Shown here: in pieces, positions 1 through 47,915 of the stretch | Numbering within the stretch: the stretch's first letter is position 1 | Layout: each line of letters begins with the position of its first letter | Source of the DNA: Escherichia phage vB_EcoS-BECP10 | DNA length: 47,915 bases | Sequence record: MW286156.1 | Strand: one strand, 5' to 3' | Notes under the pieces: model-generated | Databases searched by the model: none | Told to the model about the DNA's origin: nothing | The model's input: the letters and a program-made list of their open reading frames with translations, nothing else | Position numbers and translations under genes: made by a program

Positions 1-99
1 ACGAATAGCACTTTTTGCTAAAGACAAATGGGGATGGCAAGGCTATAGTAAACTCATCAACAACGAGGAGATAGATATGAAGGTAAAAATAACAGCACT
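1..99. repeat. Terminal direct repeat: bases 1-99 are identical to 47817-47915 (window wraps around a circular or terminally redundant genome)
   Basis: Exact match of the first 99 nt to the last 99 nt, read directly from the sequence. Confidence 0.9.
4..76 (+). promoter_or_regulatory. Early promoter module 1: TAGCA-N5-TGCTA element (6-20), -10-like TATAGT, leader CTCATCAACAACGAGGAG
   Basis: AATAGCACTTTTTGCTAAAG followed about 22 nt later by TATAGT and a box-2 variant, then RBS GAGGAG and ATG at 77. Confidence 0.6.
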
Positions 100-271
100 A
101 AGTAAAACGGATGGTTTTGACGATGAAGAATACGAATTCTACGGCCTTGAGCCTGGTGGTGTTTACAATGTAGTGGCTGTATACGAAGAGCTTGAGTCAA
201 TGGTGATAAAGAACAAGCATGATAGAAACGTAATGGTATACAACTTCGAGGTAGAGCGGTATGAAGATTGA
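77..271 (+). CDS. Hypothetical early protein (64 aa)
   Basis: ORF track; strong RBS GAGGAG 7 nt upstream; first gene after module 1. Confidence 0.5.
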   Translation: MKVKITALSKTDGFDDEEYEFYGLEPGGVYNVVAVYEELESMVIKNKHDRNVMVYNFEVERYED

Positions 272-440
272 TAAAGACGATTTGCGCCACGAATGCGCAC
301 TGATTGGACTTAACGAAGTTTACACCAACCTTGTGCTGCGCGGAAAGCTGGACATTGATTTGGCTAAGCAATTCCAGTCAGAAGATGAATTTCTGTGCTG
401 CGATGGACTTGGCTGCGTCGAATGTTTACCATTTATTTGA
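261..440 (+). CDS. Hypothetical small Cys-rich protein (59 aa, CCDGLGCVEC)
   Basis: Hand-translated ORF overlapping stop of previous gene (ATG at 261); below the 60-aa track cutoff. Confidence 0.3.
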   Translation: MKIDKDDLRHECALIGLNEVYTNLVLRGKLDIDLAKQFQSEDEFLCCDGLGCVECLPFI

Positions 441-450
441 GGATTGAGAT

Positions 451-690
451 ATGAAAATTCGCTGCACAAACGTTATTAACAGTACAGACAAAAAGGTTTT
501 GACGCCATTTGTAAAAGGCTCTGTATACGAAGCTGAGCTGCTAATCATTAACTGCAAGACAATCCCGAACGAGTGGGTGATTAATGGCGCCGAGCGACCG
601 CACAAGCACGATTCTGGATGGATTGCTATCGCAGGTTGGAAGGTCGGAATGTTTATCCCTGGTGTCGCAACTTTTGATGAGGTGAGGTAA
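451..690 (+). CDS. Hypothetical early protein (79 aa)
   Basis: ORF track; RBS GAGGATTGAG upstream. Confidence 0.5.
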   Translation: MKIRCTNVINSTDKKVLTPFVKGSVYEAELLIINCKTIPNEWVINGAERPHKHDSGWIAIAGWKVGMFIPGVATFDEVR

Positions 691-843
691 ATGCTTAAAC
701 CATCTGATTTGAACTATTACGATCTAGAAACTATAGCAAAGTACAGCGGTAAGGGTTGGCCTGTTGGTGACTACTTCAAAGAAGATTTGATTGAGAGCTT
801 CAACATCGTCCAGAAGGCAATTGCAAAAGCAGCAAAGAAATAG
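691..843 (+). CDS. Hypothetical small protein (50 aa)
   Basis: Hand-translated; RBS GAGGTGAGG; ATG abuts previous stop; TAG stop lies inside the next IR element. Confidence 0.35.
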   Translation: MLKPSDLNYYDLETIAKYSGKGWPVGDYFKEDLIESFNIVQKAIAKAAKK

Positions 844-917
844 CACGAATTGCTAAAGCCCTTCGTGGCTTTTATTGTATATTCATCTCATCGAAACGAA
901 ACTAAGGAATCACGAAG
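839..917 (+). promoter_or_regulatory. Early promoter module 2: IR 841-855, hairpin AAGCCCTTCGTGGCTT, TGTATATT, CATCGAAACGAAA
   Basis: TAGCACGAATTGCTA, then 22 nt containing a GC hairpin, TATATT, conserved leader, RBS AAGGA. Confidence 0.65.
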
Positions 918-1220
918 ATGATTAACATGAACCTGTTTACAGCCGAAGACCATAACAACATGAATGAATTAGCTAACCTTTTCGAGACTGCTGGCATGGC
1001 AGAGATGTTCATGACTGAAAATGAGTTCAAGGATGGCATTAGCAACGCTATCGAAACAAATTTCGGTGATGCTCGCGTGACTGGTTCAATGTTCGCAAAC
1101 ATCGCTCGTAAATTCTTCCAGACGTACCGCGATTCACGCCACGCAAAGGGCACTTTTGGTGCCGCTAAAAGCGTAGGCGAAACAATCCGCGACTATATCG
1201 AACGTCATAACGCTAACTAA
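918..1220 (+). CDS. Hypothetical early protein (100 aa)
   Basis: ORF track; directly downstream of module 2. Confidence 0.5.
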   Translation: MINMNLFTAEDHNNMNELANLFETAGMAEMFMTENEFKDGISNAIETNFGDARVTGSMFANIARKFFQTYRDSRHAKGTFGAAKSVGETIRDYIERHNAN

Positions 1221-1245
1221 TAACAAACCAAAAAGGAAAATAGTA

Positions 1246-1599
1246 ATGGCTACCACTATCACTAAAAACTGGATCAGCTCAGATAACAATCTGTTTAAAG
1301 CTCGCGTTAAAGATGGTATTGAGCAAATCAAGATTCATGGTAAATGGCAAAATCTCACTGGCCGGGGTCGTTACGTCAAGACCAAGACTTTGCTTTGCAC
1401 TTTCGTGAACCACAAGTCACCACTCAAGAAGAGTTTCAGTAAGGGTAAGCGTTACCAGGTATCAATGACTGCATCACTTGGTCGTAACGCTGGGTATATT
1501 TATGATGAAGACGGCGAGGGCTGGCAGTTGACGCGTGATGAAGAAGTTGGCTTTGATGTGGGTTATGGGATGTATAAGTTTGAGGCGGCTTACAAATGA
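1246..1599 (+). CDS. Early protein, paralog family member 1 (117 aa)
   Basis: ORF track; RBS AAAGGAAAA; about 60 percent identical to 2415..2768 by eye (shared KTKTLLCT, GKRYQ, LGRNAGYIYD, GWQLTRD, GMYKFEA). Confidence 0.6.
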   Translation: MATTITKNWISSDNNLFKARVKDGIEQIKIHGKWQNLTGRGRYVKTKTLLCTFVNHKSPLKKSFSKGKRYQVSMTASLGRNAGYIYDEDGEGWQLTRDEEVGFDVGYGMYKFEAAYK

Positions 1600-1805
1600 T
1601 TGTTTCAGGTTATTCCATCGCTGTTTATTGCGACTGTAAGAAGTGCTCAACTGAGTCAAATTATGATGGTTCTTATTTTATGCCACACTATACGGACGCT
1701 GCGGGCGAGAACTTTTCTGATTGTGCAAGGCAACTTAAAGATGCTGGGTGGGTTTTGCATAAGAAGGATGGAAAATGCTATGCGCCAGGGCACTTAAAAA
1801 AATAG
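1596..1805 (+). CDS. Hypothetical Cys-rich small protein (69 aa)
   Basis: ORF track; ATGA overlap with previous gene; CDCKKC and other Cys residues. Confidence 0.45.
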   Translation: MIVSGYSIAVYCDCKKCSTESNYDGSYFMPHYTDAAGENFSDCARQLKDAGWVLHKKDGKCYAPGHLKK

Positions 1806-1883
1806 CACTTTTTGCTAATGACACTACCCGCTTCGGCGGGTATATTTGTTTCCATCAAGAAGACAAGCACTAAGGTGAACAAA
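1801..1883 (+). promoter_or_regulatory. Early promoter module 3: IR 1803-1817, hairpin CCCGCTTCGGCGGG, TATATT
   Basis: AATAGCACTTTTTGCTAATG, GC hairpin, TATATTTG, RBS TAAGGTG. Confidence 0.55.
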
Positions 1884-2000
1884 ATGAAAAACATCTCTAA
1901 AGCAGTTGATGCGGTAATGGAACAAGTAATTAAGTTTGGTTTCTTTGGCTTCATGGGCGCAATCGCTGTTGTAGTTGGCAAATGTCTGGTTGGTCTTTAA
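1884..2000 (+). CDS. Small hydrophobic protein (38 aa, predicted membrane helix)
   Basis: Internal ATG of track ORF 1812..2000 with RBS; FGFFGFMGAIAVVVG hydrophobic segment. Confidence 0.3.
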   Translation: MKNISKAVDAVMEQVIKFGFFGFMGAIAVVVGKCLVGL

Positions 2001-2080
2001 TGGCACTTTTTGCTAAAGACCTTAACAACAAAAATTGATATATTCTCTTCATCGAAACAAAACAACGAAAGGCAAAGAAA
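1999..2080 (+). promoter_or_regulatory. Early promoter module 4: variant IR TGGCAC-N5-TGCTA (2001-2015), TGATATATT, CTTCATCGAAAC
   Basis: TGGCACTTTTTGCTAAAG then extended -10-like TGATATATT and leader box. Confidence 0.55.
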
Positions 2081-2254
2081 ATGATTATTTTGACTCTGAT
2101 GGTTATCGCAGTATTCTTCCCTACGGTTGCCCTGATGGTTGTTGAAGTGATTGATGCTCGCGACACTAAAAAAACTTACGAAGCAATCAATGCTAACCGC
2201 CGCCCTTCCAAGTTCGAAGGTGCTAAATTCTCTACCAACTACAAGGCTCACTAA
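2081..2254 (+). CDS. Small membrane protein (57 aa)
   Basis: Hand-translated; RBS AAAGGCAAAG; N-terminal hydrophobic helix MIILTLMVIAVFFPTVALMVV. Confidence 0.35.
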   Translation: MIILTLMVIAVFFPTVALMVVEVIDARDTKKTYEAINANRRPSKFEGAKFSTNYKAH

Positions 2255-2418
2255 TGTTTGACAACTTTCATGACGCAATTGAGGAGGCTGCATTCAGGGC
2301 ATCACTTGATCGGAAGATTTACGGTTTAGTTCAGAAGGTTGATAAGATTGTGGTGCGTATCGTGCGCAAATCAGTACCAAACAAATTCATGTGGACAACG
2401 AAGAGATTAACAAAATGA
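2254..2418 (+). CDS. Hypothetical small protein (54 aa)
   Basis: Hand-translated; TAATG overlap upstream and ATGA overlap with next gene. Confidence 0.3.
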   Translation: MFDNFHDAIEEAAFRASLDRKIYGLVQKVDKIVVRIVRKSVPNKFMWTTKRLTK

Positions 2419-2768
2419 CTACTACACTGACTAAAAACTTCATTAGCAACAATAATGTACTCTACAAAGCTCGCGTTAAAGATGGTTTAGAGCAGATCAA
2501 GAAAAATGGAAAATGGATTAACCTTGAAGAGCGCGGCAAATACATTAAGACAAAGACACTACTTTGCACCAAGGTTGACCACAGCAATCCACTTAAGAAA
2601 TCATTCACTGAAGGTAAGCGTTATCAGATATCTATGCACGCTGGATTAGGTCGTAATGCTGGCTATATCTACGACAATGAAGGTGACGGCTGGCAGCTCA
2701 CTCGCGATGATGAAGTTGGCTATGATGTAGGCTTTGGGATGTATAAGTTTGAGGCCCAATACAAATGA
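2415..2768 (+). CDS. Early protein, paralog family member 2 (117 aa)
   Basis: Internal start of track ORF 2391..2768 matching the N-terminus of 1246..1599 (MTTTLTKNF vs MATTITKNW). Confidence 0.6.
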   Translation: MTTTLTKNFISNNNVLYKARVKDGLEQIKKNGKWINLEERGKYIKTKTLLCTKVDHSNPLKKSFTEGKRYQISMHAGLGRNAGYIYDNEGDGWQLTRDDEVGYDVGFGMYKFEAQYK

Positions 2769-2959
2769 ATGAGAATGTAAGAATCTACATAACAAGAGAT
2801 GCGATTTATTGCAAGTCTCTACAGTACGGAACTAAGTACAGATACTGCAAAGATAGAGGCCGCTTCTGTGTTATTGATTACATAAACCTTGATGGATTGC
2901 TTGAAACTTTTCTAGATACATTCCCAAGCGATAAGCTTTGGAACGGAGTTCCTTTTTAG
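2765..2959 (+). CDS. Hypothetical small protein (64 aa)
   Basis: ORF track; ATGA overlap with previous gene. Confidence 0.45.
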   Translation: MNENVRIYITRDAIYCKSLQYGTKYRYCKDRGRFCVIDYINLDGLLETFLDTFPSDKLWNGVPF

Positions 2960-2961
2960 TA

Positions 2962-3037
2962 AATAGCACTAATTGCTAAAGCCCTTCGGGGCTTTTCCTG
3001 TATATTCATCTCATCGAAACGAAATGGAGTTACTAAA
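2962..3037 (+). promoter_or_regulatory. Early promoter module 5: IR 2964-2978, hairpin AAGCCCTTCGGGGCTT, TGTATATT, CATCGAAACGAAA
   Basis: AAATAGCACTAATTGCTAAAG, hairpin, TATATT, conserved leader, RBS GGAG. Confidence 0.65.
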
Positions 3038-3259
3038 ATGATTAACTTTAAAGAAGCAGCAACAGAAATTATGGACTTCGAGCGAGAGCTAATATGGATG
3101 GGACATAATATGACCAATCTGGAAATTGCTAACCAGATTTGGCACTCTAAGATGAATCCACAGGATAGATTAGAAGTTATGAACATAGTGGGCGAAGTGA
3201 AAGGTAGTGCATTAATGAAGCTTCGCGCTTGTCATTCTTACATTGCCAAGCAACTTTAA
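3038..3259 (+). CDS. Hypothetical early protein (73 aa)
   Basis: ORF track; downstream of module 5. Confidence 0.45.
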   Translation: MINFKEAATEIMDFERELIWMGHNMTNLEIANQIWHSKMNPQDRLEVMNIVGEVKGSALMKLRACHSYIAKQL

Positions 3260-3272
3260 GGGGGTAGATAAT

Positions 3273-3464
3273 ATGACGCAGGAGCAGGTTGTACAACTAA
3301 TGGTACGCTATAACCAGATATTAGCATTACTTAAGGCTGAGCGTGTAGACCAATCTGACCGCGATGCTGTAAAGGCGTGCCTATCTGAGACTGTTCAACC
3401 AAAACATAACTATGACTGTTATATTTACTTTTACGGTAGGACAATACCGTTTGATTTGGAATAG
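3273..3464 (+). CDS. Hypothetical early protein (63 aa)
   Basis: Internal ATG of track ORF 3243..3464 preceded by RBS AAGGGGG. Confidence 0.4.
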   Translation: MTQEQVVQLMVRYNQILALLKAERVDQSDRDAVKACLSETVQPKHNYDCYIYFYGRTIPFDLE

Positions 3465-3505
3465 CGTTAGTTTGTATTTTCTTTGATTGATATATCAAAC
3501 TAGCA

Positions 3506-3586
3506 AATAGCACTTTTTGCTAAAACAAAATCGCAAGGATGCGGTATTATCTTTACATCGAAACGAAAAAGCGAAAGGTAAAAAAA
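3506..3586 (+). promoter_or_regulatory. Early promoter module 6: IR 3508-3522, hairpin CGCAAGGATGCG, TATTAT, CATCGAAACGAAA
   Basis: AATAGCACTTTTTGCTAAAAC, hairpin, TATTAT, leader, RBS AAAGG. Confidence 0.65.
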
Positions 3587-3838
3587 ATGAATACTTCAAA
3601 TAAAAACTTTATTACTTCATATAAAAAACTCCTTAAAGAACGCCTTGGTAAAAAAGACTTAGGGCATGACAAAATGGGATTTAAAGAAGGAAATCCTCAT
3701 CATGTTCTCGTGACTGGTTCAATATCCGGATCAACTAGCTACATTTACGACGAACATGGGAACGAGCGGCAGCTATACCTTAATGATGACTCTGGAACCT
3801 GCACCATTTGCGGAACATACGCATGGGAGGTTCAATAA
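3587..3838 (+). CDS. Early protein, divergent paralog family member 3 (83 aa)
   Basis: Internal start of track ORF 3539..3838; shares NKNFI...YIYDE.G motifs with the two 117-aa paralogs. Confidence 0.45.
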   Translation: MNTSNKNFITSYKKLLKERLGKKDLGHDKMGFKEGNPHHVLVTGSISGSTSYIYDEHGNERQLYLNDDSGTCTICGTYAWEVQ

Positions 3839-3844
3839 AAATTT

Positions 3845-3919
3845 AATAGCACAAATTGATAATGAATTATAAGCGGTCGTTGATATAATGGCCGCTCAGA
3901 AACAACACGGAGAGAAGTA
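3845..3919 (+). promoter_or_regulatory. Promoter module 7: degenerate IR TAGCAC-N5-TGATA (3847-3861), hairpin, TGATATAAT
   Basis: AATAGCACAAATTGATAATG, hairpin GCGGTCG..., extended -10-like TGATATAAT, RBS GGAGAG. Confidence 0.5.
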
Positions 3920-5503
3920 ATGTTTGATTTCAACGAAGATAAACTATCTGTCGAGCAGGTAATGTCTGTTGCAGCAGCCGAGAATTTACCACCTCTGCGA
4001 GTAGCAATTAATGCAAATGGCTATCGTCAGAGCGCATCATTCTGGAAAGCTCCTGTCGAGATTGATTCCACTGGAGACAAATATCCAGTCATCTCGCTCG
4101 GCAATGATTGTGATGTCGTTGGTAAGTTATCAAGCAATATCGCACGCTCTGTTCAGTTCCCGGAGTCATCTGCTTATATGCACTTCCTGGGATGTATTTC
4201 AGCCGCAATGCTTGGTCGATTCACAGTTGAGTATCATGGCACTCAGCAGCCTACTGCGCTGTACGTCGTAACCAGTCAGCCACCATCAACTGGTAAATCT
4301 GCTATTAACTCATTGTCAATCGCGCCAATGATTGCAGAAACTGAGCGACTGAATGAATTACGCAAGCGTGACCGTAAGAAGATTATGGCTAAGTTGTCAG
4401 CCCTGGCAAAAGAAATGAAGCAAGAGAAGTCACCATCTGAGATGGCTGGATTATTCGAAGAGAAAGAGGAGTTGGAAGAGAAGTTAGAAAAGCTGTGTGA
4501 CATTGTGTTCCCAGTATCCGACACCACTCCGGAAGGTCTTGCGCGAATTAACAGTCGTCAGGGTAACTTCTCCGTCATCTCGGATGAGGCAACAAGTGTG
4601 AACTCATTACTTGGCATGACATACGGTGATGGCTCGAAGAAAACGAACAGCGAGCTCGTTCTTAAGGCGTGGGATGCTGGTAACGTATCTATAGCGCGTG
4701 CGAATGCAGAGAATAACATGAGTTTTGTTGCCATGGGCTGTATTTCTGTAATTGCGCAGGATGAGACAATAGTTGCGATCATGAATGCCGGTGCTCGTGG
4801 TATTGGTGTCTCAGAACGTTTCTTGCTAGTACGTGAGAAATCACTCCTTGGTGAGCGTGTGTTCGTCGATGATGATGGCGAGTCAACATATGAACCAATT
4901 GACGGATCGTTGAAGGCTGATTACTTCCGTCTTGTTCATGAAATTATGAGTGAGCAAGATGTGAAGTTGACTATTAGTAACTCAGCAATGAAGCACCTTA
5001 ACCGTGCTCGACAGGAAATGGAGCCACACCTTGCAGATGGCGGTAAGTATTCACACACAATGCTGCGCGGCGCGTTAGGTAAAATGGATAAACAGGTAAT
5101 TCGCCTTGCTGCCGTTCTTCACACTATCCGTAACTGGTTTAACCCCAATGGCGGTAGTCCGCAGAAGTCCAGGGAGATTGAACTGGAAACCATGCAAGAG
5201 GCTTTGTTGATGTTTGGAGAACTTAGTAAGACTTACTTATCCTCAGCTAACGCAGCTGGTCATGCTGGCGATAACGCTGAGATGAACAAGTTAATTGATA
5301 TCCTTATCAAGCAAGGCAAGAACAGTAAAGGAGTTGTGGGTTTGCGTTCACTTTATGAAGCTGCGCGTAAGGTTCGACCTTTCGAGTCACAGGCTGGTGT
5401 TATGGCTAAAATTAAAGACCACTTACTCCCGATGCTTGATGATAAAAACTATACCTGCCTGATTGGTGACAAGGTATATATCAATCCACGGCTGCTGGGG
5501 TAA
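3920..5503 (+). CDS. P-loop ATPase of unknown function (527 aa); N- and C-terminal regions paralogous to 46081..46641
   Basis: ORF track; Walker A-like SQPPSTGKS and Walker B-like VISDEAT; N-terminus MFDFNEDKL...NLPPLRVAIN.NGYRQS and C-terminus shared with the 186-aa ORF. Confidence 0.6.
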   Translation: MFDFNEDKLSVEQVMSVAAAENLPPLRVAINANGYRQSASFWKAPVEIDSTGDKYPVISLGNDCDVVGKLSSNIARSVQFPESSAYMHFLGCISAAMLGRFTVEYHGTQQPTALYVVTSQPPSTGKSAINSLSIAPMIAETERLNELRKRDRKKIMAKLSALAKEMKQEKSPSEMAGLFEEKEELEEKLEKLCDIVFPVSDTTPEGLARINSRQGNFSVISDEATSVNSLLGMTYGDGSKKTNSELVLKAWDAGNVSIARANAENNMSFVAMGCISVIAQDETIVAIMNAGARGIGVSERFLLVREKSLLGERVFVDDDGESTYEPIDGSLKADYFRLVHEIMSEQDVKLTISNSAMKHLNRARQEMEPHLADGGKYSHTMLRGALGKMDKQVIRLAAVLHTIRNWFNPNGGSPQKSREIELETMQEALLMFGELSKTYLSSANAAGHAGDNAEMNKLIDILIKQGKNSKGVVGLRSLYEAARKVRPFESQAGVMAKIKDHLLPMLDDKNYTCLIGDKVYINPRLLG

Positions 5504-5507
5504 TTAA

Positions 5508-5843
5508 ATGTTCATCCTTGATGTGTTCAAGTTCTGCGAGAGCTACGAAAAGTTTAACAGGCAGCACCTGGCGGTATTCATTTACCGCCACAAAGAATGT
5601 GAAAGAATGGCTAAGGCAGCTGGAGTTAATGCGCGTTACTTTGCATCATCTGCGTCAAAGGAGTTTCTGGCAAGATGCATGACTGAAGGTTACATCGATG
5701 GAGTTAATGGCAGTTACTGGAGCAAAGGAAGCACGAAGCGACCATTCGGTTTTAGCTTTAGGTGCCTCGGAGGTGAGAGTGATAAGTACACCAATGAGAT
5801 GATGACCATAAAAGAAATGACAGACGACCAACTGTTCGCGTAA
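5508..5843 (+). CDS. Hypothetical protein (111 aa)
   Basis: ORF track; last gene of the plus-strand early arm. Confidence 0.45.
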   Translation: MFILDVFKFCESYEKFNRQHLAVFIYRHKECERMAKAAGVNARYFASSASKEFLARCMTEGYIDGVNGSYWSKGSTKRPFGFSFRCLGGESDKYTNEMMTIKEMTDDQLFA

Positions 5844-5845
5844 AA

Positions 5846-5872
5846 TAAAGGAGCCATTAGGCTCCTTTTTTG
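5846..5872. terminator. Bidirectional intrinsic terminator between convergent early and lysis transcription units
   Basis: Hairpin AAAGGAGCC-ATTA-GGCTCCTTT flanked by A and T runs. Confidence 0.6.
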
Positions 5873-6261
5873 TTTCCTGCGAATCTTAAAGCGAAGTAAG
5901 TTAGCAAACCTGAAACTAATCCAGCCAGAATACCCCAGACTAAAGAGTCAAAGCCAGAATTTTCAGTGCTATGAATTTCAATCTTTTCAGCTGTTATTGT
6001 GTTGGCTGATAGTCCTGTAGCGGCTGTCTTTTTCTGGCTTGATGAATCTACGTCTCTGTTAGTTGAGTTGCGCATGTCGCTTTCTGTTGAGCTAGATTTG
6101 TCTGTTTGATTTGACAATCCAACTCCTGTTTTCTGGTTGGACTCACCAACCTGCGCGGTTGCCTCTACGCCATCCTTTGCTGGTAAGAAATCAGAAATGG
6201 CTGACATAGCAGAGCACCCTGTCAGCAAGATAATTGCCAGAACTACAACTCCGAAACGCAT
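5857..6261 (-). CDS. Unimolecular spanin (outer-membrane lipoprotein with C-terminal TM helix, T1 gp11-like)
   Basis: Lipobox LLTGC after signal peptide; C-terminal hydrophobic helix LVWGILAGLVSGLLTYFAL; position 3' of the endolysin. Confidence 0.65.
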   Translation of the reverse strand: MRFGVVVLAIILLTGCSAMSAISDFLPAKDGVEATAQVGESNQKTGVGLSNQTDKSSSTESDMRNSTNRDVDSSSQKKTAATGLSANTITAEKIEIHSTENSGFDSLVWGILAGLVSGLLTYFALRFAGNKKGA

Positions 6262-6725
6262 AGCTTCACCTCCGCGTCACGTCTATTATCCAAACCCTTA
6301 GATACAACCTTTTTACCATTAATTGTAATCTTGTTAAATAGCCTTAAGGCATTGCAACCGCCATAGATATCTCCGGAATTAATCTTCCTCATTGCCGTTG
6401 ATTTGCGCATCGCATTAGTTCCCACGTTGAATGAGAAACTATACAAGGCAGCCCTGGTGCTAACTGGAACATCAACCTTTAACGCTTTATCAACAGCGGC
6501 ACGATGAATTGACAAGTGCTTCATAAGTAGTGCATCACACTCTCGCTGTGTGTAAACCTTGCCCAGAATAACGTCAGGACCAGTGATTCCTGCGCAAATA
6601 GTCCATACCCCAGCAACATCCTTGTAAGGCTTGTACTCAACGCCTTCATGCTCATTAAGGAACGGAACCGCCAGAGCCATGGCACCAGCCACAGCAGAAC
6701 CAATTACCTTATTTTTAATGCTCAT
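6243..6725 (-). CDS. SAR endolysin (T4-lysozyme-like muramidase with N-terminal signal-anchor-release domain)
   Basis: N-terminal weakly hydrophobic Gly/Ala-rich segment VIGSAVAGAMALAVPFL followed by an E-8aa-D-5aa-T catalytic triad (EHEG...D...T). Confidence 0.75.
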   Translation of the reverse strand: MSIKNKVIGSAVAGAMALAVPFLNEHEGVEYKPYKDVAGVWTICAGITGPDVILGKVYTQRECDALLMKHLSIHRAAVDKALKVDVPVSTRAALYSFSFNVGTNAMRKSTAMRKINSGDIYGGCNALRLFNKITINGKKVVSKGLDNRRDAEVKLCVSEL

Positions 6726-6940
6726 TATTTACTCCTGATTCTTATTGCCTCTCGAATATCCCCATCTTCAAGTGCTTTATGGAGCGCCTTACTGTCACGC
6801 CAGCGCAGCCATGCGCCAAAAATACCAAAGCATACGGCGATAACTAAGCCAATAATGCCGATGATTGTGTTGTCAGATAAACCGCCACCCATAGCTACTC
6901 CGCTACCGGACAAGGCGGCTGCGTCATAGAAATGCTTCAT
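6725..6940 (-). CDS. Holin, probably pinholin class (71 aa, two TM segments)
   Basis: Two hydrophobic segments, charged C-terminus, immediately upstream of the SAR endolysin; RBS AAAGAGG. Confidence 0.6.
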   Translation of the reverse strand: MKHFYDAAALSGSGVAMGGGLSDNTIIGIIGLVIAVCFGIFGAWLRWRDSKALHKALEDGDIREAIRIRSK

Positions 6941-7002
6941 GTTGCGGCCTCTTTAAGTTGATTTGATTAAATAATACCAGATATTAAACTTTGACATAAA
7001 AG

Positions 7003-7030
7003 AAAAAAGGCAGCCATAAAGGCCGCCTGT
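7003..7030 (-). terminator. Intrinsic terminator upstream of the lysis cassette
   Basis: Minus-strand hairpin GGCGGCC-TTTAT-GGCTGCC followed by T-run. Confidence 0.5.
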
Positions 7031-7054
7031 TTGCAAGTTGATGTTTCTTATAAG

Positions 7055-7228
7055 TTAGTCTGCGATAATGAATTCCACCAGTTCTCCATCAATGGGAGCG
7101 AAGATCCAAGTCATGTCATCGCCATAAATCTTATAATTACCATCCCCCTGGTACTCACCACTGTAAGGGTTGTTTACAGTGAAAGGTAGTGATTTTGATT
7201 TGTTGCTAACGCAGAATAATTTAGTCAT
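7055..7228 (-). CDS. Hypothetical small protein (57 aa)
   Basis: Hand-translated ORF with RBS AAGAG; below track cutoff. Confidence 0.3.
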   Translation of the reverse strand: MTKLFCVSNKSKSLPFTVNNPYSGEYQGDGNYKIYGDDMTWIFAPIDGELVEFIIAD

Positions 7229-7240
7229 TTTGATAATCTC

Positions 7241-7429
7241 TTAACGGTTTACGCAAATAAGTGTGTTTACATTAATTGGGAAGCAGTTACCACCAATGGT
7301 CTTAATCATTACGAAAATACAGCCAGGGTAATACTCAAGGCTTGTAGCCTTAACTACCTGCGGTGGGCAGTTTAAGAACAAAACTTCATCACCCACCTTA
7401 ACCATGTCGGCTTTAATTGTTTGAAGCAT
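7241..7429 (-). CDS. Hypothetical protein (62 aa)
   Basis: ORF track; start overlaps the stop of 7429..7614. Confidence 0.4.
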   Translation of the reverse strand: MLQTIKADMVKVGDEVLFLNCPPQVVKATSLEYYPGCIFVMIKTIGGNCFPINVNTLICVNR

Positions 7430-7614
7430 TAGCGCTCTCCAAGTGCATCTAGGATTGCGTAGGCAATTTCACGAGCATTTTTAGCAGTAAGATTGATAGT
7501 GTCAACTTTTACATCTTCTTCGCTAGAGCCGTATGCCTGCGCAATCTTAAAGGTCTTACCAAAACCAACATCTTTAACTTCGATTTGTGCATCTGATTGT
7601 GTGAATTTAGCCAT
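7429..7614 (-). CDS. Hypothetical protein (61 aa)
   Basis: ORF track; first gene downstream of module 9; RBS AGAGGA. Confidence 0.5.
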   Translation of the reverse strand: MAKFTQSDAQIEVKDVGFGKTFKIAQAYGSSEEDVKVDTINLTAKNAREIAYAILDALGER

Positions 7615-7691
7615 CTTTGTATCCTCTCGTTTGTTTAGATGGGGTAACTATACCCCATCTTTTGATTTTCGTTTTAGCAATTCGTGCTATT
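7615..7691 (-). promoter_or_regulatory. Promoter module 9 (minus): IR 7675-7689, hairpin overlapping TATAGT, leader variant CATCTAAACAAACGAGAGG
   Basis: Minus-strand reading AAATAGCACGAATTGCTAAAAC then GGGGTATAGTTACCCC and a box-2 variant. Confidence 0.55.
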
Positions 7692-7953
7692 TAGACTTTA
7701 TTTGACTCCACTATATAGCACTCAAGGACAATCTTTTTATCATCAACATTCATCGTGCTGTGATTAAGCCAATCAACAACCGTTCTTAATTCCACTCATT
7801 CATGGTAAATCTCTTTTCCAAGTTCACAATACTGTTGAGATACCAATGGAGATGAAAGGCTTGCAACTAAAATCATCTCTGTAATCATTTTGATTCCTAT
7901 ATCTGTAGCTGACGCATCTCAAAAGCCTCGAAGGGCTTTAACAAAAAGTGATA

Positions 7954-9087
7954 TTATTTGAACATTTCTGGACGGCAGATAAAGCGACCAACCTCACCAA
8001 ACTCTTTATGATAGATGATTACCGCGGCCTGCCTTTGTGAGCGCCATCCACTATTCGCACTATATGCATCTGGTGAACCAATCTGACCATGAACCTCATC
8101 AATACCAAGATTTGTCTCTGTAATCTTCTGTGAATGCCAGTGGCCTGAGTGGGTGTATACATAATCACTTAAACCAAAGTCACGTCGCCAGTCAGTAGCC
8201 ATAACCGAAAGGCGAGTATCAGCTTTACGCATTTGATGCCCGTGAGTGAAACCAAGCATTGTAGAACCAAACTTAGTTACCATCATTGCCGCGGGACTAA
8301 CATCAATACTAACGCGTGGCTCTTCCTCATAAAATGCAGCAAGCGCAGCCCGCAACCAAACCATACCACTTTCATCATGATTACCAGATATAACTTTAAC
8401 CTCTACGTTTTCATGTTTGCTAAGCATGTTTCGAATTGCGCGGCGAACCGCTCGAATGCAAACATAAACAATCTTGGCGTAGCGACTGTCACTGTCCAGG
8501 ATGTGACCACTGGCTGGAGTTTTGGCTTCCAAAGAATCATAATGAAGCAGATCACCTCCTAGCACTAGTACAGCATTCTTTGAATTTGGAGATTTCTGTA
8601 TGGCGTAGTCAAAATAATCGTTCATTACTTTCTCTGCCGTTGCTGTGTCGTAGTTTTCTCCGCACTCATGCTTGTGGGCCATTGCGCCAATGTGAAGGTC
8701 AAATACTGGATACATAGCTAAAGTATCTTCATCAAAATTCAGACCTTCAGATTTAACTGCTTTTTCTTTTGGTAGCTCGCTAGAGAATGCCTCTCGCGCT
8801 TGATTCATCATCTCCTCAAGCTTCTCTGCATCAATAGAGGACTTAACCCATTGCAACTTCACATTGCCATCATTATCAACAAGGCTAGATACACCTTTAA
8901 CCATGTAGCCCTGAGGAATTAGGTTACTCACATCGCGACCGTGACCATCCCCAGCCTTAGCCAACTTGCTGCGACGCAGCTCTACGTTACGAATATTCAT
9001 ACCGTACTTCTCTGCGATTGCCTTGTTAGTCATACCGTTAGCCAGTTCTTGCTTTAACTCTTCGTTGGTGATTTTAGCTATAGCCAT
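7954..9087 (-). CDS. HTH-containing calcineurin-like metallophosphoesterase (377 aa; possible nuclease or phosphatase)
   Basis: Metallophosphoesterase motifs DLHIG, GGDLLHYD, GNHDE, THGH, HSGHWH; N-terminal HTH-like segment MTNKAIAEKYGMNIRNVELRR. Confidence 0.65.
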   Translation of the reverse strand: MAIAKITNEELKQELANGMTNKAIAEKYGMNIRNVELRRSKLAKAGDGHGRDVSNLIPQGYMVKGVSSLVDNDGNVKLQWVKSSIDAEKLEEMMNQAREAFSSELPKEKAVKSEGLNFDEDTLAMYPVFDLHIGAMAHKHECGENYDTATAEKVMNDYFDYAIQKSPNSKNAVLVLGGDLLHYDSLEAKTPASGHILDSDSRYAKIVYVCIRAVRRAIRNMLSKHENVEVKVISGNHDESGMVWLRAALAAFYEEEPRVSIDVSPAAMMVTKFGSTMLGFTHGHQMRKADTRLSVMATDWRRDFGLSDYVYTHSGHWHSQKITETNLGIDEVHGQIGSPDAYSANSGWRSQRQAAVIIYHKEFGEVGRFICRPEMFK

Positions 9088-9101
9088 TATTTAATTTCCT
9101 G

Positions 9102-9170
9102 TTAGCAGATTATGAAGTACATGATTATAAAGGTTAATGGCATAGCCATCAACGGTAGTAATGTTTTCAT
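9102..9170 (-). CDS. Possible 22-aa hydrophobic leader peptide (MKTLLPLMAMPLTFIIMYFIIC) between module 10 and the phosphoesterase gene
   Basis: Hand-translated; sits exactly between the conserved leader box and the RBS of the 377-aa gene; may be non-coding. Confidence 0.2.
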   Translation of the reverse strand: MKTLLPLMAMPLTFIIMYFIIC

Positions 9171-9243
9171 CTGAATCGTCTCTCGTTTCGATGAACACAC
9201 TATACGCCATCCATGGCGATGTGTTTTAACAAAAAGTGCTATT
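9171..9243 (-). promoter_or_regulatory. Promoter module 10 (minus): IR variant 9227-9241, hairpin CGCCATGGATGGCG, TATAGT, TTCATCGAAACGAGAG
   Basis: Minus-strand AAATAGCACTTTTTGTTAAAAC then hairpin, TATAGT and leader box. Confidence 0.6.
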
Positions 9244-9496
9244 TTACTTCTTTTAGCCAGTAATCAAGAAACTCAGTTTCTAGAGCAGAAATTGCTGGTG
9301 AATACTCACTAGGCATCATCATATTGCAACCTGGCGAATAGTACATCAACTCAGCTTTACCAATCTCAATTTGCACCAGTACATCGAGGTAGTCCGGAGG
9401 AATCCACTCAGAGAAAGGAATCTTCCGATAAGGCTTCTCACCAAAAAACACAACCTGATACTTACTCTCATCAAAATCTAGACCAGGTAAATTCAT
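9239..9496 (-). CDS. Hypothetical protein (85 aa)
   Basis: ORF track; TAG stop lies inside the IR of module 10. Confidence 0.45.
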   Translation of the reverse strand: MNLPGLDFDESKYQVVFFGEKPYRKIPFSEWIPPDYLDVLVQIEIGKAELMYYSPGCNMMMPSEYSPAISALETEFLDYWLKEVK

Positions 9497-9777
9497 TTCT
9501 TCGCACCTTTCTTAAATATCTTCTTACCTTCCTCACGATACATTGCGAGGCTAGGCGTTGCTGTAACTCTTACATACTTGCGTGGCCGCTGGTTCATATA
9601 ACTAAACTTCCCATTGAAAACTACAGATATGTCATCAATATCAAAGTATTTACCTATCATCTTGATGTCATCCTGCAATCCCGCCTCTCCACAATGCGCC
9701 CATACAGCGGCGCGTCCTGTTTCAACTATCATAGGCCGTAAGCCATTTTTAAATATTCTCGAGCGCACATCCAGCAA
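9493..9777 (-). CDS. Hypothetical protein (94 aa); 5' end overlaps a 41-aa ORF in another frame (9729..9854)
   Basis: ORF track; the true start or a frameshift is unresolved. Confidence 0.35.
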   Translation of the reverse strand: MLDVRSRIFKNGLRPMIVETGRAAVWAHCGEAGLQDDIKMIGKYFDIDDISVVFNGKFSYMNQRPRKYVRVTATPSLAMYREEGKKIFKKGAKK

Positions 9778-9854
9778 TATTCAGATCCAGTCTTAACTGC
9801 GTCATTTGCGAAAGACTGCGCAATCTCGAACATCTCTTTGTCTATAATTTTCAT

Positions 9855-9929
9855 CTCTTAACCCTCTCATTTGCTGATGTAATTAATATAATCCATCCTT
9901 GTATTTTAGTTTTAACAAAAAGTGCTATT
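9855..9929 (-). promoter_or_regulatory. Promoter module 11 (minus): IR variant 9913-9927 without a clear leader box
   Basis: Minus-strand AAATAGCACTTTTTGTTAAAAC followed by TATATTAAT; no CATCGAAACGA box. Confidence 0.45.
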
Positions 9930-10129
9930 TACTCATAAACAAGAAAACTTACATGCTTACCTTTCGCATCATTACACCCGTAGTACCCATCAAATTCATT
10001 ATGTAACTTCCATGCAAATCCGTCATCGCTAACTATTTCAACCTGGTCATTAATCGGGTCAAGTTTGAATTCATACTCATTGAGCAGGGTGAATGAGCCG
10101 TTCGTCATTACGCAAGTCGCAGTAATCAT
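9929..10129 (-). CDS. Hypothetical protein (66 aa)
   Basis: Internal Met of track ORF 9929..10147 giving ATGA coupling with the upstream gene. Confidence 0.4.
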   Translation of the reverse strand: MITATCVMTNGSFTLLNEYEFKLDPINDQVEIVSDDGFAWKLHNEFDGYYGCNDAKGKHVSFLVYE

Positions 10130-10344
10130 GAAAAATCCTCCTGGCAATCTTTCTTCATTTCTTCGATATCAGCAATCATTCGGTCGCGCCATGTTTCGAT
10201 ATCAGTGTTCAGATAATCCTCTTCGAAACTATAATCAAGACACCAAGCTAAATCCCAAACATCATTTTTATATCCAGCCTTACTCAACTCCTGCGCCGCC
10301 ATTGCCTGAAAGAGTTCCCATTGCTTATCAAAGGTTAATTTCAT
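10126..10344 (-). CDS. Hypothetical acidic protein (72 aa)
   Basis: ORF track; translationally coupled to upstream gene. Confidence 0.45.
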   Translation of the reverse strand: MKLTFDKQWELFQAMAAQELSKAGYKNDVWDLAWCLDYSFEEDYLNTDIETWRDRMIADIEEMKKDCQEDFS

Positions 10345-10538
10345 TATTCTGACACCTCATCAAATTTTTCGCCGAATGCGTTTTTAACAGTCTCTAAATC
10401 ATCTTTGTATGTTGGGCTAACTTCGAATGAGTAACCGTCTCCATCATCAAGAATATAACCCTCAGGGGTGATTGCTAATTCATATTCATAACCAGTTTTG
10501 CGTGACTTGTACAGCTTTTCAGTGTAGATAGTAGTCAT
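10344..10538 (-). CDS. Hypothetical protein (64 aa)
   Basis: Internal Met of track ORF 10344..10658; first ATG after module 12 with RBS AGAGAGAGA. Confidence 0.5.
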   Translation of the reverse strand: MTTIYTEKLYKSRKTGYEYELAITPEGYILDDGDGYSFEVSPTYKDDLETVKNAFGEKFDEVSE

Positions 10539-10614
10539 TTTGTTTCTCTCTCTTCGTTTCGATGAAGTAACTATATCGCATCCTTGCGAAATCTCTTTAG
10601 CAATTCGTGCTATT
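10539..10614 (-). promoter_or_regulatory. Promoter module 12 (minus): IR 10598-10612, hairpin TCGCAAGGATGCGA, TATAGT, TTCATCGAAACGAAGAG
   Basis: Minus-strand CAAATAGCACGAATTGCTAAAG, 22-nt spacer with hairpin, TATAGT, leader. Confidence 0.65.
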
Positions 10615-10986
10615 TGATAGATAATCTGTAATTGCCAACTTAAACATTTCAAACCCATAACAGATTGCCGCGTAACCTCCTGTTTCTGATACCTTTTCCA
10701 GGAACTCCTTTTGCTCCTTTGAAACCTTGCTATCTGATTTTATTGCTCGCTTAAGCTCTATTGCGGCAAAGCCATTTGGTCCAATCAGTAGAATATCTGA
10801 TACACCCTTAATTACTCCCTCCTGCTTGTCCTTCATTGCTGTGCCGATAGACTTGAGACCTTCATTCTTCACGTGAAAAGCAAATATCTCTGGATGGTTG
10901 TGGCGAACCCAAGCTATTGAATTTATTTGGTGAACAACCTCTTTAGCCTTGTCCGTGCTTGTTTTGTCGTGAAAAACCTTAACCAT
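10597..10986 (-). CDS. VRR-NUC domain nuclease (129 aa)
   Basis: PD-(D/E)XK-type motif DILLIGPNG...AAIELK; sits immediately 3' of the helicase gene. Confidence 0.6.
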   Translation of the reverse strand: MVKVFHDKTSTDKAKEVVHQINSIAWVRHNHPEIFAFHVKNEGLKSIGTAMKDKQEGVIKGVSDILLIGPNGFAAIELKRAIKSDSKVSKEQKEFLEKVSETGGYAAICYGFEMFKLAITDYLSNSTNC

Positions 10987-12929
10987 TAGAACTCCTTATT
11001 AGCAATATTATCGCCACCTTTAGCGGTCTTGCGGTGAGTTACCCTCTTAGGGGCATGGATATACTGCGCATACTCCATAATCTTGCGAGCATTGCGATAT
11101 GCAGCCATATATCGCTTAGCGTTCATGTCGACTACGTGACCTTTAATTCCATTGTTCAACCAGAGCGTTTTACATACTCGATGGTCAGACTCTACAAAGA
11201 AAACCTCATGAGCTTTGAATGTCCCACCCATGCCATCATCAAGGATGTAGTTGTAGATGATTCCTGATTGGTTCTTTGTTAGCCCAACCTTAAAGTCAAC
11301 AACATCAAACCAGTCGTTCTTGCGGTAATGTTTGCCGCTTAAGTTGAGATTTGGATCAAGCAAAGTGCAATCGCAACCCCTACAAATCTTAGCTGCAACG
11401 TCATTCTGAATTCCGCAGCCTTTAACGATAACCTTTCCGGTTCGTGGGTCTTTCTGGTCTTCACATGTGCGACTAACCCAGAAATATTCGCAGCGATTAT
11501 TATTCTCATCAATATGCATGCAACGTCGAGCAAAGAAGCTGTTCTCTGTTCCGCATACTGGACACTGCTTAGTCTCCTTGCCATTACTCTTTCGTAGCTG
11601 ATATTGAGCCTGCTCAAGAATTGGATTGAAGTACAATGATGCCATAGAGTCCATCGTTCCTGCGAAGTCCAGTACCAAATGGTCATTCTTGACCATTCCT
11701 TTATCTTCATGGAGCTTCTTAAGCTTACGCATTCCTCGACCAAGTAGCTGAACCAGGAGTGTAAGGCTACCAATCTTACGCAGAATAACGCTTGTATCCC
11801 ATGTAGGCACATTTACGCCAGTGGTTAGCGCCTGAACCTGAAAGCAATATTTAATCTCCCCGCTAAAGCACTTATCAAGCAACTCCTTGCGCTGCTTCTC
11901 GCCAGTCTTTCCAGTTATAATGCAGAACTTTTCACCTTCAGGAAGGTAACTTGCGGCTTCGTGGCAATGGCGCTCACCTGCGCATGTTACCAGAACTCCA
12001 TTCCTGTTTTTCGCGGCAAGCCATACTTTCTTCATTATCTCCGCTGTCATTGTTCCAGATGCCTGAATCTTTTTATCCATGGCTTCAAGCTGGGCTTTAG
12101 TGTAATCCTGAACACCATCTTCAGATGATGCATCAAACTCTGACAGGTCGTAACCAACGCCATCAGTAGCACCAAAGTTTGTCGGAACCACGGAACCGAA
12201 CTCGACCAGGTAGTTTGTATCGATATTTGTGACCGTCTCACGCCAAAATCCCAACTCCTTTTTGTTTTCAACAACTATTGGCGTAGTTCCACGGAAAGGA
12301 GAACCAGTCAGTCCAAAGATACGGAGATTCTTGCCATACTTAGCACGGCAGCGCTCCATTAAAGTCAGGATGATGACCGTATACTGGCTACGCCCCTTAT
12401 CTGATGCCTGTTGCGCAGTCTCATTGTTATCAATTGCCTCCGCTATGTCCTGGTCATCAATATGGTGACACTCATCAATAGCAACTACCGCAGGACAGAA
12501 ATCGCCAAGTGACTTCTTAAGCCCGCCAACTACTGTGCCCTCAGAGCCAACCACCACAGGGAAATAAGATGATTTTATTCCAAGCCCAGAGCAATAAATG
12601 GAGTTAGGAACCCCGTAATCAGAAATCTCAGAAGCATTCTGGCTAACCAGCTCTGCCTGACGAGCAAGAACAAGCATAGGCAAGCCAAGCTCAGAGCAAC
12701 GCTTAGCAACCATACCAAAAACCAGAGTCTTACCAGCAGAAACTGAAGCCATTGCGATAAATGGATGCTCATAGCGACTAATGCGCTTTGCAATCTCATT
12801 GTACATAACACACTGATAGCTATACGGAACCATACCGTTAGAAGAGGTGAATTTAGTTTGAATCTCTTTAATCTTATCTTCGCCCAATTCTTCAATCTGT
12901 TTTTGTATTGTTTTCAATCGGTTTTCCAT
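10986..12929 (-). CDS. SF2 DEAD/DEAH-box helicase with C-terminal Cys-rich zinc-ribbon region (about 647 aa)
   Basis: Walker A SAGKT, DECHH box, Cys cluster CPVCG...C...C; start placed at internal Met MENRLKT, which is the ATG positioned after a complete IR/-10/leader module. Confidence 0.75.
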   Translation of the reverse strand: MENRLKTIQKQIEELGEDKIKEIQTKFTSSNGMVPYSYQCVMYNEIAKRISRYEHPFIAMASVSAGKTLVFGMVAKRCSELGLPMLVLARQAELVSQNASEISDYGVPNSIYCSGLGIKSSYFPVVVGSEGTVVGGLKKSLGDFCPAVVAIDECHHIDDQDIAEAIDNNETAQQASDKGRSQYTVIILTLMERCRAKYGKNLRIFGLTGSPFRGTTPIVVENKKELGFWRETVTNIDTNYLVEFGSVVPTNFGATDGVGYDLSEFDASSEDGVQDYTKAQLEAMDKKIQASGTMTAEIMKKVWLAAKNRNGVLVTCAGERHCHEAASYLPEGEKFCIITGKTGEKQRKELLDKCFSGEIKYCFQVQALTTGVNVPTWDTSVILRKIGSLTLLVQLLGRGMRKLKKLHEDKGMVKNDHLVLDFAGTMDSMASLYFNPILEQAQYQLRKSNGKETKQCPVCGTENSFFARRCMHIDENNNRCEYFWVSRTCEDQKDPRTGKVIVKGCGIQNDVAAKICRGCDCTLLDPNLNLSGKHYRKNDWFDVVDFKVGLTKNQSGIIYNYILDDGMGGTFKAHEVFFVESDHRVCKTLWLNNGIKGHVVDMNAKRYMAAYRNARKIMEYAQYIHAPKRVTHRKTAKGGDNIANKEF

Positions 12930-13010
12930 AATATCAAATGCCTTTAATGTTCGTTCGATTGACGATATAATAACAGCCATCTAAACCAATGTTTAACAAA
13001 AAGTGCTATT
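12930..13010 (-). promoter_or_regulatory. Promoter module 13 (minus) for the helicase: IR variant 12994-13008, TATTAT, leader CAATCGAACGAAC
   Basis: Minus-strand AATAGCACTTTTTGTTAAAC, about 22 nt, TATTAT, leader, RBS AAAGG; divergent from the 13022 gene. Confidence 0.55.
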
Positions 13011-13021
13011 GAGGTGAGAAA

Positions 13022-13495
13022 ATGGATTCAATTGACAAGCGTACTCTTAATGGTAACAACGGAACAATTCGCACAGAAGACAAGAAGCCGCGTAAGCGTC
13101 CATCAGGTTACTATGTACTAAAGGATGAAGTGAGAGCGGGATTAAGGGCGCGCCTTGAGATTGTATTGGACTTCTACGGCAGCAAGGCCAATCTAGCTAA
13201 GCAGCTAAAGGTTACGCGCCAGGCTGTAGAAGAATGGTGTAAGCGGGGAATGATTTCAGCTCGCGGCGCACAGCTTGCGCATAATCGATATAAGCGAACT
13301 GGAGAGGGGTTCAGGGCTACATTCTGCCGACCTGATTTACAGTTCGACGGTAACGGCAAGCCTCTAACACTGCGATGCAAGAAGCGTCAGATGCTTCGAG
13401 TTGTTACAGAAGCTGAGTTAGCAACCAAGCCGCAGCGTAAATCATGGCGAAAGGTTAAGAAAGAAAGAGAAGAAGCACGAAAAGCTAAAGAGTAA
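13022..13495 (+). CDS. Basic HTH DNA-binding protein (157 aa), candidate transcription regulator
   Basis: HTH-like segment SKANLAKQLKVTRQAVEEWCKRGMIS; Lys/Arg-rich C-terminus; own RBS GAGGTGAG and own terminator. Confidence 0.5.
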   Translation: MDSIDKRTLNGNNGTIRTEDKKPRKRPSGYYVLKDEVRAGLRARLEIVLDFYGSKANLAKQLKVTRQAVEEWCKRGMISARGAQLAHNRYKRTGEGFRATFCRPDLQFDGNGKPLTLRCKKRQMLRVVTEAELATKPQRKSWRKVKKEREEARKAKE

Positions 13496-13502
13496 AAATT
13501 AA

Positions 13503-13532
13503 GGTTGTGCCATAATCGGTACAACCTTTTTA
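13503..13532 (+). terminator. Intrinsic terminator after the HTH gene
   Basis: Hairpin GGTTGTGCC-ATAATC-GGTACAACC followed by TTTTTATT. Confidence 0.6.
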
Positions 13533-13547
13533 TTGGATTAAATAAAA

Positions 13548-14471
13548 ATGAATTACGACAAGAATGAAGTAATACCTAAAATGGCTGGATTGTGGAAATC
13601 ATTTTATGCAAAGGAGCTTGGTTGGAATGATAGACACCTTAGCAAGAAGCACGGGCCGTGCCCTTATTGCTTTGGTACTGACAGATTCAGGTTTACAGAC
13701 GAAATAGGAAGCGAAAAAGGTAATGGGGCCGCAGTTTGCTCTAAGTGCGGCAGTGACTCAGGAATAGGCTGGGTTATGAAATGTTCCGGCCTTAGATTTG
13801 CGGAAGCTATAAATTTACTTGGCGACTGGCTTAATTTGACTCCCGTCGAAATCATAGTGAAGGCAAACAAAGCAGCGAGCCGAGTTCAGAGATATAACTT
13901 TGGCGCTCAGGCATCCATTGAATCAATCGAGAAGGTAATCTCTCGCACCAAGTCTGTAGAAATGACACAGCTTACGAGATTTGAAGCAATTATTACTGAA
14001 CGGGAATACAAAATAGGAATAAAGGGGTCTGGAGAAGAAATTATAGCCGAGCAATGCTTTATGGTTTACGAGGATGGTTTATCAGATGAGCCTTGTAACG
14101 TAAAGTTTATAGATGAAGAGGGTAATGAGTCATATCTCGCAAAAGACTACACTCGCGGCTCGGTTGTTCCGGTAAGTAAATGTAGTGATGGCGCTATCTA
14201 CCTCACTGTTGGCTGGATTAACGCACTACATGTATCGGCATGCACAAAAAGGACAACTTACGACTGCCTAACTCACCACAACTTAGAAATGGTTGCTTAT
14301 GAACTCAGGAATAAAGAGTGCAGGATAGCTTGCTTAGCTGATGAAAAGGAGTCGCTTTATGTTGCTGATGATAGAGGTCTAAAAGTCGTAATACCTAAAG
14401 GTGGCAATTTCAAGATGGGGCTTGAAAGAAGGTTATATAACCCGCAAGATCTGATAGATAAGCATTCATAG
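13548..14471 (+). CDS. DNA primase-like protein with N-terminal primase zinc-ribbon (307 aa)
   Basis: HGPCPYCFGTDRFRF...CSKCGS resembles the primase-helicase zinc-binding motif (CPxCGGxDRFxF). Confidence 0.55.
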   Translation: MNYDKNEVIPKMAGLWKSFYAKELGWNDRHLSKKHGPCPYCFGTDRFRFTDEIGSEKGNGAAVCSKCGSDSGIGWVMKCSGLRFAEAINLLGDWLNLTPVEIIVKANKAASRVQRYNFGAQASIESIEKVISRTKSVEMTQLTRFEAIITEREYKIGIKGSGEEIIAEQCFMVYEDGLSDEPCNVKFIDEEGNESYLAKDYTRGSVVPVSKCSDGAIYLTVGWINALHVSACTKRTTYDCLTHHNLEMVAYELRNKECRIACLADEKESLYVADDRGLKVVIPKGGNFKMGLERRLYNPQDLIDKHS

Positions 14472-14475
14472 CAAT

Positions 14476-14498
14476 CACCCTCTTCGGAGGGTTTTTTA
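14476..14498 (+). terminator. Intrinsic terminator after the primase gene
   Basis: Hairpin CCCTC-TTCG-GAGGG followed by TTTTTTATT. Confidence 0.6.
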
Positions 14499-14549
14499 TT
14501 GTATTTAATCTGATACAATAGGTTTCATCTATCAAATAGGAGAAATAAC

Positions 14550-17267
14550 ATGGCAATTTATGACGCTGGAACTGCATCGCTTGCAGCTGACGGAACTGTA
14601 ACTGGTGTTGGCACCACGTGGAGGCAACCACTAACGCTAATCCGAGTTGGCGCAACAATGATTTTTAACACCACCCCGACAAGCATTGTTACTATCGCTG
14701 AGATTTTAAGCGATACAGAGATTCGTGTATTCAATGATAAAGGTTTTACTGCGCCAGCTGGGACTCAGTACTCAATCCTTGCTCATGACGGAATTACTGT
14801 CCAAGGTCTTGCTCAGGACGTTGCTGAGACACTTCGTTATTATCAGTCCCGTGAAACAGAGGTTGCAGCGGCAGTTGATGCTTTTAATCAATTTGATTCT
14901 GATTCTTTCCAGCAAAGCGTAAATAATGTCAACATGCAATCTCAGCAAGTTGCTGTTGATGCTGCTCAAGTTTCTTCTGACAAAGATCAGGTATCTTCTG
15001 ATAGGCAGTTAGCTGAAAGTAGCGCTAACTCGGCTTCCTCTTCAGCTACAATAGCAAGCTCTGCTGCGGCTTCTGTGTCATCTGCTCTTGTAGTTGATTT
15101 CTCAAATGGTGGAGAAATAAACTCAAGAACTCAGCCTGCAATTTACTTTAATGACAATCATGTTTCGGTTTATTACTGGTCTGGTAGCGTTCCAAAATCC
15201 ATACCACAAAACTCATCACCACAGTCTACAGGTGGTATTGGAGTTGGTTTTTGGATTCAACAGGATTACACAAGAAGGTTTGAATCAGTATCAGCAATGA
15301 CAAACTCTGCCAGAATTTATGACTTAGAGGTTGTCTATTGTGATTCTTACATTGGTGGTCTTGGTTATGGTGGTGGGTTCTTTGTTTGTAAGCCGGAGTC
15401 ATCGTTATCATATGGATTATCTTCAGGATTGGTTTTTGAATCAAGTACCGGTTATTACTGGGAAAGAATCTGTAGCGGGGAGCTGTCGCCTTGCGAACTT
15501 GGAGCTATTAAGTCATCGACATCAGACTCAACGACACAGATACAGCAAATCCTAGACTCTGGGCTGGCATTAAAGCTTGATAGCGACTACATGGCATCAA
15601 ACCTGGTAATGAGAAATAAATCTTGCTCTATAATTGGTTTTGGCAAGCACAAATCAAGAATAACTCAGCTTAGTTCATCAATTGGCTCTTTAATTGAGGT
15701 ATCTGATTCTTGCTCGCTCATTCATATTGAAGGCATTGCTCTTTACGGCACTGGAGCCCAGCAAGACACGGCGTTTACTGATGGTACTGCTGGGATTTAC
15801 ATCCCTACGCCGACTGGGTTATCAACCAATTACCCATTCAACGCTGGTGCTGACCCTAGAAGGGACTTAACGATAAGAAACACTCACATTGCTGGGTTTG
15901 ATGTTTACGGAATTTTCGTTGCTGCTGGTAACTACTCTCCTGTTCTTGATGATGTTCTTATTCAGCACATAAAAAAAGACGGATTGATTAACGAAACAAC
16001 AGACTTCACATGGAATAACATACAGGTAAACACCTGTGGAAGAAATTGTCTAATACTTAGGAATGCCGGAAACTGTAGGATTGTTGGCGGTAAGTTTATT
16101 TGGTCGGGTTGGTCGGCTTATAATGAGCTTGATGATGCTTATGGCATCCTGATTGATAACTGCCAAAACATCACCATGTCAGCTATAGAGGCGCAGGATT
16201 GCGGTGGTGACGGTGTTAGAATTGTAAACTCTAGAAATGTGGTATTTAATGGATTAAATAGTAACAGGAACAGCATAAACTCAAACTACAGAGATTATAA
16301 CGTTTCGTTTTCAAATAGCTCTGTAAGAATCTATGGTTTTGTTGGGCTTAACTATGTATCTAACAATGGCGATGGAAGGCCAACTTCCGCTGGAAACTTC
16401 AGATTCCTTGACTCAAGATCTGATGTTGTGATCGACGGGGTTGTTGAATCTGGTTACTTTGGCCCAAATTTCTCAGGGGACACTAACTATGTTGCTGAGT
16501 ATTCAGGAAACCTGAAGATAAACGGACTGATAGATAAAAGGAAGACAAGAATTAAGCCAGCAAACGACACTTCAGCTTTTGATGGGGTCTCTAATACACC
16601 AGTATTCGCCGCAGCGGCATCATCAGTTGGGCAGCAATATTGGCTAAGGCTTTCACAGGCAAATAAAGATAAGATTATATGCACTGGATTTGACCCGTCA
16701 CTAGGTTTCACCGCTACATGCAATATATCGCCGACCATAACTGTTGCTGAAGACTTTAACCTTATGGCTATAGGGACTGGTTTTGGAGTTAATAGTAATG
16801 CTCTTTACTTGCAGTATAACGTGATGGCATCAGGAGAACACAGTGTCTCATTATTAATATCAGCATCAGGTGAAACAAGAGTTTTATCAGGTGTGTTGCC
16901 AGTCTCATCAAGAATGGTCAACGGTGGTACTTACAATATTGCTCTTGGTTTTGATGTATCTGGTAAGGTTTGGTGGAGCATCTTAAACCTGAATACTGGA
17001 TTTAGAGTTAGAAGGTCATTTGATTCTCAGTATATAGATATTGATGTCAGACCTATACTAACAACAGCTGGTAACTATGTAACCATGTATTCAGGTCAAG
17101 GCGCTGGTGATGTAGCTTGCTCTGGATATGGCTTTGGTGTTTACGTTGGCGGCTATTCAGATGAGTCTGATTATTGCGCTTCAAGATACTATTCGCTTAA
17201 AGGTGGTGTTGATTTGACAAAACAATCAGTATTTTTGAGTTTGAATGGTGATGTAACGTCACAATAA
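14550..17267 (+). CDS. Tail fibre / tailspike-like protein (905 aa)
   Basis: Large Ser/Gly/Asn-rich ORF with tail-fibre-like N-terminus; RBS AGGAGAAATAAC; bounded by terminators. Confidence 0.5.
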   Translation: MAIYDAGTASLAADGTVTGVGTTWRQPLTLIRVGATMIFNTTPTSIVTIAEILSDTEIRVFNDKGFTAPAGTQYSILAHDGITVQGLAQDVAETLRYYQSRETEVAAAVDAFNQFDSDSFQQSVNNVNMQSQQVAVDAAQVSSDKDQVSSDRQLAESSANSASSSATIASSAAASVSSALVVDFSNGGEINSRTQPAIYFNDNHVSVYYWSGSVPKSIPQNSSPQSTGGIGVGFWIQQDYTRRFESVSAMTNSARIYDLEVVYCDSYIGGLGYGGGFFVCKPESSLSYGLSSGLVFESSTGYYWERICSGELSPCELGAIKSSTSDSTTQIQQILDSGLALKLDSDYMASNLVMRNKSCSIIGFGKHKSRITQLSSSIGSLIEVSDSCSLIHIEGIALYGTGAQQDTAFTDGTAGIYIPTPTGLSTNYPFNAGADPRRDLTIRNTHIAGFDVYGIFVAAGNYSPVLDDVLIQHIKKDGLINETTDFTWNNIQVNTCGRNCLILRNAGNCRIVGGKFIWSGWSAYNELDDAYGILIDNCQNITMSAIEAQDCGGDGVRIVNSRNVVFNGLNSNRNSINSNYRDYNVSFSNSSVRIYGFVGLNYVSNNGDGRPTSAGNFRFLDSRSDVVIDGVVESGYFGPNFSGDTNYVAEYSGNLKINGLIDKRKTRIKPANDTSAFDGVSNTPVFAAAASSVGQQYWLRLSQANKDKIICTGFDPSLGFTATCNISPTITVAEDFNLMAIGTGFGVNSNALYLQYNVMASGEHSVSLLISASGETRVLSGVLPVSSRMVNGGTYNIALGFDVSGKVWWSILNLNTGFRVRRSFDSQYIDIDVRPILTTAGNYVTMYSGQGAGDVACSGYGFGVYVGGYSDESDYCASRYYSLKGGVDLTKQSVFLSLNGDVTSQ

Positions 17268-17292
17268 AAAAGCCCCGAAAGGGGCTTTATCT
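17268..17292. terminator. Bidirectional terminator AAAAAGCCCCGAAAGGGGCTT (copy 1)
   Basis: Perfect hairpin AGCCCC-GAAA-GGGGCT flanked by A-run and T-run between convergent genes; identical to the hairpin at 22304-22319. Confidence 0.7.
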
Positions 17293-17298
17293 TTTGCA

Positions 17299-17721
17299 TT
17301 AAAACGGAATATCATCTTCATCACTAAATCGGCTTTGTTGCTGCGGCTGCTGTCTCTGTTGCTGTTGAGCTTGTTGTCGCTGCTGCTGCTGTTCTGATTC
17401 ACCTCCTCGCTGACTAAACATCAATCGAGGATTCTGCAACTCAAGCGTAATATATGTCTTGCCATTATGTTCGCGCTCATTAACCGCTAATGAATCGCCG
17501 CTCACAGAGATAACTTTTCCTTCCTGAAATGCTTCATCATACCAACTAATTTGCGCCTCGCTTGCAAACATCGTAATACGATAGTTGGTGTACTTACGCT
17601 CGCCATCTCTAGTCTTATAAGATTCGCTCATTTCAATAGCGTACATCTTCCAGTTACCTTTAGCATTCTGACCGTCTTTAGTGAAAGGAGCCTTGCGAAT
17701 CTGACCGGTAATTACGTGCAT
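17299..17721 (-). CDS. ssb: Single-stranded DNA-binding protein
   Basis: OB-fold-like N-terminus, Gln-rich linker and acidic C-terminal tail ending DEDDIPF. Confidence 0.85.
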   Translation of the reverse strand: MHVITGQIRKAPFTKDGQNAKGNWKMYAIEMSESYKTRDGERKYTNYRITMFASEAQISWYDEAFQEGKVISVSGDSLAVNEREHNGKTYITLELQNPRLMFSQRGGESEQQQQRQQAQQQQRQQPQQQSRFSDEDDIPF

Positions 17722-17768
17722 ATTATTCTCTCTTCTCGTTTGATTTTGTGGCCGAAGCTCCGTTTAAT

Positions 17769-18419
17769 TTAGAACTGCTCGATTGATTGTGATTCTACAG
17801 CTTCACTCGGTGCATTTGCAACAACTTTAGTCACTTCTTTTGGTTTCGCTGGGTTAAAGCCACTCGCGGAAGCCATCTTAATCTCTGCCTGTTTATCGAT
17901 GATCGCTTTCTCTACAATTCCCCATGTTGCCGCGTCAGCTTGTGATTTGCATGATTTGTATATTTCAATTAGTTCTTCGCGAGTTTCTGCTTTCTCAACT
18001 TCTTTTTTCCAGTCCTTCACGCTCTTAACCGCAAGATTACCGTCATCATCAGCCTGACTAAGACCGAGAGCTGCCGTAATAGCGTAGCGTCGAGCGTACG
18101 TTAATGATGAGCCGGTTCCCTGACAATCATTTTTAGCCAACGGAACGATGGTCAGGAAAGAAACCCATTCAGCAGACTCAGCATGGTAAATCTTAGTCTC
18201 AACCTTAATCTGATTTGCAACTTCTGACTCAAGCATACTCTGGAACATTACCAGACCGCTATCTTCAAGACCCGGTTCTACAGCCGCCAGAACGTCATCA
18301 AGTGTTGCGTATTTGTTCTTGAGGTGTGAGTTCTGCTTTGACTTTTCTGCCTTCGCAAACTTGCTCTTAGCCTCGAATAGAGCCTTTAAAACGTTTGTGT
18401 TTTTATCGCTGGTATTCAT
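17769..18419 (-). CDS. Single-strand annealing recombination protein (Erf-like)
   Basis: Internal Met of track ORF; GSSLTYARRYAITAALGL motif; synteny with SSB and exonuclease. Confidence 0.5.
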   Translation of the reverse strand: MNTSDKNTNVLKALFEAKSKFAKAEKSKQNSHLKNKYATLDDVLAAVEPGLEDSGLVMFQSMLESEVANQIKVETKIYHAESAEWVSFLTIVPLAKNDCQGTGSSLTYARRYAITAALGLSQADDDGNLAVKSVKDWKKEVEKAETREELIEIYKSCKSQADAATWGIVEKAIIDKQAEIKMASASGFNPAKPKEVTKVVANAPSEAVESQSIEQF

Positions 18420-18491
18420 ACTTTTCCTCTCGTTGTCGATGAGGTAACTATACCTCACCGATTTAATGTTGTTTTAGCTATTCGTGCTGTT
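18420..18491 (-). promoter_or_regulatory. Promoter module 14 (minus): IR variant 18475-18489, hairpin over TATAGT, leader CCTCATCGACAACGAGAGG
   Basis: Minus-strand CAGCACGAATAGCTAAAAC then GAGGTATAGTTACCTC and leader box. Confidence 0.55.
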
Positions 18492-19442
18492 TTCGTACTT
18501 TGACATATAGTAAGACGGTACTTGCAACTCCATTGAATCCTCAATCATGTTGTATCCAGGCCATTTGTCATACTTCTTGCATTGCTTGTATGTTGCCAAT
18601 GCCTGCATATACTGGCGGCGGCCTAAAGCAATGTGCGCATCTGATAATGTGTAAAGCATAGGCAGGTATGGCGCCTTTTTCTCCTGAGCTAGCAGTTGTA
18701 CAATAACCTTTCGCTTTTCGTTGAACGCACGAACAAACAGGTCGCGCTGTAAAGCCATTTTAAGCAAGTAGCCATAATTGGCAGCAAGCCTACCAAATCC
18801 TTCAGGTGACGCGTCAGAGGTCGTCTTGTAATCTGTGATATAGACAACATCATCAACCACGTCAACATGGTCCAGCCTGACCTTAACTCCGCACTCATTA
18901 ATATCGCCGAAGATTGATAACTCTCGCTGAGCGGTTTTACTGTTCACTATCGCATTGTATGCAGGAATTCCGCACAGCACCTCTCGCATCGCATGTACTG
19001 TGTCAAAGTCTTTAGCTGATACAATCTCGCGACCGTTCGCTTTAACCTCGCTAGAGCGCTGAATATCCCACCATACGTTAAGTGATTCACCGCTCAGCGA
19101 CAGAATCTCCATTAATTCTGGATAATCCTTACCAGATGTTCCAGCAATACCCATCGACTTCAACCGAGTTGCCAAAGCAGTCTTGCTAGTAATCAGATCC
19201 TCAAACTCTTCTTGCGCTGGCTGGCGATAGTAAGTCGCATCGAATACAGAGTTTTCAAGAATAACCGTGTGGGCTAATGTACCGAACTTTAACGCCTTAT
19301 TGCTATCATCATGCTCTGCAAACTTATAAGCAGCGGGGCAGGTTGAGAAGATGTGAGCCAGACCAGAGCCAGACACATGGTCTGACTCCTTGTGGTAGGC
19401 CTCGTTGGTTAACTCGTCGCTAGTGTAAACCTTGAAGCTCAT
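18474..19442 (-). CDS. PD-(D/E)XK family exonuclease (recombination exonuclease, 322 aa)
   Basis: Motif DHVDVVDDVVYITDYKTT consistent with a D...(D/E)xK nuclease core; adjacent to annealing protein and SSB. Confidence 0.55.
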   Translation of the reverse strand: MSFKVYTSDELTNEAYHKESDHVSGSGLAHIFSTCPAAYKFAEHDDSNKALKFGTLAHTVILENSVFDATYYRQPAQEEFEDLITSKTALATRLKSMGIAGTSGKDYPELMEILSLSGESLNVWWDIQRSSEVKANGREIVSAKDFDTVHAMREVLCGIPAYNAIVNSKTAQRELSIFGDINECGVKVRLDHVDVVDDVVYITDYKTTSDASPEGFGRLAANYGYLLKMALQRDLFVRAFNEKRKVIVQLLAQEKKAPYLPMLYTLSDAHIALGRRQYMQALATYKQCKKYDKWPGYNMIEDSMELQVPSYYMSKYENSTNS

Positions 19443-19445
19443 GAT

Positions 19446-19640
19446 TTATTCCTTCACCTTAATAATCTTCATTACTGAACCAAGCTCCTCATCTGTCACG
19501 TGGGCGTATTCAATAGCTTCCTGCTTTGTCTCAAATCTTGCTGCCTCTGATTTATTGCTTGTGTAACCTGAGCCATCTACACAGTAGTAACATGTACCAA
19601 AAATCGGATTGTTTCGCTCTTGAATAATGAAGTATGCCAT
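19446..19640 (-). CDS. Hypothetical small protein (64 aa)
   Basis: ORF track; RBS GAGAGAGA upstream. Confidence 0.45.
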   Translation of the reverse strand: MAYFIIQERNNPIFGTCYYCVDGSGYTSNKSEAARFETKQEAIEYAHVTDEELGSVMKIIKVKE

Positions 19641-19792
19641 TTTTCTATCTCTCTCTGTTTATGTGGTTTAACTATGCCATCCGTAGCTAAGTTTATCCAA
19701 TTGGTTTTGCCTATTAGTTAACGGTCAACATTTTTATTGACCGTACAGTCAACATTTTTGTTTCCTGTACTGGAAGCGTTTTTGTTTACTGA

Positions 19793-20512
19793 TTACTTTT
19801 TACCAAGCTTAAGCGGTTCGCCTTTATGCACCAGATTGGCAATCAGATCATCTTTAGCCTTTAACTTCTCGCAAGCAACCTCAAGCTGAGCCTGGTACTT
19901 GTAAACCAACTCTTGAGAGTCATGGTAACGATTTGACTCGAATTTAACATCGAAGTATTGCTCATCAAGTTCTGCAGGATTTTCGCACTTATCCATGTTC
20001 TTAAACATGAACTTCTCAATTGCGTAATAGTTATCCTCAGCTCTGTGCTGTGCAGCCTTTGCTGATGCCGCCTCAACTTTGTAAACCTTAACCTCATCAA
20101 GTGAAACCATCTTCTTCATGTGCTCTTTAAGGAGCTTGTTTTCCCGCTCAAGGTGTAGCCAGCGGTCAACAATCTTTGCGGCTACCTTTCTGTTGTAACC
20201 AACCATCAAAATCATGGTTTCACGATATGGCAAGTTGAAGCATGGCTGAGTTTGGCCTCTTGAGTTTTTGTACTCAGATTCAAATGGGTGTTTAATCTGG
20301 CGGTCCACATTTGAGCCGCGAGATTCATTTTGAATTTCACTCCTCAAATTTGAGGAGTGAGATTGGCTAAATCCTGAGCATATCTCATTATCATTCAGCA
20401 TTTCTCTAATATCCCTTACTACGTTATCGTGACGCTTCCCGGTCAATTCAGCAATCTCAAGGCTGCTCATGGTTACGTTTTCATCAATATTAATCAGATT
20501 CATATCTATCAT
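19793..20512 (-). CDS. Rha-family phage regulatory protein (about 240 aa)
   Basis: N-terminal motif TMSSLEIAELTGKRHDNVVRDIREML; start taken at the internal Met (MIDMNLI) with RBS; exact start uncertain. Confidence 0.55.
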   Translation of the reverse strand: MIDMNLINIDENVTMSSLEIAELTGKRHDNVVRDIREMLNDNEICSGFSQSHSSNLRSEIQNESRGSNVDRQIKHPFESEYKNSRGQTQPCFNLPYRETMILMVGYNRKVAAKIVDRWLHLERENKLLKEHMKKMVSLDEVKVYKVEAASAKAAQHRAEDNYYAIEKFMFKNMDKCENPAELDEQYFDVKFESNRYHDSQELVYKYQAQLEVACEKLKAKDDLIANLVHKGEPLKLGKK

Positions 20513-20648
20513 CTCTCGTTTTTGGGGTTGAATTATTTTCACTCCCGTATTTTGTGGTGCATTTTTTTGCATCAAAAGCAGCACCACTGCTGCCGGTGAG
20601 TGCACTATAACCAATCAGGAAGCATCAGTTTTGATTATTCGTGCTATT
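20513..20648 (-). promoter_or_regulatory. Promoter module 15 (minus): half-degenerate IR 20632-20646 upstream of the Rha-like gene
   Basis: Minus-strand AAATAGCACGAATAATCAAAAC; leader box poorly conserved. Confidence 0.4.
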
Positions 20649-20649
20649 T

Positions 20650-21003
20650 GTATATCTGTGTAAAACTCACCTAAATACGGTTCGCTACCTTCTAAACCGC
20701 ACCAGCACTGGCTGTAACTCTTGTAACCAATGTATCCACCACAATTGCACCCTATCTATATCTATATGCATCCCCTCCTTAACAGGAAGTCAAACATAGT
20801 ATTTTAGAAAAACACACCAACATAACCATAGAGAGTAGTTACAATATATACAAACAAATATAGTAATAATAATAATTACTCTAAACCCTTATTATATAAG
20901 GATTCTATAGTGTAACTAATGCGTATCTTCGCGTAAAAAGCGTATACAATTTTCCGCGTATGAGATTGTATACATCGAGTTACATCGGTTACGCGTATAT
21001 CAA
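20650..21003. promoter_or_regulatory. AT-rich ORF-free control region A at the minus/plus divergence point; partly homologous to region B
   Basis: No ORF of 60 aa or more; shares TAATAATAATAAT, TTATATAAGGAT, TAGTGTA, GCGTATA.AATT, ACATCGG, ACGCGTATAT blocks with 47490-47640. Confidence 0.5.
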
Positions 21004-21088
21004 ATAGCACGATTTGCTAAAGACTCCAGCAGAAGCCTTTGCTATAGTTACTCCATCGAAACGAAACATACTTACTAAGGAATACAAA
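21004..21088 (+). promoter_or_regulatory. Promoter module 8: IR 21006-21020, TGCTATAGT, CATCGAAACGAAA
   Basis: AAATAGCACGATTTGCTAAAG, about 23-nt spacer, extended -10-like TGCTATAGT, leader, RBS AAGGA. Confidence 0.65.
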
Positions 21089-21334
21089 ATGACTAACTTC
21101 ATCAAATCAGCAATCATCGCAGCAGCAGTAATCATGACGGTAGGTTGTTCTTCTGGTCCGCGCCCTGACGGATGGTGTGCGACTCAGGCGGGTGATGTTT
21201 GCGTAGCTAAGTGGAAAGGTGGTGTTATTGTTGCAGCTGGAGAGGTTGATATTCGTTATGCTGGCATTGAGTCAAAGGTTGGTGGAGGCTACGGCGGCTC
21301 AGTTGCAGATCACGGCTCAAAGGAGTGGAAATAA
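21089..21334 (+). CDS. Small lipoprotein (81 aa), candidate superinfection-exclusion or receptor-blocking protein (Cor/Llp-like role)
   Basis: Signal peptide with lipobox-like VIMTVGC; small size; first gene of an IR-driven operon with a tail-fibre-like gene. Confidence 0.45.
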
Positions 21335-22296
21335 TGCCTCAAGGTATCTTGATAGATTTGAATGACGGAAGGCCAGCAATGGAAATCACAGCTGGCTTGA
21401 GAGTTCCAGCCGTGACTGGTTCAATAAACACTAGCGGGTTAAGCTCACCAGCATCATCATGGGATTTCGGTCTGACTATGACTCCTGGCTCAACAGCATT
21501 CTGCCTGCCAACTCAGGCTGTTTATGTTGATGCATATGATGTTATACCAGAAGTTTATTACATGAATGGGTTCTCGAAGGTTAATGATGGGGTTGGAAGG
21601 ATTACATTAAGTAACTTTAACGGCGCTAATGGTCGCATATTGCAGTTTGGCGGTCAGTGCTTTGAGATTTTACCAGCATCATCACAATCAAGCCCCGGTG
21701 TCCTTGTTGAGAACTCGACTGACTTTACAGCGATATCAAGCAATTCCAGATTAATGACTGCTGCTTGGGTTGGTGGCATCCAGGTTAATGGATCTGCATC
21801 ATTGCCAGTTGGCGGCATTCCTTTTGGTAAATGGGATAACCCAAACGTATCCCTTGAAAGTGATGGTAGTACGATATGGTGTAGGGATATAACATACAAT
21901 GGGATTGATGATGTTGCTGCAAGTACTTACGTTCAGTTAGTTATTTTCAATAATACACCTCCAGTAGCTGGTCCGGGTTTAACGATATCAAACAGCGCTG
22001 GGCAGATAGTTTTCTCTAGTGTCAGGAGGCCATTTGTTCTAAGTGGATTTATGCAGATTAATAATGGTTACCAGTCGGTGAATGGTGGGTTCTTCCCAAT
22101 ACTTAGATGCGGAGCGACAACTAGAGTCACTGGTGGATATAATAACTTACGATACAAGGGTGTTTGCATGTCTGGAGGTTCAGTTAGAGCCGTCCCAGGC
22201 ACTGTTATAGGTAACTATTCAACTCAAACTGGCGCGCAATTCCCATTTGATACAAACATATCAATGGCACTTCCATTTATTCCCAACTTCTACTAA
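21334..22296 (+). CDS. Putative tail fibre or receptor-binding protein (320 aa)
   Basis: Internal Met of track ORF with RBS AAGGAG; Gly/Ser/Asn/Thr-rich; ends at the shared bidirectional terminator opposite J. Confidence 0.35.
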   Translation: MPQGILIDLNDGRPAMEITAGLRVPAVTGSINTSGLSSPASSWDFGLTMTPGSTAFCLPTQAVYVDAYDVIPEVYYMNGFSKVNDGVGRITLSNFNGANGRILQFGGQCFEILPASSQSSPGVLVENSTDFTAISSNSRLMTAAWVGGIQVNGSASLPVGGIPFGKWDNPNVSLESDGSTIWCRDITYNGIDDVAASTYVQLVIFNNTPPVAGPGLTISNSAGQIVFSSVRRPFVLSGFMQINNGYQSVNGGFFPILRCGATTRVTGGYNNLRYKGVCMSGGSVRAVPGTVIGNYSTQTGAQFPFDTNISMALPFIPNFY

Positions 22297-22298
22297 AA

Positions 22299-22322
22299 GA
22301 AAAAGCCCCGAAAGGGGCTTAA
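22299..22322. terminator. Bidirectional terminator AAAAAGCCCCGAAAGGGGCTT (copy 2)
   Basis: Same perfect hairpin as at 17271-17286, between convergent genes. Confidence 0.7.
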
Positions 22323-22326
22323 TCAT

Positions 22327-25300
22327 TTACCATACTCCAACCACTACCCTACCTCCATTTGGTAAATTAACAGTTATGCCGTTATTGTTTATTACGACAG
22401 TATTGTTGGTTCCGTTAAACGCGAAGTTACCATTGTTAGCGTACAAACTACCGCGAACGGTAGCGTTACTTAACTCAGCAAAACCAGATTTATCAATTGC
22501 CCAACCAGCACTACCAGCAACATAGTTGTTTGATTGAATCCTGTTACCAATCTTCGCGTTAGTAATTGAACCATCCTGAATCACCGCGCTCTGAATGAAC
22601 ACCTGGTTATTCTCCACAACGAAAGGCAGTGACCACTGACCGGATCCAGAACTAATACCGTTGCTGATTGCGAACCTGTTAGCATCAAAAATAAACTGAC
22701 TACGAACATTTCCACCACTACCAGTTAACTCCATGCTCATTCCAGCGCCGTACTCAACTCCATTGTACTTCAGGCCAAGCTTAACGCCGTACTGAACACC
22801 AACCCCTTCAACCGTAGCGTAAGAGTCAAGCTTCTGATTCAAAGCCGCCTCGTTATCACCAAGCCTTGCGCTTAATTGAGTATCAGCTGTAGCCCTGGCT
22901 TCGGTCTCCGTAGCAAGCGCGGTTTCAATTGTCGTAATCTGACCAACAATCTCATCATCAATCTGCGCTTTAAGCTGCGTGAGAGAGTCCACACGGGCCT
23001 GAGTTTCATCAGCAATCAAACTTACAGCCTGACGATATTCAGCCTTCCTTGCGCCATTCTCGCGCTTCATAACGCGAACGTCAGTATCGTTTGCCAGGGC
23101 GTTCTCTATAATTGCCTCAGCCTGATTCTGGATATCCGTGTTTGCATCAATGGCGTTCTGAAGTAGGTACTTGTAACCATCAGAGTTTTCGATATCAACC
23201 TTGATATCACCAATTATTGCACTTACGTCGTCAGATGCCATGCCCCTTACAAAATCAGTCCATGGCGATACGTTACCTATCCTGTCAATAATCCTCGCTC
23301 TGTACCACCTCACGTTACCTGCTGGTAAAGTGGTGTGCCAGTATTCGTACTGAGGATACGGAACCAGTGTAAGCAGCGATGCGCTCTCTGGATTGTATGT
23401 ACCGTCACCATTATCAGGAACCTGCTGAAGCTCAGTGTACGCAGTGTCAGCTGAATCAGTAGGAAAACCCCACTTAACCCTAATCCCGAAAACCTCATCA
23501 TCAGATGCGGTAATTACAGGCAGCGCCGAAGGTTCCCCAATCTTGCCGGTCAGGCTAACTGTCGTTATATCAGACCAGGCAGATACTGATTTCTGGTCAG
23601 TTACGGCACGAACCCTGACGTCGTAGATGCCAGCGTAAATTCCTTCAATATCAACCTCGGTGTTAGCCGTCTCTGGTACGTTAATCCAGTTACCATTGTT
23701 CTTACGCCATTGTACGTTGTATGTTTTCGCATACTGCACCTTGTCGTAACCAATAACCATCGTCTCAACGCTTAAACCCTGAACTACCTTGCTGTAACTA
23801 GTAACGGTGATATTTTCAGGTGGTAAAATCCTGTCAGGGTCAACGATACTTGTTGGCCTGTCGTCAATATTCACACCATAGTCAATCTCGTCATACTTGT
23901 TCGGGTCATACTGCACCGCAGTGATGCTGTACTGGAATGAATCCTCGCCGTCCGTGTTTGCTTTTTGAATTCCTGTCACAACGTATTGCTGCAACGCCAG
24001 ATTCTGCTTGTCGATTGCAAATACCGTATCCGGCTGAGGTGTGAAGCTGAATGCTGTATTCAGTTCAAGCGTCAACTTATCGGCAGATACTGAAGCGATA
24101 GTCCTGTACTCTGGGCTCCCATCTGGCTTGTTGATTAAAATCCTGTCGCCAGGGTCAGCATCAATAGCGAATGGCACGAACACCTGCAAACCTGTAGCTT
24201 CAACAATTCGACCCGAAAGGTTTAATGTGTAGTTGCTTGACCAAGCCTGGTCATTAACGGCAATTACATCACCAATCATCGGAATCATCCCCTCAAGGCC
24301 AGTTGTGAATGTTACCGTTTCACTTCGAAGGTTTGTTTTCAGCAACCAACGACCACGGCGGTTAGCCTCGCTTCGCCTTACGCAGCCAATTGCAGTCAAG
24401 TCTACAGGGTTGTAACCAAATCGGCGTGTTGCTTCTAAGTCGAATACTGGCTCGACGTCCTGCTGGTAGTTGTTCTGCTCGTCATCAAACTGAACGTTGG
24501 CTGTCGTGTAAAGGCTCTTGTCGCTAGAGAATGTCCTGTTAAACAATCCATCAACAACGTTATCATTAGTGAACACATAGCTTGGCTGGCGCGGCCTGTC
24601 TACAACAATCCCGATTTGCTCACCATCATAGAAGGTTAAACCGCGGAAGATAGAACAGATGTCACGAATAAGCTGATACGCTTCCACTTTCTGCTGAATG
24701 ACAACGTTACAAGTATATCGCGGCTCCATTCCACCCTTACCATCAGGAACCATCTGGTCGCAGAATTGCGCTGCTTCATACAGACCCCATTTATCAATCT
24801 CAACACCAAGTTCTCGCTGATCTAAACCGTAACGCTGGCTAACCACCAGGTCATATAAAACCCAGGCCGGGTTGTCAGACCATGCCATTTTAAAGGTTCC
24901 ATTCCATGCTCCGCTATAAGTTCTTGTCTCTGGATTGTAGTTTGTCGGCACACGGATAAGCTTCCACTTTTTCTTAATGGCTATCGTTGGGATGCCATTA
25001 GGGAACAGGTCAGAACTGAACTCCACATAAACAAGTGCCGTAAGAGGGTAGCGGAACTTAGCGTCGATTACTTCCTGATAGGTTGTAATCTGCATTCCGT
25101 TAACTAGAGTGCTACTTGTTGAGTCTGGCGTTAACTTCCTAATACGAACAAGAGCGCTGCTAAACTCGGCTGGTAGGTTAACCCTGATGCTGCGGTCGTA
25201 ACCTGTTGTAGTTTTACCGTTAGCCACGCCTCTGGTATATTCCGTGTACGCTGCGCCATTAACTGATAAATCGATTGCATATTCACATGTTGTTCCATTT

Positions 25301-25752
25301 AAATCTCCATTCTCTTCTTGCTTAACGAGCCGAGGCCAGAACAGTTTAACGCGGATTGCTGATAGCTGACTGTTGTTAACTGCGATGATGTAAGGTGTGT
25401 CGTTGTTAATTTCACGACTAACCTGAATCTCTGATGCCGCGCCATCTAGTCCTGCGATGTAATCTTGGGATTGAGTGCCGGCGCGAAACTCAGCTGTCAC
25501 ACCTTCATAGTTGAATGAGTTATCCTGGTTCTGTACTGGAACGTCAGCAAGGTAAACATCCTTAAGTGAGAAGCTAGAATCAACTTCGCCATCAGCTACA
25601 GCCAGTAGCACCTTAATCTTGTTAAGTGAAATCAGGTTATCTTCTTGCTCTACAGGCGTGTGCGGCTTCTTGCTACCACCCTTGCTTCCATAAATCTTTG
25701 GCAAATCGGCCATATCATATAACCTCGTTGTTTGTTTAACCATTTGTGCCAT
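22327..25752 (-). CDS. Central tail fibre / host specificity protein (lambda J-like, 1141 aa)
   Basis: Size, position after I/K/L/M, and conserved J-family blocks. Confidence 0.8.
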   Translation of the reverse strand: MAQMVKQTTRLYDMADLPKIYGSKGGSKKPHTPVEQEDNLISLNKIKVLLAVADGEVDSSFSLKDVYLADVPVQNQDNSFNYEGVTAEFRAGTQSQDYIAGLDGAASEIQVSREINNDTPYIIAVNNSQLSAIRVKLFWPRLVKQEENGDLNGTTCEYAIDLSVNGAAYTEYTRGVANGKTTTGYDRSIRVNLPAEFSSALVRIRKLTPDSTSSTLVNGMQITTYQEVIDAKFRYPLTALVYVEFSSDLFPNGIPTIAIKKKWKLIRVPTNYNPETRTYSGAWNGTFKMAWSDNPAWVLYDLVVSQRYGLDQRELGVEIDKWGLYEAAQFCDQMVPDGKGGMEPRYTCNVVIQQKVEAYQLIRDICSIFRGLTFYDGEQIGIVVDRPRQPSYVFTNDNVVDGLFNRTFSSDKSLYTTANVQFDDEQNNYQQDVEPVFDLEATRRFGYNPVDLTAIGCVRRSEANRRGRWLLKTNLRSETVTFTTGLEGMIPMIGDVIAVNDQAWSSNYTLNLSGRIVEATGLQVFVPFAIDADPGDRILINKPDGSPEYRTIASVSADKLTLELNTAFSFTPQPDTVFAIDKQNLALQQYVVTGIQKANTDGEDSFQYSITAVQYDPNKYDEIDYGVNIDDRPTSIVDPDRILPPENITVTSYSKVVQGLSVETMVIGYDKVQYAKTYNVQWRKNNGNWINVPETANTEVDIEGIYAGIYDVRVRAVTDQKSVSAWSDITTVSLTGKIGEPSALPVITASDDEVFGIRVKWGFPTDSADTAYTELQQVPDNGDGTYNPESASLLTLVPYPQYEYWHTTLPAGNVRWYRARIIDRIGNVSPWTDFVRGMASDDVSAIIGDIKVDIENSDGYKYLLQNAIDANTDIQNQAEAIIENALANDTDVRVMKRENGARKAEYRQAVSLIADETQARVDSLTQLKAQIDDEIVGQITTIETALATETEARATADTQLSARLGDNEAALNQKLDSYATVEGVGVQYGVKLGLKYNGVEYGAGMSMELTGSGGNVRSQFIFDANRFAISNGISSGSGQWSLPFVVENNQVFIQSAVIQDGSITNAKIGNRIQSNNYVAGSAGWAIDKSGFAELSNATVRGSLYANNGNFAFNGTNNTVVINNNGITVNLPNGGRVVVGVW

Positions 25753-25760
25753 TCTACACT

Positions 25761-25786
25761 AAATAAAAAACCCGCACTAGGCGGGT
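25761..25786 (-). terminator. Intrinsic terminator or attenuator between tail genes I and J
   Basis: Minus-strand hairpin CCCGCC-TAGT-GCGGG followed by TTTTTTATTT. Confidence 0.5.
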
Positions 25787-25793
25787 TGTGATT

Positions 25794-26369
25794 TTAACTA
25801 ATGTCCTCGGAATATGAGCCTGCCGAAAATACAGCTCCACCAACAGTCCTGTAACCATAAGGTAAGCAAACGGGGTTGCCTGCCGCAATTGTATTTACTG
25901 CTGAGCCGAATGCGTATGATGCTCGGTTGCTTGTTTGTGATGCCTGGTCATTCAATCCTGTAGCTTGTGGCGCCAATAACTGAGCCACTCCACCAGCAAG
26001 GAGGCCTACAGCCACTGGCAAAAGAACAGGAAAGAAGTATGATGCCACCAAAAGTACACCTCCAAGGATGGTCTGGAATAAGCCGCCAGATTTTCTACCT
26101 TGCGGGATTGGCATAATCCTAATTTCACGTACAGTCTCAAGGTCATTAATCTTGTGCTCGTTAACATTCTTACCGTCAACGAATACAGCAAACCTTGTGT
26201 TCTGGCCCACATGGCTACGCATGAATTCCTTAAATTCAGGGATGTTTACAGAGAGAGCTCGCATTGCCTCTGGAACTGTCTTAACGCACAGTTTATGTAG
26301 CTTTCCAAACTTCCTGCCTAAGCCTAATCCCAGCTTAACATCAATCACGTTCTGGGTCATAACCAGCAT
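25794..26369 (-). CDS. Tail assembly protein (lambda I-like, 191 aa)
   Basis: Position between K and J; C-terminal hydrophobic Gly-rich segment. Confidence 0.55.
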   Translation of the reverse strand: MLVMTQNVIDVKLGLGLGRKFGKLHKLCVKTVPEAMRALSVNIPEFKEFMRSHVGQNTRFAVFVDGKNVNEHKINDLETVREIRIMPIPQGRKSGGLFQTILGGVLLVASYFFPVLLPVAVGLLAGGVAQLLAPQATGLNDQASQTSNRASYAFGSAVNTIAAGNPVCLPYGYRTVGGAVFSAGSYSEDIS

Positions 26370-27087
26370 CCTCCGGTAAATCTTTATGCCTTACGATTCG
26401 TACAGTCCGCTCACGATAGTAATCGCCGTACAAATCAACCTTACTCATCTTACCATATAAATGGTGTAGGATTTTATTGTCACCAATGTATATGGCGGCG
26501 TGGTTGGTCTTCTCGCTCTGAATCTGCATCATAACCATTGAGCCAATTGGAATATCATTGCTTCTGACTAATTCGAACCCTTCTAACTCCCAATTATCAT
26601 CGTAGATATTGTCAGGGTATTCATTGGTCCACCACTGATAATCTACGCGATAATCGTTAAGCTTAACACCGTGTAGCTTGTGAAATTCCATAACCAAACC
26701 CCAGCAGTCGAAGCTGCCAAGACCCCATGGGCGACCAGCAAGCGGCATCTTTTCTGGCTGAATAATCCGTAAGTCCCCTTCAGGTATAGAAACAATAACA
26801 TAAGGCAGCTCGCACTCATTGCAGCTGCAAATATCAGCTGCGCTTGGCCTAGTAGTAGCGCCATCACCAGTATGTGAATGTACAACATAAACAACGCTTT
26901 CATTGTCCGAAATCTCCATTAATTCCATTGGGTCGAGAATGAATGATTGCTCTGGTGTTTTGGATACGTTGGTAATCCTGTGATACTTCTGCGCCATCCC
27001 CTTCTGAGTTACAACCCCGCAAGATTCTTGCGGGTAAACCTCGTTGGCGTGGCGAAATATTTCGATCTTAACTTTAGGCGTTAACAT
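26341..27087 (-). CDS. Tail tip assembly protein (lambda K-like) with JAB/MPN and NlpC/P60 domains
   Basis: JAMM motif HSHTGDGATTRPSAAD plus downstream Cys/His papain-like region. Confidence 0.8.
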   Translation of the reverse strand: MLTPKVKIEIFRHANEVYPQESCGVVTQKGMAQKYHRITNVSKTPEQSFILDPMELMEISDNESVVYVVHSHTGDGATTRPSAADICSCNECELPYVIVSIPEGDLRIIQPEKMPLAGRPWGLGSFDCWGLVMEFHKLHGVKLNDYRVDYQWWTNEYPDNIYDDNWELEGFELVRSNDIPIGSMVMMQIQSEKTNHAAIYIGDNKILHHLYGKMSKVDLYGDYYRERTVRIVRHKDLPEDAGYDPERD

Positions 27088-27096
27088 TACCTCTCC

Positions 27097-27861
27097 TTAG
27101 TTTTGGTTGGCTTTAGCTTGCAGGCTCGCAGCAGCGCAACCACCAAAGTCTAACTGATTATTTTCTCCGAACCTTAGCTTGCACGCACGAACCGTTCCGG
27201 CACAGAAGTCTTGCGATGGGTCAGTCACAGGCGCGTTGTCCTTATCGAAATATCGAGTACCCATGTAGTTACATCCATTACCTGAGCGGTATTGATTACG
27301 CTGCGCCCAATAGCAAACAGACTGAACAAGTCGCGCTGGAATGTAAATACCATCCATATCCATTGGGCTAGTTAGTTCAAATGAGGCTGTATTGTAATCA
27401 ACCTGCTTAGGTCTCTCGATGAAGTAAACTAGCTTACGGTAATCCCCATCAGCAATGGTGCCATCTTCGTTAATATTCTCTCGAAGAGTAATCCATATAG
27501 TTACTTTCGCTTGAACAAGGCCATTATAAGTACGGATAAGCGCAGATATATTCTGGTCTACGTTTGACACAACCAGCGTAACCTTGTTTGCCTTCCCGTC
27601 CGAAGTCATGTTAATACCCTGAATCCCGAAAGGCCTTGCGCCGTACTCTTCGCCACGGAAAGTAATTGTCTTTGCTGGTAGGGGCTGGCCAGTTGATTGC
27701 GCCATCATAATTTCTTCAGGTGTGTAGCTGATGTTCTCCCCATGGAAGCGATAAACTGGTGCGCCAAACTTTCCTCCGTCAACTTCAATAAGCGTAACAA
27801 CCTCACCAGGGAACAAGCTTTGTAATTGATTCTCAAACCTAGTGCTTAATGGCGTAGCCAT
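27097..27861 (-). CDS. Minor tail protein (lambda L-like)
   Basis: C-terminal Cys cluster (CYWA...GCNY...C...C) typical of L-like proteins; synteny. Confidence 0.7.
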   Translation of the reverse strand: MATPLSTRFENQLQSLFPGEVVTLIEVDGGKFGAPVYRFHGENISYTPEEIMMAQSTGQPLPAKTITFRGEEYGARPFGIQGINMTSDGKANKVTLVVSNVDQNISALIRTYNGLVQAKVTIWITLRENINEDGTIADGDYRKLVYFIERPKQVDYNTASFELTSPMDMDGIYIPARLVQSVCYWAQRNQYRSGNGCNYMGTRYFDKDNAPVTDPSQDFCAGTVRACKLRFGENNQLDFGGCAAASLQAKANQN

Positions 27862-27871
27862 AATGTTTCTC

Positions 27872-27897
27872 CAATAAAAAAGACCCCTTAGGGTCTT
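27872..27897 (-). terminator. Intrinsic terminator closing the moron cassette
   Basis: Minus-strand hairpin AAGACCC-TAAG-GGGTCTT followed by TTTTTTATT. Confidence 0.6.
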
Positions 27898-28120
27898 AGT
27901 TTACTTTAATGAATGTCACCAATCCACCACTAAAAGATTTACAGCAGAAAGTCAAAGGAGCAACTCCAACCTCGCTTAACTCATAGGAAAAACCTTCATC
28001 AGAAAGTTCATAATAACCATAATCATCATTGAAGTATGCCACATAAGTTTTACCAACATTTAAATCATAGACACCAACTTCAGCATTTGTGCAAAGCAAA
28101 TTAATTTTCATATCAATCAC
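27896..28120 (-). CDS. Moron-encoded hypothetical protein (74 aa) inserted between tail genes M and L
   Basis: ORF track; own IR promoter module upstream and own terminator downstream; RBS AAGAGGTG. Confidence 0.5.
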   Translation of the reverse strand: MIDMKINLLCTNAEVGVYDLNVGKTYVAYFNDDYGYYELSDEGFSYELSEVGVAPLTFCCKSFSGGLVTFIKVN

Positions 28121-28184
28121 CTCTTTTTTAAGTTTTTTAATTGTAAACCTTCCTTGGTATTTCTGTTTAGCAATTAGTGCTATT
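28121..28184 (-). promoter_or_regulatory. Promoter module 16 (minus) inside the tail operon: IR 28168-28182
   Basis: Minus-strand AAATAGCACTAATTGCTAAAC; no CATCGAAACGA leader. Confidence 0.5.
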
Positions 28185-28534
28185 TACTGCATAGATGTGA
28201 AAACCTCAGTAAATTGCATTGATACGGTCTGAACTTCCTTGGTATTTGGCGTGACGCTAATGCTATCTTGAGCTACAACAAACAGCTTAAGCTCACCCTG
28301 CGGAGTTGTCCATGCGAAAGGTGTAATGATGTGCGCGAAGCAGAATTCAAGAACATCTCTCCAGTCATTGTTGGTGTATGTCATGTTGTACGTTCGCTTG
28401 TTGGCCCTGTATCCTCCAGTACCTCTTTGCTCGTAGCCATTACCAAAGCTGACAACCCTAACGTTATTCGCGTTAGTAAAGTTTGCTGATCCACCTTGAA
28501 TTTGGGTACACCATGTAAAAGTATCTAATGCCAT
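28184..28534 (-). CDS. Minor tail protein (lambda M-like, 116 aa)
   Basis: Size and position between tape measure and L. Confidence 0.55.
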   Translation of the reverse strand: MALDTFTWCTQIQGGSANFTNANNVRVVSFGNGYEQRGTGGYRANKRTYNMTYTNNDWRDVLEFCFAHIITPFAWTTPQGELKLFVVAQDSISVTPNTKEVQTVSMQFTEVFTSMQ

Positions 28535-28565
28535 TTAAAATCCTTAGGGGCCGAAGCCCCATTTA

Positions 28566-31500
28566 TTAACTATAACCTCGCAAGAACTGGTAAGCCGTTC
28601 CGCCCTGCTGGAAGGACTGAGTAATCTCTTCCGCGATGATAACCCTGATACCAGATTCTAACTGTTTAGCGTCATTACCGCCACCACCGCCAAGACCTGT
28701 CTGAACGGTAACATTCACTCCACCAACATTAACGTTACTTCCACCAACAAGCCCGCCAGTCGCATAGCCAGGACCAGCACCAACCACTCCACCATTTGCG
28801 TATCCGCGCATTAACTTATAAAGGTTATCAACGCCAATCCTTGAGGTTGCCTCCTTCGTAAAGACGAATTCACCTTTATGCACCGTGCCAGCTGGCTCGT
28901 ACTTACCACCGTTTCCAGTATAACCGCCAGAAGCGAAACCAAATGCGCTACCAATAGAGCCAATTGCACCACCACTACCGCCAAAACTGGAGATGGTTGA
29001 TTCAATCGCCTTAATTAAAAGTAGCTGCGTTGCAATGCGTGCAATCTGCTTCAGAATCGATGCGGTAAACTCACGGAAGCTAGCTTCTCCAGTAGTTACC
29101 AGGTTTGTTATCTGGTCAGTCAATCCGTTAAAGGCACTCATGGCTAGCTCGGAACCAATCTGATTAAAGTTTGCCAATTCATCAGCCGTCTCAGCAAACG
29201 CAGATTTAACGCCAGCCAGCCAGTTACCACGTAATGCATCTTCCTGATTGTAGAAATTCTGACGAGCCTGAAGTAAAGCCTGGAAGTCAGTGTCATCTAC
29301 GGAGCCACCTTTAGAAATTTGCTGGGCTTCTAGCGCCGCCAACTCACGCCGCCTTTCCGCTTCGCGCTGAGATAATCCTGCTCCAACACTAATTGATGCC
29401 GCTTCAGCGTTAATCTGCCGAGTCTTCTTGATGTTGTCATCAAGAAGTTTATTGGCCCTTTCTTGCAGCACAATCTGGTCGCCAATCTCAGCCTTCTCGC
29501 GAGCAAGTCCTAAGATTTTATCCTGCTGCAACAGTAATGATCGCTGTTGCTTTGTAATGATTCCGTCTGCAAGCCTTTCATTAAGGATTGCAAACTTAGC
29601 TTCCTCCGCAAAAAGCTGCTTGCGTTCGTTACTGATAACATCACTAATCTGGCGGTGCTCCTGAAGAACCTTAAGCTGAGCCTGCAAAGCTAGAACGCCA
29701 GACTCATAACTTATAGTCAAATCCCTCTCTTCTTTTGCTCCAGATTTTGTCTTTTTACTTCTCTCCTCAATTGCTTTAATCTCATCGGCCAAAGCCTTTC
29801 TTCTTGATTCTGAATCTCTATCAGAAGTTCCAGTTTGACTTTCTGAACCCTCTCCAACACTCAAGTAACCAGTCTCGCCCTTGCGAACCCTTGCATCCCT
29901 ATCAGCGATAGATTTAGCTAGCCTTATGTTTTCCTTTTCTATTGCGTCATTATCCTTCCTTAGTTGTTCGGCTATTCCATTACCAACGCCAGATGCTCCT
30001 GGTATCTTTTGTAAAGCCTCTATCCCGCGTATTACGAAATCATTTATTAGCTTGTCGCCAGTGCCAATTATCAGTCTTATTTGCTCAATAGTCGCAGCTA
30101 TAACGTCAGTAAATAGGTTTAGAGCTCCTATAGTCCTGTCACCTATAGCATCCCATGTGTCTGAAACGAACTTACGGAAATCGCCCCAAGCCAATTCAAG
30201 AGGTGTAAGCGAGCCTTCAATCTGCTTTGTAACTGACTCATTTCTAGCTGCAAATATTTCTAAAGCTGCTGTTACTGCTGCTGTTTGCCCTTCCGTTTCT
30301 TTTAGGTTGTTAACTAGGGTCAGCTGCCCTTCGCTAAGAAAGTTAAATTGCTTATCTAACTCTATCAGCCCCTTAACTGGATCTTTTGCTATCTTATCAA
30401 AGTCAGATATTATTGATTCCGCAGACCTTGAACTAACAGCTGAAAGGTTAGCAACAGACTTAGCTATTAAGTTAATCTGACTAACAGTAAGCCTTCCGTT
30501 TGATACTAGCGACTGGTAAATGTCACCAATAGAACCTTTTGTTGCCCTTGATGTTTCATTTAGCTGATCAGCGTAATCCTTGATAGCGGCAACTGATAAA
30601 GTCGACGACCTTCCAGTTTCAATTATTGCGTTATTAAGTTGCCTAACCTCAATAAATGAGTCGTAAGCGGCTTTACCAAGAACAGCTAATGAAGCAACTA
30701 TCGCGCCACCAAATATAGTTGCAGCACGACCAAACCTTAAGATAGCATCATTACCAAGAGTCCTAACATCAGCAAATGAACTTCTCAGCTCGCCTATTGA
30801 TGATACATAATCTATAACTGCACCTTGCGCAGCTGATAATGTATTTGAAAATCCACCAAATGAATCTGTAATCTGCGGTATTTGCTGGGTAAGCACCATA
30901 AATAAAGGCATACCGTTAGCAATCGAGCTAGTGATATCATTGATCTGTACAGGAAGGAACCTTAAGGCCTGATTGTACTGACCTGCCGATATCCCAGCCG
31001 CCTGAAACGCCCTACTTTGATTGGCTATAGCGTTAGTATTGTTACTTGATGCCTGTGTTATTCTATCTATTATTGGTGCTGCCTGATCGCTAACTCCAAG
31101 CTGTGCCGCCCTTAACTTTAAGAACTCATCCCTACTTAATGTCGCTGCATCAGCCTGTGCTTGAAGCGACCTAATAAATGATTGTGCTTGCCTCTCAGCG
31201 GACTCTTTATTTTTTGCAGCTTCTATAGCCGCCCTACCCTCCTCAGTTAATGCTGACCTAGACCTTATTAACCTATTTGTTTGCGTTTCTAATGCTTCAC
31301 CAAGCCTGTAAAACTCAGCCTCTGGAACAACCCCTGCGGAGAAGGCTCTATCAAGAGAACTTGCTGCATCTTGAAGTTTTCGCAATTTCGAAGCTGTTGG
31401 ATCAATTGCCGACTGAAGCGACTGAAAAGCACTTCTCTGCTCAGAAAGATACCTTGCAGTGTCGCGAGCCTGATTCTTCGCAACCAGCTCAGCATTAACG

Positions 31501-31646
31501 AACTCGCTAACTCCAGCTGCCGCCTGTTCATTGGCACGTTTAAATTCTTGCAGGGACTTTGTGCCCTGGTCAACCTGGCGAACGTCAACGCCAAGTGTGA
31601 TACCTGCAAATTCTGCCATGTAACCTCCATAAAAAAACCTCCACAA
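28566..31646 (-). CDS. Tail tape measure protein (1026 aa)
   Basis: Long Ala/Gln/Leu-rich, helix-prone ORF with Gly-rich C-terminal region; downstream of G/GT chaperones. Confidence 0.8.
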   Translation of the reverse strand: MWRFFYGGYMAEFAGITLGVDVRQVDQGTKSLQEFKRANEQAAAGVSEFVNAELVAKNQARDTARYLSEQRSAFQSLQSAIDPTASKLRKLQDAASSLDRAFSAGVVPEAEFYRLGEALETQTNRLIRSRSALTEEGRAAIEAAKNKESAERQAQSFIRSLQAQADAATLSRDEFLKLRAAQLGVSDQAAPIIDRITQASSNNTNAIANQSRAFQAAGISAGQYNQALRFLPVQINDITSSIANGMPLFMVLTQQIPQITDSFGGFSNTLSAAQGAVIDYVSSIGELRSSFADVRTLGNDAILRFGRAATIFGGAIVASLAVLGKAAYDSFIEVRQLNNAIIETGRSSTLSVAAIKDYADQLNETSRATKGSIGDIYQSLVSNGRLTVSQINLIAKSVANLSAVSSRSAESIISDFDKIAKDPVKGLIELDKQFNFLSEGQLTLVNNLKETEGQTAAVTAALEIFAARNESVTKQIEGSLTPLELAWGDFRKFVSDTWDAIGDRTIGALNLFTDVIAATIEQIRLIIGTGDKLINDFVIRGIEALQKIPGASGVGNGIAEQLRKDNDAIEKENIRLAKSIADRDARVRKGETGYLSVGEGSESQTGTSDRDSESRRKALADEIKAIEERSKKTKSGAKEERDLTISYESGVLALQAQLKVLQEHRQISDVISNERKQLFAEEAKFAILNERLADGIITKQQRSLLLQQDKILGLAREKAEIGDQIVLQERANKLLDDNIKKTRQINAEAASISVGAGLSQREAERRRELAALEAQQISKGGSVDDTDFQALLQARQNFYNQEDALRGNWLAGVKSAFAETADELANFNQIGSELAMSAFNGLTDQITNLVTTGEASFREFTASILKQIARIATQLLLIKAIESTISSFGGSGGAIGSIGSAFGFASGGYTGNGGKYEPAGTVHKGEFVFTKEATSRIGVDNLYKLMRGYANGGVVGAGPGYATGGLVGGSNVNVGGVNVTVQTGLGGGGGNDAKQLESGIRVIIAEEITQSFQQGGTAYQFLRGYS

Positions 31647-31653
31647 AGGGAGG

Positions 31654-31973
31654 TTATTTTTGCCTTACTTGCATCATCTCAAGTGCTTTGCACTCTAGTA
31701 TTCGCAAGTCATTTAAAGTCATCTCTTTGTCCTTGACATTATACACATCAAAGAGGAAAGGGAGTACTGAATAATCCATTCCGGTAGCGCCGTTCATACC
31801 TACACGCCATTGAGTTGAGGTCGCCTGATAAATAGTCCATGCCAGCATCATGTCATCATCGAAGTGTAACTCCTCTGGATCCTCATCTTCGTAATCGGAA
31901 CGCCGCATTCCAATAGCTTCAAGTTCGGAGTCCGTTGGCTCTCTTTGGTATTGTAGGTATACAGCGCGCTTTA
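31654..31973 (-). CDS. Tail assembly chaperone T-domain, probably expressed as a G-T fusion by -1 frameshift
   Basis: The T frame stays open upstream of its first Met into the 3' end of the G gene in the -1 frame; possible slip site at CGC-AAA-G just before the G stop. Confidence 0.45.
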
Positions 31974-32285
31974 GACCTTTGCGCGCTGGCCAGCCAGAGC
32001 TTGCATGTAAGCATTAGTCAGTGCCAGAACGGATGAGGGGAACAGAGATACCAGCTCTTCGATGTTCTCGTCGTTAAATTCTTCTTCAAGGTTCCAGCCG
32101 CTGCAAATCTCTTTAACAAAGTCAAAATCCTTAAGGCCTTCGGTCTGGAATACTTCCTGAATCTCCTTAGCCTTACGGTGCTTGGCATTGAAGATAACCT
32201 CAGCTTCCTCGCCGTTGATCATCTGGAACTTAACCGGAAGCTTGAAATCAGGGAGCGCGCCTAATTTTAATTTGAATTTCGCCAT
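31971..32285 (-). CDS. Tail assembly chaperone (lambda G-like, 104 aa)
   Basis: Position between major tail protein and tape measure; acidic. Confidence 0.55.
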   Translation of the reverse strand: MAKFKLKLGALPDFKLPVKFQMINGEEAEVIFNAKHRKAKEIQEVFQTEGLKDFDFVKEICSGWNLEEEFNDENIEELVSLFPSSVLALTNAYMQALAGQRAKV

Positions 32286-32329
32286 TTAAATAATCCTCTC
32301 ATGTTTGTTTGAGTTGAAATTATAACATA

Positions 32330-32352
32330 AAAAAAGCCCCTGTGAAGGGGCC
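32330..32352 (-). terminator. Intrinsic terminator or attenuator after the major tail protein gene
   Basis: Minus-strand hairpin GGCCCC-TTCACA-GGGGCT followed by TTTTTTT. Confidence 0.55.
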
Positions 32353-32358
32353 TGATTG

Positions 32359-33009
32359 TTATGCAGCCAGGAAGCTATAGCGTCCACGCACCGTAATTGC
32401 TACGGATACAGTTTCGATCTCGTTAACGGAAACGTTTGGAGTTTCGTTAAACGCGATAGTGCCAGTCCAAAGTCGAACTTCGCCAGCTTTAGGAACGTAT
32501 GCACGAATCGCAATCAGCGCTCCAGACTCGTCGTAGTTACGGAGTACCGGGTAGATCGGGTTGGTGAACTCGTGAGCAAACGTATAGGTCGTGTTTACCG
32601 CTGACTTATATGTTGGAATCTGCTGCTCACGGTCATCAGCCAGGCACTGATAAGTAACGAACTGCTGCTCTCCGCCATCAGTTGAAACGTCTTGAACACA
32701 AGGCATTTCATACCAGGTAAGAACCTTGTAGATCGATGCCGTTCCGCCAGCTGGGAACTGAAGCGGGTCAGTAGTGTCAATGCCTTCAACGGTAATTGTT
32801 GTAGCCGTTGATGTAACTACTCGCAACTGTTTCTCTGAAAGTTTAGACCATGAAGATGACTCAACAACAATGAAGTCACCAGCTGCGAAAGTTGAAGCGT
32901 CATCTACCGTCATAACTGGCTGAGCTGCGTTAGTGATAGCCGTTACGGCTACCGATTCAGATTTAGAGCCTTGCAAAAAAATTTGTGTGCCATTGCTGAG
33001 ATGGGCCAT
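32359..33009 (-). CDS. Major tail protein (216 aa)
   Basis: Position upstream of G/GT; followed by terminator; Thr/Val-rich. Confidence 0.55.
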   Translation of the reverse strand: MAHLSNGTQIFLQGSKSESVAVTAITNAAQPVMTVDDASTFAAGDFIVVESSSWSKLSEKQLRVVTSTATTITVEGIDTTDPLQFPAGGTASIYKVLTWYEMPCVQDVSTDGGEQQFVTYQCLADDREQQIPTYKSAVNTTYTFAHEFTNPIYPVLRNYDESGALIAIRAYVPKAGEVRLWTGTIAFNETPNVSVNEIETVSVAITVRGRYSFLAA

Positions 33010-33023
33010 GTAAATCTCCTTAA

Positions 33024-33422
33024 TTAATCCATACGTACGTAGAATCGGACAGGAATGAACCAGCCGGATTGCGATTTCACTGGAGGAAATACGGATCCGC
33101 CTTCATAAATGTATCCGCTGTCAAGCATTGTACCATCGGCGAAAGCTTCTGACAATCGCCCAGCCAATTGGCGAGGTCTATCAGTCCCCTCACCTGGTGA
33201 AAAGAATATAGAGACCTGAACCATGCCTACGTAATACCTGCATGTTCGCTGCAATCCCCATGTCACACTATCAACCTCCGTGTAATCAAACTTCAACCAT
33301 AAACTTCCGTTTTTGGGTGGGGTGAATCCGCAGTTCTCATAAGCCACTGGAACTCCGCCGGCAATATCAACTGCCGCATCGCTAACCAGCTTTCTTGCTG
33401 AAACCATCATTTCATAGTGCAT
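33024..33422 (-). CDS. Putative tail terminator (U-like)
   Basis: Synteny immediately upstream of the major tail protein. Confidence 0.35.
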   Translation of the reverse strand: MHYEMMVSARKLVSDAAVDIAGGVPVAYENCGFTPPKNGSLWLKFDYTEVDSVTWGLQRTCRYYVGMVQVSIFFSPGEGTDRPRQLAGRLSEAFADGTMLDSGYIYEGGSVFPPVKSQSGWFIPVRFYVRMD

Positions 33423-33840
33423 TGGACTTTTTCCTTATAGCGTCATTAAAGTAAAAACCAAGCCTCTTAGTGACGATACCAAGTACCCCGTTTGGTGCCT
33501 GACCAGAATAACCGAACTCCAATGGTAACGCATACGTTAGCGCATTGGTGATATAGATTGTATGCGTAGCCTTATCTCTAGCTAGAGCGTGGATTTGCCT
33601 TCTTAGTGACTTAATTGTATCAGCCCCATCCTTGTCATAGTTGTTCAAACCAATCAGTGATGGCCTGTTTCCTGTAGCTTGCCAGTTACCTCTAAACCTT
33701 CCAGTATCAACAGGAGACAACTTAACGATATCCCTAGCTGCGTTATCAAGGGCATCATCAATAATCTCAGGAATCGCCTCCATTACTGAATCGGCCCAAT
33801 CATTAATCTTTAGCTTAAATAGCAGGTTATCATTAGCCAT
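33412..33840 (-). CDS. Putative tail completion / neck protein
   Basis: Synteny. Confidence 0.35.
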   Translation of the reverse strand: MANDNLLFKLKINDWADSVMEAIPEIIDDALDNAARDIVKLSPVDTGRFRGNWQATGNRPSLIGLNNYDKDGADTIKSLRRQIHALARDKATHTIYITNALTYALPLEFGYSGQAPNGVLGIVTKRLGFYFNDAIRKKSNAL

Positions 33841-34210
33841 AAGTTGCAGCCCTCCGTAGCACTGGCCTGTAGGCGATTACCGTACCGGTTGGCTTCACTG
33901 GTCGCGGGTCTATTACTGTGTATGCTTCCTGGTCAATGTAAATGCGGTCACCTTCCGATACAACTGAATCAGTAGTAAAAATTCCGCGACGGTCACCGAA
34001 TTTGATGATGTCACCGTCAATGTCTCGCGCCTTGAATTCACGTATAACACCTCGCACTGTATATGAAGTGCCAGGCGTGCGCACTTCGTAGCCATTCACG
34101 ATAGAGATGGTTGGCTGTGTCGTGGCTTCGAAAACGCCATCACCATCTGACAGGAGATTAATACCAGCCTTAATTTGCTGCTGCAAAAATGCATGATTCA
34201 TCGGCAGCAC
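33833..34210 (-). CDS. Putative head closure / head-tail joining protein
   Basis: Synteny. Confidence 0.35.
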   Translation of the reverse strand: MLPMNHAFLQQQIKAGINLLSDGDGVFEATTQPTISIVNGYEVRTPGTSYTVRGVIREFKARDIDGDIIKFGDRRGIFTTDSVVSEGDRIYIDQEAYTVIDPRPVKPTGTVIAYRPVLRRAATYG

Positions 34211-34599
34211 CTCGACCCACCAGAAGTAATCAAACCCCAGCGGCCAACCTTGCGACGCATCAAATCAATGTAAAGCTTACCCCATGAGGATGCTTCAAGG
34301 TTAGATGAGCTCGCGGCAGCAGTGCTGGTATCATAGCTAATCGTGTACTCTCCTGAAAGTGAGTAGGACTTAACCCGGTCAGAGGATGTCTGGCTTGAAT
34401 CATTCTCAGTCTTAAGCGCAATATCCTGACTAAGCAAGTGAAGAGTGTAGAAAGCTAATGCCTGAACCTGCTTGTCACCAAACTTATCCAGGCAGATAAA
34501 CAGCTTAGCTACCTCAATCCATGCATTAAGAACATCATCAGGCTGATTGTTAAGTGGGGGGTACAGCTGCCTTATATATGCGATTACTTCTTCATTCAT
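34198..34599 (-). CDS. Putative head-tail adaptor protein
   Basis: Synteny; RBS GGAGATA. Confidence 0.35.
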   Translation of the reverse strand: MNEEVIAYIRQLYPPLNNQPDDVLNAWIEVAKLFICLDKFGDKQVQALAFYTLHLLSQDIALKTENDSSQTSSDRVKSYSLSGEYTISYDTSTAAASSSNLEASSWGKLYIDLMRRKVGRWGLITSGGSRCCR

Positions 34600-34611
34600 T
34601 TTATATCTCCA

Positions 34612-34640
34612 TACAAAAAAGGACGCTCTAAAGCGTCCGT
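34612..34640 (-). terminator. Intrinsic terminator
   Basis: Minus-strand hairpin GGACGC-TTTAGA-GCGTCC followed by TTTTTTTG. Confidence 0.6.
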
Positions 34641-34645
34641 GTTGG

Positions 34646-34894
34646 TTACTTGTACTCGCCGCCGTTTTCAGCTTCGTCTACAGTCTTTGGTTCTTTCTTT
34701 TTAACCTTCTTGCTTTCAATTTCTTCAATTACTTTCTTGGTTGCCTTGCGGTCTTCCATTACCTCAAGTCGACCCTCAGCAATCAATCGCTTAAAACCGT
34801 CATTCAACTCTTCTACTTCAATGATTTGTCCTGGCAGGTAATCATTTCCAGCAAATCGAATAAGGCAAGCACCAACGTGTTCTAACTTAATCAT
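34646..34894 (-). CDS. Hypothetical charged protein (82 aa)
   Basis: ORF track; RBS AGGAGGAAAG. Confidence 0.45.
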   Translation of the reverse strand: MIKLEHVGACLIRFAGNDYLPGQIIEVEELNDGFKRLIAEGRLEVMEDRKATKKVIEEIESKKVKKKEPKTVDEAENGGEYK

Positions 34895-34954
34895 TCTTTC
34901 CTCCTGTTTATTCTATAAATGAATTATATACTTTATGATTCATTTAGTACAGAC

Positions 34955-34979
34955 GTAAAAAAGCCCTCCGAAGAGGGCT
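34955..34979 (-). terminator. Intrinsic terminator after the putative major capsid gene
   Basis: Minus-strand hairpin AGCCCTC-TTCG-GAGGGCT followed by TTTTTTACG. Confidence 0.65.
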
Positions 34980-34984
34980 ATTTA

Positions 34985-35929
34985 TTAGAAGGTGATACCT
35001 TTCATTACTGCAACGGTCAGAGGTCGGTAGATAACCAGGCCAGTAGACTTGGAGGTCACAGGAAACTTGAAGTGCAAATCCTTCGGTTGAGCTGGAAGGA
35101 CGTGAGTAGCTTCTGGAATCTCAATGCTCATGTTCAATGGGTCGTACTCATAAGCAATTGCAGCCTTGCCGTTTGCGCCATCGTAGTTGTCAAGGAGTTG
35201 CAGGAACTCCACCTGTACGCCATTGTTGTTACGGGCAAAGAACTCAAAGTAGCTAATACCAGTATTCGGGACCAGAGTTTGCATTACTCGACGAGCGGAT
35301 GCCGGAAGAAGCAGCCTGTTAGCTCGATGGATGCCTTGGGTTGCTGTTTCGATAATATCCAGCAGGCTATTAACGTCAGCGTAAGCAGTCTGTGCTGTAG
35401 TCCATGCGCCGCTTGGAACTACCTGGTTTACGTTGTCGTAATCGAATACAGACTTAATGCCGTGAGGTGCGGAGCCTTTCCAAACTAGCTTATCAAGCAG
35501 GTTGTCATGAGCTTCGAATGCAAGAGCCTGTTTGCGAGAAGATAGTGATTGACCAGTAGCCGCGCCAGCCGCAATCTCATCGATGGAAACCAGGAATGCA
35601 TTACCAAAACGGAACACCTTACCTTGCTTCTCTTGCATCAGTGCATCAACCGTCGGCAAATCATCTGAATAATCAGCTACAATCTGAGCTAAGCCAACAC
35701 CATCCATTTCGCCGTATTCGAAGTATTTAGCGTAAGCGCCAATTTCGTTAGTGACCGGGAACAGGTTAACTACAGACGTTTCAGCATATTCGCGATCGTA
35801 GTTACGGTTAAGCGTCTGAGTCAGCTGTTTGATGGTCCAAATGCCAGCTGCATCAGCTTTTTCAACACCCATGTTACGCAGGTGTTCGGTGATTTTGTTC
35901 TGCTCGAAAGCATCTAGCTTAATAGTCAT
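34985..35929 (-). CDS. Putative major capsid protein (314 aa)
   Basis: Size, position in head module, strong terminator immediately downstream. Confidence 0.5.
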   Translation of the reverse strand: MTIKLDAFEQNKITEHLRNMGVEKADAAGIWTIKQLTQTLNRNYDREYAETSVVNLFPVTNEIGAYAKYFEYGEMDGVGLAQIVADYSDDLPTVDALMQEKQGKVFRFGNAFLVSIDEIAAGAATGQSLSSRKQALAFEAHDNLLDKLVWKGSAPHGIKSVFDYDNVNQVVPSGAWTTAQTAYADVNSLLDIIETATQGIHRANRLLLPASARRVMQTLVPNTGISYFEFFARNNNGVQVEFLQLLDNYDGANGKAAIAYEYDPLNMSIEIPEATHVLPAQPKDLHFKFPVTSKSTGLVIYRPLTVAVMKGITF

Positions 35930-36009
35930 TCCTATTTATCCTTTTGGTTAACTGTGTACGTTGACATTATACACGAGTTTTAAGACCGCGCAATGGCGGG
36001 TGATAAAGT

Positions 36010-36858
36010 TTAGGCATCAAGTCTTGTTATTCTAACGGTGAAGTCTGGTTGTGTAATTGTGGTAAATGCAGGCCTGCCAGCAATGAAAACCTCAACCCTG
36101 TAAAAATAACCACTAGAGCCATCATTTAGATAGGTGTAAAACTCTACACATCTAGCTGAGGTCACGCCGAATCCTGTGTTAATAAATGTGTAGTTCGATG
36201 CCGATGTGAACACTCCAGAATACTTAACCCTGCGATAAGTATCATCCTCATCGTTGTACTTAACGTCGCCATCAATGTTTGTTGTTCCAGATCCTTCCTT
36301 TAGAGCAAAGAATGTAAATCTTGATGATGATGTTACTTGCACCCTAAACCAAGTGTTAGCTATACCAGGGAATTGAGTGTCCACCCCTGAACCAACTGTG
36401 TTAACTAGGTTAAATTTTTTCCATGTTACGAGCGCTCCTGGATCACCCTTATCACCTTTATCACCTTTTAGTCCCTGAGGTCCAGTATCTCCTTTTTCAC
36501 CCTGCGGACCTTGTGGGCCAGCCATGCCATCCCTACCAGTAGTTCCCTTAAAGCCTTTTGATAATGAAACTATGTAATCGTCAGCGCCAAATATTTGAGG
36601 GTGACCGAAAACCTCCCACTCAGGGTCATCAGCAATTAATTTGTTAGCCTTGCTTATTAATTTAACTCTAGTGCTATCACCGAGAATCCTAAAGTCGGTA
36701 AGCTGCGCATCACTACCCTTAACCATAACAATTGCGATAGTAAATCTATTGTTAATTAAGCTATCAAATGGCATCCATCCTTCCAGCATTTTTGCCTTTA
36801 CTAACCTCTCCAGGTCGCCGTAAGTCTTAGCTACAACTTCCATAAACTCTAAAGCCAT
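36010..36858 (-). CDS. Collagen-repeat protein (282 aa) in the head module, possible head fibre or decoration
   Basis: Uninterrupted Gly-X-Y repeats GFKGTTGRDGMAGPQGPQGEKGDTGPQGLKGDKGDKGDPG (about 36436-36555) followed by a globular C-terminal domain. Confidence 0.55.
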   Translation of the reverse strand: MALEFMEVVAKTYGDLERLVKAKMLEGWMPFDSLINNRFTIAIVMVKGSDAQLTDFRILGDSTRVKLISKANKLIADDPEWEVFGHPQIFGADDYIVSLSKGFKGTTGRDGMAGPQGPQGEKGDTGPQGLKGDKGDKGDPGALVTWKKFNLVNTVGSGVDTQFPGIANTWFRVQVTSSSRFTFFALKEGSGTTNIDGDVKYNDEDDTYRRVKYSGVFTSASNYTFINTGFGVTSARCVEFYTYLNDGSSGYFYRVEVFIAGRPAFTTITQPDFTVRITRLDA

Positions 36859-36912
36859 TTCATTTACTCCATATCGGTTAATAGTCTTAATGATTGTAAC
36901 AGAATTTTGGCA

Positions 36913-36936
36913 ATAAAAAACCCGCCGAAGCGGGTT
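36913..36936 (-). terminator. Intrinsic terminator
   Basis: Minus-strand hairpin CCCGC-TTCG-GCGGG followed by TTTTTTATTG. Confidence 0.65.
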
Positions 36937-36952
36937 ATATTTACACGGTTAA

Positions 36953-37447
36953 TTATTTCTGCTTAACCTGAACTTCAATCAGTGCGCCATCATAAGGTTC
37001 TGGCTGACCCTGCACCGCAGTGCCAGCAATGAAGCCACCTGCGAAAGTCCAACCAGCTGGCTCAACAGCGCCGCTAGAAACAACAATTCCAGTCGCATCA
37101 AGAGTGATTGCAGTTCCGAATGCAGGTGCTGCTGACAGTGTGGTTTTCATCCAGATTCTACCAGCCGTCATTACGTTAATTGCCTCTTGCGGTCGATAGA
37201 AGCCATCAACAGCTTCATAATGCGAGCGAACAGCAACACCATAAACGTTAGCGGTCGTAATGCCAGAACCAACTACAGTTTTATGACCTGCACCAGATGA
37301 GCTAGTTCCAGTAACTTCAACTTCGCTAACACCAACTGCCTGACCAACCTGCACCTGAGCGGTGCCACCTAGAACGCACGCGCCATCGATATTGTAAAGA
37401 GAGGTATCAGATACCATACCCGCTAATGCTGCTTGACGAAATGCCAT
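36953..37447 (-). CDS. Putative head decoration / capsid-associated protein (164 aa)
   Basis: Gly/Ala/Val/Thr-rich; followed by strong terminator, suggesting high expression. Confidence 0.35.
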   Translation of the reverse strand: MAFRQAALAGMVSDTSLYNIDGACVLGGTAQVQVGQAVGVSEVEVTGTSSSGAGHKTVVGSGITTANVYGVAVRSHYEAVDGFYRPQEAINVMTAGRIWMKTTLSAAPAFGTAITLDATGIVVSSGAVEPAGWTFAGGFIAGTAVQGQPEPYDGALIEVQVKQK

Positions 37448-37449
37448 TA

Positions 37450-38571
37450 TTATTTCTCCTTATTGGATTTAGCTTTAGCAATTCGAGCGCGCGGATCAAT
37501 AAGCGTCAACTCTTCTTTGCTGTCAGATTTATCAGAGGCTATGGTAGCCTTACGAACTTCAGCCATTTTATCAGATTCTTTGGCAATGTCGAACGCTGCG
37601 TCAATATACGCGTCAGATTTCTCAGAAACATCCAGGCCAGAGACTTCTTTAACGTAAGCAACTTTGATTGCTTTAGCATCCAGGCCGTCACATTTAACGC
37701 CAGCTTCTGCGGCAACTGCAACCAGAGTTGCCAGCTCATCAGCGTCAGCTTTAGCTTTGGCTACGGCAGCTTCGATTTCGGCAGGAATGCCATCAACTTT
37801 AGCTTTCAGTGCATCGCGCTCAGCTTCCAGAGTGTCAGCTTTGGCTTTAGCCTGCTCCGCATCTGCCTTAACAGCTTCGATGTGGTTAGCAACTTCCGGG
37901 GCGATTTCGAACTCCTGTTCGCCATCGAGTTTAATCTTAATCATCAATTTATCCTCTTTATTTGATTGAACGGTATCAGTATACGGGTTTTCCTGTTCCG
38001 CGTCCAGATTGAGTTTAGCAATACCTGCGCGACCTTTATATACGAGTGCGATATGATTAACAACGATATTCGTCTGTAGCGCATCAAAGCGTACCCAATC
38101 AGCAGGAATCTCATCCTGGCTTGCGTACTCTCCATCAAGCTTGTACTCACCCGTTTCATTACTACCCCAGCCAGGAGACTCAATGTCAACAGTGTTGTAG
38201 CCAACAGAGAGCTCACCAGCAACGCCAGACTTGGCCTTCTCAATTGCTTCCTTGTCGTAAACGGTAAGAGGAACAATCACTGCCGAGTCCTGACGCATTG
38301 CTGACCCAGATACAGAACCAACAACCAACTCTTTAGCATTTTCAGAGTTTACAACCACGTGACCAAGAGTAAGCGGCTTACCCTGGTAACTTTGCAGCGA
38401 ATCGGCTTTAAAAACCTCTGAAGCCGGACGGAACTCTCGGCGCTCTGAACCATCTGGCATATAGTAGGTTTGTACACCTACGCGAGCAACCACTGGTGTG
38501 TCCACGAGAAAACCGTTCTCATCGAAACGGGCTTTTACCTTGGCGCTATCATAACGCATTTTACTCTTCAT
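37450..38571 (-). CDS. Putative scaffolding protein, possibly fused to a prohead protease (373 aa)
   Basis: Ala/Lys/Glu-rich coiled-coil-like C-terminal half; position between head morphogenesis and capsid genes. Confidence 0.4.
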   Translation of the reverse strand: MKSKMRYDSAKVKARFDENGFLVDTPVVARVGVQTYYMPDGSERREFRPASEVFKADSLQSYQGKPLTLGHVVVNSENAKELVVGSVSGSAMRQDSAVIVPLTVYDKEAIEKAKSGVAGELSVGYNTVDIESPGWGSNETGEYKLDGEYASQDEIPADWVRFDALQTNIVVNHIALVYKGRAGIAKLNLDAEQENPYTDTVQSNKEDKLMIKIKLDGEQEFEIAPEVANHIEAVKADAEQAKAKADTLEAERDALKAKVDGIPAEIEAAVAKAKADADELATLVAVAAEAGVKCDGLDAKAIKVAYVKEVSGLDVSEKSDAYIDAAFDIAKESDKMAEVRKATIASDKSDSKEELTLIDPRARIAKAKSNKEK

Positions 38572-39325
38572 TAATTAAATTCTCCCATTTAGGAACAGCC
38601 CAGCAACGACACCCGTATTGCTGACCGGGGAATATCGCAAGGCTGTCAAGTTTTCCAGCGTCCGAACCATCTGATTTAAAGCTAACCCCCTCACGCAGAA
38701 CGTGAGATGGTCGCTCTTTGTCGTCAAGTCTACCACGCCAAACATACTGAGATACACTGGCATCTTCAAGCCTTCTCCGCATAAGGTTTGAGTTTAGAGA
38801 CCCTGTAATTCCAGCAGCGATATTTGCTGTTCTCTTTCTGTAGATTCGGTATCTATCATCAAGGTCAACAGTGTTACCAGCCTGCGCAGTAATGGCGTTG
38901 TTTATGAAATCATCCTTGATGTTGTTTAGCAGCTTTGATGCACTTAACTGCGTGCCAACAATCCAGGAGTTCCTGGTGTCGAGCCACCATGGTTCATCCG
39001 CGTTAATACCATACAATCCTAGCGCAAGAACTACAGGATTATTCTTACCTCCGGAGTTGTTGGCCACCTTAAGGAATTGCGCCGAGTTATAACGATATAT
39101 TGCTAGTGCCAGCGCAGGCAGAGTGGAAACAAAACCAGATAGCAGCGCTGAGATTACATCTGAAAGGTCTGAATCTTCCTCTTCAATCTCCTGCGCTGTG
39201 TCAATTTTTAGCCTCTTTGCAGATAACTTCATTTGCTCAATAAGTTCAGATACCGCAACCAAAAGGCTGCGGTTAATCTGGCTCTCAATTATTTGCGGAT
39301 ACATCCAGCGGGTCTTCTGATTCAT
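38561..39325 (-). CDS. Head morphogenesis / minor head protein (254 aa)
   Basis: Position directly after portal; C-terminal CRCW motif. Confidence 0.45.
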   Translation of the reverse strand: MNQKTRWMYPQIIESQINRSLLVAVSELIEQMKLSAKRLKIDTAQEIEEEDSDLSDVISALLSGFVSTLPALALAIYRYNSAQFLKVANNSGGKNNPVVLALGLYGINADEPWWLDTRNSWIVGTQLSASKLLNNIKDDFINNAITAQAGNTVDLDDRYRIYRKRTANIAAGITGSLNSNLMRRRLEDASVSQYVWRGRLDDKERPSHVLREGVSFKSDGSDAGKLDSLAIFPGQQYGCRCWAVPKWENLINEE

Positions 39326-40559
39326 TAATTACAACCTCCGTTTGAATTGAGCCTTCGCCAATCTTAACCTCAGTTGAAATTGCGCGCAACGTATCTCTTG
39401 CTTCGTCTGCGTCAATGATTCCAGCTGCAATCAATGCGGCAACTGAATTGACGTTCTTCTCAAGAATCTCAGATTTATCCTTGTCACTAACCTGCGATAG
39501 AGGGTTAAATTCTACTGACCACTCTTGCTCGGTTACGATGAACGGCAGCAGGAACTCAAGCAGAGGCAATAATTCAGCCTTGCGCTTACGGTCAACATAA
39601 CCGTAGAAAGTCTCTAGAGCAGTGTTCTGGCTTGCTGACACACCACCAACATTCTTACCCTTAAGGATAATCTCATGAATACCGCTCAGAGCAACGATTC
39701 GATCGAACTTCTGACTCAGAAATGTATCAATACCGCCAATATCTGAGTTGAGAACGTTGTACTCTTCACTATCCGCGTCAATCCCGATAGCCTGACCAAC
39801 GCCACTGTTATTATCCACCTGAGCCAGACGTAAACGAGCCGCTCCAAATCCATCTGAATCATCACATAAGTCAGCAAGGCCTTTTGCTTTCCACACCGCC
39901 TGCTGTTTACGACGAAGTAACTGAGTAGCCAGTCGCTCACAGTTCTGATAGTCGTCAATCGCGTCAATTAAGTCACCAGTTAGTACGCTTGCGCCCCAGC
40001 CATCGTTATTACGACGTAGGTTGTTAGGTACTCGCTCGCCATCAATGATGTGACAGCGTGTATAGTGCACATCGTAGAACGTTGCCGACCCGTTTGGCGT
40101 GATGCGGTAAGTTAATGGCTTACCAAAACGCGCGTTACGTGGATTCTCCTCGCGAGTCTGGACCTTAATTTGCTGACGGTCGTATACGCGAACTGTTTCA
40201 AGTTCCGCACCTTCACGAACCGGGCTGGTTAGCGCCCTTCCATCCTTCACAATTGCCACTACAGCAGCGCCACCGTATAGTCTCGCCCAGGCTAGTGCGT
40301 CGATTACGTTATCTGAAAGGCCTAAATCATCCCATCGCGACCAGAAAGCACCTTCGTCGTCGATACCTTCAATACTAAAGCCTGCGCCAAGTGCGACCTC
40401 TGGAACGATATCAATAATTCGACGAACCAGAGCGCTGCTGACATAAAGTTGCTCAAGCTGCGCTGGCGCTGTTAGGCCAAGACTGCCAAACTTTCCGTAA
40501 ACCTCACTACCATCACTCCCGCTAAGAAAGATGTTTGCGTAGCTGTCTGCTTTTACCAT
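39285..40559 (-). CDS. Portal protein (424 aa)
   Basis: Size and position directly after large terminase; RBS GGAGAAATTAC. Confidence 0.6.
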   Translation of the reverse strand: MVKADSYANIFLSGSDGSEVYGKFGSLGLTAPAQLEQLYVSSALVRRIIDIVPEVALGAGFSIEGIDDEGAFWSRWDDLGLSDNVIDALAWARLYGGAAVVAIVKDGRALTSPVREGAELETVRVYDRQQIKVQTREENPRNARFGKPLTYRITPNGSATFYDVHYTRCHIIDGERVPNNLRRNNDGWGASVLTGDLIDAIDDYQNCERLATQLLRRKQQAVWKAKGLADLCDDSDGFGAARLRLAQVDNNSGVGQAIGIDADSEEYNVLNSDIGGIDTFLSQKFDRIVALSGIHEIILKGKNVGGVSASQNTALETFYGYVDRKRKAELLPLLEFLLPFIVTEQEWSVEFNPLSQVSDKDKSEILEKNVNSVAALIAAGIIDADEARDTLRAISTEVKIGEGSIQTEVVINESEDPLDVSANN

Positions 40560-40572
40560 GTAATTTCTCCAA

Positions 40573-40597
40573 TAAAAAAGCCCCTGAGTAAGGGGCA
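40573..40597 (-). terminator. Intrinsic terminator or attenuator between large terminase and portal
   Basis: Minus-strand hairpin GCCCCT-TACTC-AGGGGC followed by TTTTTTATTGGAGAAA. Confidence 0.55.
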
Positions 40598-40608
40598 GTT
40601 TATCATGA

Positions 40609-42180
40609 TTACTTAACGCCAGCTAGCCTCATTAAGCGGGCTCTCGGATCGTCACTCAAGTTCAATTCACAGTTGATGGCCATTGTTGTCGTATCCACAA
40701 TGTCATCATGGGGATGAGAATCGTCAGCAGTGAACGCCGAGAACTCGGTTAATAGCGAGGTAAGCCATGGCGCAGAGTCAGGCAGAACTACGTTACCAGC
40801 TTTAATCTGTGGCAGTGCGCTCATCACCCTGGTTAACTTATCTGTATCTGGAACGAAAGGCTCGATAGGAGTTCGCATTACCCGACCCGCCGACTGGATA
40901 AGTCCTATTCCAGACGCTTTCTTCTCGATAATAACCTTGCGCAATATACCATCTGTCTTACTAGCTGCTCTATGCTTACTCTCAAAGTCCAGAAGAGTTT
41001 GCTCAAGTTCAGGTGCTTCCCATTTACCCCTTACCATATCCAGAAGATAAAGCCTGTTATCTTTGCGCCCCCATAGCTGGAATACTGAGTAGTCGCTATA
41101 ACTCTTAGTAGTCATGGCAGTATCAGCCGTAATGAAACGGTAGTCATACTTGACTGGCGGCCTGTTATTCTCATCGAGGCGAGCAAACCAATCTACGTTG
41201 ATCAGGTTTCCACCCAGAGCTACTGGAGATTGTTGGTACTGGCTTAGGAATGTGTACGGATCTGAGTCCCACATTGCCATCAAGTCATGCACAGATTCCT
41301 TCTGCGGGAAGTAGCTGTAATACTTAACACCATCTCGCTCGACGTACTCGGATGAAAGCACGTCCTTCTCGAACTGCTCACGAATCCAGTCAGGGAGTTC
41401 ATTCACATATTCTTCAGTGACCAGCGCCGGTATCTTCACTACATCAAAGTCGATACCCATACCACCAGAAGTCATGAACCACGTTGAATCCTGAGTATGA
41501 AGCCTTTGCTGAATTGACAGAATTGGCGTAGCTTTACCTTTAACGCTACTCGCCCTACGTGAGCGAATGGTGTTTTTGAGAAGAGTGTGCACGGCCTCTC
41601 GCCTGACTTTGCTGAACATATCATCCGCTTTGTCTACATCATCAAGCATCAAACAGCCGCTATAGTTATCTGTAATATATCCACCGCGAGCGCCTGTAAT
41701 CTGACCGCCAATTGCTTTTGATATTGATTCAAACTTAACCTTACCAGAATCATCAAGAACCTGAATCTCATCATCCTTACATGTGCCAAACTTGCAGGGC
41801 CACAACTCCTGGAATTCTGTCGATTTGATAAGGTCACGAACCCGTTTAGAGTTACGCTTCACGAGGCTATCTGAGAATGACAGGCTAAGATTGCGAACCT
41901 TCTTTAGTTTAAGCATTGAGTATACTGGGAAGTGAATGGATGTAATCTCGGTTTTTCCGGCCCCGGGAGCTACGTTAATGATTGTATCTCTGCGTTGACC
42001 GCTAATAACCTCATCGATGATTCTACAGAGGTACTTATGGTGCCAGTTAGGAATATAACGCTCAGATTGACTTATTTGAAACCACACCCTTAAGAAACCC
42101 TCGAAGCTATGAGTTGATAGTGCCTTTATAGCTAGCTTTTCTGGGTATGTTAAGTCTTCCCATACAATTATTTCACTCAT
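40609..42180 (-). CDS. Terminase large subunit
   Basis: Walker A-like INVAPGAGKTE, ATPase and nuclease-like regions; start taken at MSEIIVWE. Confidence 0.8.
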   Translation of the reverse strand: MSEIIVWEDLTYPEKLAIKALSTHSFEGFLRVWFQISQSERYIPNWHHKYLCRIIDEVISGQRRDTIINVAPGAGKTEITSIHFPVYSMLKLKKVRNLSLSFSDSLVKRNSKRVRDLIKSTEFQELWPCKFGTCKDDEIQVLDDSGKVKFESISKAIGGQITGARGGYITDNYSGCLMLDDVDKADDMFSKVRREAVHTLLKNTIRSRRASSVKGKATPILSIQQRLHTQDSTWFMTSGGMGIDFDVVKIPALVTEEYVNELPDWIREQFEKDVLSSEYVERDGVKYYSYFPQKESVHDLMAMWDSDPYTFLSQYQQSPVALGGNLINVDWFARLDENNRPPVKYDYRFITADTAMTTKSYSDYSVFQLWGRKDNRLYLLDMVRGKWEAPELEQTLLDFESKHRAASKTDGILRKVIIEKKASGIGLIQSAGRVMRTPIEPFVPDTDKLTRVMSALPQIKAGNVVLPDSAPWLTSLLTEFSAFTADDSHPHDDIVDTTTMAINCELNLSDDPRARLMRLAGVK

Positions 42181-42688
42181 GATTGCAGAACTCCCCATGT
42201 ATACTCTCCCTCATTGATGCCGCCACCTTTGCTGCTTCTTCTTTTTTCTTAAACCAACCTCCAAACATCATTTTTCCATTTATTTTCACATATGCAATAT
42301 ACTCATTCCTTCTCTTTGAGTAGCTAACACCTTTGTAGCCAGATTTATTATTGCTCATCATAGACTTATTCATTCCGTTTTGGCTAAGCGATGCATCCCT
42401 AAGATTAGAAATCCTATCGTCTGATGGGTCACGATTTATGTGGTCAACCGCGCCAACTGGCTCAAAGCCATAATACAAATAAAATGCAATCCTTGAGCTC
42501 TTGTATATCTTCCCTTGTATCTGTACTTGATATCGACCGCTAGCTTTGTGCAAAGTCCCAGCCTCGGATCCGATTATGGTTTTGCTACTTACTTTTGATG
42601 TCCACGTTAGCTTTCCCGTTTCAGGATTGTAACTCAGAATTCCTCTAAGAAAATCCAGAGGCGGCATAGGCTTCGCTCTATCTAACAT
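42173..42688 (-). CDS. HNH endonuclease with AP2 DNA-binding domain (homing-endonuclease-like)
   Basis: HNH motif VDHINRDPSDDRISNLR and AP2-like GYKGVSYSKRRNEYIAYVKINGK; between the terminase subunit genes. Confidence 0.7.
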   Translation of the reverse strand: MLDRAKPMPPLDFLRGILSYNPETGKLTWTSKVSSKTIIGSEAGTLHKASGRYQVQIQGKIYKSSRIAFYLYYGFEPVGAVDHINRDPSDDRISNLRDASLSQNGMNKSMMSNNKSGYKGVSYSKRRNEYIAYVKINGKMMFGGWFKKKEEAAKVAASMRESIHGEFCNHE

Positions 42689-42733
42689 AAAAAACCCCAC
42701 TCGTTTATTGAATGGGGTAATTATATCAACATA

Positions 42734-43249
42734 TCAAAGTTTATCAACTATTGATTCAAGCGCAGCCTTCATAGCTTCCTCATCGTTCACTACTGCATTG
42801 GAAGCATTGTTGATGTTAACCTCTTGCGGCTTATCGATGCCTAAGTCCTTGCCAATCAGTCCAGGGTTGACGATGTTGTTAACGCCAAGCTGATACTTCT
42901 GCTCAAAGATTACCGAATCCACAAACTCCATCACCTCATCAAATCCAGGCGAAGAGCGCCATTTACTGATGGCATTATGACCAACGCCGCAGAAAAGTTG
43001 GAATCCAGTTATCGTAAATATTCGTGGCTTATGAACAAGGTTTTCCGTTACAACACCCTGAAAGCTCGCCGTTTCAATGGCCTTAATCGCTTGCTCTTCA
43101 GCCCAGCTGAAATACCTTACAGCCATGTCGAATACCTGCTCGGGAGTGTATCTGTGGTTAATCTTAAGATTGGCAATGTCGCCATACTTCTTATTGTAAA
43201 GCTCCTTGAAGTTACCAATCTTCTGGTGAATTTTTTTCTCTTCTGACAT
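42734..43249 (-). CDS. Putative terminase small subunit (171 aa)
   Basis: Position immediately upstream of HNH and large terminase; RBS AGGAGGAATATC. Confidence 0.45.
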   Translation of the reverse strand: MSEEKKIHQKIGNFKELYNKKYGDIANLKINHRYTPEQVFDMAVRYFSWAEEQAIKAIETASFQGVVTENLVHKPRIFTITGFQLFCGVGHNAISKWRSSPGFDEVMEFVDSVIFEQKYQLGVNNIVNPGLIGKDLGIDKPQEVNINNASNAVVNDEEAMKAALESIVDKL

Positions 43250-43294
43250 TTGATATTCCTCCTGTTTTAAAAGTCATTGTACCATGACTATGGA

Positions 43295-43321
43295 CGAAAA
43301 AAAGCCCTCACAAGGAGGGCA
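43295..43321 (-). terminator. Intrinsic terminator
   Basis: Minus-strand hairpin GCCCTCC-TTGT-GAGGGC followed by TTTTTTTCG. Confidence 0.6.
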
Positions 43322-43348
43322 AAGTACTGCATTGCGAGATGACCAATC

Positions 43349-43534
43349 TCAAACGAGGGATACTTTATCAACGCTGACTTTGTGGACTGTCAGGTCAATC
43401 TTAAATGCTGCCTTTGCGGCTGCAACTGCTTCTTCAGGGCTTTTAGCAATGAACCTACCTTCGTAGGATTGCTGGCAAGATTTGCATTGCCGACCCATTA
43501 GGCGGGAAGTTAAACGGACTTCGTAGTTATTCAC
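43349..43534 (-). CDS. Hypothetical small protein (61 aa, GTG start)
   Basis: ORF track; GGAG 9 nt upstream of GTG; CKSC Cys pair; lies between the tRNA and a terminator. Confidence 0.3.
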   Translation of the reverse strand: MNNYEVRLTSRLMGRQCKSCQQSYEGRFIAKSPEEAVAAAKAAFKIDLTVHKVSVDKVSLV

Positions 43535-43550
43535 TAGGATGCTCCATGTT

Positions 43551-43626
43551 TGGTGTTCCGCACTGGACTCGAACCAGTAACTGAGACTTAGGAGGTCTCT
43601 GCGTTATCCTGTTACGCCAGCAGAAC
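43551..43626 (-). tRNA. tRNA-Arg (anticodon CCU, reads AGG), 76 nt with encoded CCA
   Basis: Manual cloverleaf: acceptor GTTCTGC/GCGGAAC, D-stem GCGT/ACGC with GG in loop, anticodon stem GAGAC/GTCTC with loop CTCCTAA, T-arm ACTGG-TTCGAGT-CCAGT, discriminator A, CCA. Confidence 0.8.
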
Positions 43627-43912
43627 TAGAATGAGTCCCGCTTACCGAATGCGGGGAGGTTTCACAATCCTCGGAATGTCAAGCCCGACTTACTGCATTG
43701 ATTGGTTCGCTTCGCGAAGTTCTCAATGTCTAACTGCGGTTTTATTTGCCTCGTATCTTTATCCAGCCCGGCTATCGGCTTGCATCTCCGCGATGCTCGT
43801 TACGGTCATTGCCGTCTACGTGGTTAATACTAACTACTTTTAACATTTTCATCAAGCCATGACGACGAAATAAATCCACGTCAACATGCCAGCCAGGAAC
43901 CAGATTGATAGC

Positions 43913-44107
43913 TCAGTCATAAAATACCTCAAAGTAACCAAACTCAATGTCAATGCCATCTTTAACCATCTCTATACACCCATCTTCTGACTCACATTTA
44001 ACCCAACCATATGCGGGTGATGACAAAATGCTGTAAGATTTACCAGTTTTGAACTTCTTATCATTGTAAGACACAATACATCTGACTTTCCCTAGTGATT
44101 TAGTCAT
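43913..44107 (-). CDS. Hypothetical early protein (64 aa)
   Basis: Internal Met of track ORF giving ATGA coupling with 44100..44339. Confidence 0.4.
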   Translation of the reverse strand: MTKSLGKVRCIVSYNDKKFKTGKSYSILSSPAYGWVKCESEDGCIEMVKDGIDIEFGYFEVFYD

Positions 44108-44339
44108 AAATCTGCTCCCCATCTTCACGCTTACCTACGCGACCAGCAAGATAGCCTGCAACCCAAACAAACTTCATCTTCTCGATGATTGTACTGACTG
44201 GGCTATGAAACTCACAGATAATCGCCTTCATGATGTCATTATCCTGCTTCTGCTTGCTTGTCAGCTTATCCACCGCCTCGTTAAGTTTCTTAGCTTGGGC
44301 GCGAACTGCATTAAATTGTGGTTGAGTAAGTCCGAACAT
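44100..44339 (-). CDS. Hypothetical early protein (79 aa)
   Basis: ORF track; RBS AAGAAGG. Confidence 0.5.
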   Translation of the reverse strand: MFGLTQPQFNAVRAQAKKLNEAVDKLTSKQKQDNDIMKAIICEFHSPVSTIIEKMKFVWVAGYLAGRVGKREDGEQIYD

Positions 44340-44341
44340 GA

Positions 44342-44476
44342 TTAAGCCTTCTTGTAAGATTGAATATCGCCACCTAGGACTGCCTGCTGTGACTTTGCCG
44401 CTTCATAGCTGTCATACATTCGTTTGTGCATTACGATATTGAACTTGCCAGTGTAGTACGTGTGAATCCATATCAT
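44342..44476 (-). CDS. Hypothetical small protein (44 aa)
   Basis: Hand-translated; fills the gap between flanking genes. Confidence 0.25.
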   Translation of the reverse strand: MIWIHTYYTGKFNIVMHKRMYDSYEAAKSQQAVLGGDIQSYKKA

Positions 44477-44479
44477 GGG

Positions 44480-44773
44480 TTATTCTCCAGCGATGTAAAA
44501 TTCAGCGTCGAGATAAAATGCAGGCTGAAACAATTCTCTCTCATCGTCATATTCATCATATCCAGTATATACGTAACCATTCCTAACCTGTTCCGCTTGA
44601 AGCTCACCATCACATACCCACAAGCAAACGAAGCTACCAATTTTAATTGCTTCATCAATAGATATGCGCCTCATTGTTTGTTTCTTACTCCCCATGTGAA
44701 TTGCTCGCTTGCCGTCACCACCTTCAGAATCGTTGGCTGCCAATAAGTTGCCAGTGAATACGTTAATCTTCAT
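44480..44773 (-). CDS. Hypothetical early protein (97 aa)
   Basis: ORF track. Confidence 0.5.
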   Translation of the reverse strand: MKINVFTGNLLAANDSEGGDGKRAIHMGSKKQTMRRISIDEAIKIGSFVCLWVCDGELQAEQVRNGYVYTGYDEYDDERELFQPAFYLDAEFYIAGE

Positions 44774-44775
44774 TT

Positions 44776-44898
44776 CTTCTCCTCGCGCTCATGCCACATG
44801 TTCATCAACTCAAAGTACGCCATTACTTCATCCCCATCTTTAGCCTCATCCATCATCTTTTTACACCATTCACTTGGCAACTCATCATATCCACACAT
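44776..44898 (-). CDS. Hypothetical small acidic protein (about 40 aa)
   Basis: Hand-translated; first ATG after module 17 with RBS GAGGAAAG. Confidence 0.3.
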
Positions 44899-44975
44899 TT
44901 AATCTTTCCTCGTCTCATTTCGATAAAGTAATGGTAACGCATCCTTGCGATGGATGTTTAGCAATTTGTGCTATT
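44899..44975 (-). promoter_or_regulatory. Promoter module 17 (minus): IR 44959-44973, hairpin CGCAAGGATGCG, leader variant TTTATCGAAATGAGACGAGG
   Basis: Minus-strand CAAATAGCACAAATTGCTAAAC then hairpin and box-2 variant. Confidence 0.6.
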
Positions 44976-45270
44976 TGTTGCTCCAGCTATCAAGATAATG
45001 TTTAGGTCCGTTGCGATACTTGTCTATAAGTTCCTGGACATGTGCACCCCTTTGATCATGGAATTCTATGGCCTTCTGAAGCGATACAATGGCCTCATTG
45101 ATGTCGGTAGGGTAATCCTTATGTCGTGTTCGAATGCCGCTGCACAGTACCTTTTTGATGGCATGCTGTAGTGCCGGGTCCGTTACGCCAAATGCTGCGA
45201 TGACGCGATATACATCAACCGTAGTCTTGGTGCCGTCCAGGCCAATAATCTCTTTTTCGTACTTACTCAT
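44971..45270 (-). CDS. Hypothetical early protein (99 aa)
   Basis: ORF track; RBS GAGGATTGAGAT. Confidence 0.5.
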   Translation of the reverse strand: MSKYEKEIIGLDGTKTTVDVYRVIAAFGVTDPALQHAIKKVLCSGIRTRHKDYPTDINEAIVSLQKAIEFHDQRGAHVQELIDKYRNGPKHYLDSWSNK

Positions 45271-45285
45271 ATCTCAATCCTCAAA

Positions 45286-45402
45286 ATCAAAGTCAACATA
45301 TGCAGTCATTGTATCAGCGTCGCATACAGCAATGTATCCGTGACTGTAATCACGAATCAAATCTTCAACAGGAATCATATAGTAGTACATATCTCAACCC
45401 TC
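45286..45402 (-). CDS. Hypothetical small protein (about 38 aa)
   Basis: Hand-translated; RBS GAGGG. Confidence 0.25.
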
Positions 45403-45508
45403 GTTATAGTGCCGCCATGCGTCTTCTGCATTAACATGGCGTATCTCTCGTCTACGTAATGCAGGAGCATATCGATACCCCTGCTGCTGAATGTGTGTTC
45501 GTAGATTG

Positions 45509-45742
45509 TCACTTGTATTGGCTATCCAGTTGGCAGCCTGATAGTGCCGTGCAAATCTGCTCGTACTCAAGCCAGGCCAAGTCCTCTTCCCACGGCAGTA
45601 TATCTTCAAACTCCTGATTTCGAATCTGATTTACAACCTCTGTAAGCGATTCTGACGCGCTAAACATCTTGCGGCTAAGGCAATGCATTAGTATAGCCCT
45701 AATCTCGGCAGCATGCTCTTCTGACAGGTTAATGGTAATCAT
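45509..45742 (-). CDS. Hypothetical acidic early protein (77 aa)
   Basis: ORF track. Confidence 0.45.
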   Translation of the reverse strand: MITINLSEEHAAEIRAILMHCLSRKMFSASESLTEVVNQIRNQEFEDILPWEEDLAWLEYEQICTALSGCQLDSQYK

Positions 45743-45792
45743 GTTAGCTTCCTATCGTTTAGTTGTCATTTGCTTAAATTATGATACTGAAT

Positions 45793-46023
45793 TTACTCGC
45801 TTCTACGCCGACCAGTGTAACCCTTGCCATTCTCAATCCCCTCAGCCGCCTGAATAAGCGCCGCCGCCAGTTTGCGCGCTTGGTAGGCAGTATAGTGAGC
45901 GAGCGCACATCCGTCGCCATGGTTAGCGAAGTTGATATCAATACTCACAATGCCTTCGTAATGTGCTGAGGTTGACACCTCTGTGCGAGCGCCTGCGAAA
46001 TCTTCAATAATTACAGCTTTCAT
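45793..46023 (-). CDS. Hypothetical early protein (76 aa)
   Basis: ORF track; first gene after module 18; RBS AAGAGGAAAT. Confidence 0.5.
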   Translation of the reverse strand: MKAVIIEDFAGARTEVSTSAHYEGIVSIDINFANHGDGCALAHYTAYQARKLAAALIQAAEGIENGKGYTGRRRSE

Positions 46024-46098
46024 GGTTATTTCCTCTTTGTTGTTGATAGGGTAATCATAGCTGACTACCCAATTTATTGTTTAGCAATTTGTGCTATA
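46024..46098 (-). promoter_or_regulatory. Promoter module 18 (minus): IR 46082-46096, hairpin over TATGAT, leader CCCTATCAACAACAAAGAGG
   Basis: Minus-strand AATATAGCACAAATTGCTAAAC then GGGTA...TACCC hairpin and box-2 variant. Confidence 0.6.
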
Positions 46099-46641
46099 TT
46101 CACCATTCAGGAGAGCTTTCGCTTTCCGGTAGAACTGTATGGCCTTCTCCACCTCATCGGCATCATAGCCATGGATTGTTGTTTGCGGTGGCACGTAGTT
46201 TGAGCGTGGCGCGTCGGATCGGCACTGACTGCACCAGTTTTGCACGTCGTCCTTATCCATCTCAACCAGGGCCGGATGAACATAAATCTTATCGCCAATG
46301 AGGCAAACAATTCCCGCCTCCTGTAGTTCTGGGATGATGTTATTTGTCAGGTCATGCATAATCCCTTCGCGCCCGACGAATGGCTGGACCTTTCGGATTG
46401 CCTCGTATAGAGATCGAATGCCAACCACTCCATTCCAGCCCTGGCGTCTAATCCTGCTCACTACGACGCCGTATTTGTAGCTCAACTTGACGCACAGCAT
46501 CTCTTCGGCGCTGGGCCAGAAATTGAATGATTGGCGGTATCCATTAGTATTGATTGCCACACGAAGTGGCGGCAGGTTATCTTGCCTGGCGACTTCCATC
46601 ACCTGGTCATCAGTTAACTTATCTTCGTCGAAATCAAACAT
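46081..46641 (-). CDS. Short paralog (186 aa) of the N- and C-terminal regions of the 527-aa ATPase, lacking the ATPase core
   Basis: MFDFDEDKLTDDQVMEVARQDNLPPLRVAINTNGYRQS and GVVGIRSLYEAIRKVQPF...CLIGDKIYVHPAL align with both ends of 3920..5503. Confidence 0.55.
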   Translation of the reverse strand: MFDFDEDKLTDDQVMEVARQDNLPPLRVAINTNGYRQSFNFWPSAEEMLCVKLSYKYGVVVSRIRRQGWNGVVGIRSLYEAIRKVQPFVGREGIMHDLTNNIIPELQEAGIVCLIGDKIYVHPALVEMDKDDVQNWCSQCRSDAPRSNYVPPQTTIHGYDADEVEKAIQFYRKAKALLNGEYSTNC

Positions 46642-47183
46642 TAGTTAAACTCCTTGATCATCTCTTGATACATGCGGATAGCCTTAACTGCGCCAGTCAG
46701 CTCATCACCTTCAAAATCCAGTACGTTAGGTGATAACTTAAGCAAGCGAGATTTGAACTTCTCAATAACAGCCCGCTCCTTTTCTTCTTTCTCTCTTTGT
46801 TTTGCTTTTGGCTCCTTAACCCCCTCGGTGAGATGGATTAGCAGGTATTTATCAGCACCATCGCCATCATACTGGCGGGGCGTGGTATCTTCACCATCCG
46901 CATCAATCCAGATGAATTGATAACGGGCGATATACTTAGCCTCACGCAACTCTCTCATTCGTGACAATGTATTATGAATGTATGAGTTCTTTAACTCACT
47001 CAACTTCCGCTCTCCAAGGTTGATAATATCCCCGGTTTTATCATCAGTCTCCATTTCCGGGTAATCATGACCTCTAATTTGTCGGTAAATATCTCGAACT
47101 GGAACCTTGAACTCCTTATCTTCTGACTGGAGTGCCTTTTTAGCCATGAATCGAATTACTTCACCTAAGGTCGTTTTGCTCAT
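46641..47183 (-). CDS. Hypothetical early protein (180 aa)
   Basis: ORF track; RBS GAGAGGAA; first gene of the minus-strand early arm. Confidence 0.5.
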   Translation of the reverse strand: MSKTTLGEVIRFMAKKALQSEDKEFKVPVRDIYRQIRGHDYPEMETDDKTGDIINLGERKLSELKNSYIHNTLSRMRELREAKYIARYQFIWIDADGEDTTPRQYDGDGADKYLLIHLTEGVKEPKAKQREKEEKERAVIEKFKSRLLKLSPNVLDFEGDELTGAVKAIRMYQEMIKEFN

Positions 47184-47250
47184 GATGATTCCTCTCGTTG
47201 ATTGTTGTTTGTTGCCTCGTTTCGATGAAATGACTATAGCAAAGATTTAC
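47184..47250 (-). promoter_or_regulatory. Promoter module 19 (minus): TGCTATAGT plus leader TTTCATCGAAACGAGG but no upstream IR
   Basis: Extended -10-like TGCTATAGT and conserved leader; the AATAGCAC...GCTAAAG element is absent. Confidence 0.5.
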
Positions 47251-47816
47251 GTGTCTATAAATGTATTTTTTTGTTTATTTTAAAATTGATACGCTTTTTT
47301 CCCTGCATGCCGCATCGTTGCTGGGTGTGTACAGGCGTCTACGTGCGTCTACATATAGATGAGGGGGTTCTGGCTATATCCCCTTATATTTTCCTACAAG
47401 GTAGTACAATTCCTACAGTGTAGGAATAAAAATAGAAATTTAAGCAAACCAACCTATATAGTAGCGTACAGATGATACGCTATATATACATAATACTATA
47501 TATAATAATAATAATAGTCTAAGTACTTTATATATAAGGATATTTTAGTGTATATGGATTGTATCAAGGCGTATAAATTGTAAATGTGGATACGGTCGAC
47601 AATCGGTAGACATCGGACTACGCGTATATAAAAGAAGTCTCTCCGCGAGCGATAAAACCAACCAACTATTTGATCCAAACCTCCTTTCATTCAATCCATC
47701 CATCCATCATTGCCAAACTGGCAACAATCAATAAACCTGTTGCACTCGATGAAATATTGCTTTATGTGTAATAGTCATGCTAATCATCGCAATGCCTGCA
47801 ACAATCCATAAATCTG
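47251..47816. promoter_or_regulatory. ORF-free control region B between the two divergent early arms; palindromes, short tandem repeats, candidate origin or pac region
   Basis: Palindrome TTCCTACAGTGTAGGAA, direct GTCTAC repeats, (CCAT)4, DnaA-box-like TGTGGATAC, AT-rich block homologous to region A. Confidence 0.45.
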
Positions 47817-47915
47817 ACGAATAGCACTTTTTGCTAAAGACAAATGGGGATGGCAAGGCTATAGTAAACTCATCAACAACGAGGAGATAGATATGAAGGT
47901 AAAAATAACAGCACT
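47817..47915. repeat. Second copy of the terminal direct repeat (duplicates IR module 1 and the first codons of the 77..271 gene)
   Basis: Identical to 1-99. Confidence 0.9.

Follow-up and report, generated by a model that had tools for sequence, protein, structure and literature searches.

T1-like phages are abundant, notorious as laboratory contaminants and used in defence research (BASEL phages Bas01-13, SECphi27), and small ORFs without annotation make up roughly half of their gene content. Among the closest described systems are the promoter-early stem-loop (PeSL) cassettes of T4-type phages (Arbiol et al. 2010, PMC2839356; Comeau et al. 2014, PMC4122927). In phage TLS, a 21-nt direct repeat, aaATAGCACnnnTTGnTAAAA, has been reported whose role is unexplained (German, Kropinski, Misra and colleagues 2024, PMC11447400). 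In Bas11, phages with spontaneous deletions in the arm homologous to the one studied here remain viable, and gp54, a gene of that arm, encodes an immune trigger in which its discoverers suspected an anti-defence role; the gp54 product (PDB 9AXB, PF25180) triggers CapRelSJ46 (Zhang et al. 2024, PMC11578894).

Here we analysed the plus-strand small-gene arm of Escherichia phage vB_EcoS-BECP10 (MW286156.1; "the window" is the whole stretch of 47,915 nt). The ORF listing of the window contains 15 + strand ORFs at 77-3838, in keeping with the original prediction of about 15 tiny plus-strand genes, and all have a plausible RBS or translational coupling. These are presumably early genes. The genes, together with the predicted promoter cassettes and their inverted repeats (IRs), are as follows.

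3..76, +, cassette 1: IR TAGCA-N5-TGCTA at 6-20, -10-like TATAGT at 44-49, leader, RBS
77..271, +, o01: 64 aa, acidic, phrog_14327 (function-less label); in 2 of 57 related loci only
261..440, +, o02: 59 aa, 5 Cys, C-terminal CCDGLGCVEC, phrog_9053
451..690, +, o03: 79 aa, phrog_4448; frequent in Rogunavirinae and Braunvirinae
691..843, +, o04: 50 aa, phrog_4548
838..917, +, cassette 2: IR, terminator-like hairpin AAAGCCCTTCGTGGCTTT with T-run, TATATT, leader CATCGAAACGAAA
918..1220, +, o05: 100 aa, phrog_12926
1246..1599, +, parA: 117 aa, T1 gp07-like family, phrog_2684
1596..1805, +, o07: 69 aa, 5 Cys, phrog_926
1800..1883, +, cassette 3: IR, hairpin TACCCGCTTCGGCGGGTA, TATATT
1884..2000, +, o08: 38 aa, hydrophobic helix at C-terminus, phrog_11986
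1998..2080, +, cassette 4: putative left recombination junction
2081..2254, +, o09: 57 aa, N-terminal transmembrane helix; 94% identical to Rtp rtp71; dN/dS 0.11
2254..2418, +, o10: 54 aa, basic, phrog_5407, rtp70-like
2415..2768, +, parB: 117 aa, gp07-like family
2765..2959, +, o12: 64 aa, 3 Cys, no PHROG; sole relative in phiKP26, 68% identical
2961..3037, +, cassette 5: 94% identical to cassette 2 over 64 nt; similarity breakpoint
3038..3259, +, o13: 73 aa, phrog_10996; GaoY1-9D-like (88.5% nt)
3273..3464, +, o14: 63 aa, phrog_18624; GaoY1-9D-like
3505..3586, +, cassette 6: hybrid of two lineages
3587..3838, +, parC: 83 aa, short gp07-like subfamily with internal deletion
3844..3919, +, cassette 7: serves the helicase-like gene; IR and hairpin enclosing TGaTATAAT
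3920..5503, +, DUF3987 "helicase": context gene of the arm; contains the putative right recombination junction
5847..5868, +, terminator-like hairpin and T-run: closes the + strand arm

Cassette 1 recurs at 47819-47915 because the ends of the window overlap by 99 nt. PHROG matches were obtained for 13 of the 15 ORFs (E 1e-20 to 3e-68, with parC weaker), and for the two without one, at 2081-2254 and 2765-2959, homologues exist in Rtp and phiKP26. The profile match to phrog_18624 begins at ATG 3273, the start adopted for o14. A 62-aa reading of o08 from TTG 1812 is unlikely, as this start falls within a promoter cassette. The dN/dS of o09, o13, o14 and parB against their orthologues is 0.11-0.33. 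The Cys-rich mini-proteins noted previously were recovered (5, 5 and 3 Cys in 261-440, 1596-1805 and 2765-2959, respectively), and hydropathy agrees with the two predicted membrane peptides, the maximum 19-residue Kyte-Doolittle mean being 2.09 for 1884-2000 and 2.72 for 2081-2254. As had also been noted, no enzymatic motif was found in the arm proteins. No family was matched in Pfam or NCBIfam (15 proteins) or by PADLOC (10 of the 15), and across Pfam, NCBIfam and PHROGs the 15 proteins matched no functional family and no characterised inhibitor family. A "mini-helicase" paralogue at 46081-46641 also has the N-terminal domain of the helicase-like protein.

The arm is a hyperplastic small-gene region of the kind lying upstream of the DUF3987 helicase-like gene in all T1-like (Drexlerviridae) phages. 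Among 57 related loci every small gene except the gp07-like family is sporadic, in support of a variable accessory region. In relatives the arm measures ~1.2-4.9 kb and carries one to six cassettes, apart from L035, where none was detected; the maximum in 41 related loci is six, against seven in this genome. Coverage by phage records does not exceed 70% for 1-6000 and 34% for 1950-3920. The small genes outside the gp07-like family are probably dispensable accessory genes, possibly including some for host takeover or counter-defence.

Five IR-driven units had been proposed, but we found seven IR cassettes in 1-3900 (at 5, 840, 1802, 2000, 2963, 3507 and 3846), delimiting six small-gene units and the unit of the helicase-like gene. 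The motif ATAGCAC-N4-TGCTAA has 20 copies in the window (1.7 expected from chance), always in the orientation of the downstream gene, and is not peculiar to the small-gene arm. From the sequence, we infer both promoter function and timing for these cassettes. Each unit would start at a conserved cassette of ~75 nt, making the arm a series of short transcription units. The IR TAGCA-N5-TGCTA would be centred ~42 nt upstream of the transcription start, with a -10 box TATAnT at a constant distance of 38-39 nt from where the repeat begins, followed by the leader CATCGAAACGAAA and an RBS. Hairpins are present in most cassettes, either between the IR and the -10 box or around the latter (7 of 18 fold below -10 kcal/mol), and the GC hairpin could terminate the preceding unit.

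A somewhat unlikely alternative is that the IR is an operator or "stoperator" for a phage repressor, or an UP element, and that the units are mainly read through from few promoters. This sits poorly with the geometry of the repeat: a TATAnT box lies at the fixed spacing in 16 of 18 copies; the motif is always intergenic, oriented with its gene and 72-82 nt before the start codon; and its centre would fall at ~-42, the classic position of class II activator sites (CRP/FNR-type promoters). Moreover, the arms of the IR are conserved whilst the central 3-4 nt vary (TTT, GAA, TAA, AAA), favouring a dimeric protein site over an A/T-rich UP element. In its favour, a simple sigma-70 scan of 1-6200 gives 13 promoters against 13.3 expected, the -10 boxes have no canonical -35 at 17 nt upstream, and the operator and UP options were already raised for the repeat by the TLS authors (PMC11447400).

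The arm had been predicted to contain three related genes, and this relationship is genuine: parA, parB and parC all match phrog_2684 (E 2.5e-52, 5.7e-51 and 3.6e-6, respectively). parA and parB are 74% identical, and parC finds parB by BLASTP at E 7e-8. The blocks KTKTLLCT, GKRYQ, LGRNAGYIYD, GWQLTRD and GMYKFEA, proposed as common to all three, are shared by parA and parB but not by parC, in which KTKTLLCT is absent via an internal deletion of ~31 residues and the others are retained only in degenerate form (SYIYDEHG, RQLYLND, GTYAWEV). The family, to which Rtp gene rtp69 belongs (annotated as similar to T1 gp07), is near-universal, single-copy and syntenic with the DUF3987 helicase-like gene. 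One match per locus was found in 57/57 related loci, and in 55/57 the gene is co-oriented with the helicase-like gene and ends 75-810 nt before its start. phrog_2684 occurs at 802 places across 801 phage records, whereas the window holds three copies; an uncultured lineage (L069/L070) has two family members. parC occupies the canonical slot, ending 81 nt before the helicase-like gene, with parA and parB farther upstream. The family diverges far more rapidly than the helicase-like protein, at 38-55% against ~70% amino-acid identity.

We propose, with a probability of roughly 60%, that the "paralogs" of this arm represent a single core gene, normally present once, whose diverged versions were stacked by recombination at promoter cassettes. 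Identities indicate that the three copies are not one clade. parA is 100% identical to a Rogue1 protein; parB is 85% identical to its Sf12-type orthologue but only 74% to parA; and parC is 63% identical to a protein (P0052) of uncultured phages. The sequence around the copies is likewise composite. Positions 1-2095 are 98.8% identical to UDF157lw, from which the backbone differs by 1-2.5%. In the area of cassette 4 this identity stops at 2095 and similarity to Rtp starts at 2041. The similarity junctions lie at 2041-2095, 2961, 3538-3599 and 3843 (in this genome only). In cassette 6 the IR and hairpin match GaoY1-9D whilst the -10 box and leader match the uncultured L069 lineage, placing a crossover within ~3538-3599. 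The 5' half of the helicase-like gene is ~80% identical to UDF157lw, rising to 100% from 5268. Five junctions, all in this one genome, are the basis for reading recombination at cassettes, and none of the collections searched contains the donor of the tract (best 80-88% nt).

Co-infecting relatives would exchange whole units at cassettes, as with T4-type PeSLs, the cassettes acting as recombination joints because they are conserved between otherwise diverged phages. Here a UDF157lw-like backbone would have received a foreign tract from ~2096, in a cassette, to ~4700-5260, in the helicase-like gene. A left crossover at a non-allelic cassette would retain the resident units and add foreign ones, namely an Rtp-type unit, a GaoY1-9D-type unit, and parC with the 5' part of a helicase-like gene resembling that of L069. 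Three diverged copies would stand in a row because each donor segment brought its own gp07-like version. The tract may have arrived in one event from a multi-copy donor or in several.

The original prediction saw the copies as tandemly diversified, and local duplication with diversification inside an anti-defence or host-takeover arsenal, each copy acting against a different host system, would also give three related genes. We consider this quite unlikely. The synonymous divergence of parA and parB is saturated (dS 1.42), against the 1-2.5% backbone difference from UDF157lw; the copies are thus anciently diverged alleles that inter-lineage recombination would have united. Moreover, each is closer to the orthologues of other phages than to its neighbours, and the flanking genes accompany the copies as units known from Rtp and GaoY1-9D. 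A two-member lineage does exist, so extra copies can persist, the arm is variable and dispensable in relatives (PMC11578894), parC evolves fast (dN/dS 0.43), and one barrel of the family may resemble the CapRel-sensed Gp54 of Bas11, suspected of counter-defence. However, a family that is universal, single-copy in ~800 genomes and under purifying selection is unlike known anti-defence genes, and no anti-defence family was matched in Pfam, NCBIfam or PHROGs. The description of the paralogs as tandemly diversified does not hold, and a near-universal single-copy family is quite the reverse of the variable genes typical of anti-defence.

It is highly improbable that 2096-5260 is a read chimera of co-occurring T1-like phages joined at shared cassettes, with no real three-copy phage behind it: the exact 99-nt terminal overlap indicates short-read de Bruijn assembly, the left-hand junctions all lie in sequence common to several lineages, the public gene-position index lists no exact product for parC under either reading, 83 or 99 aa, and coverage of 1-6000 or of 1950-3920 stays below 80% in every phage record, but the longest exact repeat within the arm is 26 nt, far below k = 99, the arm has no 25-mers in common with the rest of the genome, a chimera normally leads to alternative paths or broken contigs and not to alleles in series, the total of 47.8 kb fits the 43-53 kb of the family, three independent samples show two copies including one of parC type, and along the helicase-like gene the identity to UDF157lw climbs by degrees from 80% to 100%, much as a natural recombination tract would look.

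Lastly, we considered the role of the gp07-like family. parA is predicted to fold into two small beta-barrels, the parC model being poor (pLDDT 54), and modelling weakly suggests small, basic proteins with two SH3-like beta-barrels and without a catalytic motif. A parA orthologue is labelled DUF2693 in the UDF157lw record, yet none of the three proteins matched a Pfam family at E up to 10. Most likely, though we suggest this weakly, they are binding modules with a conserved partner. From synteny and universality only, our preferred but tentative guess is a role tied to the adjacent helicase-like gene or to early DNA metabolism; an interaction with some conserved host protein is about as probable. 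Counting against a helicase link are the faster evolution of the family, the truncation of the copy in the canonical slot (parC) and the non-essential nature of Gp54. Strain-specific anti-defence is less probable than either, and doubtful.

The family's only putative structural neighbour with data is Gp54, a non-essential immune trigger. In comparison with Gp54, the gp07-like family has a predicted additional N-terminal barrel and is universal, whereas Gp54 is sporadic and non-essential. No match to PF25180 was found for parA, parB or parC at E up to 10 (Gp54 itself, 6e-34); hhalign of the family against a Gp54 homologue profile gave E 0.12 and a probability of 0.5%, with no detectable sequence relationship; and a Foldseek search of the family model against the PDB did not return 9AXB. 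It is a long shot, taken jointly with the related reading below, that the two form one superfamily of rare six-stranded beta-barrels sensed by host immunity (CapRel), with allele stacking being adaptive. If so, stacked alleles would preserve the essential function and at the same time dilute or evade recognition, or would cover several host targets, and the cassettes would make stacking diverged alleles easy. In the related reading, gp07-like proteins would act as partners of the helicase-like protein's N-terminal domain, which is also found in 46081-46641.

The diversified-looking gp07-like gene is the arm's only universal gene, which calls for work on it as a core function and not just for anti-defence screening. 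A structural link to Gp54, if real, would be a lead on the origin and natural role of the CapRel trigger. Current views are not overturned; the three-copy arm is unusual, yet no new kind of system.

Compared with other Drexlerviridae arms (T1 genes 1-10, Rtp rtp75-rtp67, Rogue1 gp74-gp66 and Bas11 genes 55-46), this one has the same position, with the divergent genome junction on one side and the DUF3987 helicase-like gene, then a convergent lysis cassette, on the other, and it shares their cassettes and gp07-like gene. It differs in having three gp07-like members against one, and seven cassettes. The IR corresponds to the TLS repeat in consensus (aaATAGCACnnnTTGnTAAAA), orientation with transcription, distance to the start codon (~76 nt), central A/T/G subgroups and copy number (18-21 per genome). 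In place of a direct repeat, we would read it as an inverted repeat at ~-42 that keeps a fixed distance to a -10 box and is often accompanied by a nested hairpin, and as a probable site of lineage-to-lineage exchange here. The published 21-nt repeat would thus become a fixed-geometry promoter cassette and recombination joint, a testable account of mosaic arms. Like PeSLs, the cassettes appear to be small composite promoter/terminator motifs flanking small ORFs with function-less labels in hyperplastic regions; they combine a predicted promoter motif with a stem-loop, and in this genome they stand at the borders of indels and gene replacements between close relatives. Unlike PeSLs, they belong to an unrelated phage family and share no sequence with them, there being no T4-type early promoter and no T4-like myovirus here; the Drexlerviridae cassette has an upstream palindrome in place of a -35 box and also precedes replication, recombination and lysis genes. 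The resemblance to PeSLs is therefore one of apparent mode of working, not of membership.

The plus-strand region at 77-3838, here called the arm, is a mosaic example of a well-sampled type of phage region and is composed of catalogued, uncharacterised families and a published repeat. By megablast the window was placed in Rogunavirus (Drexlerviridae, T1-like coliphages). Positions 5900-30000 are fully collinear with UDF157lw (97.5% identical), and 1-6000 share 95% identity with Rogue1 and UDF157lw (megablast) at a coverage of only 70%. The first 99 nt of the window exactly match its last 99 nt (1-99 / 47817-47915), so the window is a circularly closed assembly of the whole 47.8-kb genome. This duplication is a circular-assembly overlap and not a biological terminal repeat, and therefore the first promoter cassette and the start of the small gene o01 occur twice. 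In annotated relatives, the arm consists of small 'hypothetical' genes leading into a DUF3987 'DNA helicase', with the lysis cassette next on the opposite strand. The standalone SH3 protein (DUF7244) found in the lysis module of Drexlerviridae (PMC13164509) belongs to another gene, on the far side of the lysis cassette, and SECphi27 Gp77, the RAZR trigger, comes from a locus unrelated to the arm. On the minus strand, in the divergent arm, a 186-aa ORF (46081-46641) resembles a 'mini-helicase' without the ATPase core: over the first 48 residues it shares 67% identity with the DUF3987 helicase-like N-terminus, and over residues ~66-128 it shares 49% identity with the last ~63 residues of the DUF3987 protein, an end that also matches a separate family, phrog_7327.

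Features of the arm and its flank
1246-1599, plus strand: parA, gp07-like family (phrog_2684)
1884-2000, plus strand: small gene o08
1998-2080, plus strand: cassette 4
2081-2254, plus strand: small gene o09
2415-2768, plus strand: parB, gp07-like family
2765-2959, plus strand: small gene o12
3038-3259, plus strand: small gene o13
3273-3464, plus strand: small gene o14
3505-3586, plus strand: cassette 6
3587-3838, plus strand: parC, gp07-like family
3920-5503, plus strand: DUF3987 helicase-like gene

The arm is filled by fifteen plus-strand ORFs, each with a ribosome-binding site (RBS) or coupled through a stop/start overlap, and 13 of the 15 have full-length matches to PHROGs of unknown function. 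The original prediction, which had described about 15 tiny genes including Cys-rich mini-proteins and two hydrophobic peptides, was largely correct, save for its cassette count and the sequence blocks given to the third paralog. Pairwise dN/dS against orthologues (o09, 0.11; o13, 0.33; o14, 0.22; parB, 0.13; parC, 0.43) indicates that these five are translated genes. The homologue of o09 is rtp71 of Rtp (94%) and that of o12 is found in phiKP26 (68%). For o08 (1812/1884-2000) we adopt the short, 38-aa reading, since the start of the longer ORF falls within a promoter cassette. No family in Pfam, NCBIfam or PADLOC (the last searched with 10 of the 15) was matched by the arm proteins, and neither a search of o03 against the PDB nor an Rfam scan of 1-6200 gave a match. 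A PPR-repeat match of o01 in the PDB (E 3.8e-4) contained no significant single stretch and was put down to chance. Labels in the UDF157lw arm (OQ243221.1), namely 'chemotaxis protein', 'DUF2693 domain-containing protein' and 'Fer2_BFD domain-containing protein', were likewise rejected, the near-identical window proteins having no such Pfam or NCBIfam matches.

As to which arm genes vary, all are sporadic except the gp07-like family in the 57 loci recovered from IMG/VR with the helicase-like protein. The remaining small genes are accessory, and viable deletions in the homologous Bas11 arm speak for dispensability (PMC11578894). A transcriptome of any Drexlerviridae phage was sought to check the 'early' timing and none was found. 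In three lineages the gene for an o09-type single-pass membrane peptide lies shortly before the gp07-like gene, being adjacent in GaoY1-9D (L004 4632-5163) and separated by one gene in Rtp (L003 1334-2021) and in the window (2081-2768); the two may form a conserved pairing.

Against a chance expectation of 1.7, the window contains 20 copies of the motif ATAGCAC-N4-TGCTAA, every one of them in the orientation of the next gene. Seven copies of this inverted repeat (IR) lie within 1-3900 (at 5, 840, 1802, 2000, 2963, 3507 and 3846), where five IR-driven units had been claimed. Alignment of the copies gave a five-part composite element.

Parts of the putative IR/-10 promoter cassette
Part 1: aaATAGCAC-N4-TTGCTAAA, including the palindrome TAGCA-N5-TGCTA
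Part 2: ~21 nt, often forming a GC hairpin
Part 3: TATAGT or TATATT, with the spacing to the A of ATAGCAC constant at 38-39 nt
Part 4: leader CATCGAAACGAAA
Part 5: RBS and ATG, 72-82 nt from the motif

A conserved -35 hexamer at 17 nt is absent from the aligned cassettes, and TTGCTA was rejected as a -35 box since its 22-23 nt distance to the -10 box is beyond sigma-70 reach. Only the cassettes at 2000 and 3846 have an extended -10 (TGn). Reading the IR as a sigma-54 promoter (TGGCAC-N5-TTGC) also fails: the two elements stand 2 nt too close together, 17 of 18 copies have AG in place of the invariant GG, and 22 nt beyond there is a conserved -10 box. With the -10 box set at -12 to -7, the palindrome centre falls near -42. 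Class II activator sites are positioned around -42. Cassette hairpins lie either between the palindrome and the -10 box, with a T-run, or enclose the -10 box, so that each cassette would be able to terminate one unit and begin the next. We infer that each cassette is a promoter of the activator type that includes its own terminator. Alternatively, the IR may act as an operator or UP element; the re-annotation of phage TLS leaves the role of its own repeat among stoperator, enhancer site and UP element (PMC11447400). The annotation of a relative includes CopG-like and other predicted regulators.

The arm's repeat is already published and thus not new, as TLS carries 21 copies of aaATAGCACnnnTTGnTAAAA ~76 nt 5' of start codons, and similar repeats are mentioned for T1, Rtp and Rogue1 (PMC11447400). 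Nor is the cassette specific to the arm: it is the putative general promoter type of the non-structural genes, elsewhere in the window preceding recombination, replication and lysis-region genes. Further cassettes are found on the minus strand at 7690, 7954, 9242, 9928, 10613, 13009, 18490, 28183, 44974 and 46097, and on the plus strand at 21004. The operons following them comprise the lysis region, phosphoesterase, ATP-dependent helicase, recombinase, lipoprotein (in a cor-like position) and minor tail genes, and the long structural operon holds only one copy. Upstream of the helicase-like gene, the 41 related loci scanned have 1-6 co-oriented copies (none detected in L035) versus 7 in the window. 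The cassette architecture and its genome-wide and family-wide conservation are directly readable.

Searching with parA (tblastn) gave 802 places in 801 phage records, one copy each, spanning essentially all Drexlerviridae of Escherichia, Klebsiella, Shigella, Salmonella and Citrobacter; the helicase-like protein is present in 922 records. Of 57 loci, 55 have their single copy co-oriented with the helicase-like gene and ending 75-810 nt short of it; the exceptions (L061, L062) are the weakest matches. This near-universal, syntenic single copy, directly readable from the records, marks the gp07-like family as the arm's one core gene. Among 1.84 billion representative proteins, HMMER found only 27 clusters, all short phage proteins save two repeat-protein artefacts; these long proteins, P0060 (FG-GAP) and P0062 (SHIRT), reflect repeat beta-hairpin noise. 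In one protein (P0061, locus L068) a 66-aa helicase-N-terminus-like domain is fused to a gp07-like C-terminal barrel, on a 610-bp ENA contig too short for trust, and in another (P0038) this barrel is tandemly duplicated within one ORF. These could hint at a functional link or domain mobility.

The gp07-like proteins (pI 9.4-9.6 for parA and parB) may be small basic beta-barrel binding modules with a conserved partner. Since the family is universal, under purifying selection and constantly adjacent to the helicase-like gene, we prefer a function connected with that gene or with early DNA metabolism (probability about 0.35). A conserved host protein as binding target is an equally plausible candidate, and strain-specific counter-defence is a distinctly weaker one. 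A fold link to Gp54, the CapRelSJ46 trigger of phage Bas11 (PDB 9AXB, Pfam PF25180), is possible. Comparison of Gp54 with the family by hhalign was insignificant (E 0.12), PF25180 matched no window protein, and no homologue of Gp54 by sequence occurs in the window. The family profile matched no PDB sequence, Foldseek against the PDB gave nothing significant and did not return 9AXB, and a BFVD fold search gave only uncharacterised phage proteins. The AF2 model of parC (pLDDT 54) was too poor for a fold search.

The kinship of the three genes, predicted originally from shared blocks, is borne out, save that parC has no KTKTLLCT strand. parA is 74% identical to parB, and parC matches both parB (BLASTP E 7e-8 across the last 55 residues, with similar N-termini) and phrog_2684 (E 3.6e-6); it is a true relative with an internal deletion. 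For parA the Rogue1 protein is a 100% match, and parB shares 85% identity with its Sf12-type orthologue. It is parC that sits in the canonical slot, with 81 nt between it and the helicase-like gene. No orthologue of parC of at least 60% was found in GenBank phages, its exact sequence is not on record in public assemblies, and a short gene of the parC type is in no GenBank phage record. In three sequencing runs, two of them yielding 48,030-bp contigs and the third a 2.8-kb contig, the canonical slot holds an 82-aa orthologue that is 63% identical (Logan assemblies SRR19897735, SRR28167518 and SRR19897739; L069, L070 and L071). Both 48-kb contigs carry a 129-aa full-length member upstream of the short gene. 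This uncultured T1-like lineage thus has two members beside the helicase-like gene (L069 5200-6249; L070), L071 showing the short gene only. The same-slot orthologues and the dN/dS of parC indicate a maintained short subfamily and not a fresh pseudogene.

Between parA and parB, dS is 1.42 (saturated) and dN/dS 0.16, and each copy is accompanied by neighbours of its donor lineage. The divergence of the three copies is ancient and, judged from sequence, they are not a local expansion. The original reading, of tandemly diversified genes as in host-takeover and anti-defence loci, is supported in part: the arm is accessory, diversification in place does not stand, and an anti-defence role is at most a candidate. 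A chimeric assembly joining several phages is unlikely, since exact repeats in the arm reach at most 26 nt, compared with a k of 99, and multi-copy arrangements were found independently. Both the divergence of the copies and their neighbours contradict a local duplication coupled to anti-defence diversification.

The mosaic make-up of the arm and the position of junctions in cassettes are directly readable.

Closest relatives along the arm
1-2095: UDF157lw, 98.8%, similarity ending within cassette 4
2041-2770: Rtp unit rtp71-rtp70-rtp69, 82%
2771-2960 (o12): only a 69% match
2961-3599: GaoY1-9D, 88.5%
3538-5506: uncultured lineage L069, 80%

In UDF157lw and Rogue1 the equivalent of cassette 4 drives a different, unannotated 59-aa ORF and then the helicase-like gene directly. 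This plus-strand ORF (MDIMTTIENIKPG...EVRIK), with a terminator-like hairpin, lies at ~2145-2325 in Rogue1 (L001) and ~2222-2402 in UDF157lw (L002); the opposite-strand ORFs annotated over it in both records are probably mis-calls. Cassette 6 is a hybrid, its palindrome and hairpin as in GaoY1-9D and its -10 box and leader as in L069. The helicase-like gene is itself recombinant: against UDF157lw, 3920-5260 is ~80% identical, with a gradual return (~80% to 4700) to 100% from 5268. The encoded protein shares 98% identity with its counterpart in Shigella phage Sf12. Together, the segment relatives and the hybrid cassette place four junctions in cassettes and one in the helicase-like gene.

The cassettes would thus serve as recombination joints, and unequal exchange at a non-allelic cassette may have added foreign units to an arm of the UDF157lw type. 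A relative's annotation includes exonuclease VIII, a recombinase and SSB, which could sustain exchange over 50-90 nt of homology. Three features are unusual: a core gene that is normally single-copy has three alleles stacked here, a fold link to Gp54 is possible, and the cassettes show PeSL-like behaviour. PeSL promoter/terminator cassettes show the same junction pattern in hyperplastic regions of T4-type phages (PMC2839356, PMC4122927), and the window's cassettes are like them in that junctions fall at promoter/terminator cassettes.

Follow-up and report, generated by a model that had tools for sequence, protein, structure and literature searches.

Genomic Context and Structure of the Locus

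Region 840–917 on the plus strand of the Escherichia phage vB_EcoS-BECP10 genome (MW286156.1; the entire stretch of 47,915 nt was analysed and is referred to below as the window) precedes gene 918–1220 and carries a closely packed series of promoter-like elements. It begins with a 20-nt upstream repeat, ATAGCACGAATTGCTAAAGC (840–859), which is the published 21-nt direct repeat of T1 and TLS and fits the marbox consensus. A GC hairpin (AAAGCC-cttcgt-GGCTTT, 855–872) follows and leads into TATTGTATAT; by its sequence, it resembles a terminator of the transcript arriving from upstream, the -10 region providing the T tract. The -10 hexamer TATATT (878–883) is located 18 bp after the repeat, and the box CATCGAAACGA (889–899) covers positions -1 to +10 relative to a predicted start at A890. 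This +1 was predicted from the spacing to the -10 hexamer together with the Y-1/R+1 rule; the seventh base after the -10 in a pyrimidine-purine context is the classical sigma-70 start. The span 884–917, described in the initial annotation as a conserved leader box, comprises the discriminator (884–889) and the entire predicted 5' UTR of gene 918–1220 (890–917, 28 nt, unstructured), with the Shine-Dalgarno (SD) sequence AAGGA at ~904–908 and the ATG at 918.

The two termini of the window are joined by a 99-nt exact overlap; the window thus represents a complete, circularly assembled genome of ~47.8 kb, in which positions 5 and 47821 carry one and the same module. The first 6 kb matched Enterobacteria phage vB_EcoS_Rogue1 (Rogue1) at 95% identity and other members of Rogunavirus (Drexlerviridae, the T1 family) at 90–93%. 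T1-like phages are frequently encountered, serve in studies of therapy and biocontrol, and have earned notoriety as laboratory contaminants. Their promoters are essentially undefined, with only a handful of sigma-70 sites given in published annotations; the TLS reannotation (PMC11447400) reports only three sigma-70-like promoters. The promoters discussed here are marked in none of the relatives' deposited annotations, and a literature search retrieved no transcription-start data for any Drexlerviridae.

Occurrence of the Box and Promoter Modules in the Window

With at most one mismatch allowed, CATCGAAACGA gave 9 matches in the window versus 0.67 ± 0.82 expected from 100 dinucleotide shuffles, of which 0/100 reached 9. 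Seven copies are exact, four on the plus strand (889–899, 3012–3022, 3556–3566, and 21054–21064) and three on the minus strand (9183–9193, 10554–10564, and 47217–47227). The two one-mismatch copies, both on the plus strand, are CATCGAAACAA at 2050–2060 and a match at 38520–38530, which lies inside a coding region with no -10 and is probably due to chance. Eight of the nine matches are intergenic, just 5' of a gene and on the same strand as that gene. All copies except the one at 38520 are placed exactly 5 nt after a hexamer of the TATAGT/TATATT type, followed by C and then A, which puts the A of cATCG, preceded by C, seventh after the -10 hexamer in every real copy. The recurrence of a box behind the -10, reported in the initial annotation, was hence confirmed with a fixed 5-nt spacing; the positions given there were within ~15 nt of the true ones and required small corrections. 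The variant boxes that it named were also found, at 55–65 on the plus strand (CATCAACAACG; the same copy appears again at 47871–47881) and, on the minus strand, at 46038–46048 (tATCAACAACA) and 18431–18441 (CATCGACAACG).

The box makes up one third of a cassette, a larger unit not described in the initial annotation, which has the marbox-like repeat as its upstream part and is reused ~18 times in the window. The -10 hexamer follows the repeat by 17–19 bp in 18 window modules, and the distance is 18 bp in 12 of the 16 anchored modules and 17 or 19 bp in the others. On the plus strand, besides the module at 840, exact boxes occur in modules 2963–3022 (repeat 2963–2982, -10 3001–3006), 3507–3566 (repeat 3507–3526, hairpin 3530–3545, -10 3545–3550), and 21004–21064 (repeat 21004–21023, -10 21043–21048, 19-bp spacing). 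The one-mismatch copy CATCGAAACAA belongs to module 2000–2060 (repeat 2000–2019, -10 2039–2044), and the variant CATCAACAACG to module 5–65 (repeat 5–24, -10 44–49), which recurs at 47821–47881. Module 1802–1862 (repeat 1802–1821, terminator-like hairpin 1825–1842, -10 1841–1846) has a divergent start, cCATCAAGAAG, and the module upstream of a helicase gene (3846–3905; repeat 3846–3865, -10 TATAAT 3884–3889) has no box (cTCAGAAACAA).

On the minus strand, exact boxes are found in modules 9183–9242 (repeat 9223–9242, -10 9199–9204) and 10554–10613 (repeat 10594–10613, -10 10570–10575). Variant forms occur in module 7631–7690 (repeat 7671–7690, -10 7647–7652 inside the hairpin GGGGTA/TACCCC, box CATCTAAACAA at 7631–7641), module 9869–9928 (repeat 9909–9928, -10 9885–9890, start CATCAGCAAAT), module 12951–13009 upstream of helicase gene 10986–12980 (repeat 12990–13009, -10 12967–12972, cAATCGAACGA), and module 18431–18490 (repeat 18471–18490, -10 18447–18452, CATCGACAACG). 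They also occur in modules 44915–44974 (repeat 44955–44974, -10 TACCAT 44931–44936, tATCGAAATGA) and 46038–46097 (repeat 46078–46097, -10 TATGAT 46054–46059, tATCAACAACA). The tail-region module 28124–28183 (repeat 28164–28183, -10 TACAAT 28140–28145) has no box (ACTTAAAAAA), and the same holds for a degenerate module upstream of a Rha-like gene (20588–20647; repeat with 3 mismatches, -10 TATAGT 20604–20609).

Two promoters carry a box and no repeat. The left-end promoter (47217–47238, minus strand), which serves genes 46641–47183 and 46081–46641, combines the exact box at 47217–47227 with TGcTATAGT (47233–47238) and has an A-rich stretch instead of the upstream repeat. The promoter of a Cro-like regulator gene (12966–12988, plus strand) consists of TATAAT (12966–12971), aacagc, and the variant box CATCTAAACCA (12978–12988). 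Since the box is present at such repeat-less promoters, it goes with the -10 and the start and not with the repeat; repeat-bearing promoters with no box are those at 3846, 28183, and 20647. In modules 2000 and 21004, where the hexamer is 19 rather than 18 bp away from the repeat, the box shifts with the hexamer, and between the box and the start codon there are 21–35 nt; the box is thus tied to the promoter core and not to the ribosome-binding site. Six modules have both the repeat and an exact box; among them, the box is 100% identical, and the flanks show 38% (20-nt spacer), 37% (discriminator), and 34% (+11 to +22) identity, values near the background. The conservation of the box is independent of its flanks, in agreement with the unusual degree of conservation pointed out in the initial annotation.

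Another arrangement was observed upstream of gene 42173–42688 (possibly terS), which is preceded by TTGATA, 16 bp, TGaTATAAT, tACCCC, A(+1)TTCAATAAACGAGT, GGGGT, and T6; the terminator stem 5' of this gene is present only in read-through RNA.

Promoter Cassette in the Drexlerviridae

The elements of the cassette are arranged in the order of a 20-nt repeat, 18 bp (17–19), the -10, 6 nt, the box, a short A/C-rich unstructured leader, the SD sequence, and the ATG. The consensus of the repeat in the window is ATAGCACnnnTTG(C/T)TAAAnn (20 nt), and its cassette form is aATAGCACnnWTTGYTAAAa. The -10 hexamers are TATAGT, TATATT, or TATTAT, often with G-14, and the 6-nt discriminator is made up of five bases and C. 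The transcribed part of the box is ATCGAAACGA, written A(+1)TCGAAACGA in the cassette formula; 10–25 more bases then separate it from the SD sequence and the ATG, and the resulting leader of 21–35 nt is A/C-rich and U-poor.

The same layout was detected across different subfamilies, in T1, TLS, and Rtp, as well as in metagenomic relatives fetched by the repeat alone. The family set comprised 165 non-identical modules from 43 records. Within it, the -10 element showed frequencies of 0.86 for T-12, 1.0 for A-11, 0.84 for T-10, and 1.0 for T-7, the values for A-11 and T-7 being imposed by selection and anchoring. G-14 was present in 75% of the modules; the motif tttGnTAtaaT is clear in T1 and TLS, and a full TG occurs only in some window modules. 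The start region was characterized by C-1 (70%), A+1 (79%), T+2 (56%), and C+3 (51%), and the leaders by ~70% A at +5 to +7 and only 5–14% T at +4 to +12 (12.5% over +1 to +14). The commonest 12-mer, CATCGAAACGAA, was found in 20 of the 165 modules, behind unrelated spacers and in different genera. A pronounced box is confined to this genus and Rtp, T1 and TLS showing only a weak form (cAt..aaa), so its exact sequence may be largely a lineage habit. A comparison of orthologues within the genus was uninformative as a measure of constraint, the modules being 97–100% identical.

A canonical sigma-70 scan flagged almost none of the modules, and canonical -35/-10 pairs were not enriched in the early regions relative to shuffles (24 vs. 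29 ± 5 and 17 vs. 15 ± 3), in agreement with the small number of sigma-70-like promoters in the TLS reannotation. The TTGCTA of the repeat was considered as a -35 element and rejected, both for this lack of enrichment and for its distance of 22 bp to the -10. Judged by its sequence, the cassette core resembles the extended -10 type, with the repeat occupying the -35 position. The cassette rule (repeat, 18 bp, -10, 6 nt, and A+1/box) yields ~18 predicted transcription units in the window and transfers to the whole family.

Upstream Repeat and Its Resemblance to the Marbox

The repeat has been described as a 21-nt direct repeat, aaATAGCACnnnTTGnTAAAA, in TLS, T1, Rtp, and Rogue1, located ~76 nt 5' of start codons and oriented with transcription (PMC11447400). 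In that 2024 TLS reannotation, a stoperator, an enhancer, and an UP element are suggested and the function of the repeat is left open; the repeat is the same as here, and no mention of a -10 at +38, a start-site box, or a match to the marbox was seen in the text. A role as an UP element was rejected because the conserved core contains GC (GCAC and TTGC) and is position-specific. A palindromic dimer operator (TAGCA-N5-TGCTA) was likewise rejected, since the palindrome is broken in 32% of the copies (TTGTTA).

The marbox pattern of the Grainger laboratory is GCANNWWNTGNNAAA (GCAnnWWnTGnnAAA; PMC12052159). In the window, this pattern had 16 zero-mismatch sites versus 1.06 expected, and 15 of the 16 are the repeats. 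An older marbox consensus, which reportedly reads AYnGCACnnWnnRYYAAAY (AYNGCACNNWNNRYYAAAY), matched 19 window sites with at most one mismatch versus 1.12 expected. The positions left free in the module search pattern vary as the W, W, and Y of the marbox (A/T in 98% at position 9, A/T in 96% at position 10, and C/T in 96% at position 14 of the 165 modules); the last position of the consensus (Y19) disagrees, with A in 58% of the repeats. The marRAB marbox, read from MG1655, shares 16 of 20 bases with the repeat.

The geometry is also similar. The repeat is oriented forward in all modules, with GCAC distal and AAA proximal, spans -50 to -31 from the predicted +1, and is separated from the -10 by 18 bp in 130 of the 165 modules. 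A class II marbox promoter is defined by a forward marbox overlapping the -35 (PMC12052159). The micF promoter has a class II site, centred near -41, in which exactly 18 bp separate the marbox ACAGCACTGAATGTCAAAAC from the -10 TAGAAT. A point against the marbox reading is that marbox-like strings are frequent by chance in E. coli, numbering 17,730 at ≤2 mismatches (PMC12052159). The fumC promoter was taken as a further check of the geometry; it contains a marbox and has no start site by which the -10 could be fixed.

These similarities suggest that a class II activator site of the MarA/SoxS/Rob type, formed by the repeat, would stand in for the -35 and be read most simply by the host's own Rob, MarA, or SoxS. 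We tentatively propose, with confidence a little short of even, that most of the early and DNA-metabolism promoters of the T1 family may be wired to these host stress regulators through a near-consensus class II marbox in place of the -35; the start-site box and the hairpins bracketing the -10 would then make it a mobile cassette of three parts. On the other hand, cells that are not under stress contain little MarA or SoxS, and their Rob is for the most part inactive; T1-like phages nevertheless grow well in the laboratory. A literature search found no paper connecting the marbox, Rob, or SoxS with T1-like phages.

A phage-encoded MarA homologue was searched for and rejected. The tblastn and phmmer searches with MarA gave nothing below E = 1, and the Pfam analysis of 36 non-structural proteins revealed no HTH_18 or HTH_AraC domain at E ≤ 0.05. 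The first left-end gene product, DUF7174, gave a moderate alpha/beta model with no PDB match. For the second left-end protein (46084–46641), made from the repeat-less left-end promoter, the model was winged-helix-like and weakly matched MukE, a JetABC complex chain, forkhead, and MarR-type proteins; on the basis of this model, the protein could be the best phage candidate if the repeat binder is not a host protein.

If the marbox reading is true, phage expression would follow, or take advantage of, an abundant regulator already present in the host and, for example, bile-salt, oxidant, or antibiotic signals, and phage development would be linked to the regulators of host stress and antibiotic resistance.

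Hairpins and Homology Breakpoints

GC hairpins beside or around the -10, already noticed in the initial annotation, were present. Among the 165 modules, two nearly exclusive kinds were distinguished (stems ≥5 bp): spacer hairpins between the repeat and the -10 (45/165) and hairpins bracketing the -10 (55/165), in which the 5' arm lies in the spacer and the 3' arm is the discriminator, mostly ending at -1. In these modules, a promoter and a stem-loop are joined in one conserved unit, as in PeSL-like cassettes. The window contains several terminator-like spacer hairpins with the T-rich -10 region as the tail (855–872, 1825–1842, and 3530–3545). The mean longest Watson-Crick stem was 4.31, compared with 3.50 ± 0.07 when spacers and discriminators were paired across different modules; therefore, the arms of the bracketing hairpins covary despite their differing sequences. 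Transcripts started at the box do not include the 5' arm of the bracketing hairpin, which can only form in upstream read-through RNA or in extruded DNA.

Some modules also lie at positions where the similarity between relatives breaks off. The 99% identity with Rogue1 stops at window position 2083, ~20 nt past the box of module 2000, and returns at 3910, just after module 3846; between these points, the window has ~1.8 kb and three further modules versus a single small gene in Rogue1. In comparison with C119 and JK06, 8 of the 33 homology breakpoints are located within 12 nt of a module, while modules make up 3.9% of the sequence (binomial P ~3e-5, a figure that is inflated by intergenic bias because the background is the whole sequence). 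This is the pattern described for the PeSL promoter-terminator cassettes of T4-like phages. The whole cassette may also act as a terminator joined to a promoter and offer a patch of homology for the exchange of gene cassettes.

Probable Function of the Predicted Start-Site Box

The reading that we favour, and consider rather probable from the sequence data, is that the box comprises the start site and the first transcribed bases of a sigma-70-type promoter cassette, which T1-family phages use again and again in their early and DNA-metabolism regions, and is not a structured RNA or a separate regulator site. Transcription would start at the A of the box, and the box would be retained for fixing the start site (C-1/A+1, 7 nt after the -10), for an initial transcribed sequence favouring fast promoter clearance, and for a 5' end suited to an open, stable, and well-translated leader. 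In strong coliphage promoters of the T5 N25 kind, the transcribed region governs promoter clearance and not an RNA function. The initial annotation had argued that promoter function alone would not demand this much conservation in transcribed sequence; this argument is weak in view of the invariant spacing to the -10, the leader length of 21–35 nt, and the T5-type precedents. Of its suggestions, a common transcript start agrees with the fixed distance to the -10, which places the box in the predicted transcript (+1 to +10); the analysis gave no positive evidence for an RNA-level role, which keeps a minor probability.

Several forms of RNA function were considered. Folding of the leaders from +1 to +43 (43 nt) gave a mean MFE of -1.4 kcal/mol and a mean z of +0.48 versus shuffles, with the box unpaired; no structure or covariation was seen across the leader copies, and the TCG/CGA mini-stem is lost in variants, so a folded RNA element was rejected. 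The Rfam search of the window returned a tRNA at 43554–43626 as the sole match, which leaves no known RNA family for the box. An rRNA-pairing enhancer of the T7 gene 10 epsilon type was rejected, as the longest 16S complement is 6 nt (16S position 960), the modal value for 500 shuffled boxes. A sigma-70 pause element of the lambda PR' type was rejected as well: ATCGAAACGA has a single T (+2), and no xAxxxT hexamer is possible.

An RNA-level element of another kind, in which a single-stranded 5'-terminal AUCGAAACGA is recognised as RNA for the sake of mRNA stability or translation, appears rather unlikely. The stability route could consist of a poor substrate for RppH or RNase E, or of U depletion. 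This explanation fits the predicted position of the box at the extreme 5' end of the RNA, the open and U-poor leaders, and the occurrence of AACGAG(A)GG next to the SD sequence even where there is no -10 (for example at the J gene, at the genes at 19793, 45274, and 2415, and as a second copy within the 47227 leader). However, the box is anchored to the -10 and not to the SD sequence or ATG, structure, covariation, and an Rfam match are lacking, the 16S complement has the length usual among shuffled boxes, and no candidate RNA-binding factor was found. The box could also owe its identity to copying rather than function, if cassettes are duplicated or exchanged by recombination and the exact box is only a homology patch beyond what A+1 needs. 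Modules 840 and 2963 are in fact near-identical over ~65 nt, paralogous gene cassettes are present, and homology blocks end at modules and sometimes at the box itself (JK06 at 901 and Rogue1 at 2083). Nevertheless, that pair is the sole one resembling a recent duplicate, the exact-box modules are only 34–38% identical in the spacer, discriminator, and downstream sequence, the same 12-mer stands behind unrelated spacers in different genera, and conversion tracts of 11 nt are implausible, which makes copying an improbable explanation.

A further possibility is that the box is an operator, that is, a DNA site over +1 through which a phage regulator would shut off or time the promoters, with the winged-helix-like protein (46084–46641) and the Cro-like protein (13022–13495) as candidates. 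Repressors typically sit over the start site, TCG-AAA-CGA forms a weak dyad in the box, a variant box occurs in the promoter of the regulator gene itself, and candidates with DNA-binding folds are encoded by the phage. We regard this explanation as highly improbable, because the dyad is only 3+3 bp and is lost in the variants CATCAACAACGA and CATCGACAACGA, and because conservation across the family is graded and composition-like (A-rich and T-poor) rather than site-like. Taken as the start-site and initial-transcribed part of the cassette, the box is a compact unstructured start region of the strong-promoter kind that may suit expression design and may mark cassette shuffling.

Comparison with Known Promoter Systems

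Among host RNA polymerase promoters of coliphages, the T5 early promoters, e.g., N25, are reportedly conserved at ~+1 to +20, and it is in this extension of conservation into the initial transcribed region that the T1-type cassette would resemble them; the initial transcribed sequences differ. The class II marbox promoters, such as micF, share with the phage cassette the consensus, the forward orientation, the 18 bp to the -10, and the lack of a real -35. The cassette differs from the host marbox promoters in that it occurs in a virulent phage, in ~18 copies far nearer to the consensus than the degenerate host sites, and in that host marbox promoters have no conserved start-site box.

The PeSL of T4-like phages are short conserved cassettes of a promoter and a stem-loop that serves as a terminator or attenuator; they are found next to small orphan genes of plastic regions and at gene-replacement junctions between close relatives (PMC2839356, PMC4122927). 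The T1-type cassette is similar in that it unites a promoter with a stem-loop in a short conserved unit, in its position beside small orphan genes of plastic regions, and in that some homology breakpoints between relatives fall at the cassettes. PeSL have near-consensus -35 and -10 elements and an AT-rich upstream region, whereas in the T1-type cassette a marbox-like repeat replaces the -35, the stem-loop is found either in the spacer 5' of the -10 or around the -10 itself, and the start-site box is conserved. As a whole, the cassette appears to combine a promoter of the class II activator-dependent type, with putative binding by the activator, and a cassette of the PeSL-like type.

Genome Ends and Left-End Operon

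The window is a complete genome of ~47.8 kb from a circularised assembly. Positions 1-99 are identical to 47817-47915, a 99-nt exact terminal overlap, and the features at 5-65 and 47821-47881 therefore represent a single locus. Upstream of the left-end promoter lies a non-coding stretch of ~300 nt (47240-47560(-)). This stretch, with its runs rich in TATA and its short direct repeats (gtagacgcacgtagacgcctgtacac), is a possible pac or origin region. In the left-end operon, the second gene (46084-46641(-)) encodes a product of 186 aa, for which no Pfam family was found. Its AlphaFold model (pLDDT 83) gave weak matches of the winged-helix type, namely to MukE, a JetABC complex chain, forkhead, and MarR, and residues 60-125 were similar to the C-terminal end of a phage helicase PHROG; an early DNA-binding protein is possible.

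Gene-Block Duplication, tRNA, and Ribosome-Binding Context

The two-gene blocks at 1246-1805 and 2415-2959 are diverged tandem duplicates with ~74% nucleotide identity over ~300 nt, and their upstream contexts also match. The pair shows that cassettes have been duplicated inside the early region. One tRNA gene was detected at 43554-43626(-) (Rfam RF00005, 57.6 bits), in agreement with the single Arg tRNA reported for related phages. At genes with no promoter immediately 5', the Shine-Dalgarno (SD) context contained a recurrent string, AACGAG(A)GG or ACGAAGAG, found upstream of the starts at 47183, 25713, 20503, 45390, and 2415. This recurrence suggests a favoured ribosome-binding context, which would overlap the 3' half of the box, the conserved sequence at the predicted start site.

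Late-Region Cassettes and Other Promoters

A different cassette precedes the late-region genes, comprising a strong GC terminator hairpin plus T run, followed 10-25 nt later by TATAAT or TACAAT, often with TG. Neither the marbox-like upstream repeat nor the box was present at these window sites (~14480-14550(+), 31990-32360(-), 34900-34960(-), 36860-36930(-), and 43250-43330(-)). The gene at 42173-42688, possibly terS, has a near-consensus promoter upstream (42688-42747(-)), composed of TTGATA, a 16 bp spacer, and TGaTATAAT. Its discriminator, ACCCC, is complementary to GGGGT at ~+15, which is followed by T6; the resulting terminator serves only RNA arriving from upstream and is absent from RNA initiated at this promoter.

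Some repeat copies lack a -10 at +38, namely those at 25733-25752(-) and 7935-7954(-) in the window, at 8362 and 25021 in T1, and at 24908 in TLS. They lie either immediately 5' of an SD (that of the large J-like tail gene or, in T1, that of terS) or at the point where the 377-aa exonuclease gene has its stop codon. Such copies cannot function as ordinary promoters of this type.

Hairpins Around the -10 and in the Spacer

Across the family, modules occur in which the -10 is flanked by an inverted repeat. The 5' arm of this inverted repeat lies in the spacer, and the discriminator makes up the 3' arm, which ends at -1; window examples are 7631-7690(-), 18431-18490(-), and 46038-46097(-). The arms covary between modules, with a mean stem of 4.31 vs. 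3.50 ± 0.07 in partner-swapped controls. Formation of this hairpin requires either read-through RNA or extruded DNA. At 3530-3545, 10576-10589, ~44940-44952, and 9893-9905, the spacer contains hairpins that read (T)CGCAAGGATGCG or ACAAGGATGG. These are similar to ACARGGAUG, the SELEX motif of CsrA, the loop carrying GGA. Alternatively, the A-18 T-17 G-16 common to them could belong to an extended -10 of the TRTGn type.

Follow-up and report, generated by a model that had tools for sequence, protein, structure and literature searches.

The genome of Escherichia phage vB_EcoS-BECP10 (MW286156.1) is a Rogue1-like Drexlerviridae genome, of which we analyzed one stretch of 47,915 nucleotides (the window). 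A sequence-only reading of the window had reported a short element repeated about 18 times in front of early and middle transcription units on both strands, and had taken it for a phage-specific promoter code. This raises two questions: is the repeat indeed part of a promoter, and, if so, which protein reads it?

The repeat itself is real. Its 20-nt form is AATAGCAC-N4-TGCTAAAG, which, with up to three mismatches, has 20 matches in the window against 0.53 expected, and none of 100 shuffled windows reached this number. The spelling originally given, AATAGCAC-N5-TGCTAAAG, proved to be a miscount, as this 21-nt form has no matches in the window; the accompanying coordinates marked the 15-nt core TAGCA-N5-TGCTA. 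All 18 copies listed at that time were recovered, one of them (21006-21020) being actually located at 21005-21019. In the copy at 20632-20646 the 3' half is degenerate (PWM score 14.4), and TATAGT is still present at the standard distance. Beyond that list, we found copies at 7936-7955 and 25734-25753 on the minus strand and at 13471-13490 and 47820-47839 on the plus strand (Table 1). The window ends with a repeat of its first ~96 nt, so the copy at 47820 duplicates that of the first cassette; the genome may be circularly permuted, or the assembly may overlap. Spacers of the types TTTT, GAAT, and A/TAAT occur among the window copies. As had been claimed, every promoter-type copy is oriented toward the downstream gene. 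The placement before early and middle units also holds, but copies precede the late packaging and tail region as well.

Table 1. Copies of the element and the cassettes containing them in the window. Starts of transcription (+1) are predicted.
Feature	Span	Strand	Element	-10 hexamer	Predicted +1	ATG	Remarks
Cassette 1	4-56	+	4-23 (AATAGCACTTTTTGCTAAAG)	TATAGT 44-49	A56	77 (first gene)	Element matches both marbox consensus patterns exactly
Cassette	839-890	+	839-858	TATATT 878-883	A890	918	Terminator-like hairpin 855-872 within spacer
Cassette	1801-1853	+	1801-1820	TATATT 1841-1846	1853		Hairpin/terminator 1825-1842
Cassette	1999-2051	+	1999-2018 (AATGGCAC variant)	TATATT 2039-2044	A2051	2081	TAA stop of upstream ORF overlaps element
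Cassette	2962-3013	+	2962-2981	TATATT 3001-3006	A3013	3038	Hairpin AAAGCCCTTCGGGGCTTT at 2978-2995; leader CATCGAAACGAAA; lies in the interval given in the sequence-only reading
Cassette	3506-3557	+	3506-3525	TATTAT 3545-3550	A3557	3587	Hairpin 3530-3545
Cassette, weaker element	3845-3896	+	3845-3864 (AATAGCACAAATTGATAATG)	TATAAT 3884-3889		3920	-10 within strong hairpin; predicted to drive genes for 527-aa DUF3987 ATPase and 111-aa protein
Cassette	7640-7691	-	7672-7691	TATAGT 7647-7652	A7640	7614	-10 at the tip of a 10-bp palindrome (7637-7660)
Degenerate copy	7936-7955	-	7936-7955 (AATATCAC...TGTTAAAG)				Followed by terminator-like hairpin; -10 absent at standard distance; probably a decayed cassette
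Cassette	9192-9243	-	9224-9243	TATAGT 9199-9204	A9192		Hairpin CGCCATGGATGGCG; upstream of 377-aa phosphoesterase/exonuclease gene
Cassette	9878-9929	-	9910-9929	TATATT 9885-9890	A9878		
Cassette	10563-10614	-	10595-10614	TATAGT 10570-10575	A10563	10538	
Helicase-gene cassette	12960-13010	-	12991-13010	TATTAT 12967-12972	A12960	12929	
Probable chance match	13471-13490	+	13471-13490				Inside ORF; 3 mismatches
Cassette	18440-18491	-	18472-18491 (AACAGCACGAATAGCTAAAA)	TATAGT 18447-18452	A18440		-10 within strong hairpin; predicted to drive Erf and SSB genes
Cassette, degenerate 3' half	20597-20648	-	20629-20648 (AATAGCACGAATAATCAAAA)	TATAGT 20604-20609	A20597		Predicted to drive Rha-like and RecE-like genes
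Cassette	21003-21055	+	21003-21022	TATAGT 21043-21048	A21055	21089	
Degenerate, marbox-like copy	25734-25753	-	25734-25753 (AATGGCACAAATGGTTAAAC)				21 nt before probable tail-fibre start codon
Cassette within tail gene region	28133-28184	-	28165-28184	TACAAT 28140-28145	A28133	28111	
Cassette	44924-44975	-	44956-44975	TACCAT 44931-44936	A44924		Upstream of small-gene/tRNA/terminase/structural block
Cassette	46047-46098	-	46079-46098 (TATAGCAC...)	TATGAT 46054-46059	A46047	46023	-10 within hairpin
Duplicate of cassette 1	47820-47872	+	47820-47839				

Within a fixed cassette, the element forms the upstream half, after which come 19 nt, a sigma70 -10 hexamer, 6 nt, a conserved C-A as the predicted start, an A/C-rich leader, an SD, and the ATG; a -35 hexamer is absent. 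Of the window copies, 13 have the start of the hexamer 19 nt after the 20-mer, four have it after 20 nt, and one has it after 18 nt; the 22-23 bp previously noted between the TGCTA arm and a -10-like hexamer is correct. The distance from the element to the start codon is 72-86 nt. Across six Drexlerviridae genomes, a -10-like hexamer lies exactly 19 nt away from 82 of 107 elements (P about 4e-105; background rate, 2.7% per position) and 18-20 nt away from 97 of them. The logo of 66 aligned cassettes reads A-50 T-49 A-48 G-47 C-46 A-45 C-44 K W W T-40 T-39 G-38 Y-37 T-36 A-35 A-34 A-33, followed by the -10 TAtaaT with A-11 and T-7 at 100%, G-14 at 77%, and TG at 41%; C-1 and A+1 are present in 65% and 86% of the cassettes, respectively. 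Positions -35 to -30 read AAAACn in this logo, which gives about two of six matches to TTGACA. Reckoned from a start predicted 7 nt after the hexamer, the center of the element falls at about -40 to -42. Together with the fixed spacing to the -10, this agrees with the earlier proposal of a class II activator site centered near -42 that replaces the -35.

The phage shows no enrichment of canonical sigma70 -35/-10 sites (32 vs. 42.4 +/- 5.9), and several other promoter assignments were tried and rejected. As a sigma70 -35, TTGCTA would need a spacer of 22 bp, and TAnnnT is absent 17 nt downstream of it. Sigma54 promoters carry GG/GC doublets arranged as TGGCAC-N5-TTGC, start about 12 nt after the GC, and have no -10 hexamer; here the spacing in (T/A)GCAC..TTGC is 2 nt too short, as the G of (A/G)GCAC and the G of TTGC are 9 apart where 11 would be needed, and a conserved sigma70 -10 is present downstream at a constant distance. 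CCCCAT in the discriminator, which might suggest sigma32, occurs only in some copies, and its TTGAAA partner is absent.

The cassette is conserved throughout the family. The element occurs 13-24 times in each of T1, TLS, RTP, a Klebsiella Webervirus, and phage Motto; its absence from related phages, which the sequence-only reading would have taken as a refutation, is thus not observed. Between subfamilies whose proteins share only ~50-60% identity, the element stays invariant, which fits a conserved host reader. In TLS, this element has been described as the 21-nt direct repeats DR1-DR18, aaATAGCACnnnTTGnTAAAA (German, Misra, Kropinski et al., 2024; PMC11447400); the consensus, the orientation relative to genes, and the distance to start codons are alike. 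The TLS repeats are intergenic, co-oriented with transcription, and located ~76 nt before start codons, with spacer types T, G, and A; similar repeats were noted in T1, Rtp, and Rogue1, only three canonical sigma70 promoters were found in TLS, and the function was left open between a stoperator, an enhancer-binding site, and a UP element (PMC11447400). The fixed -10 partner, the class II geometry, and the marbox identity of the Drexlerviridae repeat do not figure in that paper; new here is the match to the published marbox consensus, together with the forward orientation, the center, and the micF-like spacing. A literature search for an earlier link between marboxes and phages, which was not exhaustive, returned nothing relevant.

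The marbox, to which MarA, SoxS, and Rob bind, is an oriented, non-palindromic site with the consensus 5'-gcannwwntgnnaaa-3', and in class II promoters a forward marbox overlaps the -35 (PMC12052159); the consensus has also been given as GCAHWWWWTGYYAAA (PMC6900184). The phage logo fits all specified positions of the published definitions, CAC(G/T)-7N-AAA among them. In the window, gcannwwntgnnaaa has 16 exact matches (1.06 expected) and AYNGCACNNWNNRYYAAA has 18 (0.09 expected). Conversely, with a matrix of the phage copies, the top site in 1.6 kb is the documented marRAB marbox, at 13.4 bits against 1.6 for the next best site, and the top site in 551 bp is the micF marbox. In the class II promoter of micF, CACT-7N-AAA is located at about -41, with helix 3 of MarA reading CACG and helix 6 reading AAA (PMC8811837). 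Downstream of the micF site come 19 nt, TAGAAT, 7 nt, and then the annotated +1, with the same spacing as in the phage, and the fumC and waaY (rfaY) P1 promoters, with sites published at -39 and -41, have the same layout as the phage cassettes. The phage element, too, is in the forward orientation, with the center at about -40/-41, as in class II marbox promoters. Such host promoters lack a -35 (mean of 1.9 matches) while keeping a canonical -10 and TSS, and the complexes with Rob and SoxS push sigma70 region 4 off the -35 (PMC10268841).

Judged by its sequence, direction, and position, the phage element matches, in near-consensus form, the marbox of MarA/SoxS/Rob (RamA), so the phage promoters appear to be wired to these host proteins. 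Instead of a phage-specific code, they seem to carry the host marbox in the class II arrangement known from micF, fumC, and waaY. The inverted repeat that had been taken for the core of the element is present, but it is mostly the GCA..TGY pseudo-dyad intrinsic to the asymmetric marbox consensus; the element is non-palindromic, as only one of its sides has the conserved C-44 and A-35..A-32 run.

We consider it somewhat probable that the cassettes are class II promoters activated by host MarA, SoxS, or Rob (RamA). A monomer of this family would bind GCAC (-47..-44) and TAAA (-36..-33) with its two helix-turn-helix units, contact RNA polymerase, and recruit E-sigma70 to a promoter with a good -10 (T-12 A-11 ... 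T-7, mostly with G at -14) and no -35. Transcription would begin at the conserved A (C-1/A+1), 7 nt past the hexamer, yielding an mRNA with a conserved A/C-rich leader of ~25 nt (AUCGAAACGA...) and an SD. The unconstrained spacer (-31..-13) and the discriminator may have been reused for GC-rich hairpins, many of them putative terminators of the upstream unit. In Klebsiella and Salmonella, RamA would be the corresponding activator. The start sites and the binding and activation by MarA/SoxS/Rob at the cassettes are what we infer; a literature search for such data at these promoters of T1-like phages found nothing.

Several observations are difficult for host activation. When Keio single-deletion strains were screened with LL5, a TLS-like phage, the genes required were those of the LPS core, tolC, secB, and ppiB alone, and rob, marA, and soxS were not among the hits (PMC7229145), so none of the three is singly essential. 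The marbox model would have to call on redundancy or on substantial activator-independent activity of the extended -10. Unstressed cells contain little MarA and SoxS, and most of the Rob is in aggregates under standard conditions (PMC10268841). Yet plain broth is enough for T1-like phages to multiply rapidly. Some positions left free ('n') in the marbox consensus hardly vary in the phage (A-48, 100%; T-40, 98%; and A-51/-50), which could reflect a second reader. In addition, the element is carried by phages whose labels give Pseudomonas aeruginosa (Motto, 18 cassettes) or Vibrio cholerae (Vc1, six exact matches in 40 kb) as the host of isolation, which would count against the host-marbox reading if these hosts lack MarA/SoxS/Rob orthologues.

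The persistence of the element in the Vibrio- and Pseudomonas-labelled phages and the ability of a TLS-like phage to dispense singly with rob, marA, or soxS would be in line with a reader encoded by the phage, with the same architecture and the marbox likeness being mimicry or coincidence. Still, we regard such a reader as unlikely. It could be an unrecognised early or injected protein, or the Cro-like HTH protein encoded at 13022-13495, a homologue of T1 gp23 that had already been named among the candidate binders, acting as a dimer on TAGCA-N5-TGCTA. Expressed first, from a canonical sigma70 promoter of its own, such a regulator would next activate all the other cassettes and repress itself. 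The HTH gene is found in 830 phage records, essentially all of them Drexlerviridae, and is always divergent from the helicase cassette. In the window, its plus-strand promoter is of the canonical sigma70 type (TTTAAT 12943-12948, 17 nt, TATAAT 12966-12971; ATG 13022) and stands back to back with the helicase cassette; the same layout exists in TLS (P57/DR11), where P57 is one of the few canonical promoters (PMC11447400). The leader of the HTH gene carries the element reversed, which is an autoregulatory layout, and A-48/T-36 extend the dyad past what the marbox consensus requires. However, the predicted recognition helix of the protein (residues 65-75) differs greatly from homologue to homologue even where the genomes have identical elements (TRQAVE, SNQTVQ, NLKTVW, PYVTVR, SIQVVQ), and its fold is a single Cro-type HTH as opposed to the dual HTH of MarA. 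The element, being asymmetric (C-44 and the AAAA tail are one-sided) and strictly oriented, is a poor fit to a symmetric dimer, and a chance match to all specified marbox positions together with the class II orientation and spacing would be very improbable. Nor do the phages seem to supply a MarA of their own: phmmer with E. coli MarA found no homologue among six-frame ORFs of five phage genomes (best E 0.71), and no AraC Pfam domain was matched among 20 phage proteins scanned. Two other binders suggested previously fare no better, as the Rha-like protein lacks a counterpart in the T1 annotation and the 377-aa phosphoesterase, proposed for its HTH, is a conserved metallophosphoesterase/exonuclease.

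It is improbable that the cassettes need no dedicated factor, that is, that they are extended -10 sigma70 promoters whose element is UP-like or curved DNA (contacted by alpha-CTD) or a modulator of strength. The near-consensus -10 with G-14 in 77% and TG in 41% of the cassettes and the failure of the Keio screen to yield any host transcription factor would be consistent with this, and UP-element-like enhancement is among the options of the TLS authors (PMC11447400). UP elements, however, are defined as A/T-rich at -40 to -60, whereas G-47, C-46, C-44, and G-38 are 93-100% invariant here, and for this reason we rejected that class. Moreover, conservation of about 30 bits at a fixed distance would be unexpected for a non-specific contact, and the exact marbox match would be left without explanation.

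Slightly less probable still is a mainly negative role, or one at the level of RNA or recombination: a stoperator-like repressor or roadblock site, a small UAGCA/UGCUA hairpin in read-through transcripts that would work with the adjacent terminator hairpins, or a conserved linker for cassette shuffling. Copies without a -10 are indeed found just before the start codons of the tail-fibre gene (window 25734, T1 25020, TLS 24907), where the copy is kept at the same gene in all three phages, and of terS (T1 8361); by its geometry, the window copy is not a promoter, as the -10 hexamer would not fit. The commonest variant, C-37 to T, preserves a G-U pair, the adjacent spacers contain significant hairpins (mean z -3.1), which have their greater stability on the sense strand, and the stoperator idea was raised for TLS (PMC11447400). 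On the other hand, the very sharp spacing to the -10 and the C-A start is a property of promoters, and the element lies upstream of the predicted +1 and is therefore absent from its own transcript. Other variants (7936, 3845, 18472) break the hairpin, an Rfam covariance-model scan of the window left the cassettes unmatched (only a tRNA-Arg gene reached the gathering score), and the phage is virulent, with no known repressor system. Finally, although both arms and the 5-nt spacer of TAGCA-N5-TGCTA fit the SELEX consensus YAGHAWATTWTDCTR of the host global regulator Lrp, which is conserved in enteric bacteria, Lrp is a very improbable reader, as it usually acts via arrays of sites, not via a single site at -41, and would leave unexplained the invariant C-44, the one-sided AAAA tail, the orientation, and the class II position, all of which are covered by the marbox model.

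The class II marbox reading offers a concrete and testable mechanism for a repeat about which three guesses had been made (PMC11447400), and it would explain why prediction tools find almost no sigma70 promoters in T1-like genomes. A broader claim, that T1-like phages (Drexlerviridae, including the therapeutic Klebsiella Webervirus phages) gave almost all promoter recognition to the host MarA/SoxS/Rob/RamA stress regulon, is possible but doubtful, and we make it tentatively. If it is true, the antibiotic, bile-salt, and oxidative stress state of the host would set phage gene expression, multidrug-resistant mutants overproducing MarA or RamA would be especially permissive hosts, and the replicating phage DNA, with its hundreds to thousands of near-consensus marboxes, would titrate the regulators and blunt the host response. 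Should MarA/SoxS/Rob/RamA indeed drive the cassettes, the proteins that make E. coli, Klebsiella, and Salmonella intrinsically multidrug-resistant would be needed by, or would tune, an entire virulent phage family. Phage-antibiotic synergy, the selection of therapeutic phages for use against marR/ramR mutants, and the success of T1-like phages in the bile-rich gut would all have to be seen in this light, and studies of activation by the MarA family would gain about 100 natural, high-affinity marboxes of known geometry.

Among known systems, the stoperators of mycobacteriophage L5, with which the analogy for TLS was drawn, share with the TLS repeats the many copies of one short asymmetric site oriented with transcription (PMC11447400). 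Unlike the phage cassettes, they are repressor sites inside the units of a temperate phage and have no fixed relation to a -10. The middle promoters of T4, read by MotA and AsiA, also combine a sigma70 -10 with an activator box in place of the -35; the MotA box contains TGCT and is centered at -30, not near -41 as here, and we rejected this analogy because of the position. In the middle/late promoters of Mu (Mor/C) and in CRP/FNR class II promoters, E-sigma70 is used with a site near -41 to -43.5 over a missing -35, but these activators are dimers on symmetric dyads, whereas the asymmetry and orientation of the phage element are those expected of a site for a monomeric dual-HTH protein. The host class II promoters of MarA/SoxS/Rob/RamA (micF, fumC, waaY/rfaY P1, and lpxC P2) have, like the phage, a forward asymmetric marbox of ~20 bp with GCAC and YYAAA blocks 7 bp apart, centered at about -39 to -41, that replaces the -35 next to a canonical -10 and start; in micF, the 19-nt distance from the 20-mer to the hexamer is identical to that in the phage. 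Host marboxes are degenerate and occur once per promoter, whereas the putative phage marboxes number ~18-24 in 48 kb, are nearer to the consensus than the marRAB marbox of E. coli, and, unlike those of the host, are embedded in a conserved cassette with a hairpin, a leader, and an SD.

The window is a nearly complete genome of a Rogue1-like phage (Rogunavirus, Drexlerviridae), with 96.7% identity to vB_EcoS_Rogue1 across 77% of its first 8 kb. Its ends (1-96 and 47820-47915, ∼96 nt) are identical, which fits either a circularly permuted genome packaged by the headful mechanism or an assembly overlap, and therefore the first cassette appears twice. A sequence-only reading had described a 20-bp element as AATAGCAC-N5-TGCTAAAG, a pattern without a match in the window; AATAGCAC-N4-TGCTAAAG has the 20 bp and is matched 20 times at up to 3 mismatches (0.53 expected), a count approached by none of 100 dinucleotide-preserving shuffles. 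All 18 copies listed by that reading are present, one with a coordinate 1 nt off, and further copies are given in the table. Aligned with their flanks, all promoter-type copies face the downstream gene, as had been claimed.

A PWM built from the window copies and scanned against five other genomes gave, at scores of at least 11, 24 hits in T1 (Tunavirinae), 22 in TLS (Tempevirinae), 21 in RTP (Braunvirinae), 20 in Pseudomonas phage Motto (Tempevirinae), and 13 in Klebsiella phage mtp23 (Webervirus). Absence from related phages had been named as refuting a promoter role; the element is present in all five. The repeat itself is already known. In the re-annotation of TLS, a 21-nt direct repeat aaATAGCACnnnTTGnTAAAA was reported at 21 places, 18 of them intergenic, co-oriented with transcription and ∼76 nt 5' of start codons; the repeats were split by spacer into T, G, and A groups, similar ones were stated for T1, Rtp, and Rogue1, only three σ70-like promoters were found, and stoperators, enhancer-binding sequences, or UP elements were considered as functions (PMC11447400). 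In the Rogue1 and AHP24 papers, promoter annotation relied solely on similarity to TTGACA-N15-17-TATAAT or on a neural network, and our literature search found no transcription start mapping for T1-like phages.

The cassettes share a common order: the 20-mer; a variable spacer of ∼19 nt, usually GC-rich and self-complementary; a TAnnnT hexamer (TATAGT, TATATT, TATTAT, or TATAAT); 6 nt; a conserved C-A; an A/C-rich leader (CATCGAAACGA...); the SD; and the start codon, 72-86 nt from the element start in the window. There, the distance from 20-mer to hexamer is 19 nt in 13 copies, 20 nt in four, and 18 nt in one. Among the 107 elements scoring at least 18 bits in six genomes, a -10-like hexamer follows at exactly 19 nt in 82 (binomial P ∼4e-105 given a background of 2.7% per position) and within 18-20 nt in 97.

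In a logo of the 66 cassettes with 19-nt spacing, numbered with the hexamer at -12 to -7, the element reads A-50 (96%), T-49 (92%), A-48, G-47, C-46, and A-45 (100% each), C-44 (93%), K-43, W-42, W-41, T-40 (98%), T-39 (95%), G-38 (98%), Y-37 (C 60%, T 36%), T-36 (96%), A-35 and A-34 (98-100%), and A-33 (92%). No position is conserved between the element and G-14 (77%), which is followed by T-12 (87%), A-11 (100%), T-7 (100%), C-1 (65%), and A+1 (86%). The hexamer is conserved in the manner of a σ70 -10 element, and a C-A pair 7 nt downstream of a -10 is the usual start-site signature. The logo has no -35 hexamer, the expected region reading AAAACn, and canonical σ70 -35/-10 pairs are not enriched in window 1-20000 (32 versus 42.4 ± 5.9 in shuffles). 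Thus, the geometry proposed earlier, a site centred near -41/-42 in place of a -35, holds.

Positions +1 to +12 are conserved in each cassette (A+1, then UCGAAACGA-like), and the initial transcribed sequence is A/C-rich, almost without U or G, as far as the SD GAGGA, with a nearly constant leader length of ∼25-30 nt. All cassettes may share it as a leader that enhances translation or stays unstructured. At some copies the stop codon of the upstream ORF falls within the element, either as TAG in ATAGCAC or as a TAA that overlaps the variant AATGGCAC, which indicates tight packing of cassettes against preceding genes. Paralogous small early genes occur in different cassette-headed units, suggesting duplication of whole units. 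Rfam found no known RNA family at the cassettes, its only match in the window being a single tRNA-Arg gene, placed as described for related Rogue1/JK06-like phages.

Features of the window (unless another phage is named) and their positions
Feature	Position (strand)	Remark
Additional element copy	7936	degenerate
Additional element copy	25734-25753 (-)	degenerate, marbox-like
Additional element copy	47820	terminal duplicate
Marbox-like copies, T1	25020, 8361	
Marbox-like copy, TLS	24907	
Upstream stop codon in element	841-843, 1803-1805, 1998-2000	
Conserved +1 to +12, examples	3013-3025, 10551-10563 (-)	
Small early paralogue	1246-1599 (+)	matches phrog_2684
Small early paralogue	2391-2768 (+)	translation visibly resembles that of 1246-1599
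Small early paralogue	3539-3838 (+)	matches phrog_2684
Divergent promoters	12943-13024	back-to-back -10s
Canonical promoter, HTH gene	TTTAAT 12943-12948, 17 nt, TATAAT 12966-12971 (+)	
Marbox cassette -10, helicase gene	TATTAT 12967-12972 (-)	
HTH protein gene	13022-13495 (+)	directly upstream of primase gene
tRNA-Arg (anticodon CCT)	43551-43626 (-)	upstream of terminase genes
Spacer hairpins, examples	855-872, 1825-1842, 2978-2995, 3530-3545, 7637-7660, 9205-9218, 18436-18459, 46043-46066	

The element is not a symmetric dyad, as C-44 and the A run at -35 to -32 lack a counterpart in the opposite half and the copies are strictly oriented, in line with the asymmetry noticed earlier. By contrast, the idea of a phage-specific promoter code gives way to a putative host site: judged by its letters, A-Y-n-G-C-A-C-n-n-W-n-n-R-Y-Y-A-A-A is the pattern of the marbox, bound by the monomeric dual-HTH activators MarA, SoxS, and Rob (RamA in Klebsiella and Salmonella). 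Other identities were rejected. A σ54 promoter does not fit, with a GG..GC spacing of 9 rather than 11 and a -10 hexamer after the element; TTGCTA as a -35 would leave a 22-bp spacer; the invariant G/C positions do not suit an UP element; and the T4 MotA box is centred at -30, unlike the element.

The marbox form was checked against three papers. The consensus is given as 5'-gcannwwntgnnaaa-3', a class II promoter having a forward marbox that overlaps the -35 hexamer (PMC12052159), or as GCAHWWWWTGYYAAA (PMC6900184); at the class II promoter micF, RamA binds at about -41 and the sequence carries 5'-CACT-7N-AAA, MarA helix 3 reading CGTG/CACG and helix 6 TTT/AAA, seven bases apart (PMC8811837). 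Between -47 and -33 the phage logo (G C A C K W W T T G Y T A A A) agrees with every specified position of all three definitions, and the T-type copy GCACTTTTTGCTAAA matches GCAHWWWWTGYYAAA at 15 of 15 positions. Exact searches of the window yielded 16 hits to gcannwwntgnnaaa (1.06 expected), 15 of them in cassettes, and 18 to AYNGCACNNWNNRYYAAA (0.09 expected). Marbox-like copies with an intact 5' half and a degraded 3' half, kept across genera, also lie 15-21 nt 5' of tail-fibre or small-terminase start codons; these cannot be promoters, as there is no room for a -10.

On this sequence evidence, we lean towards activation of the cassettes by host MarA-family proteins. A host reader fits because the element is invariant between subfamilies whose proteins share only about half of their residues, because it fronts nearly every transcription unit, including the small-gene units at the window ends, and because no MarA-like phage protein was found: in a phmmer search of all six-frame ORFs from five genomes, with E. 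coli MarA as query, the best E was 0.71, and none of the 20 proteins scanned had an AraC-type Pfam domain. Several points count against it. Under standard conditions Rob is reported to be aggregated, and induction is required for MarA and SoxS (PMC10268841). A-48 and T-40, 'n' positions of the consensus, are invariant in the phages. Motto (labelled P. aeruginosa, GC 45%) carries 18 cassettes, and Vibrio phage Vc1 (labelled V. cholerae) has 6 exact consensus matches versus 0.08 expected in 40 kb; this leaves three readings, namely doubtful host labels, a compatible activator in these hosts, or cassettes that are active without MarA/SoxS/Rob. In a Keio screen with LL5 (>90% identical to TLS), the only hits were LPS-core genes, tolC, secB, and ppiB (PMC7229145). 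Hence rob, marA, and soxS are individually dispensable and strict dependence on any single one is excluded; redundancy on the same sites, or basal activity that the cassette promoters, with G-14 and a good -10, may retain, would have to be invoked to fit this result.

It is unlikely that the reader is encoded by the phage, the candidate being the HTH protein proposed earlier (13022-13495), a homologue of T1 gp23. Its gene has one of the rare canonical σ70 promoters (P57 in TLS, TTGAAT-17-TATAAT in T1), divergent from the helicase cassette, with which it shares its -10 region, and with the marbox within its leader, a layout that would suit autoregulation. However, its DNA-binding part is predicted to be a single Cro-like HTH (best matches Xfaso 1 Cro and N15 Cro), and the predicted recognition helix varies at the usual base-contacting positions among phages with identical elements. 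The other candidates proposed fall away, as the T1 annotation has no Rha-like protein and the 377-aa protein is a metallophosphoesterase/exonuclease. The HTH protein is conserved in 830 phage records and has a high-confidence predicted fold (pLDDT 88.9); the variable HTH is enclosed by two invariant blocks, a predicted disordered peptide at the N-terminus (DKRxxNGNNGTxRxxDxKxR) and another at the C-terminus (GFRAxFCRPDLxFDxNGK). The protein may act in replication or host interaction instead of as a classical regulator of transcription. The divergent HTH/helicase layout recurs in TLS (P57/DR11) and T1, and suggests mutual interference or autoregulation.

Factor-independent, negative or RNA-level, and Lrp readings jointly take up whatever likelihood the host and phage readers leave. 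Nearly every cassette, also in T1, TLS, RTP, and mtp23, has a GC-rich hairpin within -34 to +7, with pairing kept while the sequence differs between copies. Across 80 cassettes, the energy averages -10.7 kcal/mol and z averages -3.1 (z < -2 in 66%). The sense-strand hairpin is more stable than the antisense one by 2-3 kcal/mol (p ∼1e-6), suggesting a function at the RNA level within read-through transcripts. Some hairpins are tight stems with a UUCG/GAAA loop immediately upstream of the -10, the U tract being formed by the -10 and the T-rich run downstream, and these are the terminators of the T1 annotation; in others, the arms flank the -10 on both sides. Terminator-like hairpins are enriched in window 1-20000 (27 versus 15.4 ± 4.4 in shuffles).

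If host activation is true, it explains the 'missing promoters' of T1-like genomes and predicts a virulent enterobacterial phage family tuned by regulators of intrinsic multidrug resistance. Our search of papers and preprints, which was not exhaustive, found no link between the marbox and the phage repeat. The class II marbox promoter itself is an already known, textbook kind.

Four known host promoters were compared with the cassettes. In 1.6 kb around E. coli K-12 marRAB, the phage-derived matrix ranks GATTTAGCAAAACGTGGCAT first (13.4 bits, runner-up 1.6); this site is the established mar marbox, and it lies in the reverse orientation that a class I promoter would be expected to have. Compared with the phage T-type copy, its complement ATGCCACGTTTTGCTAAATC has 5 differences in 20 positions. 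The best match in 551 bp around micF is GACAGCACTGAATGTCAAAA; TAGAAT begins after a further 19 nt, and another 7 nt lead to the annotated first base of MicF, the same spacing as in the phage cassettes. In fumC, ATGGCACGAAAGACCAAACA precedes AATAAT by ∼18 nt (published marbox position -39), and waaY/rfaY P1, with ∼ten-fold higher reporter activity under MarA, has GTGGCACAAATGGGCAATT (published position -41). Class II sites are in forward orientation, clustered near -41, at promoters with canonical -10 and start sites and no recognisable -35 (mean 1.9 matches), and in structures with Rob or SoxS, σ70 is displaced from the -35 element (PMC10268841). Given these features, the logo, the reciprocal matrix hits, and the micF spacing, the phage cassettes, with their putative activator sites, have all the sequence-level properties of class II mar/sox/rob promoters.

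Follow-up and report, generated by a model that had tools for sequence, protein, structure and literature searches.

A motor-less paralogue of the MCM-like helicase in T1-like coliphages, very probably derived by gene duplication and deletion of the motor

The stretch of DNA analyzed here (47,915 nt, referred to as the window) encodes a 527-aa replicative-type helicase (3920..5503, + strand) and, in the opposite orientation, a 186-aa protein (46081..46641, − strand), which is a motor-less paralogue of that helicase. The short gene is very probably an inverted-orientation duplicate of the helicase gene minus codons 49–454, formed within the Drexlerviridae coliphage branch. What it retained are peripheral, non-catalytic parts only, namely an N-terminal segment of three helices and the winged helix at the C-terminus; the gain of 59 new residues, forming a tail that ends with a conserved helix, is well supported. 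The helicase itself is already known, as is the short family, as a PHROG of unknown function; in the literature that we searched, we found no description of the relationship between the two, of the cassette that the short gene forms with a neighboring DUF7174 gene, or of its recurrent inactivation.

The source phage is a T1-like coliphage of the Drexlerviridae. Bases 1–99 of the window recur as bases 47817–47915, so that the assembly closes into a circle of about 47,816 bp, and the helicase gene and the short gene are therefore neighbors across the window junction. Both ORFs were present exactly where the original prediction had placed them. The DNA of the helicase region showed 88–92% identity to Rogue1, C119, Jk06, AHP42 and others, and the DNA around the short gene 99% identity to Jk06 and AHP42. 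Phages of the T1 type are common, serve in phage therapy and cause trouble in industry, and we know of no initiator described for them. They encode no DNA polymerase, and their origin has not been identified (PMC11447400). Their replication is poorly understood; the MCM-like helicase of the gp09 type probably has a central part in it.

The 527-aa protein, a homologue of phage T1 gp09/ST9 (56% identity), matched Pfam PF13148 (DUF3987) over aa 81–430 with 144.9 bits (cutoff 27; E 4.9e-42), and also matched PHROG 2373, annotated as "DNA helicase". Its Walker A motif (PPSTGKS, aa 121–127; 4280..4300, +) and Walker B motif (VISDEAT, aa 219–225; 4574..4594, +) are conserved: among 33 diverse helicases aligned, P121, P122, G125, K126, S127, S221 and E223 were invariant, and I220 and A224 nearly so. 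The earlier designation of this protein as an ATPase is upheld. The protein has an AAA+ fold of the MCM type and, judged by its sequence and structure model, is a member of the DUF3987/MCM-like SF6 helicases, the class of T1 gp09 and the characterized helicase AgaPH; the assignment agrees with Kazlauskas et al. 2016 (PMC4889955), according to which DUF3987 helicases generally have a C-terminal winged helix. NCBIfam and PADLOC models gave no match for the helicase, and the PDB match of its family in a sequence search of solved structures was insignificant (E 0.38). A PriCT-DUF3987 protein, distant from the 527-aa protein, has been demonstrated to be a 5'-3' helicase, with ATP-dependent DNA unwinding and hexamer formation (PMC11724360); unlike such proteins, the phage helicase carries a lineage-specific 48-aa N-terminal segment instead of PriCT. 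It has no fused or adjacent primase, and T1-like phages encode their DnaG-type primase elsewhere. Conservation across the helicase family is lowest at the two ends of the protein (46–48%, versus 68% for the core), as would be expected of lineage-specific interaction surfaces.

We compared the helicase with the 186-aa protein, whose ends had been proposed to be paralogous to those of the helicase, and found this paralogy to be significant by both pairwise BLASTP and profile-profile comparison. BLASTP aligned residues 1–48 of one protein with residues 1–48 of the other (32/48 identical, 67%, E 9e-20), and helicase residues 464–526 with short-protein residues 66–126 (31/63 identical, 49%, E 8e-19). 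When an alignment of 29 members of the short family was compared profile to profile (hhalign) with one of 33 helicases, short-protein residues 57–127 matched helicase residues 455–527 (probability 99.2%, E 8e-20). The homologous parts are thus the N-terminal segment, aa 1–48 in both proteins (46498..46641, −, in the short gene; 3920..4063, +, in the helicase gene), and a helix plus winged helix, aa 57–127 of the short protein (46261..46473, −) and aa 455–527 of the helicase (5282..5500, +). Absent from the short protein are helicase residues 49–454, a segment of 406 aa with Walker A and Walker B, in keeping with the roughly 400 aa noted as missing before. At the DNA level, similarity is confined to 115 nt (72%; 3915–4029 versus 46646–46532). 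By its sequence, the short protein is a derivative of the DUF3987 helicase family and not a member of it, given that the AAA+ core is absent. It corresponds to PHROG 7327 (unknown function; E 1.8e-99, residues 1–181 on profile positions 1–179 of 179) and matched no Pfam family; NCBIfam, PADLOC and a sequence search of solved structures likewise gave no match for the short family.

Structure models are consistent with this correspondence. The AF2 model of the short protein had a mean pLDDT of 82.8, with residues 10–140 confident at pLDDT 85–96, and the same three N-terminal helices (11–21, 25–33 and 36–41) are seen in the models of both proteins. The second module runs H55–67, E72–74, H75–82, H94–108, E112–115, E118–121 in the short protein, and H451–468, E472–474, H475–482, H494–508, E512–515, E518–521 in the helicase, where this H-E-H-H-E-E pattern (aa 451–521) was modelled with a pLDDT of about 90 or higher. 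The shared module has the winged-helix topology H1-beta1-H2-H3-beta2-beta3, with structural matches to solved winged helices; a Foldseek search of BFVD gave no rigid-body superposition of the short protein on helicase models. We also considered gene conversion or concerted evolution between the short gene and the helicase gene, and found it unsupported as a general process, as there is no recent DNA identity between them and, in CJ19, the N-segment of the short protein is merely 33% identical to that of the phage's own helicase.

The short protein extends 59 residues beyond the helicase at its C-terminus. This tail (aa 128–186; 46084..46260, −) comprises a variable linker and a conserved helix (aa 159–181; 46099–46167, −; modelled at residues 161–178), and profile-profile comparison found no counterpart of it in the helicase. 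Mean pairwise identity within the short family reaches 72.9% over aa 159–181, compared with 65% over the two modules shared with the helicase (N-segment and winged helix) and 40% over aa 128–158; the tail helix is the best conserved part, indicating that the short protein does not simply duplicate the ends of the helicase. Over 29 diverse members, the family alignment holds 20 invariant and 15 near-invariant columns. An origin of the tail by read-through past the helicase stop, hinted at by a tblastn alignment, was discarded: local alignment to all three downstream frames gave a 10-residue match at best, which was not significant (P about 0.04–0.05).

Either an ATPase core was deleted from the short copy, or it was inserted into an ancestral small two-part protein to make the helicase; both possibilities had been raised, and the evidence strongly favors deletion. 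NJ trees of 118 short proteins and 115 helicases, based on the N-segment, the C-segment or the two concatenated, grouped all the short proteins in one clade, without any helicase branching among them and nearest to the helicase subtype with which the short gene co-occurs. As the helicases diverge from the type of the window, identity between their ends and the short proteins fell steadily, being 61, 50, 43, 37 and 24% for the N-segment and 42, 38, 33, 27 and 22% for the C-segment. A profile search of 1.84 billion representative proteins yielded 47 matches, which were the short family, its fragments and T1-like helicases; many of the matches were fragments of 36–125 aa, and among these representatives the N-segment and winged-helix module occurred in no other architecture. 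Insertion fits the bare architecture taken alone; it is nevertheless very improbable, since winged-helix DUF3987 helicases occur widely among phages and mobile elements (PMC4889955), the short proteins form a narrow clade nearest to one helicase subtype, and the short architecture was restricted to T1-like phages in the exhaustive search. Taken together, the single clade, the winged helix that DUF3987 helicases generally carry and the exhaustive search indicate one origin of the short gene, by duplication of a helicase gene and deletion of its motor. The duplication is old: among helicases of the phages that carry the short gene, synonymous sites are saturated (dS about 2, dN/dS 0.01–0.05), and over the same span, the helicases are 89–96% identical in protein and the short proteins 40–97%.

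The duplication involved a single gene. The two genes are transcribed divergently, as originally described; they had further been described as lying mirror-wise, at similar distances from a "control region B", and as products of an ancient inverted duplication around a candidate origin. This control region is probably the AT-rich intergenic region of 709 bp that separates the divergent early operons (47184..47892). The short gene starts 543 nt from it, with one gene in between, whereas the start of the helicase gene is 3843 nt away, beyond roughly a dozen small ORFs. The start-to-start spacing of the two genes is 5.1 kb in the window and 2.5 to 4.2 kb in 13 relatives. With a geometry both asymmetric and variable, neither the mirror-wise placement nor the duplication around an origin could be sustained. 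A wider inverted duplication of both arms was also rejected, because self-BLASTN and all-against-all BLASTP found nothing but the helicase/short pair to be duplicated between the arms. The intergenic region has a GC content of 36.1% (genome, 43.7%), and its six promoter-like sites are at chance level (6.0 expected); between 47100 and 47915 we found no iteron array, and short two-copy repeats only, which likewise lends no support to a duplication around an origin. In T1, the pac-defined end of the genome falls in the equivalent region, between ST1 and ST77, as does the beginning of the 2.8-kb terminal repeat, and the records of several relatives begin in the same intergenic region. GC skew was set aside as origin evidence, because it tracks the direction of transcription and is uninformative.

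Immediately 5' of the short gene lies a DUF7174 gene (46641..47183, −; 180 aa, PF23796, PHROG 4841), for which NCBIfam, PADLOC and a sequence search of solved structures gave no match. This adjacency was found in 25/25 distinct loci with readable upstream sequence, including two short-gene stubs. The start of the short gene overlaps the DUF7174 stop (TAATG), with a strong RBS (AAGGAG) 7 nt upstream. On the other side, a "YdbL"-like gene (5508..5843, +; 111 aa, PHROG 2794) directly follows the helicase gene, as it does in all 17 loci with readable downstream sequence, and is itself followed by a convergent u-spanin gene.

We then examined how the two genes are distributed. The gp09-type helicase was found in 900 phage records, 119 of which hold a helicase at least 90% identical to that of the window; the short gene was found in 108 phage records, 101 of them Escherichia phages. 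Both genes were readable in 15 contexts; in every one of them, the helicase accompanying the short gene was 89–96% identical to that of the window, and these contexts span at least three classified lineages (Rogunavirus, Guelphvirus and Nouzillyvirus) plus the vB_EcoS-12210I group. The T1 genome has no short gene and no detectable DUF7174 gene, and the short gene is also missing from those phages examined whose helicase belongs to this family but is more divergent.

The short gene was intact in 17/26 distinct loci and disrupted or deleted in 9/26. Intact ORFs of 174–190 aa occur in 17 distinct lineages, and the short protein forms over 100 distinct full-length clusters at 90% identity. Among the interrupted alleles are those of OzMSK/Msk (L002; TAA at codon 37 and TAG at codon 138), CEB_EC3a (L003; TAA at codon 37), DTL (L010; TAG at codon 141) and the vB_EcoS-12210I type, represented by 43 records of phages of E. 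coli DSM 12242 (L013; TGA at codon 141). Others were found in an IMG/VR viral contig (L014; TGA at codon 34 plus a frameshift) and in two metagenome contigs (L018, TAG at codon 147; L019, TAA at codon 157). Two metagenome loci (L032 and L033) hold stubs only, one of which is a 51-aa fusion of residues 1–24 to the tail helix. Most interrupted loci have a single early stop and a remaining frame that is still conserved. The nonsense mutations are independent, occurring at different codons in seven lineages. We rejected the possibility that the premature stops signal recoding or suppression, as TAA, TAG and TGA are mixed at unrelated codons and one locus has a frameshift.

The dN/dS of the short gene was 0.43–0.77 between close relatives and 0.08–0.22 in most of the distant comparisons with estimable dS (0.37 in one pair). 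In distant pairs involving the window, the short gene evolves about 10 times faster than the helicase gene (dN 0.41–0.50 versus 0.055–0.077). The low distant dN/dS and the frequent loss indicate that the short gene is constrained where it is kept, yet clearly dispensable, and the fast evolution together with disruption or deletion in 9/26 loci marks it as an accessory gene; the dN/dS of 0.43–0.77, along with the frequent nonsense alleles, is compatible with relaxed selection too. Evidence for a functional gene comes from its invariant positions, its low distant dN/dS, its RBS and TAATG coupling, and its confidently modelled fold.

A decaying remnant of the duplicated helicase gene would also account for the 9/26 disrupted or deleted loci and the dN/dS among close relatives; such a non-functional relic is decidedly unlikely in view of the intact ORFs in 17 distinct lineages (with a helicase dS of about 2 where both genes can be compared), the 20 invariant and 15 near-invariant columns, a gene-specific tail helix that is the best conserved part, the more than 100 full-length clusters, and the retained RBS and translational coupling. 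Dead DNA is rarely kept that long in phage genomes. A connection of the short protein with replication initiation is plausible. It could be a positive initiator or loader: bound to an origin within the neighboring AT-rich intergenic region, it would bring in the helicase by winged-helix contacts. ORC/Cdc6 winged helices engage MCM, and the ORC/Cdc6-like fold of the short protein would fit such a role. Its charge fits less well: the short protein is acidic (net charge −5), its winged helix is nearly neutral (family mean +0.9; that of the helicase is mildly basic, at +3, family mean +3.3), and its "recognition" helix carries a net charge of −3 (−1 in the helicase), being acidic in both families, which makes a classical sequence-specific DNA binder less likely. 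Furthermore, the intergenic region lacks an iteron array, T1 and the examined phages with divergent helicases lack the gene, and 108 records hold it versus 900 with the helicase. Viable isolates carry stops at codons 34–37, and the short protein therefore cannot be an essential initiator; we consider a loader role as improbable as a relic.

We tentatively favor, at somewhat less than even likelihood, the view that the short protein mimics the non-catalytic ends of the helicase and thereby modulates its loading, its assembly or the recruitment of its partners. The shared ends are the least conserved parts of the helicase and do not resemble a specific DNA reader, which makes a ligand-occupying mimic the most likely reading. 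The short protein would be made early, from a gene that comes second in the leftward early operon and is translationally coupled to the DUF7174 gene ahead of it, and would occupy the same ligand or ligands as the helicase ends; a partner protein, or the winged helix of the helicase itself, would be a likelier ligand than a specific DNA site. Such occupancy would modulate helicase loading, assembly or partner recruitment, with the conserved tail helix supplying a second contact, so that the short protein might act as an adaptor, and as an accessory modulator rather than an essential replication factor. The drift of the CJ19 N-segment, with its 33% identity to that of its own helicase, weakens a strict "same ligand" model. 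We found no interaction, expression or phenotype reported for either protein in the sources searched.

The same mimicry could instead serve against host immunity, with the short protein diverting a defense sensor from the helicase ends as a decoy, or with the protein itself being a defense trigger and hence repeatedly inactivated. The location in an early operon among small, fast-evolving genes, the roughly 10-fold faster evolution than that of the helicase, the patchy distribution, mostly in Escherichia phages (101/108 records), and the independent TAA, TAG and TGA mutations in seven lineages plus two deletion stubs would all agree with this, and defense escape via mutation of non-essential phage genes is well documented, including in the T1-like SECphi27 (bioRxiv 10.1101/2022.08.27.505566). 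An immune role is nonetheless unlikely, as no PADLOC family was matched and no link has been reported; in the escape literature on T1-like phages, we found mention of neither the short gene nor the DUF3987 helicase, and disrupted alleles occur in uncultured metagenome contigs too, not in isolates alone. A combination of both ideas is more doubtful still: the DUF7174 protein and the short protein may form an early control module that governs, or shields from immunity, the loading of one MCM-like helicase allele, where the short protein would dock via its copied ends and signal via its tail helix, and the nonsense alleles would record an ongoing conflict with host defenses. If true, this would be a natural instance in which a virus controls or shields its replicative helicase by means of a separately encoded, motor-less paralogue.

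Among the closest known systems is phage P4, in which cnr controls P4 plasmid copy number (PMC8628076). Like the role that we favor for the short protein, as a mimic of the helicase ends, Cnr is a small accessory protein that acts via the C-terminal winged-helix domain of alpha and limits replication. Yeo et al. 2002 reportedly proposed a winged-helix heterodimerization of Cnr with alpha. However, alpha is an SF3 helicase and not MCM-like, and the likeness to Cnr drawn here is one of role; unlike Cnr, the short protein carries the N-terminal segment of the helicase and is a demonstrable paralogue of its own helicase. A second parallel is OBPC (UL8.5) of HSV-1, said to be a motor-less C-terminal form of UL9 that can compete with the full-length enzyme (Baradaran et al. 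1994/1996). In both viruses, a second viral protein is the non-motor binding part of an initiator helicase, but OBPC is an in-frame product of the UL9 gene, whereas the short protein is a separate, diverged paralogue; moreover, UL9 belongs to the SF2 helicases and has a sequence-specific DNA-binding domain, in contrast to the module shared by the short protein and the phage helicase, which looks protein-binding. The lid and winged-helix modules of ORC/Cdc6 are also among the closest known systems.

The pair offers a clear example, open to dating, of how duplication, motor deletion and acquisition of a new C-terminal element give rise to an accessory gene. An ends-only paralogue would mark the interaction surfaces of the helicase and is a ready probe for its partners, as a dominant-negative or a pull-down bait, and the natural nonsense alleles are isogenic-like material for function tests. 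As minor observations, the all-against-all comparison of the window also showed, besides the helicase/short pair, an unrelated PHROG 2684 trio. A 99-aa ORF on the same arm as the short gene (44971–45270), considered as a second truncated paralogue but with no full-length partner in the source genome, matches the C-terminal ends only of longer PHROG families.

The short paralogue of the helicase (window 46081–46641, minus strand) was found to be disrupted in nine of 26 relatives by in-frame stops, one frameshift and two large deletions. The disrupted copies lie in OzMSK/Msk (L002 1099–1638), CEB_EC3a (L003 893–1411), DTL (L010 8671–9192), the vB_EcoS-12210I type (L013 10001–10528), a viral contig from IMG/VR (L014 10001–10526) and four metagenome contigs (L018 708–1244, L019 415–951, L032 1539–1691 and L033 572–640). 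The stops are independent of one another and comprise TAA, TAG and TGA at different codons; in several GenBank records, two small ORFs are annotated in place of the interrupted gene. The helicase itself (window 3920–5503, plus strand) is a full-length ORF of 527–530 aa in each of the 11 loci for which its frame was followed from start to stop. Among relatives with the helicase frame read, only the old Jk06 record (NC_007291; L001 5718–7309) carries a broken helicase, in which frame changes give rise to several annotated ORFs (JK_52 to JK_55), and this split is probably a sequencing error of the 2005 record.

The gene upstream of the short paralogue (window 46641–47183, minus strand) encodes a DUF7174 protein (PF23796, PHROG 4841), and its stop overlaps the start of the short paralogue in the window. 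It lies directly 5′ of the short paralogue in every related locus with upstream sequence, and is kept even beside short genes that have been cut down to stubs. The DUF7174 protein itself is highly divergent (32–99% identity), and one GenBank record names the product 'HEPN domain-containing protein'.

Comparison of the window with a contig from IMG/VR (L004) revealed a dS of 0.04 for the short gene (46081–46641) versus 0.89 for the helicase (3920–5503). The two arms therefore differ in recombination history, and a mosaic boundary lies somewhere between the short-gene arm and the helicase arm. Comparison of the window ends showed that positions 1–99 are identical to 47817–47915 across all 99 bases. 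This match is an assembly overlap, and the genome, of approximately 47,816 bp, is circularly closed or permuted; features by either window end are thus truly adjacent.

In T1 (L034/L035, the ends of NC_005833), the equivalent of the AT-rich region between the divergent early operons (window 47184–47892) is the ST1–ST77 intergenic region, which contains the physical genome end and also the beginning of the 2.8-kb terminal repeat. Window 47184–47892 may therefore hold the pac site instead of, or as well as, an origin. A further likeness to T1 is the lysis cassette, which is convergent with the helicase operon and comprises a unimolecular spanin (5857–6261, with the lipobox LLTGCSA and a C-terminal membrane helix), an endolysin (6243–6725) and a holin (6725–6940), all on the minus strand, corresponding to T1 genes 11–13.

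Besides the helicase and its short copy, the sole paralogous gene group in the genome is a PHROG 2684 trio just upstream of the helicase (1246–1599, 2391–2768 and 3539–3838, plus strand). The first two share 73.5% protein identity and 72% DNA identity over 358 nt, and the third shows approximately 31–33% identity. A 99-aa ORF (44971–45270, minus strand) matches only the C-terminal third of the longer families PHROG 2452 (235 aa) and PHROG 17613 ('ATPase', 246 aa), has no full-length relative in this genome, and may be another domain-only early gene.

A direct repeat of approximately 89 nt (838–926 and 2961–3046, 86.5% identity) is located in the rightward arm, where small early genes flank it, and may represent duplication of a promoter or terminator region. 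We also observed a dispersed family of 50–95-nt units, 72–81% identical and in both orientations (1999–2090, 3500–3596, 7608–7693, 9183–9244, 9852–9933, 10530–10620, 18425–18492, 20998–21065, 28138–28188 and 44915–44977), which may be the counterpart of the intergenic repeats reported 5′ of start codons in phage TLS (PMC11447400).

Follow-up and report, generated by a model that had tools for sequence, protein, structure and literature searches.

In Escherichia phage vB_EcoS-BECP10 (MW286156.1), a Rogue1-like T1-family phage of the Drexlerviridae, the gene for a 377-aa helix-turn-helix (HTH)-metallophosphoesterase probably forms part of a two-gene expression unit, to which we assign a probability of roughly 60% and which would comprise a promoter-type module, a cistron for a membrane micro-protein, the HTH-phosphoesterase cistron with a nuclease role and a terminator. 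Transcription would be driven by one copy of a repeated promoter-type module (a 21-nt repeat with a dyad, a short hairpin, the TATAGT box and a conserved leader), and the first cistron would be a gene of 22 codons whose product is a hydrophobic micro-protein with a single membrane pass. The second cistron would supply an enzyme that combines an N-terminal HTH of the LuxR/sigma-region-4 type with a complete two-metal phosphoesterase domain, before a terminator hairpin closes the unit. Ribosomes that finish the small ORF would be poised to initiate on the phosphoesterase gene (translational coupling), because its Shine-Dalgarno sequence directly follows the small-ORF stop. The HTH would tether the enzyme to DNA, and the enzyme may degrade host DNA for nucleotide salvage or process replication or recombination intermediates.

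Organization of the locus

The window, i.e., the whole stretch of 47,915 nucleotides that was analyzed, carries all elements named in the original prediction at their coordinates on the minus strand (377-aa ORF, motifs, HTH, 22-codon ORF and inverted-repeat module), so that its anatomy was borne out, whereas its functional readings are only partly supported. The features are as follows:

9224..9244, minus strand: 21-nt T1-family direct repeat AAATAGCACTTTTTGTTAAAA with the dyad TAGCA-N6-TG(T)TA, matching the consensus aaATAGCACnnnTTGnTAAAA
9205..9218, no strand assigned: short inverted repeat CGCCA-TGGA-TGGCG between repeat and -10 box, terminator-like on the plus strand
9199..9204, minus strand: hexamer TATAGT resembling a -10 box, a constant 22 nt away from the TTGTTA in the repeat
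9180..9193, minus strand: conserved leader CATCGAAACGAGAG, common to other module copies
9102..9170, minus strand: 22-codon small ORF MKTLLPLMAMPLTFIIMYFIIC plus TAA (conservation, coding signature, hydrophobicity)
9095..9100, minus strand: Shine-Dalgarno sequence AGGAAA of the phosphoesterase gene, beginning 1 nt after the small-ORF stop codon
7954..9087, minus strand: 377-aa HTH-metallophosphoesterase gene (phrog_704 match, E=1e-154)
8956..9066, minus strand: N-terminal tri-helical HTH, residues 8-44, of LuxR/GerE or sigma-70 region 4 type (profiles, model)
7957..8733, minus strand: catalytic domain of the metallophosphoesterase, residues 119-377, carrying each of the five motifs (alignments, model)
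7921..7939, minus strand: terminator-like hairpin AAAGCC-CTTCGA-GGCTTT followed by T, directly after the phosphoesterase stop codon

A conserved small gene precedes the phosphoesterase

Between the promoter leader and the Shine-Dalgarno sequence of the phosphoesterase gene, the predicted 22-codon ORF is present (9170..9102, with its stop included and 14 nt ahead of the ATG of the phosphoesterase gene). When this locus was compared with those of 83 relatives, a hydrophobic ORF of 22-29 codons that ends 1-14 nt before the phosphoesterase gene was found in 75 of the 84 loci, as 37 peptide variants and in all three frames relative to the phosphoesterase gene. As a control, a comparable hydrophobic neighbor ORF was found for only 1 of 63 ORFs of the window, and that one was the phosphoesterase itself; the recurrence of the small ORF goes far beyond chance. 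The ORF is maintained with a synonymous and third-position bias across divergent relatives, as pN/pS is 0.35 in its frame versus 0.79 and 2.10 in the shifted frames, and differences at the three codon positions (398/179/726) are predominantly third-position changes. Judged by this conservation and coding signature, we regard the small ORF as a genuine and conserved gene, which accompanies the phosphoesterase across the T1 family.

The peptides share the family motif M-K/R...P-x7-8-Y-x3-M, and both the hydrophobicity (KD of 2.29 over 19 residues in vB_EcoS-BECP10) and the P...Y...M motif are kept across lineages whose DNA is not alignable. The shared motif points to a predicted single-pass membrane micro-protein that would be translationally coupled to the enzyme, and among the options that had been offered for the ORF (regulatory leader peptide, small membrane peptide or nothing) we favor the membrane peptide. 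Scans of ten peptide variants against Pfam and NCBIfam (E up to 10) yielded no relevant match, and the small peptide had none in PHROGs. A 45-aa membrane ORF that precedes a 39%-identical relative has NYAI in common with some of the peptides by eye, but it was rejected as a homolog, as hhalign returned nothing. Small hydrophobic single-helix peptides include the type I toxins Ibs, ShoB and TisB and the regulatory membrane micro-proteins AcrZ and KdpF, which the phage peptide resembles in its size of ~19-30 aa, its basic N-terminus, its lone hydrophobic helix and the presence of an aromatic residue close to the C-terminal end; the T1 peptide (...LISFSVMY) resembles Ibs (...LISFSAY). However, the ten variants had no curated-family match to known toxin or micro-protein models (Ibs, TisB, ShoB, Hok and others), and in contrast to type I toxins the phage peptide is encoded by a putatively coupled cistron in a phage operon rather than by a stand-alone toxin locus.

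The small ORF is unannotated in T1 and Rogue1 and absent from almost all annotations, because it is shorter than the length limits of gene callers. Its ATG in the T1 record is at about 40,745. The records that annotate the gap (AHS24, Phleasolo and AKS96) pick a non-conserved 39-codon frame instead (9210..9091), which matches phrog_20703. That this frame is the true small gene has next to no likelihood, as it is simply the frame of the enzyme gene read through on its upstream side (TAA ATA ATG), its ATG is placed inside the -10 box and it is restricted to Rogue1-like genomes. Compared with the close relative L014, the 39-codon frame differs by 10 non-synonymous changes (including D>G, D>A, Y>S, I>S and stop>Y) next to 2 synonymous ones; the 22-codon frame, in contrast, differs by 4 conservative and 2 synonymous changes. 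The 39-codon ORF was rejected on this substitution pattern and its Rogue1-like-only presence; by the same measures, the 39-codon calls are in the wrong frame and have seeded a spurious family, PHROG 20703. In annotations of Drexlerviridae, the 22-codon ORF should hence be added and the 39-codon calls deleted.

Coupling device, arrest leader or functional peptide

The gap from the small-ORF stop to the phosphoesterase ATG is 1-14 nt in all lineages, and the Shine-Dalgarno sequence of the enzyme gene overlaps or abuts the end of the small ORF. This arrangement would also be expected if the small ORF were a coupling device only, i.e., an upstream ORF with a functionless peptide, through which ribosomes reach or unmask the phosphoesterase start. 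In line with such unmasking, the leader RNA of the window pairs codons 8-13 of the small ORF with the AUG of the enzyme gene (-24.8 kcal/mol, z -3.07), but 17 other lineages, even L014, either lack this masking helix or show it without significance, and it was therefore rejected as a conserved mechanism. A functionless peptide also fits poorly with the dominance of third-position changes, the low pN/pS and the persistence of hydrophobic character and motif where the DNA cannot be aligned, so that we consider a role in coupling alone improbable. The remaining option of the original prediction, a regulatory leader, would act in cis, with the nascent peptide, small enough to fit wholly into the exit tunnel, stalling the ribosome near the stop and thereby tuning phosphoesterase expression. 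Peptide conservation indeed peaks over the 7-8 residues that close the peptide (IMYxIIM), and at 22-29 aa the peptides have a length seen among known arrest leaders, e.g., TnaC. Against this, the uniform hydrophobicity over the full length and the basic position 2 fit a membrane helix rather than known arrest peptides, no conserved RNA switch is present downstream, and Rfam returned nothing for 7400-9600 (E up to 1), hence an arrest leader appears very unlikely. A membrane micro-protein that is translated ahead of, and probably coupled to, the enzyme is the reading that we retain; a literature search found no transcript, Ribo-seq or proteomic datasets for Drexlerviridae.

The HTH-phosphoesterase

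The phosphoesterase gene corresponds to gp57 of Rogue1 and ST16 of T1, is annotated as "DNA repair exonuclease" or "phosphoesterase" and is present in 508 of 522 Drexlerviridae, yet no characterized member of the family was found and the Rogue1 paper is silent on this gene. Its catalytic domain has the five metal-ligand motifs of calcineurin-like metallophosphoesterases, DxH, GDxx(D/H), GNH(D/E), H and GHxH, as D130-L-H132, G178-D179-L-L-H182, G235-N236-H237-D238, H282-G-H284 and G315-H316-W-H318. The motif set is thus as complete as had been claimed, except that the second motif reads GDxxH (D179/H182) and not GDxxD, with D184 also conserved. All motifs are invariant in 16 homologs at 60-82% identity; among 60 diverse homologs (about 30-40% identity), D130, H132, D179, N236, H237, H282 and H318 are invariant, and D130/H132, D179/H182, N236/H237/D238, H282 and H316/H318 are invariant or conserved to at least 90%. 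The protein misses the gathering threshold of PF00149 (19.7 bits versus a cut-off of 21.5), only 15 of the 60 family members match PF00149 at E<0.01, and single-sequence searches against PDB and NCBIfam were uninformative; by its PF00149 scores, the phosphoesterase belongs to a divergent subfamily for which no dedicated curated model exists.

Structure prediction, which had been proposed as a check, returned a model with a pLDDT of 90.9 (used in place of a shallow-alignment model with a pLDDT of 66 and an uninformative Foldseek search) that has the beta-sandwich fold of phosphoesterases and three helices in the HTH, at residues 8-16, 21-27 and 32-44. The HTH-like N-terminus is weak in the single sequence (GerE, E=0.038) but clear at the family level, where members reach 2.4e-8 for GerE and 1.5e-9 for Sigma70_r4_2, and the family profile picks up GerE and further PDB chains of LuxR type (E 0.009-0.1). 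In the fold comparison, the three best matches, which also have the longest alignments, are the nucleases PolD-DP1, SbcD and Mre11. An Mre11-like DNase, one of the two functions originally suggested, is accordingly supported as far as the nuclease-type fold is concerned, and Mre11/SbcD and the PolD small subunit DP1 are closest in fold. However, sequence similarity to them is marginal (profile E about 0.03), the phage N-terminus consists of the HTH and a beta-hairpin module instead of the Mre11 arrangement, and no Rad50/SbcC partner is annotated beside the gene in Rogue1, UDF157lw, AHP42 or T1, nor in distant contexts.

Most likely, we infer, the enzyme cuts DNA in phage DNA and nucleotide metabolism. 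Alternatively, its substrates might be nucleotides or the ends of nucleic acids, with a role, for example, in end healing as a 2',3'-cyclic or 3'-phosphoesterase, or in the turnover of (signaling) nucleotides; given that the best structural matches are nucleases and that the fusion of a conserved DNA-binding-type HTH to the enzyme argues for a DNA substrate, such non-nuclease roles together seem rather unlikely. The second function originally suggested, a protein phosphatase like that of lambda, belongs to the same calcineurin-like superfamily, but the protein does not combine the PPP signatures GDxHG, GDxVDRG and GNHE with a closest fold match among PPP enzymes, and we regard this function as highly unlikely.

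Comparison with T5 and wider implications

In T5, the pre-early protein A1 is a predicted metallophosphatase that is necessary and sufficient for degradation of the host chromosome, A2 is a DNA-binding protein, and the small gene 005 between them encodes two TM segments and is dispensable (bioRxiv 10.64898/2026.04.02.716235). Both phages have a phosphoesterase-type protein, a DNA-binding function and a small membrane protein (predicted in the T1 family) nearby, but in T5 the functions reside on separate proteins, whereas HTH and phosphoesterase are fused in the T1 family. When the 60-sequence profile was aligned with the single A1 sequence by hhalign, only 28 columns around GNHD..WL matched (probability 17%), and A1 was not among the top 50 viral fold matches; A2 showed no similarity, nor did gene 005 when compared with the peptide profile. 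These comparisons demonstrated no homology to A1, A2 or gene 005, and T5 is kept as an analogy only, in which A1 is a plausible functional model for the T1-family enzyme.

About half of the genes of T1, a classical model phage that is also notorious for contaminating laboratories, have no known function, and the host-chromosome-degradation function described in the older T1 genetics literature has long been without an assigned gene. No accessible paper that maps the T1 host-degradation locus was found, and the Metis preprint concerns denA of T4/T6 and not the phosphoesterase gene. A tentative and on balance unlikely extension is that the micro-protein is a dedicated membrane partner, which would anchor or gate the DNA-bound HTH-phosphoesterase nuclease at the inner membrane as a compact counterpart of T5 A1/A2, and that this machinery represents the unassigned host-chromosome-degradation function of T1. 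The T1 family gains a conserved gene that reference annotations lack and that is tied physically, and probably translationally, to a core, uncharacterized enzyme. If the enzyme is the host-DNA nuclease of the family, the two genes would make up a simple model of phage nuclease control that is amenable to genetics, with a bearing on defense systems that sense the breakdown of host DNA.

The promoter-type module and the terminator

The re-annotation of phage TLS described a 21-nt direct repeat, aaATAGCACnnnTTGnTAAAA, in 21 copies and left open whether it serves as a stoperator, an enhancer site or an UP element (PMC11447400). The element at 9244..9224 agrees with this consensus, is intergenic and oriented with transcription, and is one of ~20 copies in the vB_EcoS-BECP10 window, so that the predicted inverted-repeat module ahead of the gene turns out to be a copy of a published T1-family repeat with a -10 box and a leader. 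It sits on the minus strand between an upstream 85-aa gene, whose stop codon is the TAG within the repeat (9241..9239), and the small ORF. Features beyond the TLS description are the internal dyad, centered near -42, the fixed distance of 22-23 nt to the TATAGT box, the leader CATCGAAACGA, which is conserved, and a hairpin that is often found in the spacer and related copies of which elsewhere read CGCA-AGGA-TGCG. In the window, 6 matches to the combined -10/leader pattern compare with 0.01 expected, and 10 matches to the upstream box with 0.85 expected. Transcription would start near 9192, and the GAGAG in the leader is likely the Shine-Dalgarno sequence of the small ORF. It is speculative that the sigma-region-4-like HTH of the enzyme recognizes the dyad of these promoter repeats. 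A sigma-70-like site within the small ORF (TTGATG-17-TATAAT, 9152..9124) was discounted because the region has fewer such matches than its shuffles (3 versus 8.3). At the other end of the unit, the terminator-like hairpin lies within the next copy of the repeat (AATATCACTTTTTGTTAAAG, 7955..7936), and a rho-independent terminator is annotated at the equivalent position in AHP42.

Conservation of the small ORF upstream of the phosphoesterase gene

Features of the phosphoesterase locus in the window
9244..9224, minus strand: 21-nt repeat AAATAGCACTTTTTGTTAAAA
9218..9205, minus strand: spacer hairpin CGCCA-TGGA-TGGCG, a compensated variant
9204..9199, minus strand: -10 box TATAGT, 19-20 nt after the repeat
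9193..9180, minus strand: leader CATCGAAACGAGAG, after TATAGT
9170..9102, minus strand: small ORF MKTLLPLMAMPLTFIIMYFIIC, stop 14 nt ahead of the phosphoesterase ATG
7954..9087, minus strand: phosphoesterase gene (377 aa)
7939..7921, minus strand: terminator-like hairpin after the enzyme gene, within the next repeat copy

The main new result is that the 22-codon ORF just upstream of the enzyme gene is, judged by its pattern of sequence conservation, a real, conserved gene. The sequence upstream of the enzyme gene was extracted from the window and from 83 related loci (84 loci), and the small ORF is present in 75 of them, with 22-29 codons, an ATG start, a stop 1-14 nt before the enzyme ATG and a mean Kyte-Doolittle hydropathy of 1.3-2.3. 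It occurs in 44 different DNA versions encoding 37 different peptides, including MKLYFAVVLTPLISFSVMYFIIM in T1 and MKSLILVALVPLFSFTILYFIVMN, MFGYFGVVFTPVIAFTLIYLIVM, MRYISVILLPPVIAWVIMYSVVMN, MRIIIMWRLLLLPLPVMMAISIVYVVIMR and MRYIIVCLIPVPLAFIAVYLLIFKV in other groups. Differences at codon positions 1, 2 and 3 number 398, 179 and 726 (136 same-length pairs), and the Nei-Gojobori pN/pS is 0.35, as against 0.79 and 2.10 for the same alignments in shifted frames. A random 24-codon stretch of the same composition would stay open with a chance of ~0.2 per lineage, and among control ORFs (window ORFs of at least 80 aa, n = 63) a hydrophobic ORF ends 0-20 nt upstream of just one, which is the target itself. 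Since the small ORF lies in frame 0, +1 or +2 with respect to the enzyme gene, depending on the lineage, it is not an N-terminal extension of the enzyme; it stays with the enzyme gene even where the upstream gene differs (related loci L012 and L013). In the 29-codon variants (MRIIIMWRL...; loci L072, L075 and L081-L088) an internal Met lines up with the first residue of the 23-26-codon variants (MWRL...), so the second ATG may be their true start.

The peptides align to the consensus M-x-x-L-x4-L-x-P-x5-I-M-Y-x-I-I-M, in which residue 2 is basic, a Pro sits centrally, a Tyr follows 7-9 residues on and a Met stands four residues past the Tyr; these positions map to one helical face. All variants contain a 19-residue window with a Kyte-Doolittle value of at least 1.65, usually >2.2. 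Such properties fit a predicted lone membrane helix that presents a conserved face for interaction. It had originally been suggested that the ORF could be a regulatory leader, a small membrane peptide or nothing; its conservation speaks against the last. No family in Pfam, NCBIfam or PHROG matched any peptide variant. A likeness of the peptide to Ibs-type toxins finds no support in any of the library searches.

Annotation of the intergenic gap

The gap carries no gene call in T1 RefSeq (78 nt, ST17-ST16) or in Rogue1, UDF157lw and AHP42 (151 nt), while AHS24 gp47, Phleasolo_48 and AKS96 gp43 place a 39- or 46-codon ORF there in another frame. The 39-codon ORF was rejected as a gene, as it is no more than the enzyme's reading frame continued upstream (TAA ATA ATG); its start lies inside the -10 box and it is found only in Rogue1-like genomes. 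Read in this frame, the differences from the e4/1c-type relative comprise 10 non-synonymous changes (D>G, D>A, Y>S, I>S, stop>Y) beside 2 synonymous; read in the 22-codon frame, they amount to 4 conservative and 2 synonymous changes. The other-frame ORF nevertheless seeded PHROG 20703 and, in the Jk06 and e4/1c records, an enzyme CDS with an upstream extension. The stop codon that lay in frame shortly before the phosphoesterase ATG has been lost from both genomes, and their annotated CDS crosses the small ORF; the enzyme gene seems to have been split or mis-called to give Jk06 JK_64P (258 aa) and PHROGs 20703 and 20762. Exact look-up in a 15-billion-protein collection returned none of the 22-25-aa peptides and only two 29-aa variants, both "hypothetical protein" (Shigella phage ESh4; Klebsiella phage K50PH164C1). 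The enzyme gene is already known as an annotated but uncharacterised core gene and the promoter repeat has been published. What is new is the membrane micro-gene, which is conserved, coupled to the enzyme gene and all but missing from annotation, together with the corrected database frame. The finding is solid but moderate: a small phage membrane protein with a testable link to a nuclease-like enzyme.

Coupling of the small ORF to the enzyme gene

What is conserved in the pair is proximity, with a stop-to-ATG gap of 1-14 nt. The enzyme's Shine-Dalgarno sequence overlaps the last codons of the small ORF or follows directly, and in some lineages itself encodes the C-terminal L-G(-A) of the peptide. 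At the other end, 25 of 37 peptide lineages show an ATGA overlap in which the small ORF starts on the stop of the gene before it. Together, these arrangements point to the small ORF as one member of a chain of translationally coupled cistrons. The leader RNA of the window folds significantly (-24.8 kcal/mol, z -3.07), with small-ORF codons 8-13 pairing with the enzyme AUG; as the helix is not conserved in other lineages, it was set aside as the coupling mechanism. A sigma-70-like site lies within the small ORF (9124-9152, minus strand; TTGATG-17-TATAAT, 10/12 matches), where the AHP42 record annotates a promoter, and could allow enzyme expression without the small ORF; such sites are no commoner than chance (3 found vs 8.3 expected).

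The HTH-phosphoesterase family

The prediction of a 377-aa protein joining an HTH to a phosphoesterase is borne out. Every motif is present (D130-L-H132; G-D179-L-L-H182; G-N236-H237-D238; H282-G-H284; G-H316-W-H318) and invariant among 16 homologues (60-82% identity), and the metal ligands D130, H132, D179, N236, H237, H282 and H318 are invariant in a 60-sequence alignment at ~30-40% identity. For the window protein alone, Pfam matches are marginal (Metallophos 19.7 bits vs a cut-off of 21.5; GerE E = 0.038) and single-sequence PDB and NCBIfam searches were uninformative. The N-terminal HTH stands out clearly once the whole family is considered: members match Sigma70_r4_2 at 1.5e-9 and GerE at 2.4e-8, and in the PDB the family profile also picks up LuxR-type DNA-binding domains, GerE among them. 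When 1.84 billion representative proteins were searched with a profile (E 1e-3 or less), 5,404 clusters were found, including 1,378 below 1e-30, nearly all of 370-420 aa and matched over their full length, so the architecture defines a large family. The AlphaFold model built from a diverse alignment is confident (pLDDT 90.9) and comprises HTH helices (8-44), a flexible linker, a beta-hairpin plus helix (61-102) and the catalytic domain (119-377).

No source gives the enzyme a specific name; labels in use are "phosphoesterase", "DNA repair exonuclease" (PGAP, PHROG 704), "winged HTH domain protein" and "DNA polymerase II small subunit", and the sole matches in a viral structure library are uncharacterised phosphoesterases from many phage groups. 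The neighbours of distant members always belong to DNA or nucleotide metabolism (RusA, NinB, SSB, DUF3799 nuclease, RNA ligase, dCTP deaminase, nucleoside deoxyribosyltransferase, dGTP diphosphohydrolase), and some members have a polynucleotide kinase or dNMP kinase directly downstream (PMC13164509). We infer that the enzyme is a phosphodiesterase that is catalytically competent and tethered to DNA, most probably acting as a nuclease; between the two activities first proposed, an Mre11-like DNase and a protein phosphatase, the nuclease type is favoured and the phosphatase disfavoured.

The closest functional model, by analogy, is phage T5, in which the predicted metallophosphatase A1 is both necessary and sufficient for degradation of the host chromosome, A2, a DNA-binding protein, is also essential, and gene 005, a small two-TM gene between them, is dispensable (2026 preprint, bioRxiv 10.64898/2026.04.02.716235). 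In the T1-family protein, HTH and phosphoesterase look as if fused into one, with a membrane peptide in front. Against the enzyme family, T5 A1 aligned over just 28 columns around GNHD..WL (probability 17%), and no similarity was found for A2 or gene 005; T5 therefore serves as a functional analogue rather than a fellow family member.

The promoter-type repeat module

The IR module predicted upstream of the small ORF was found as described, as one of ~20 good copies in the window, each aimed at a gene start 12-40 nt past the -10 box (e.g. plus strand 5, 840, 1802, 2000, 2963, 3507, 21004; minus strand 7690, 9242, 9928, 10613, 13009, 18490, 20647, 28183, 44974, 46097). Its general form is ATAGCAC-N4-TTGCTAAA with an internal dyad, a fixed 19-20-nt spacer, TATAGT and the leader CATCGAAACGA. 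The repeat has been published for TLS as aaATAGCACnnnTTGnTAAAA (21 copies, function unknown) and noted in T1, Rtp and Rogue1 (PMC11447400). To this we add the dyad TAGCA-N6-TGCTA within the repeat and a fixed distance of 22-23 nt from TTGCTA to the -10 box. At such a distance the element cannot be a normal -35 box; the dyad centre would fall near -42, a position typical of class II activators, which suggests a site for a dimeric activator.

We further add that a small hairpin is common in the spacer directly upstream of the -10 box, as (T)CGCA-AGGA-TGCG(A) at 3507 (plus), 10613 (minus) and 44974 (minus), and is a terminator in some copies; read on the opposite strand, the spacer hairpins at 3507, 10613, 44974 and 9218-9205 are terminator-like. 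The stop TAG of the upstream 85-aa gene (9239-9241, minus) is the TAG in the repeat's conserved ATAGCAC, so this coding region ends within the repeat. T1-type genomes have no module at the junction ahead of the small ORF, which indicates that Rogue1-like phages acquired their own promoter for the pair.

Distribution and genomic setting

In about seven loci the enzyme gene is kept and the small ORF lost (L033, L073, L080, L090, L091, L092, L021). In the TLS-type L090 and L091 (~1310-1500) a 62-aa HNH/AP2-like ORF lies directly upstream of the enzyme gene instead, and in L011 (~1385-1470), another related locus, a promoter repeat copy replaces the start of the small ORF, leaving the remnant ...IALFATTLPFAFGIMYELIMNN*. 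With the small ORF also generally absent outside the T1 family, the pairing is a Drexlerviridae trait and not obligatory for the enzyme. L095, from a different phage type (39% enzyme identity), has two membrane-type small ORFs of 39 and 45 aa (3351-3600) directly upstream of its phosphoesterase gene; their sequences showed no detectable resemblance to the T1-family peptide.

Over the 1.9-kb region, identity to Enterobacteria phage vB_EcoS_Rogue1 is 99.7%, and ~30 further T1-family siphoviruses (Drexlerviridae, Rogunavirus and relatives) match it at 74-99%. All surrounding genes are on the minus strand, with a helicase, a VRR-NUC protein and small genes upstream, and small genes and the holin/endolysin/spanin cassette downstream. 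Nucleotides 1-99 recur exactly at 47817-47915 (~100 bases; the first 60 nt again at 47817), with an identical promoter module at 44-69 and 47860-47885, so the window spans a terminal redundancy or wraps round a ~46-kb genome. The next gene downstream of the phosphoesterase gene, a homologue of Rogue1 gp58 (65 aa; 7691-7888, minus), has a premature stop at codon 31 in the window (GGA>TGA), which splits it into 30- and 34-codon ORFs.
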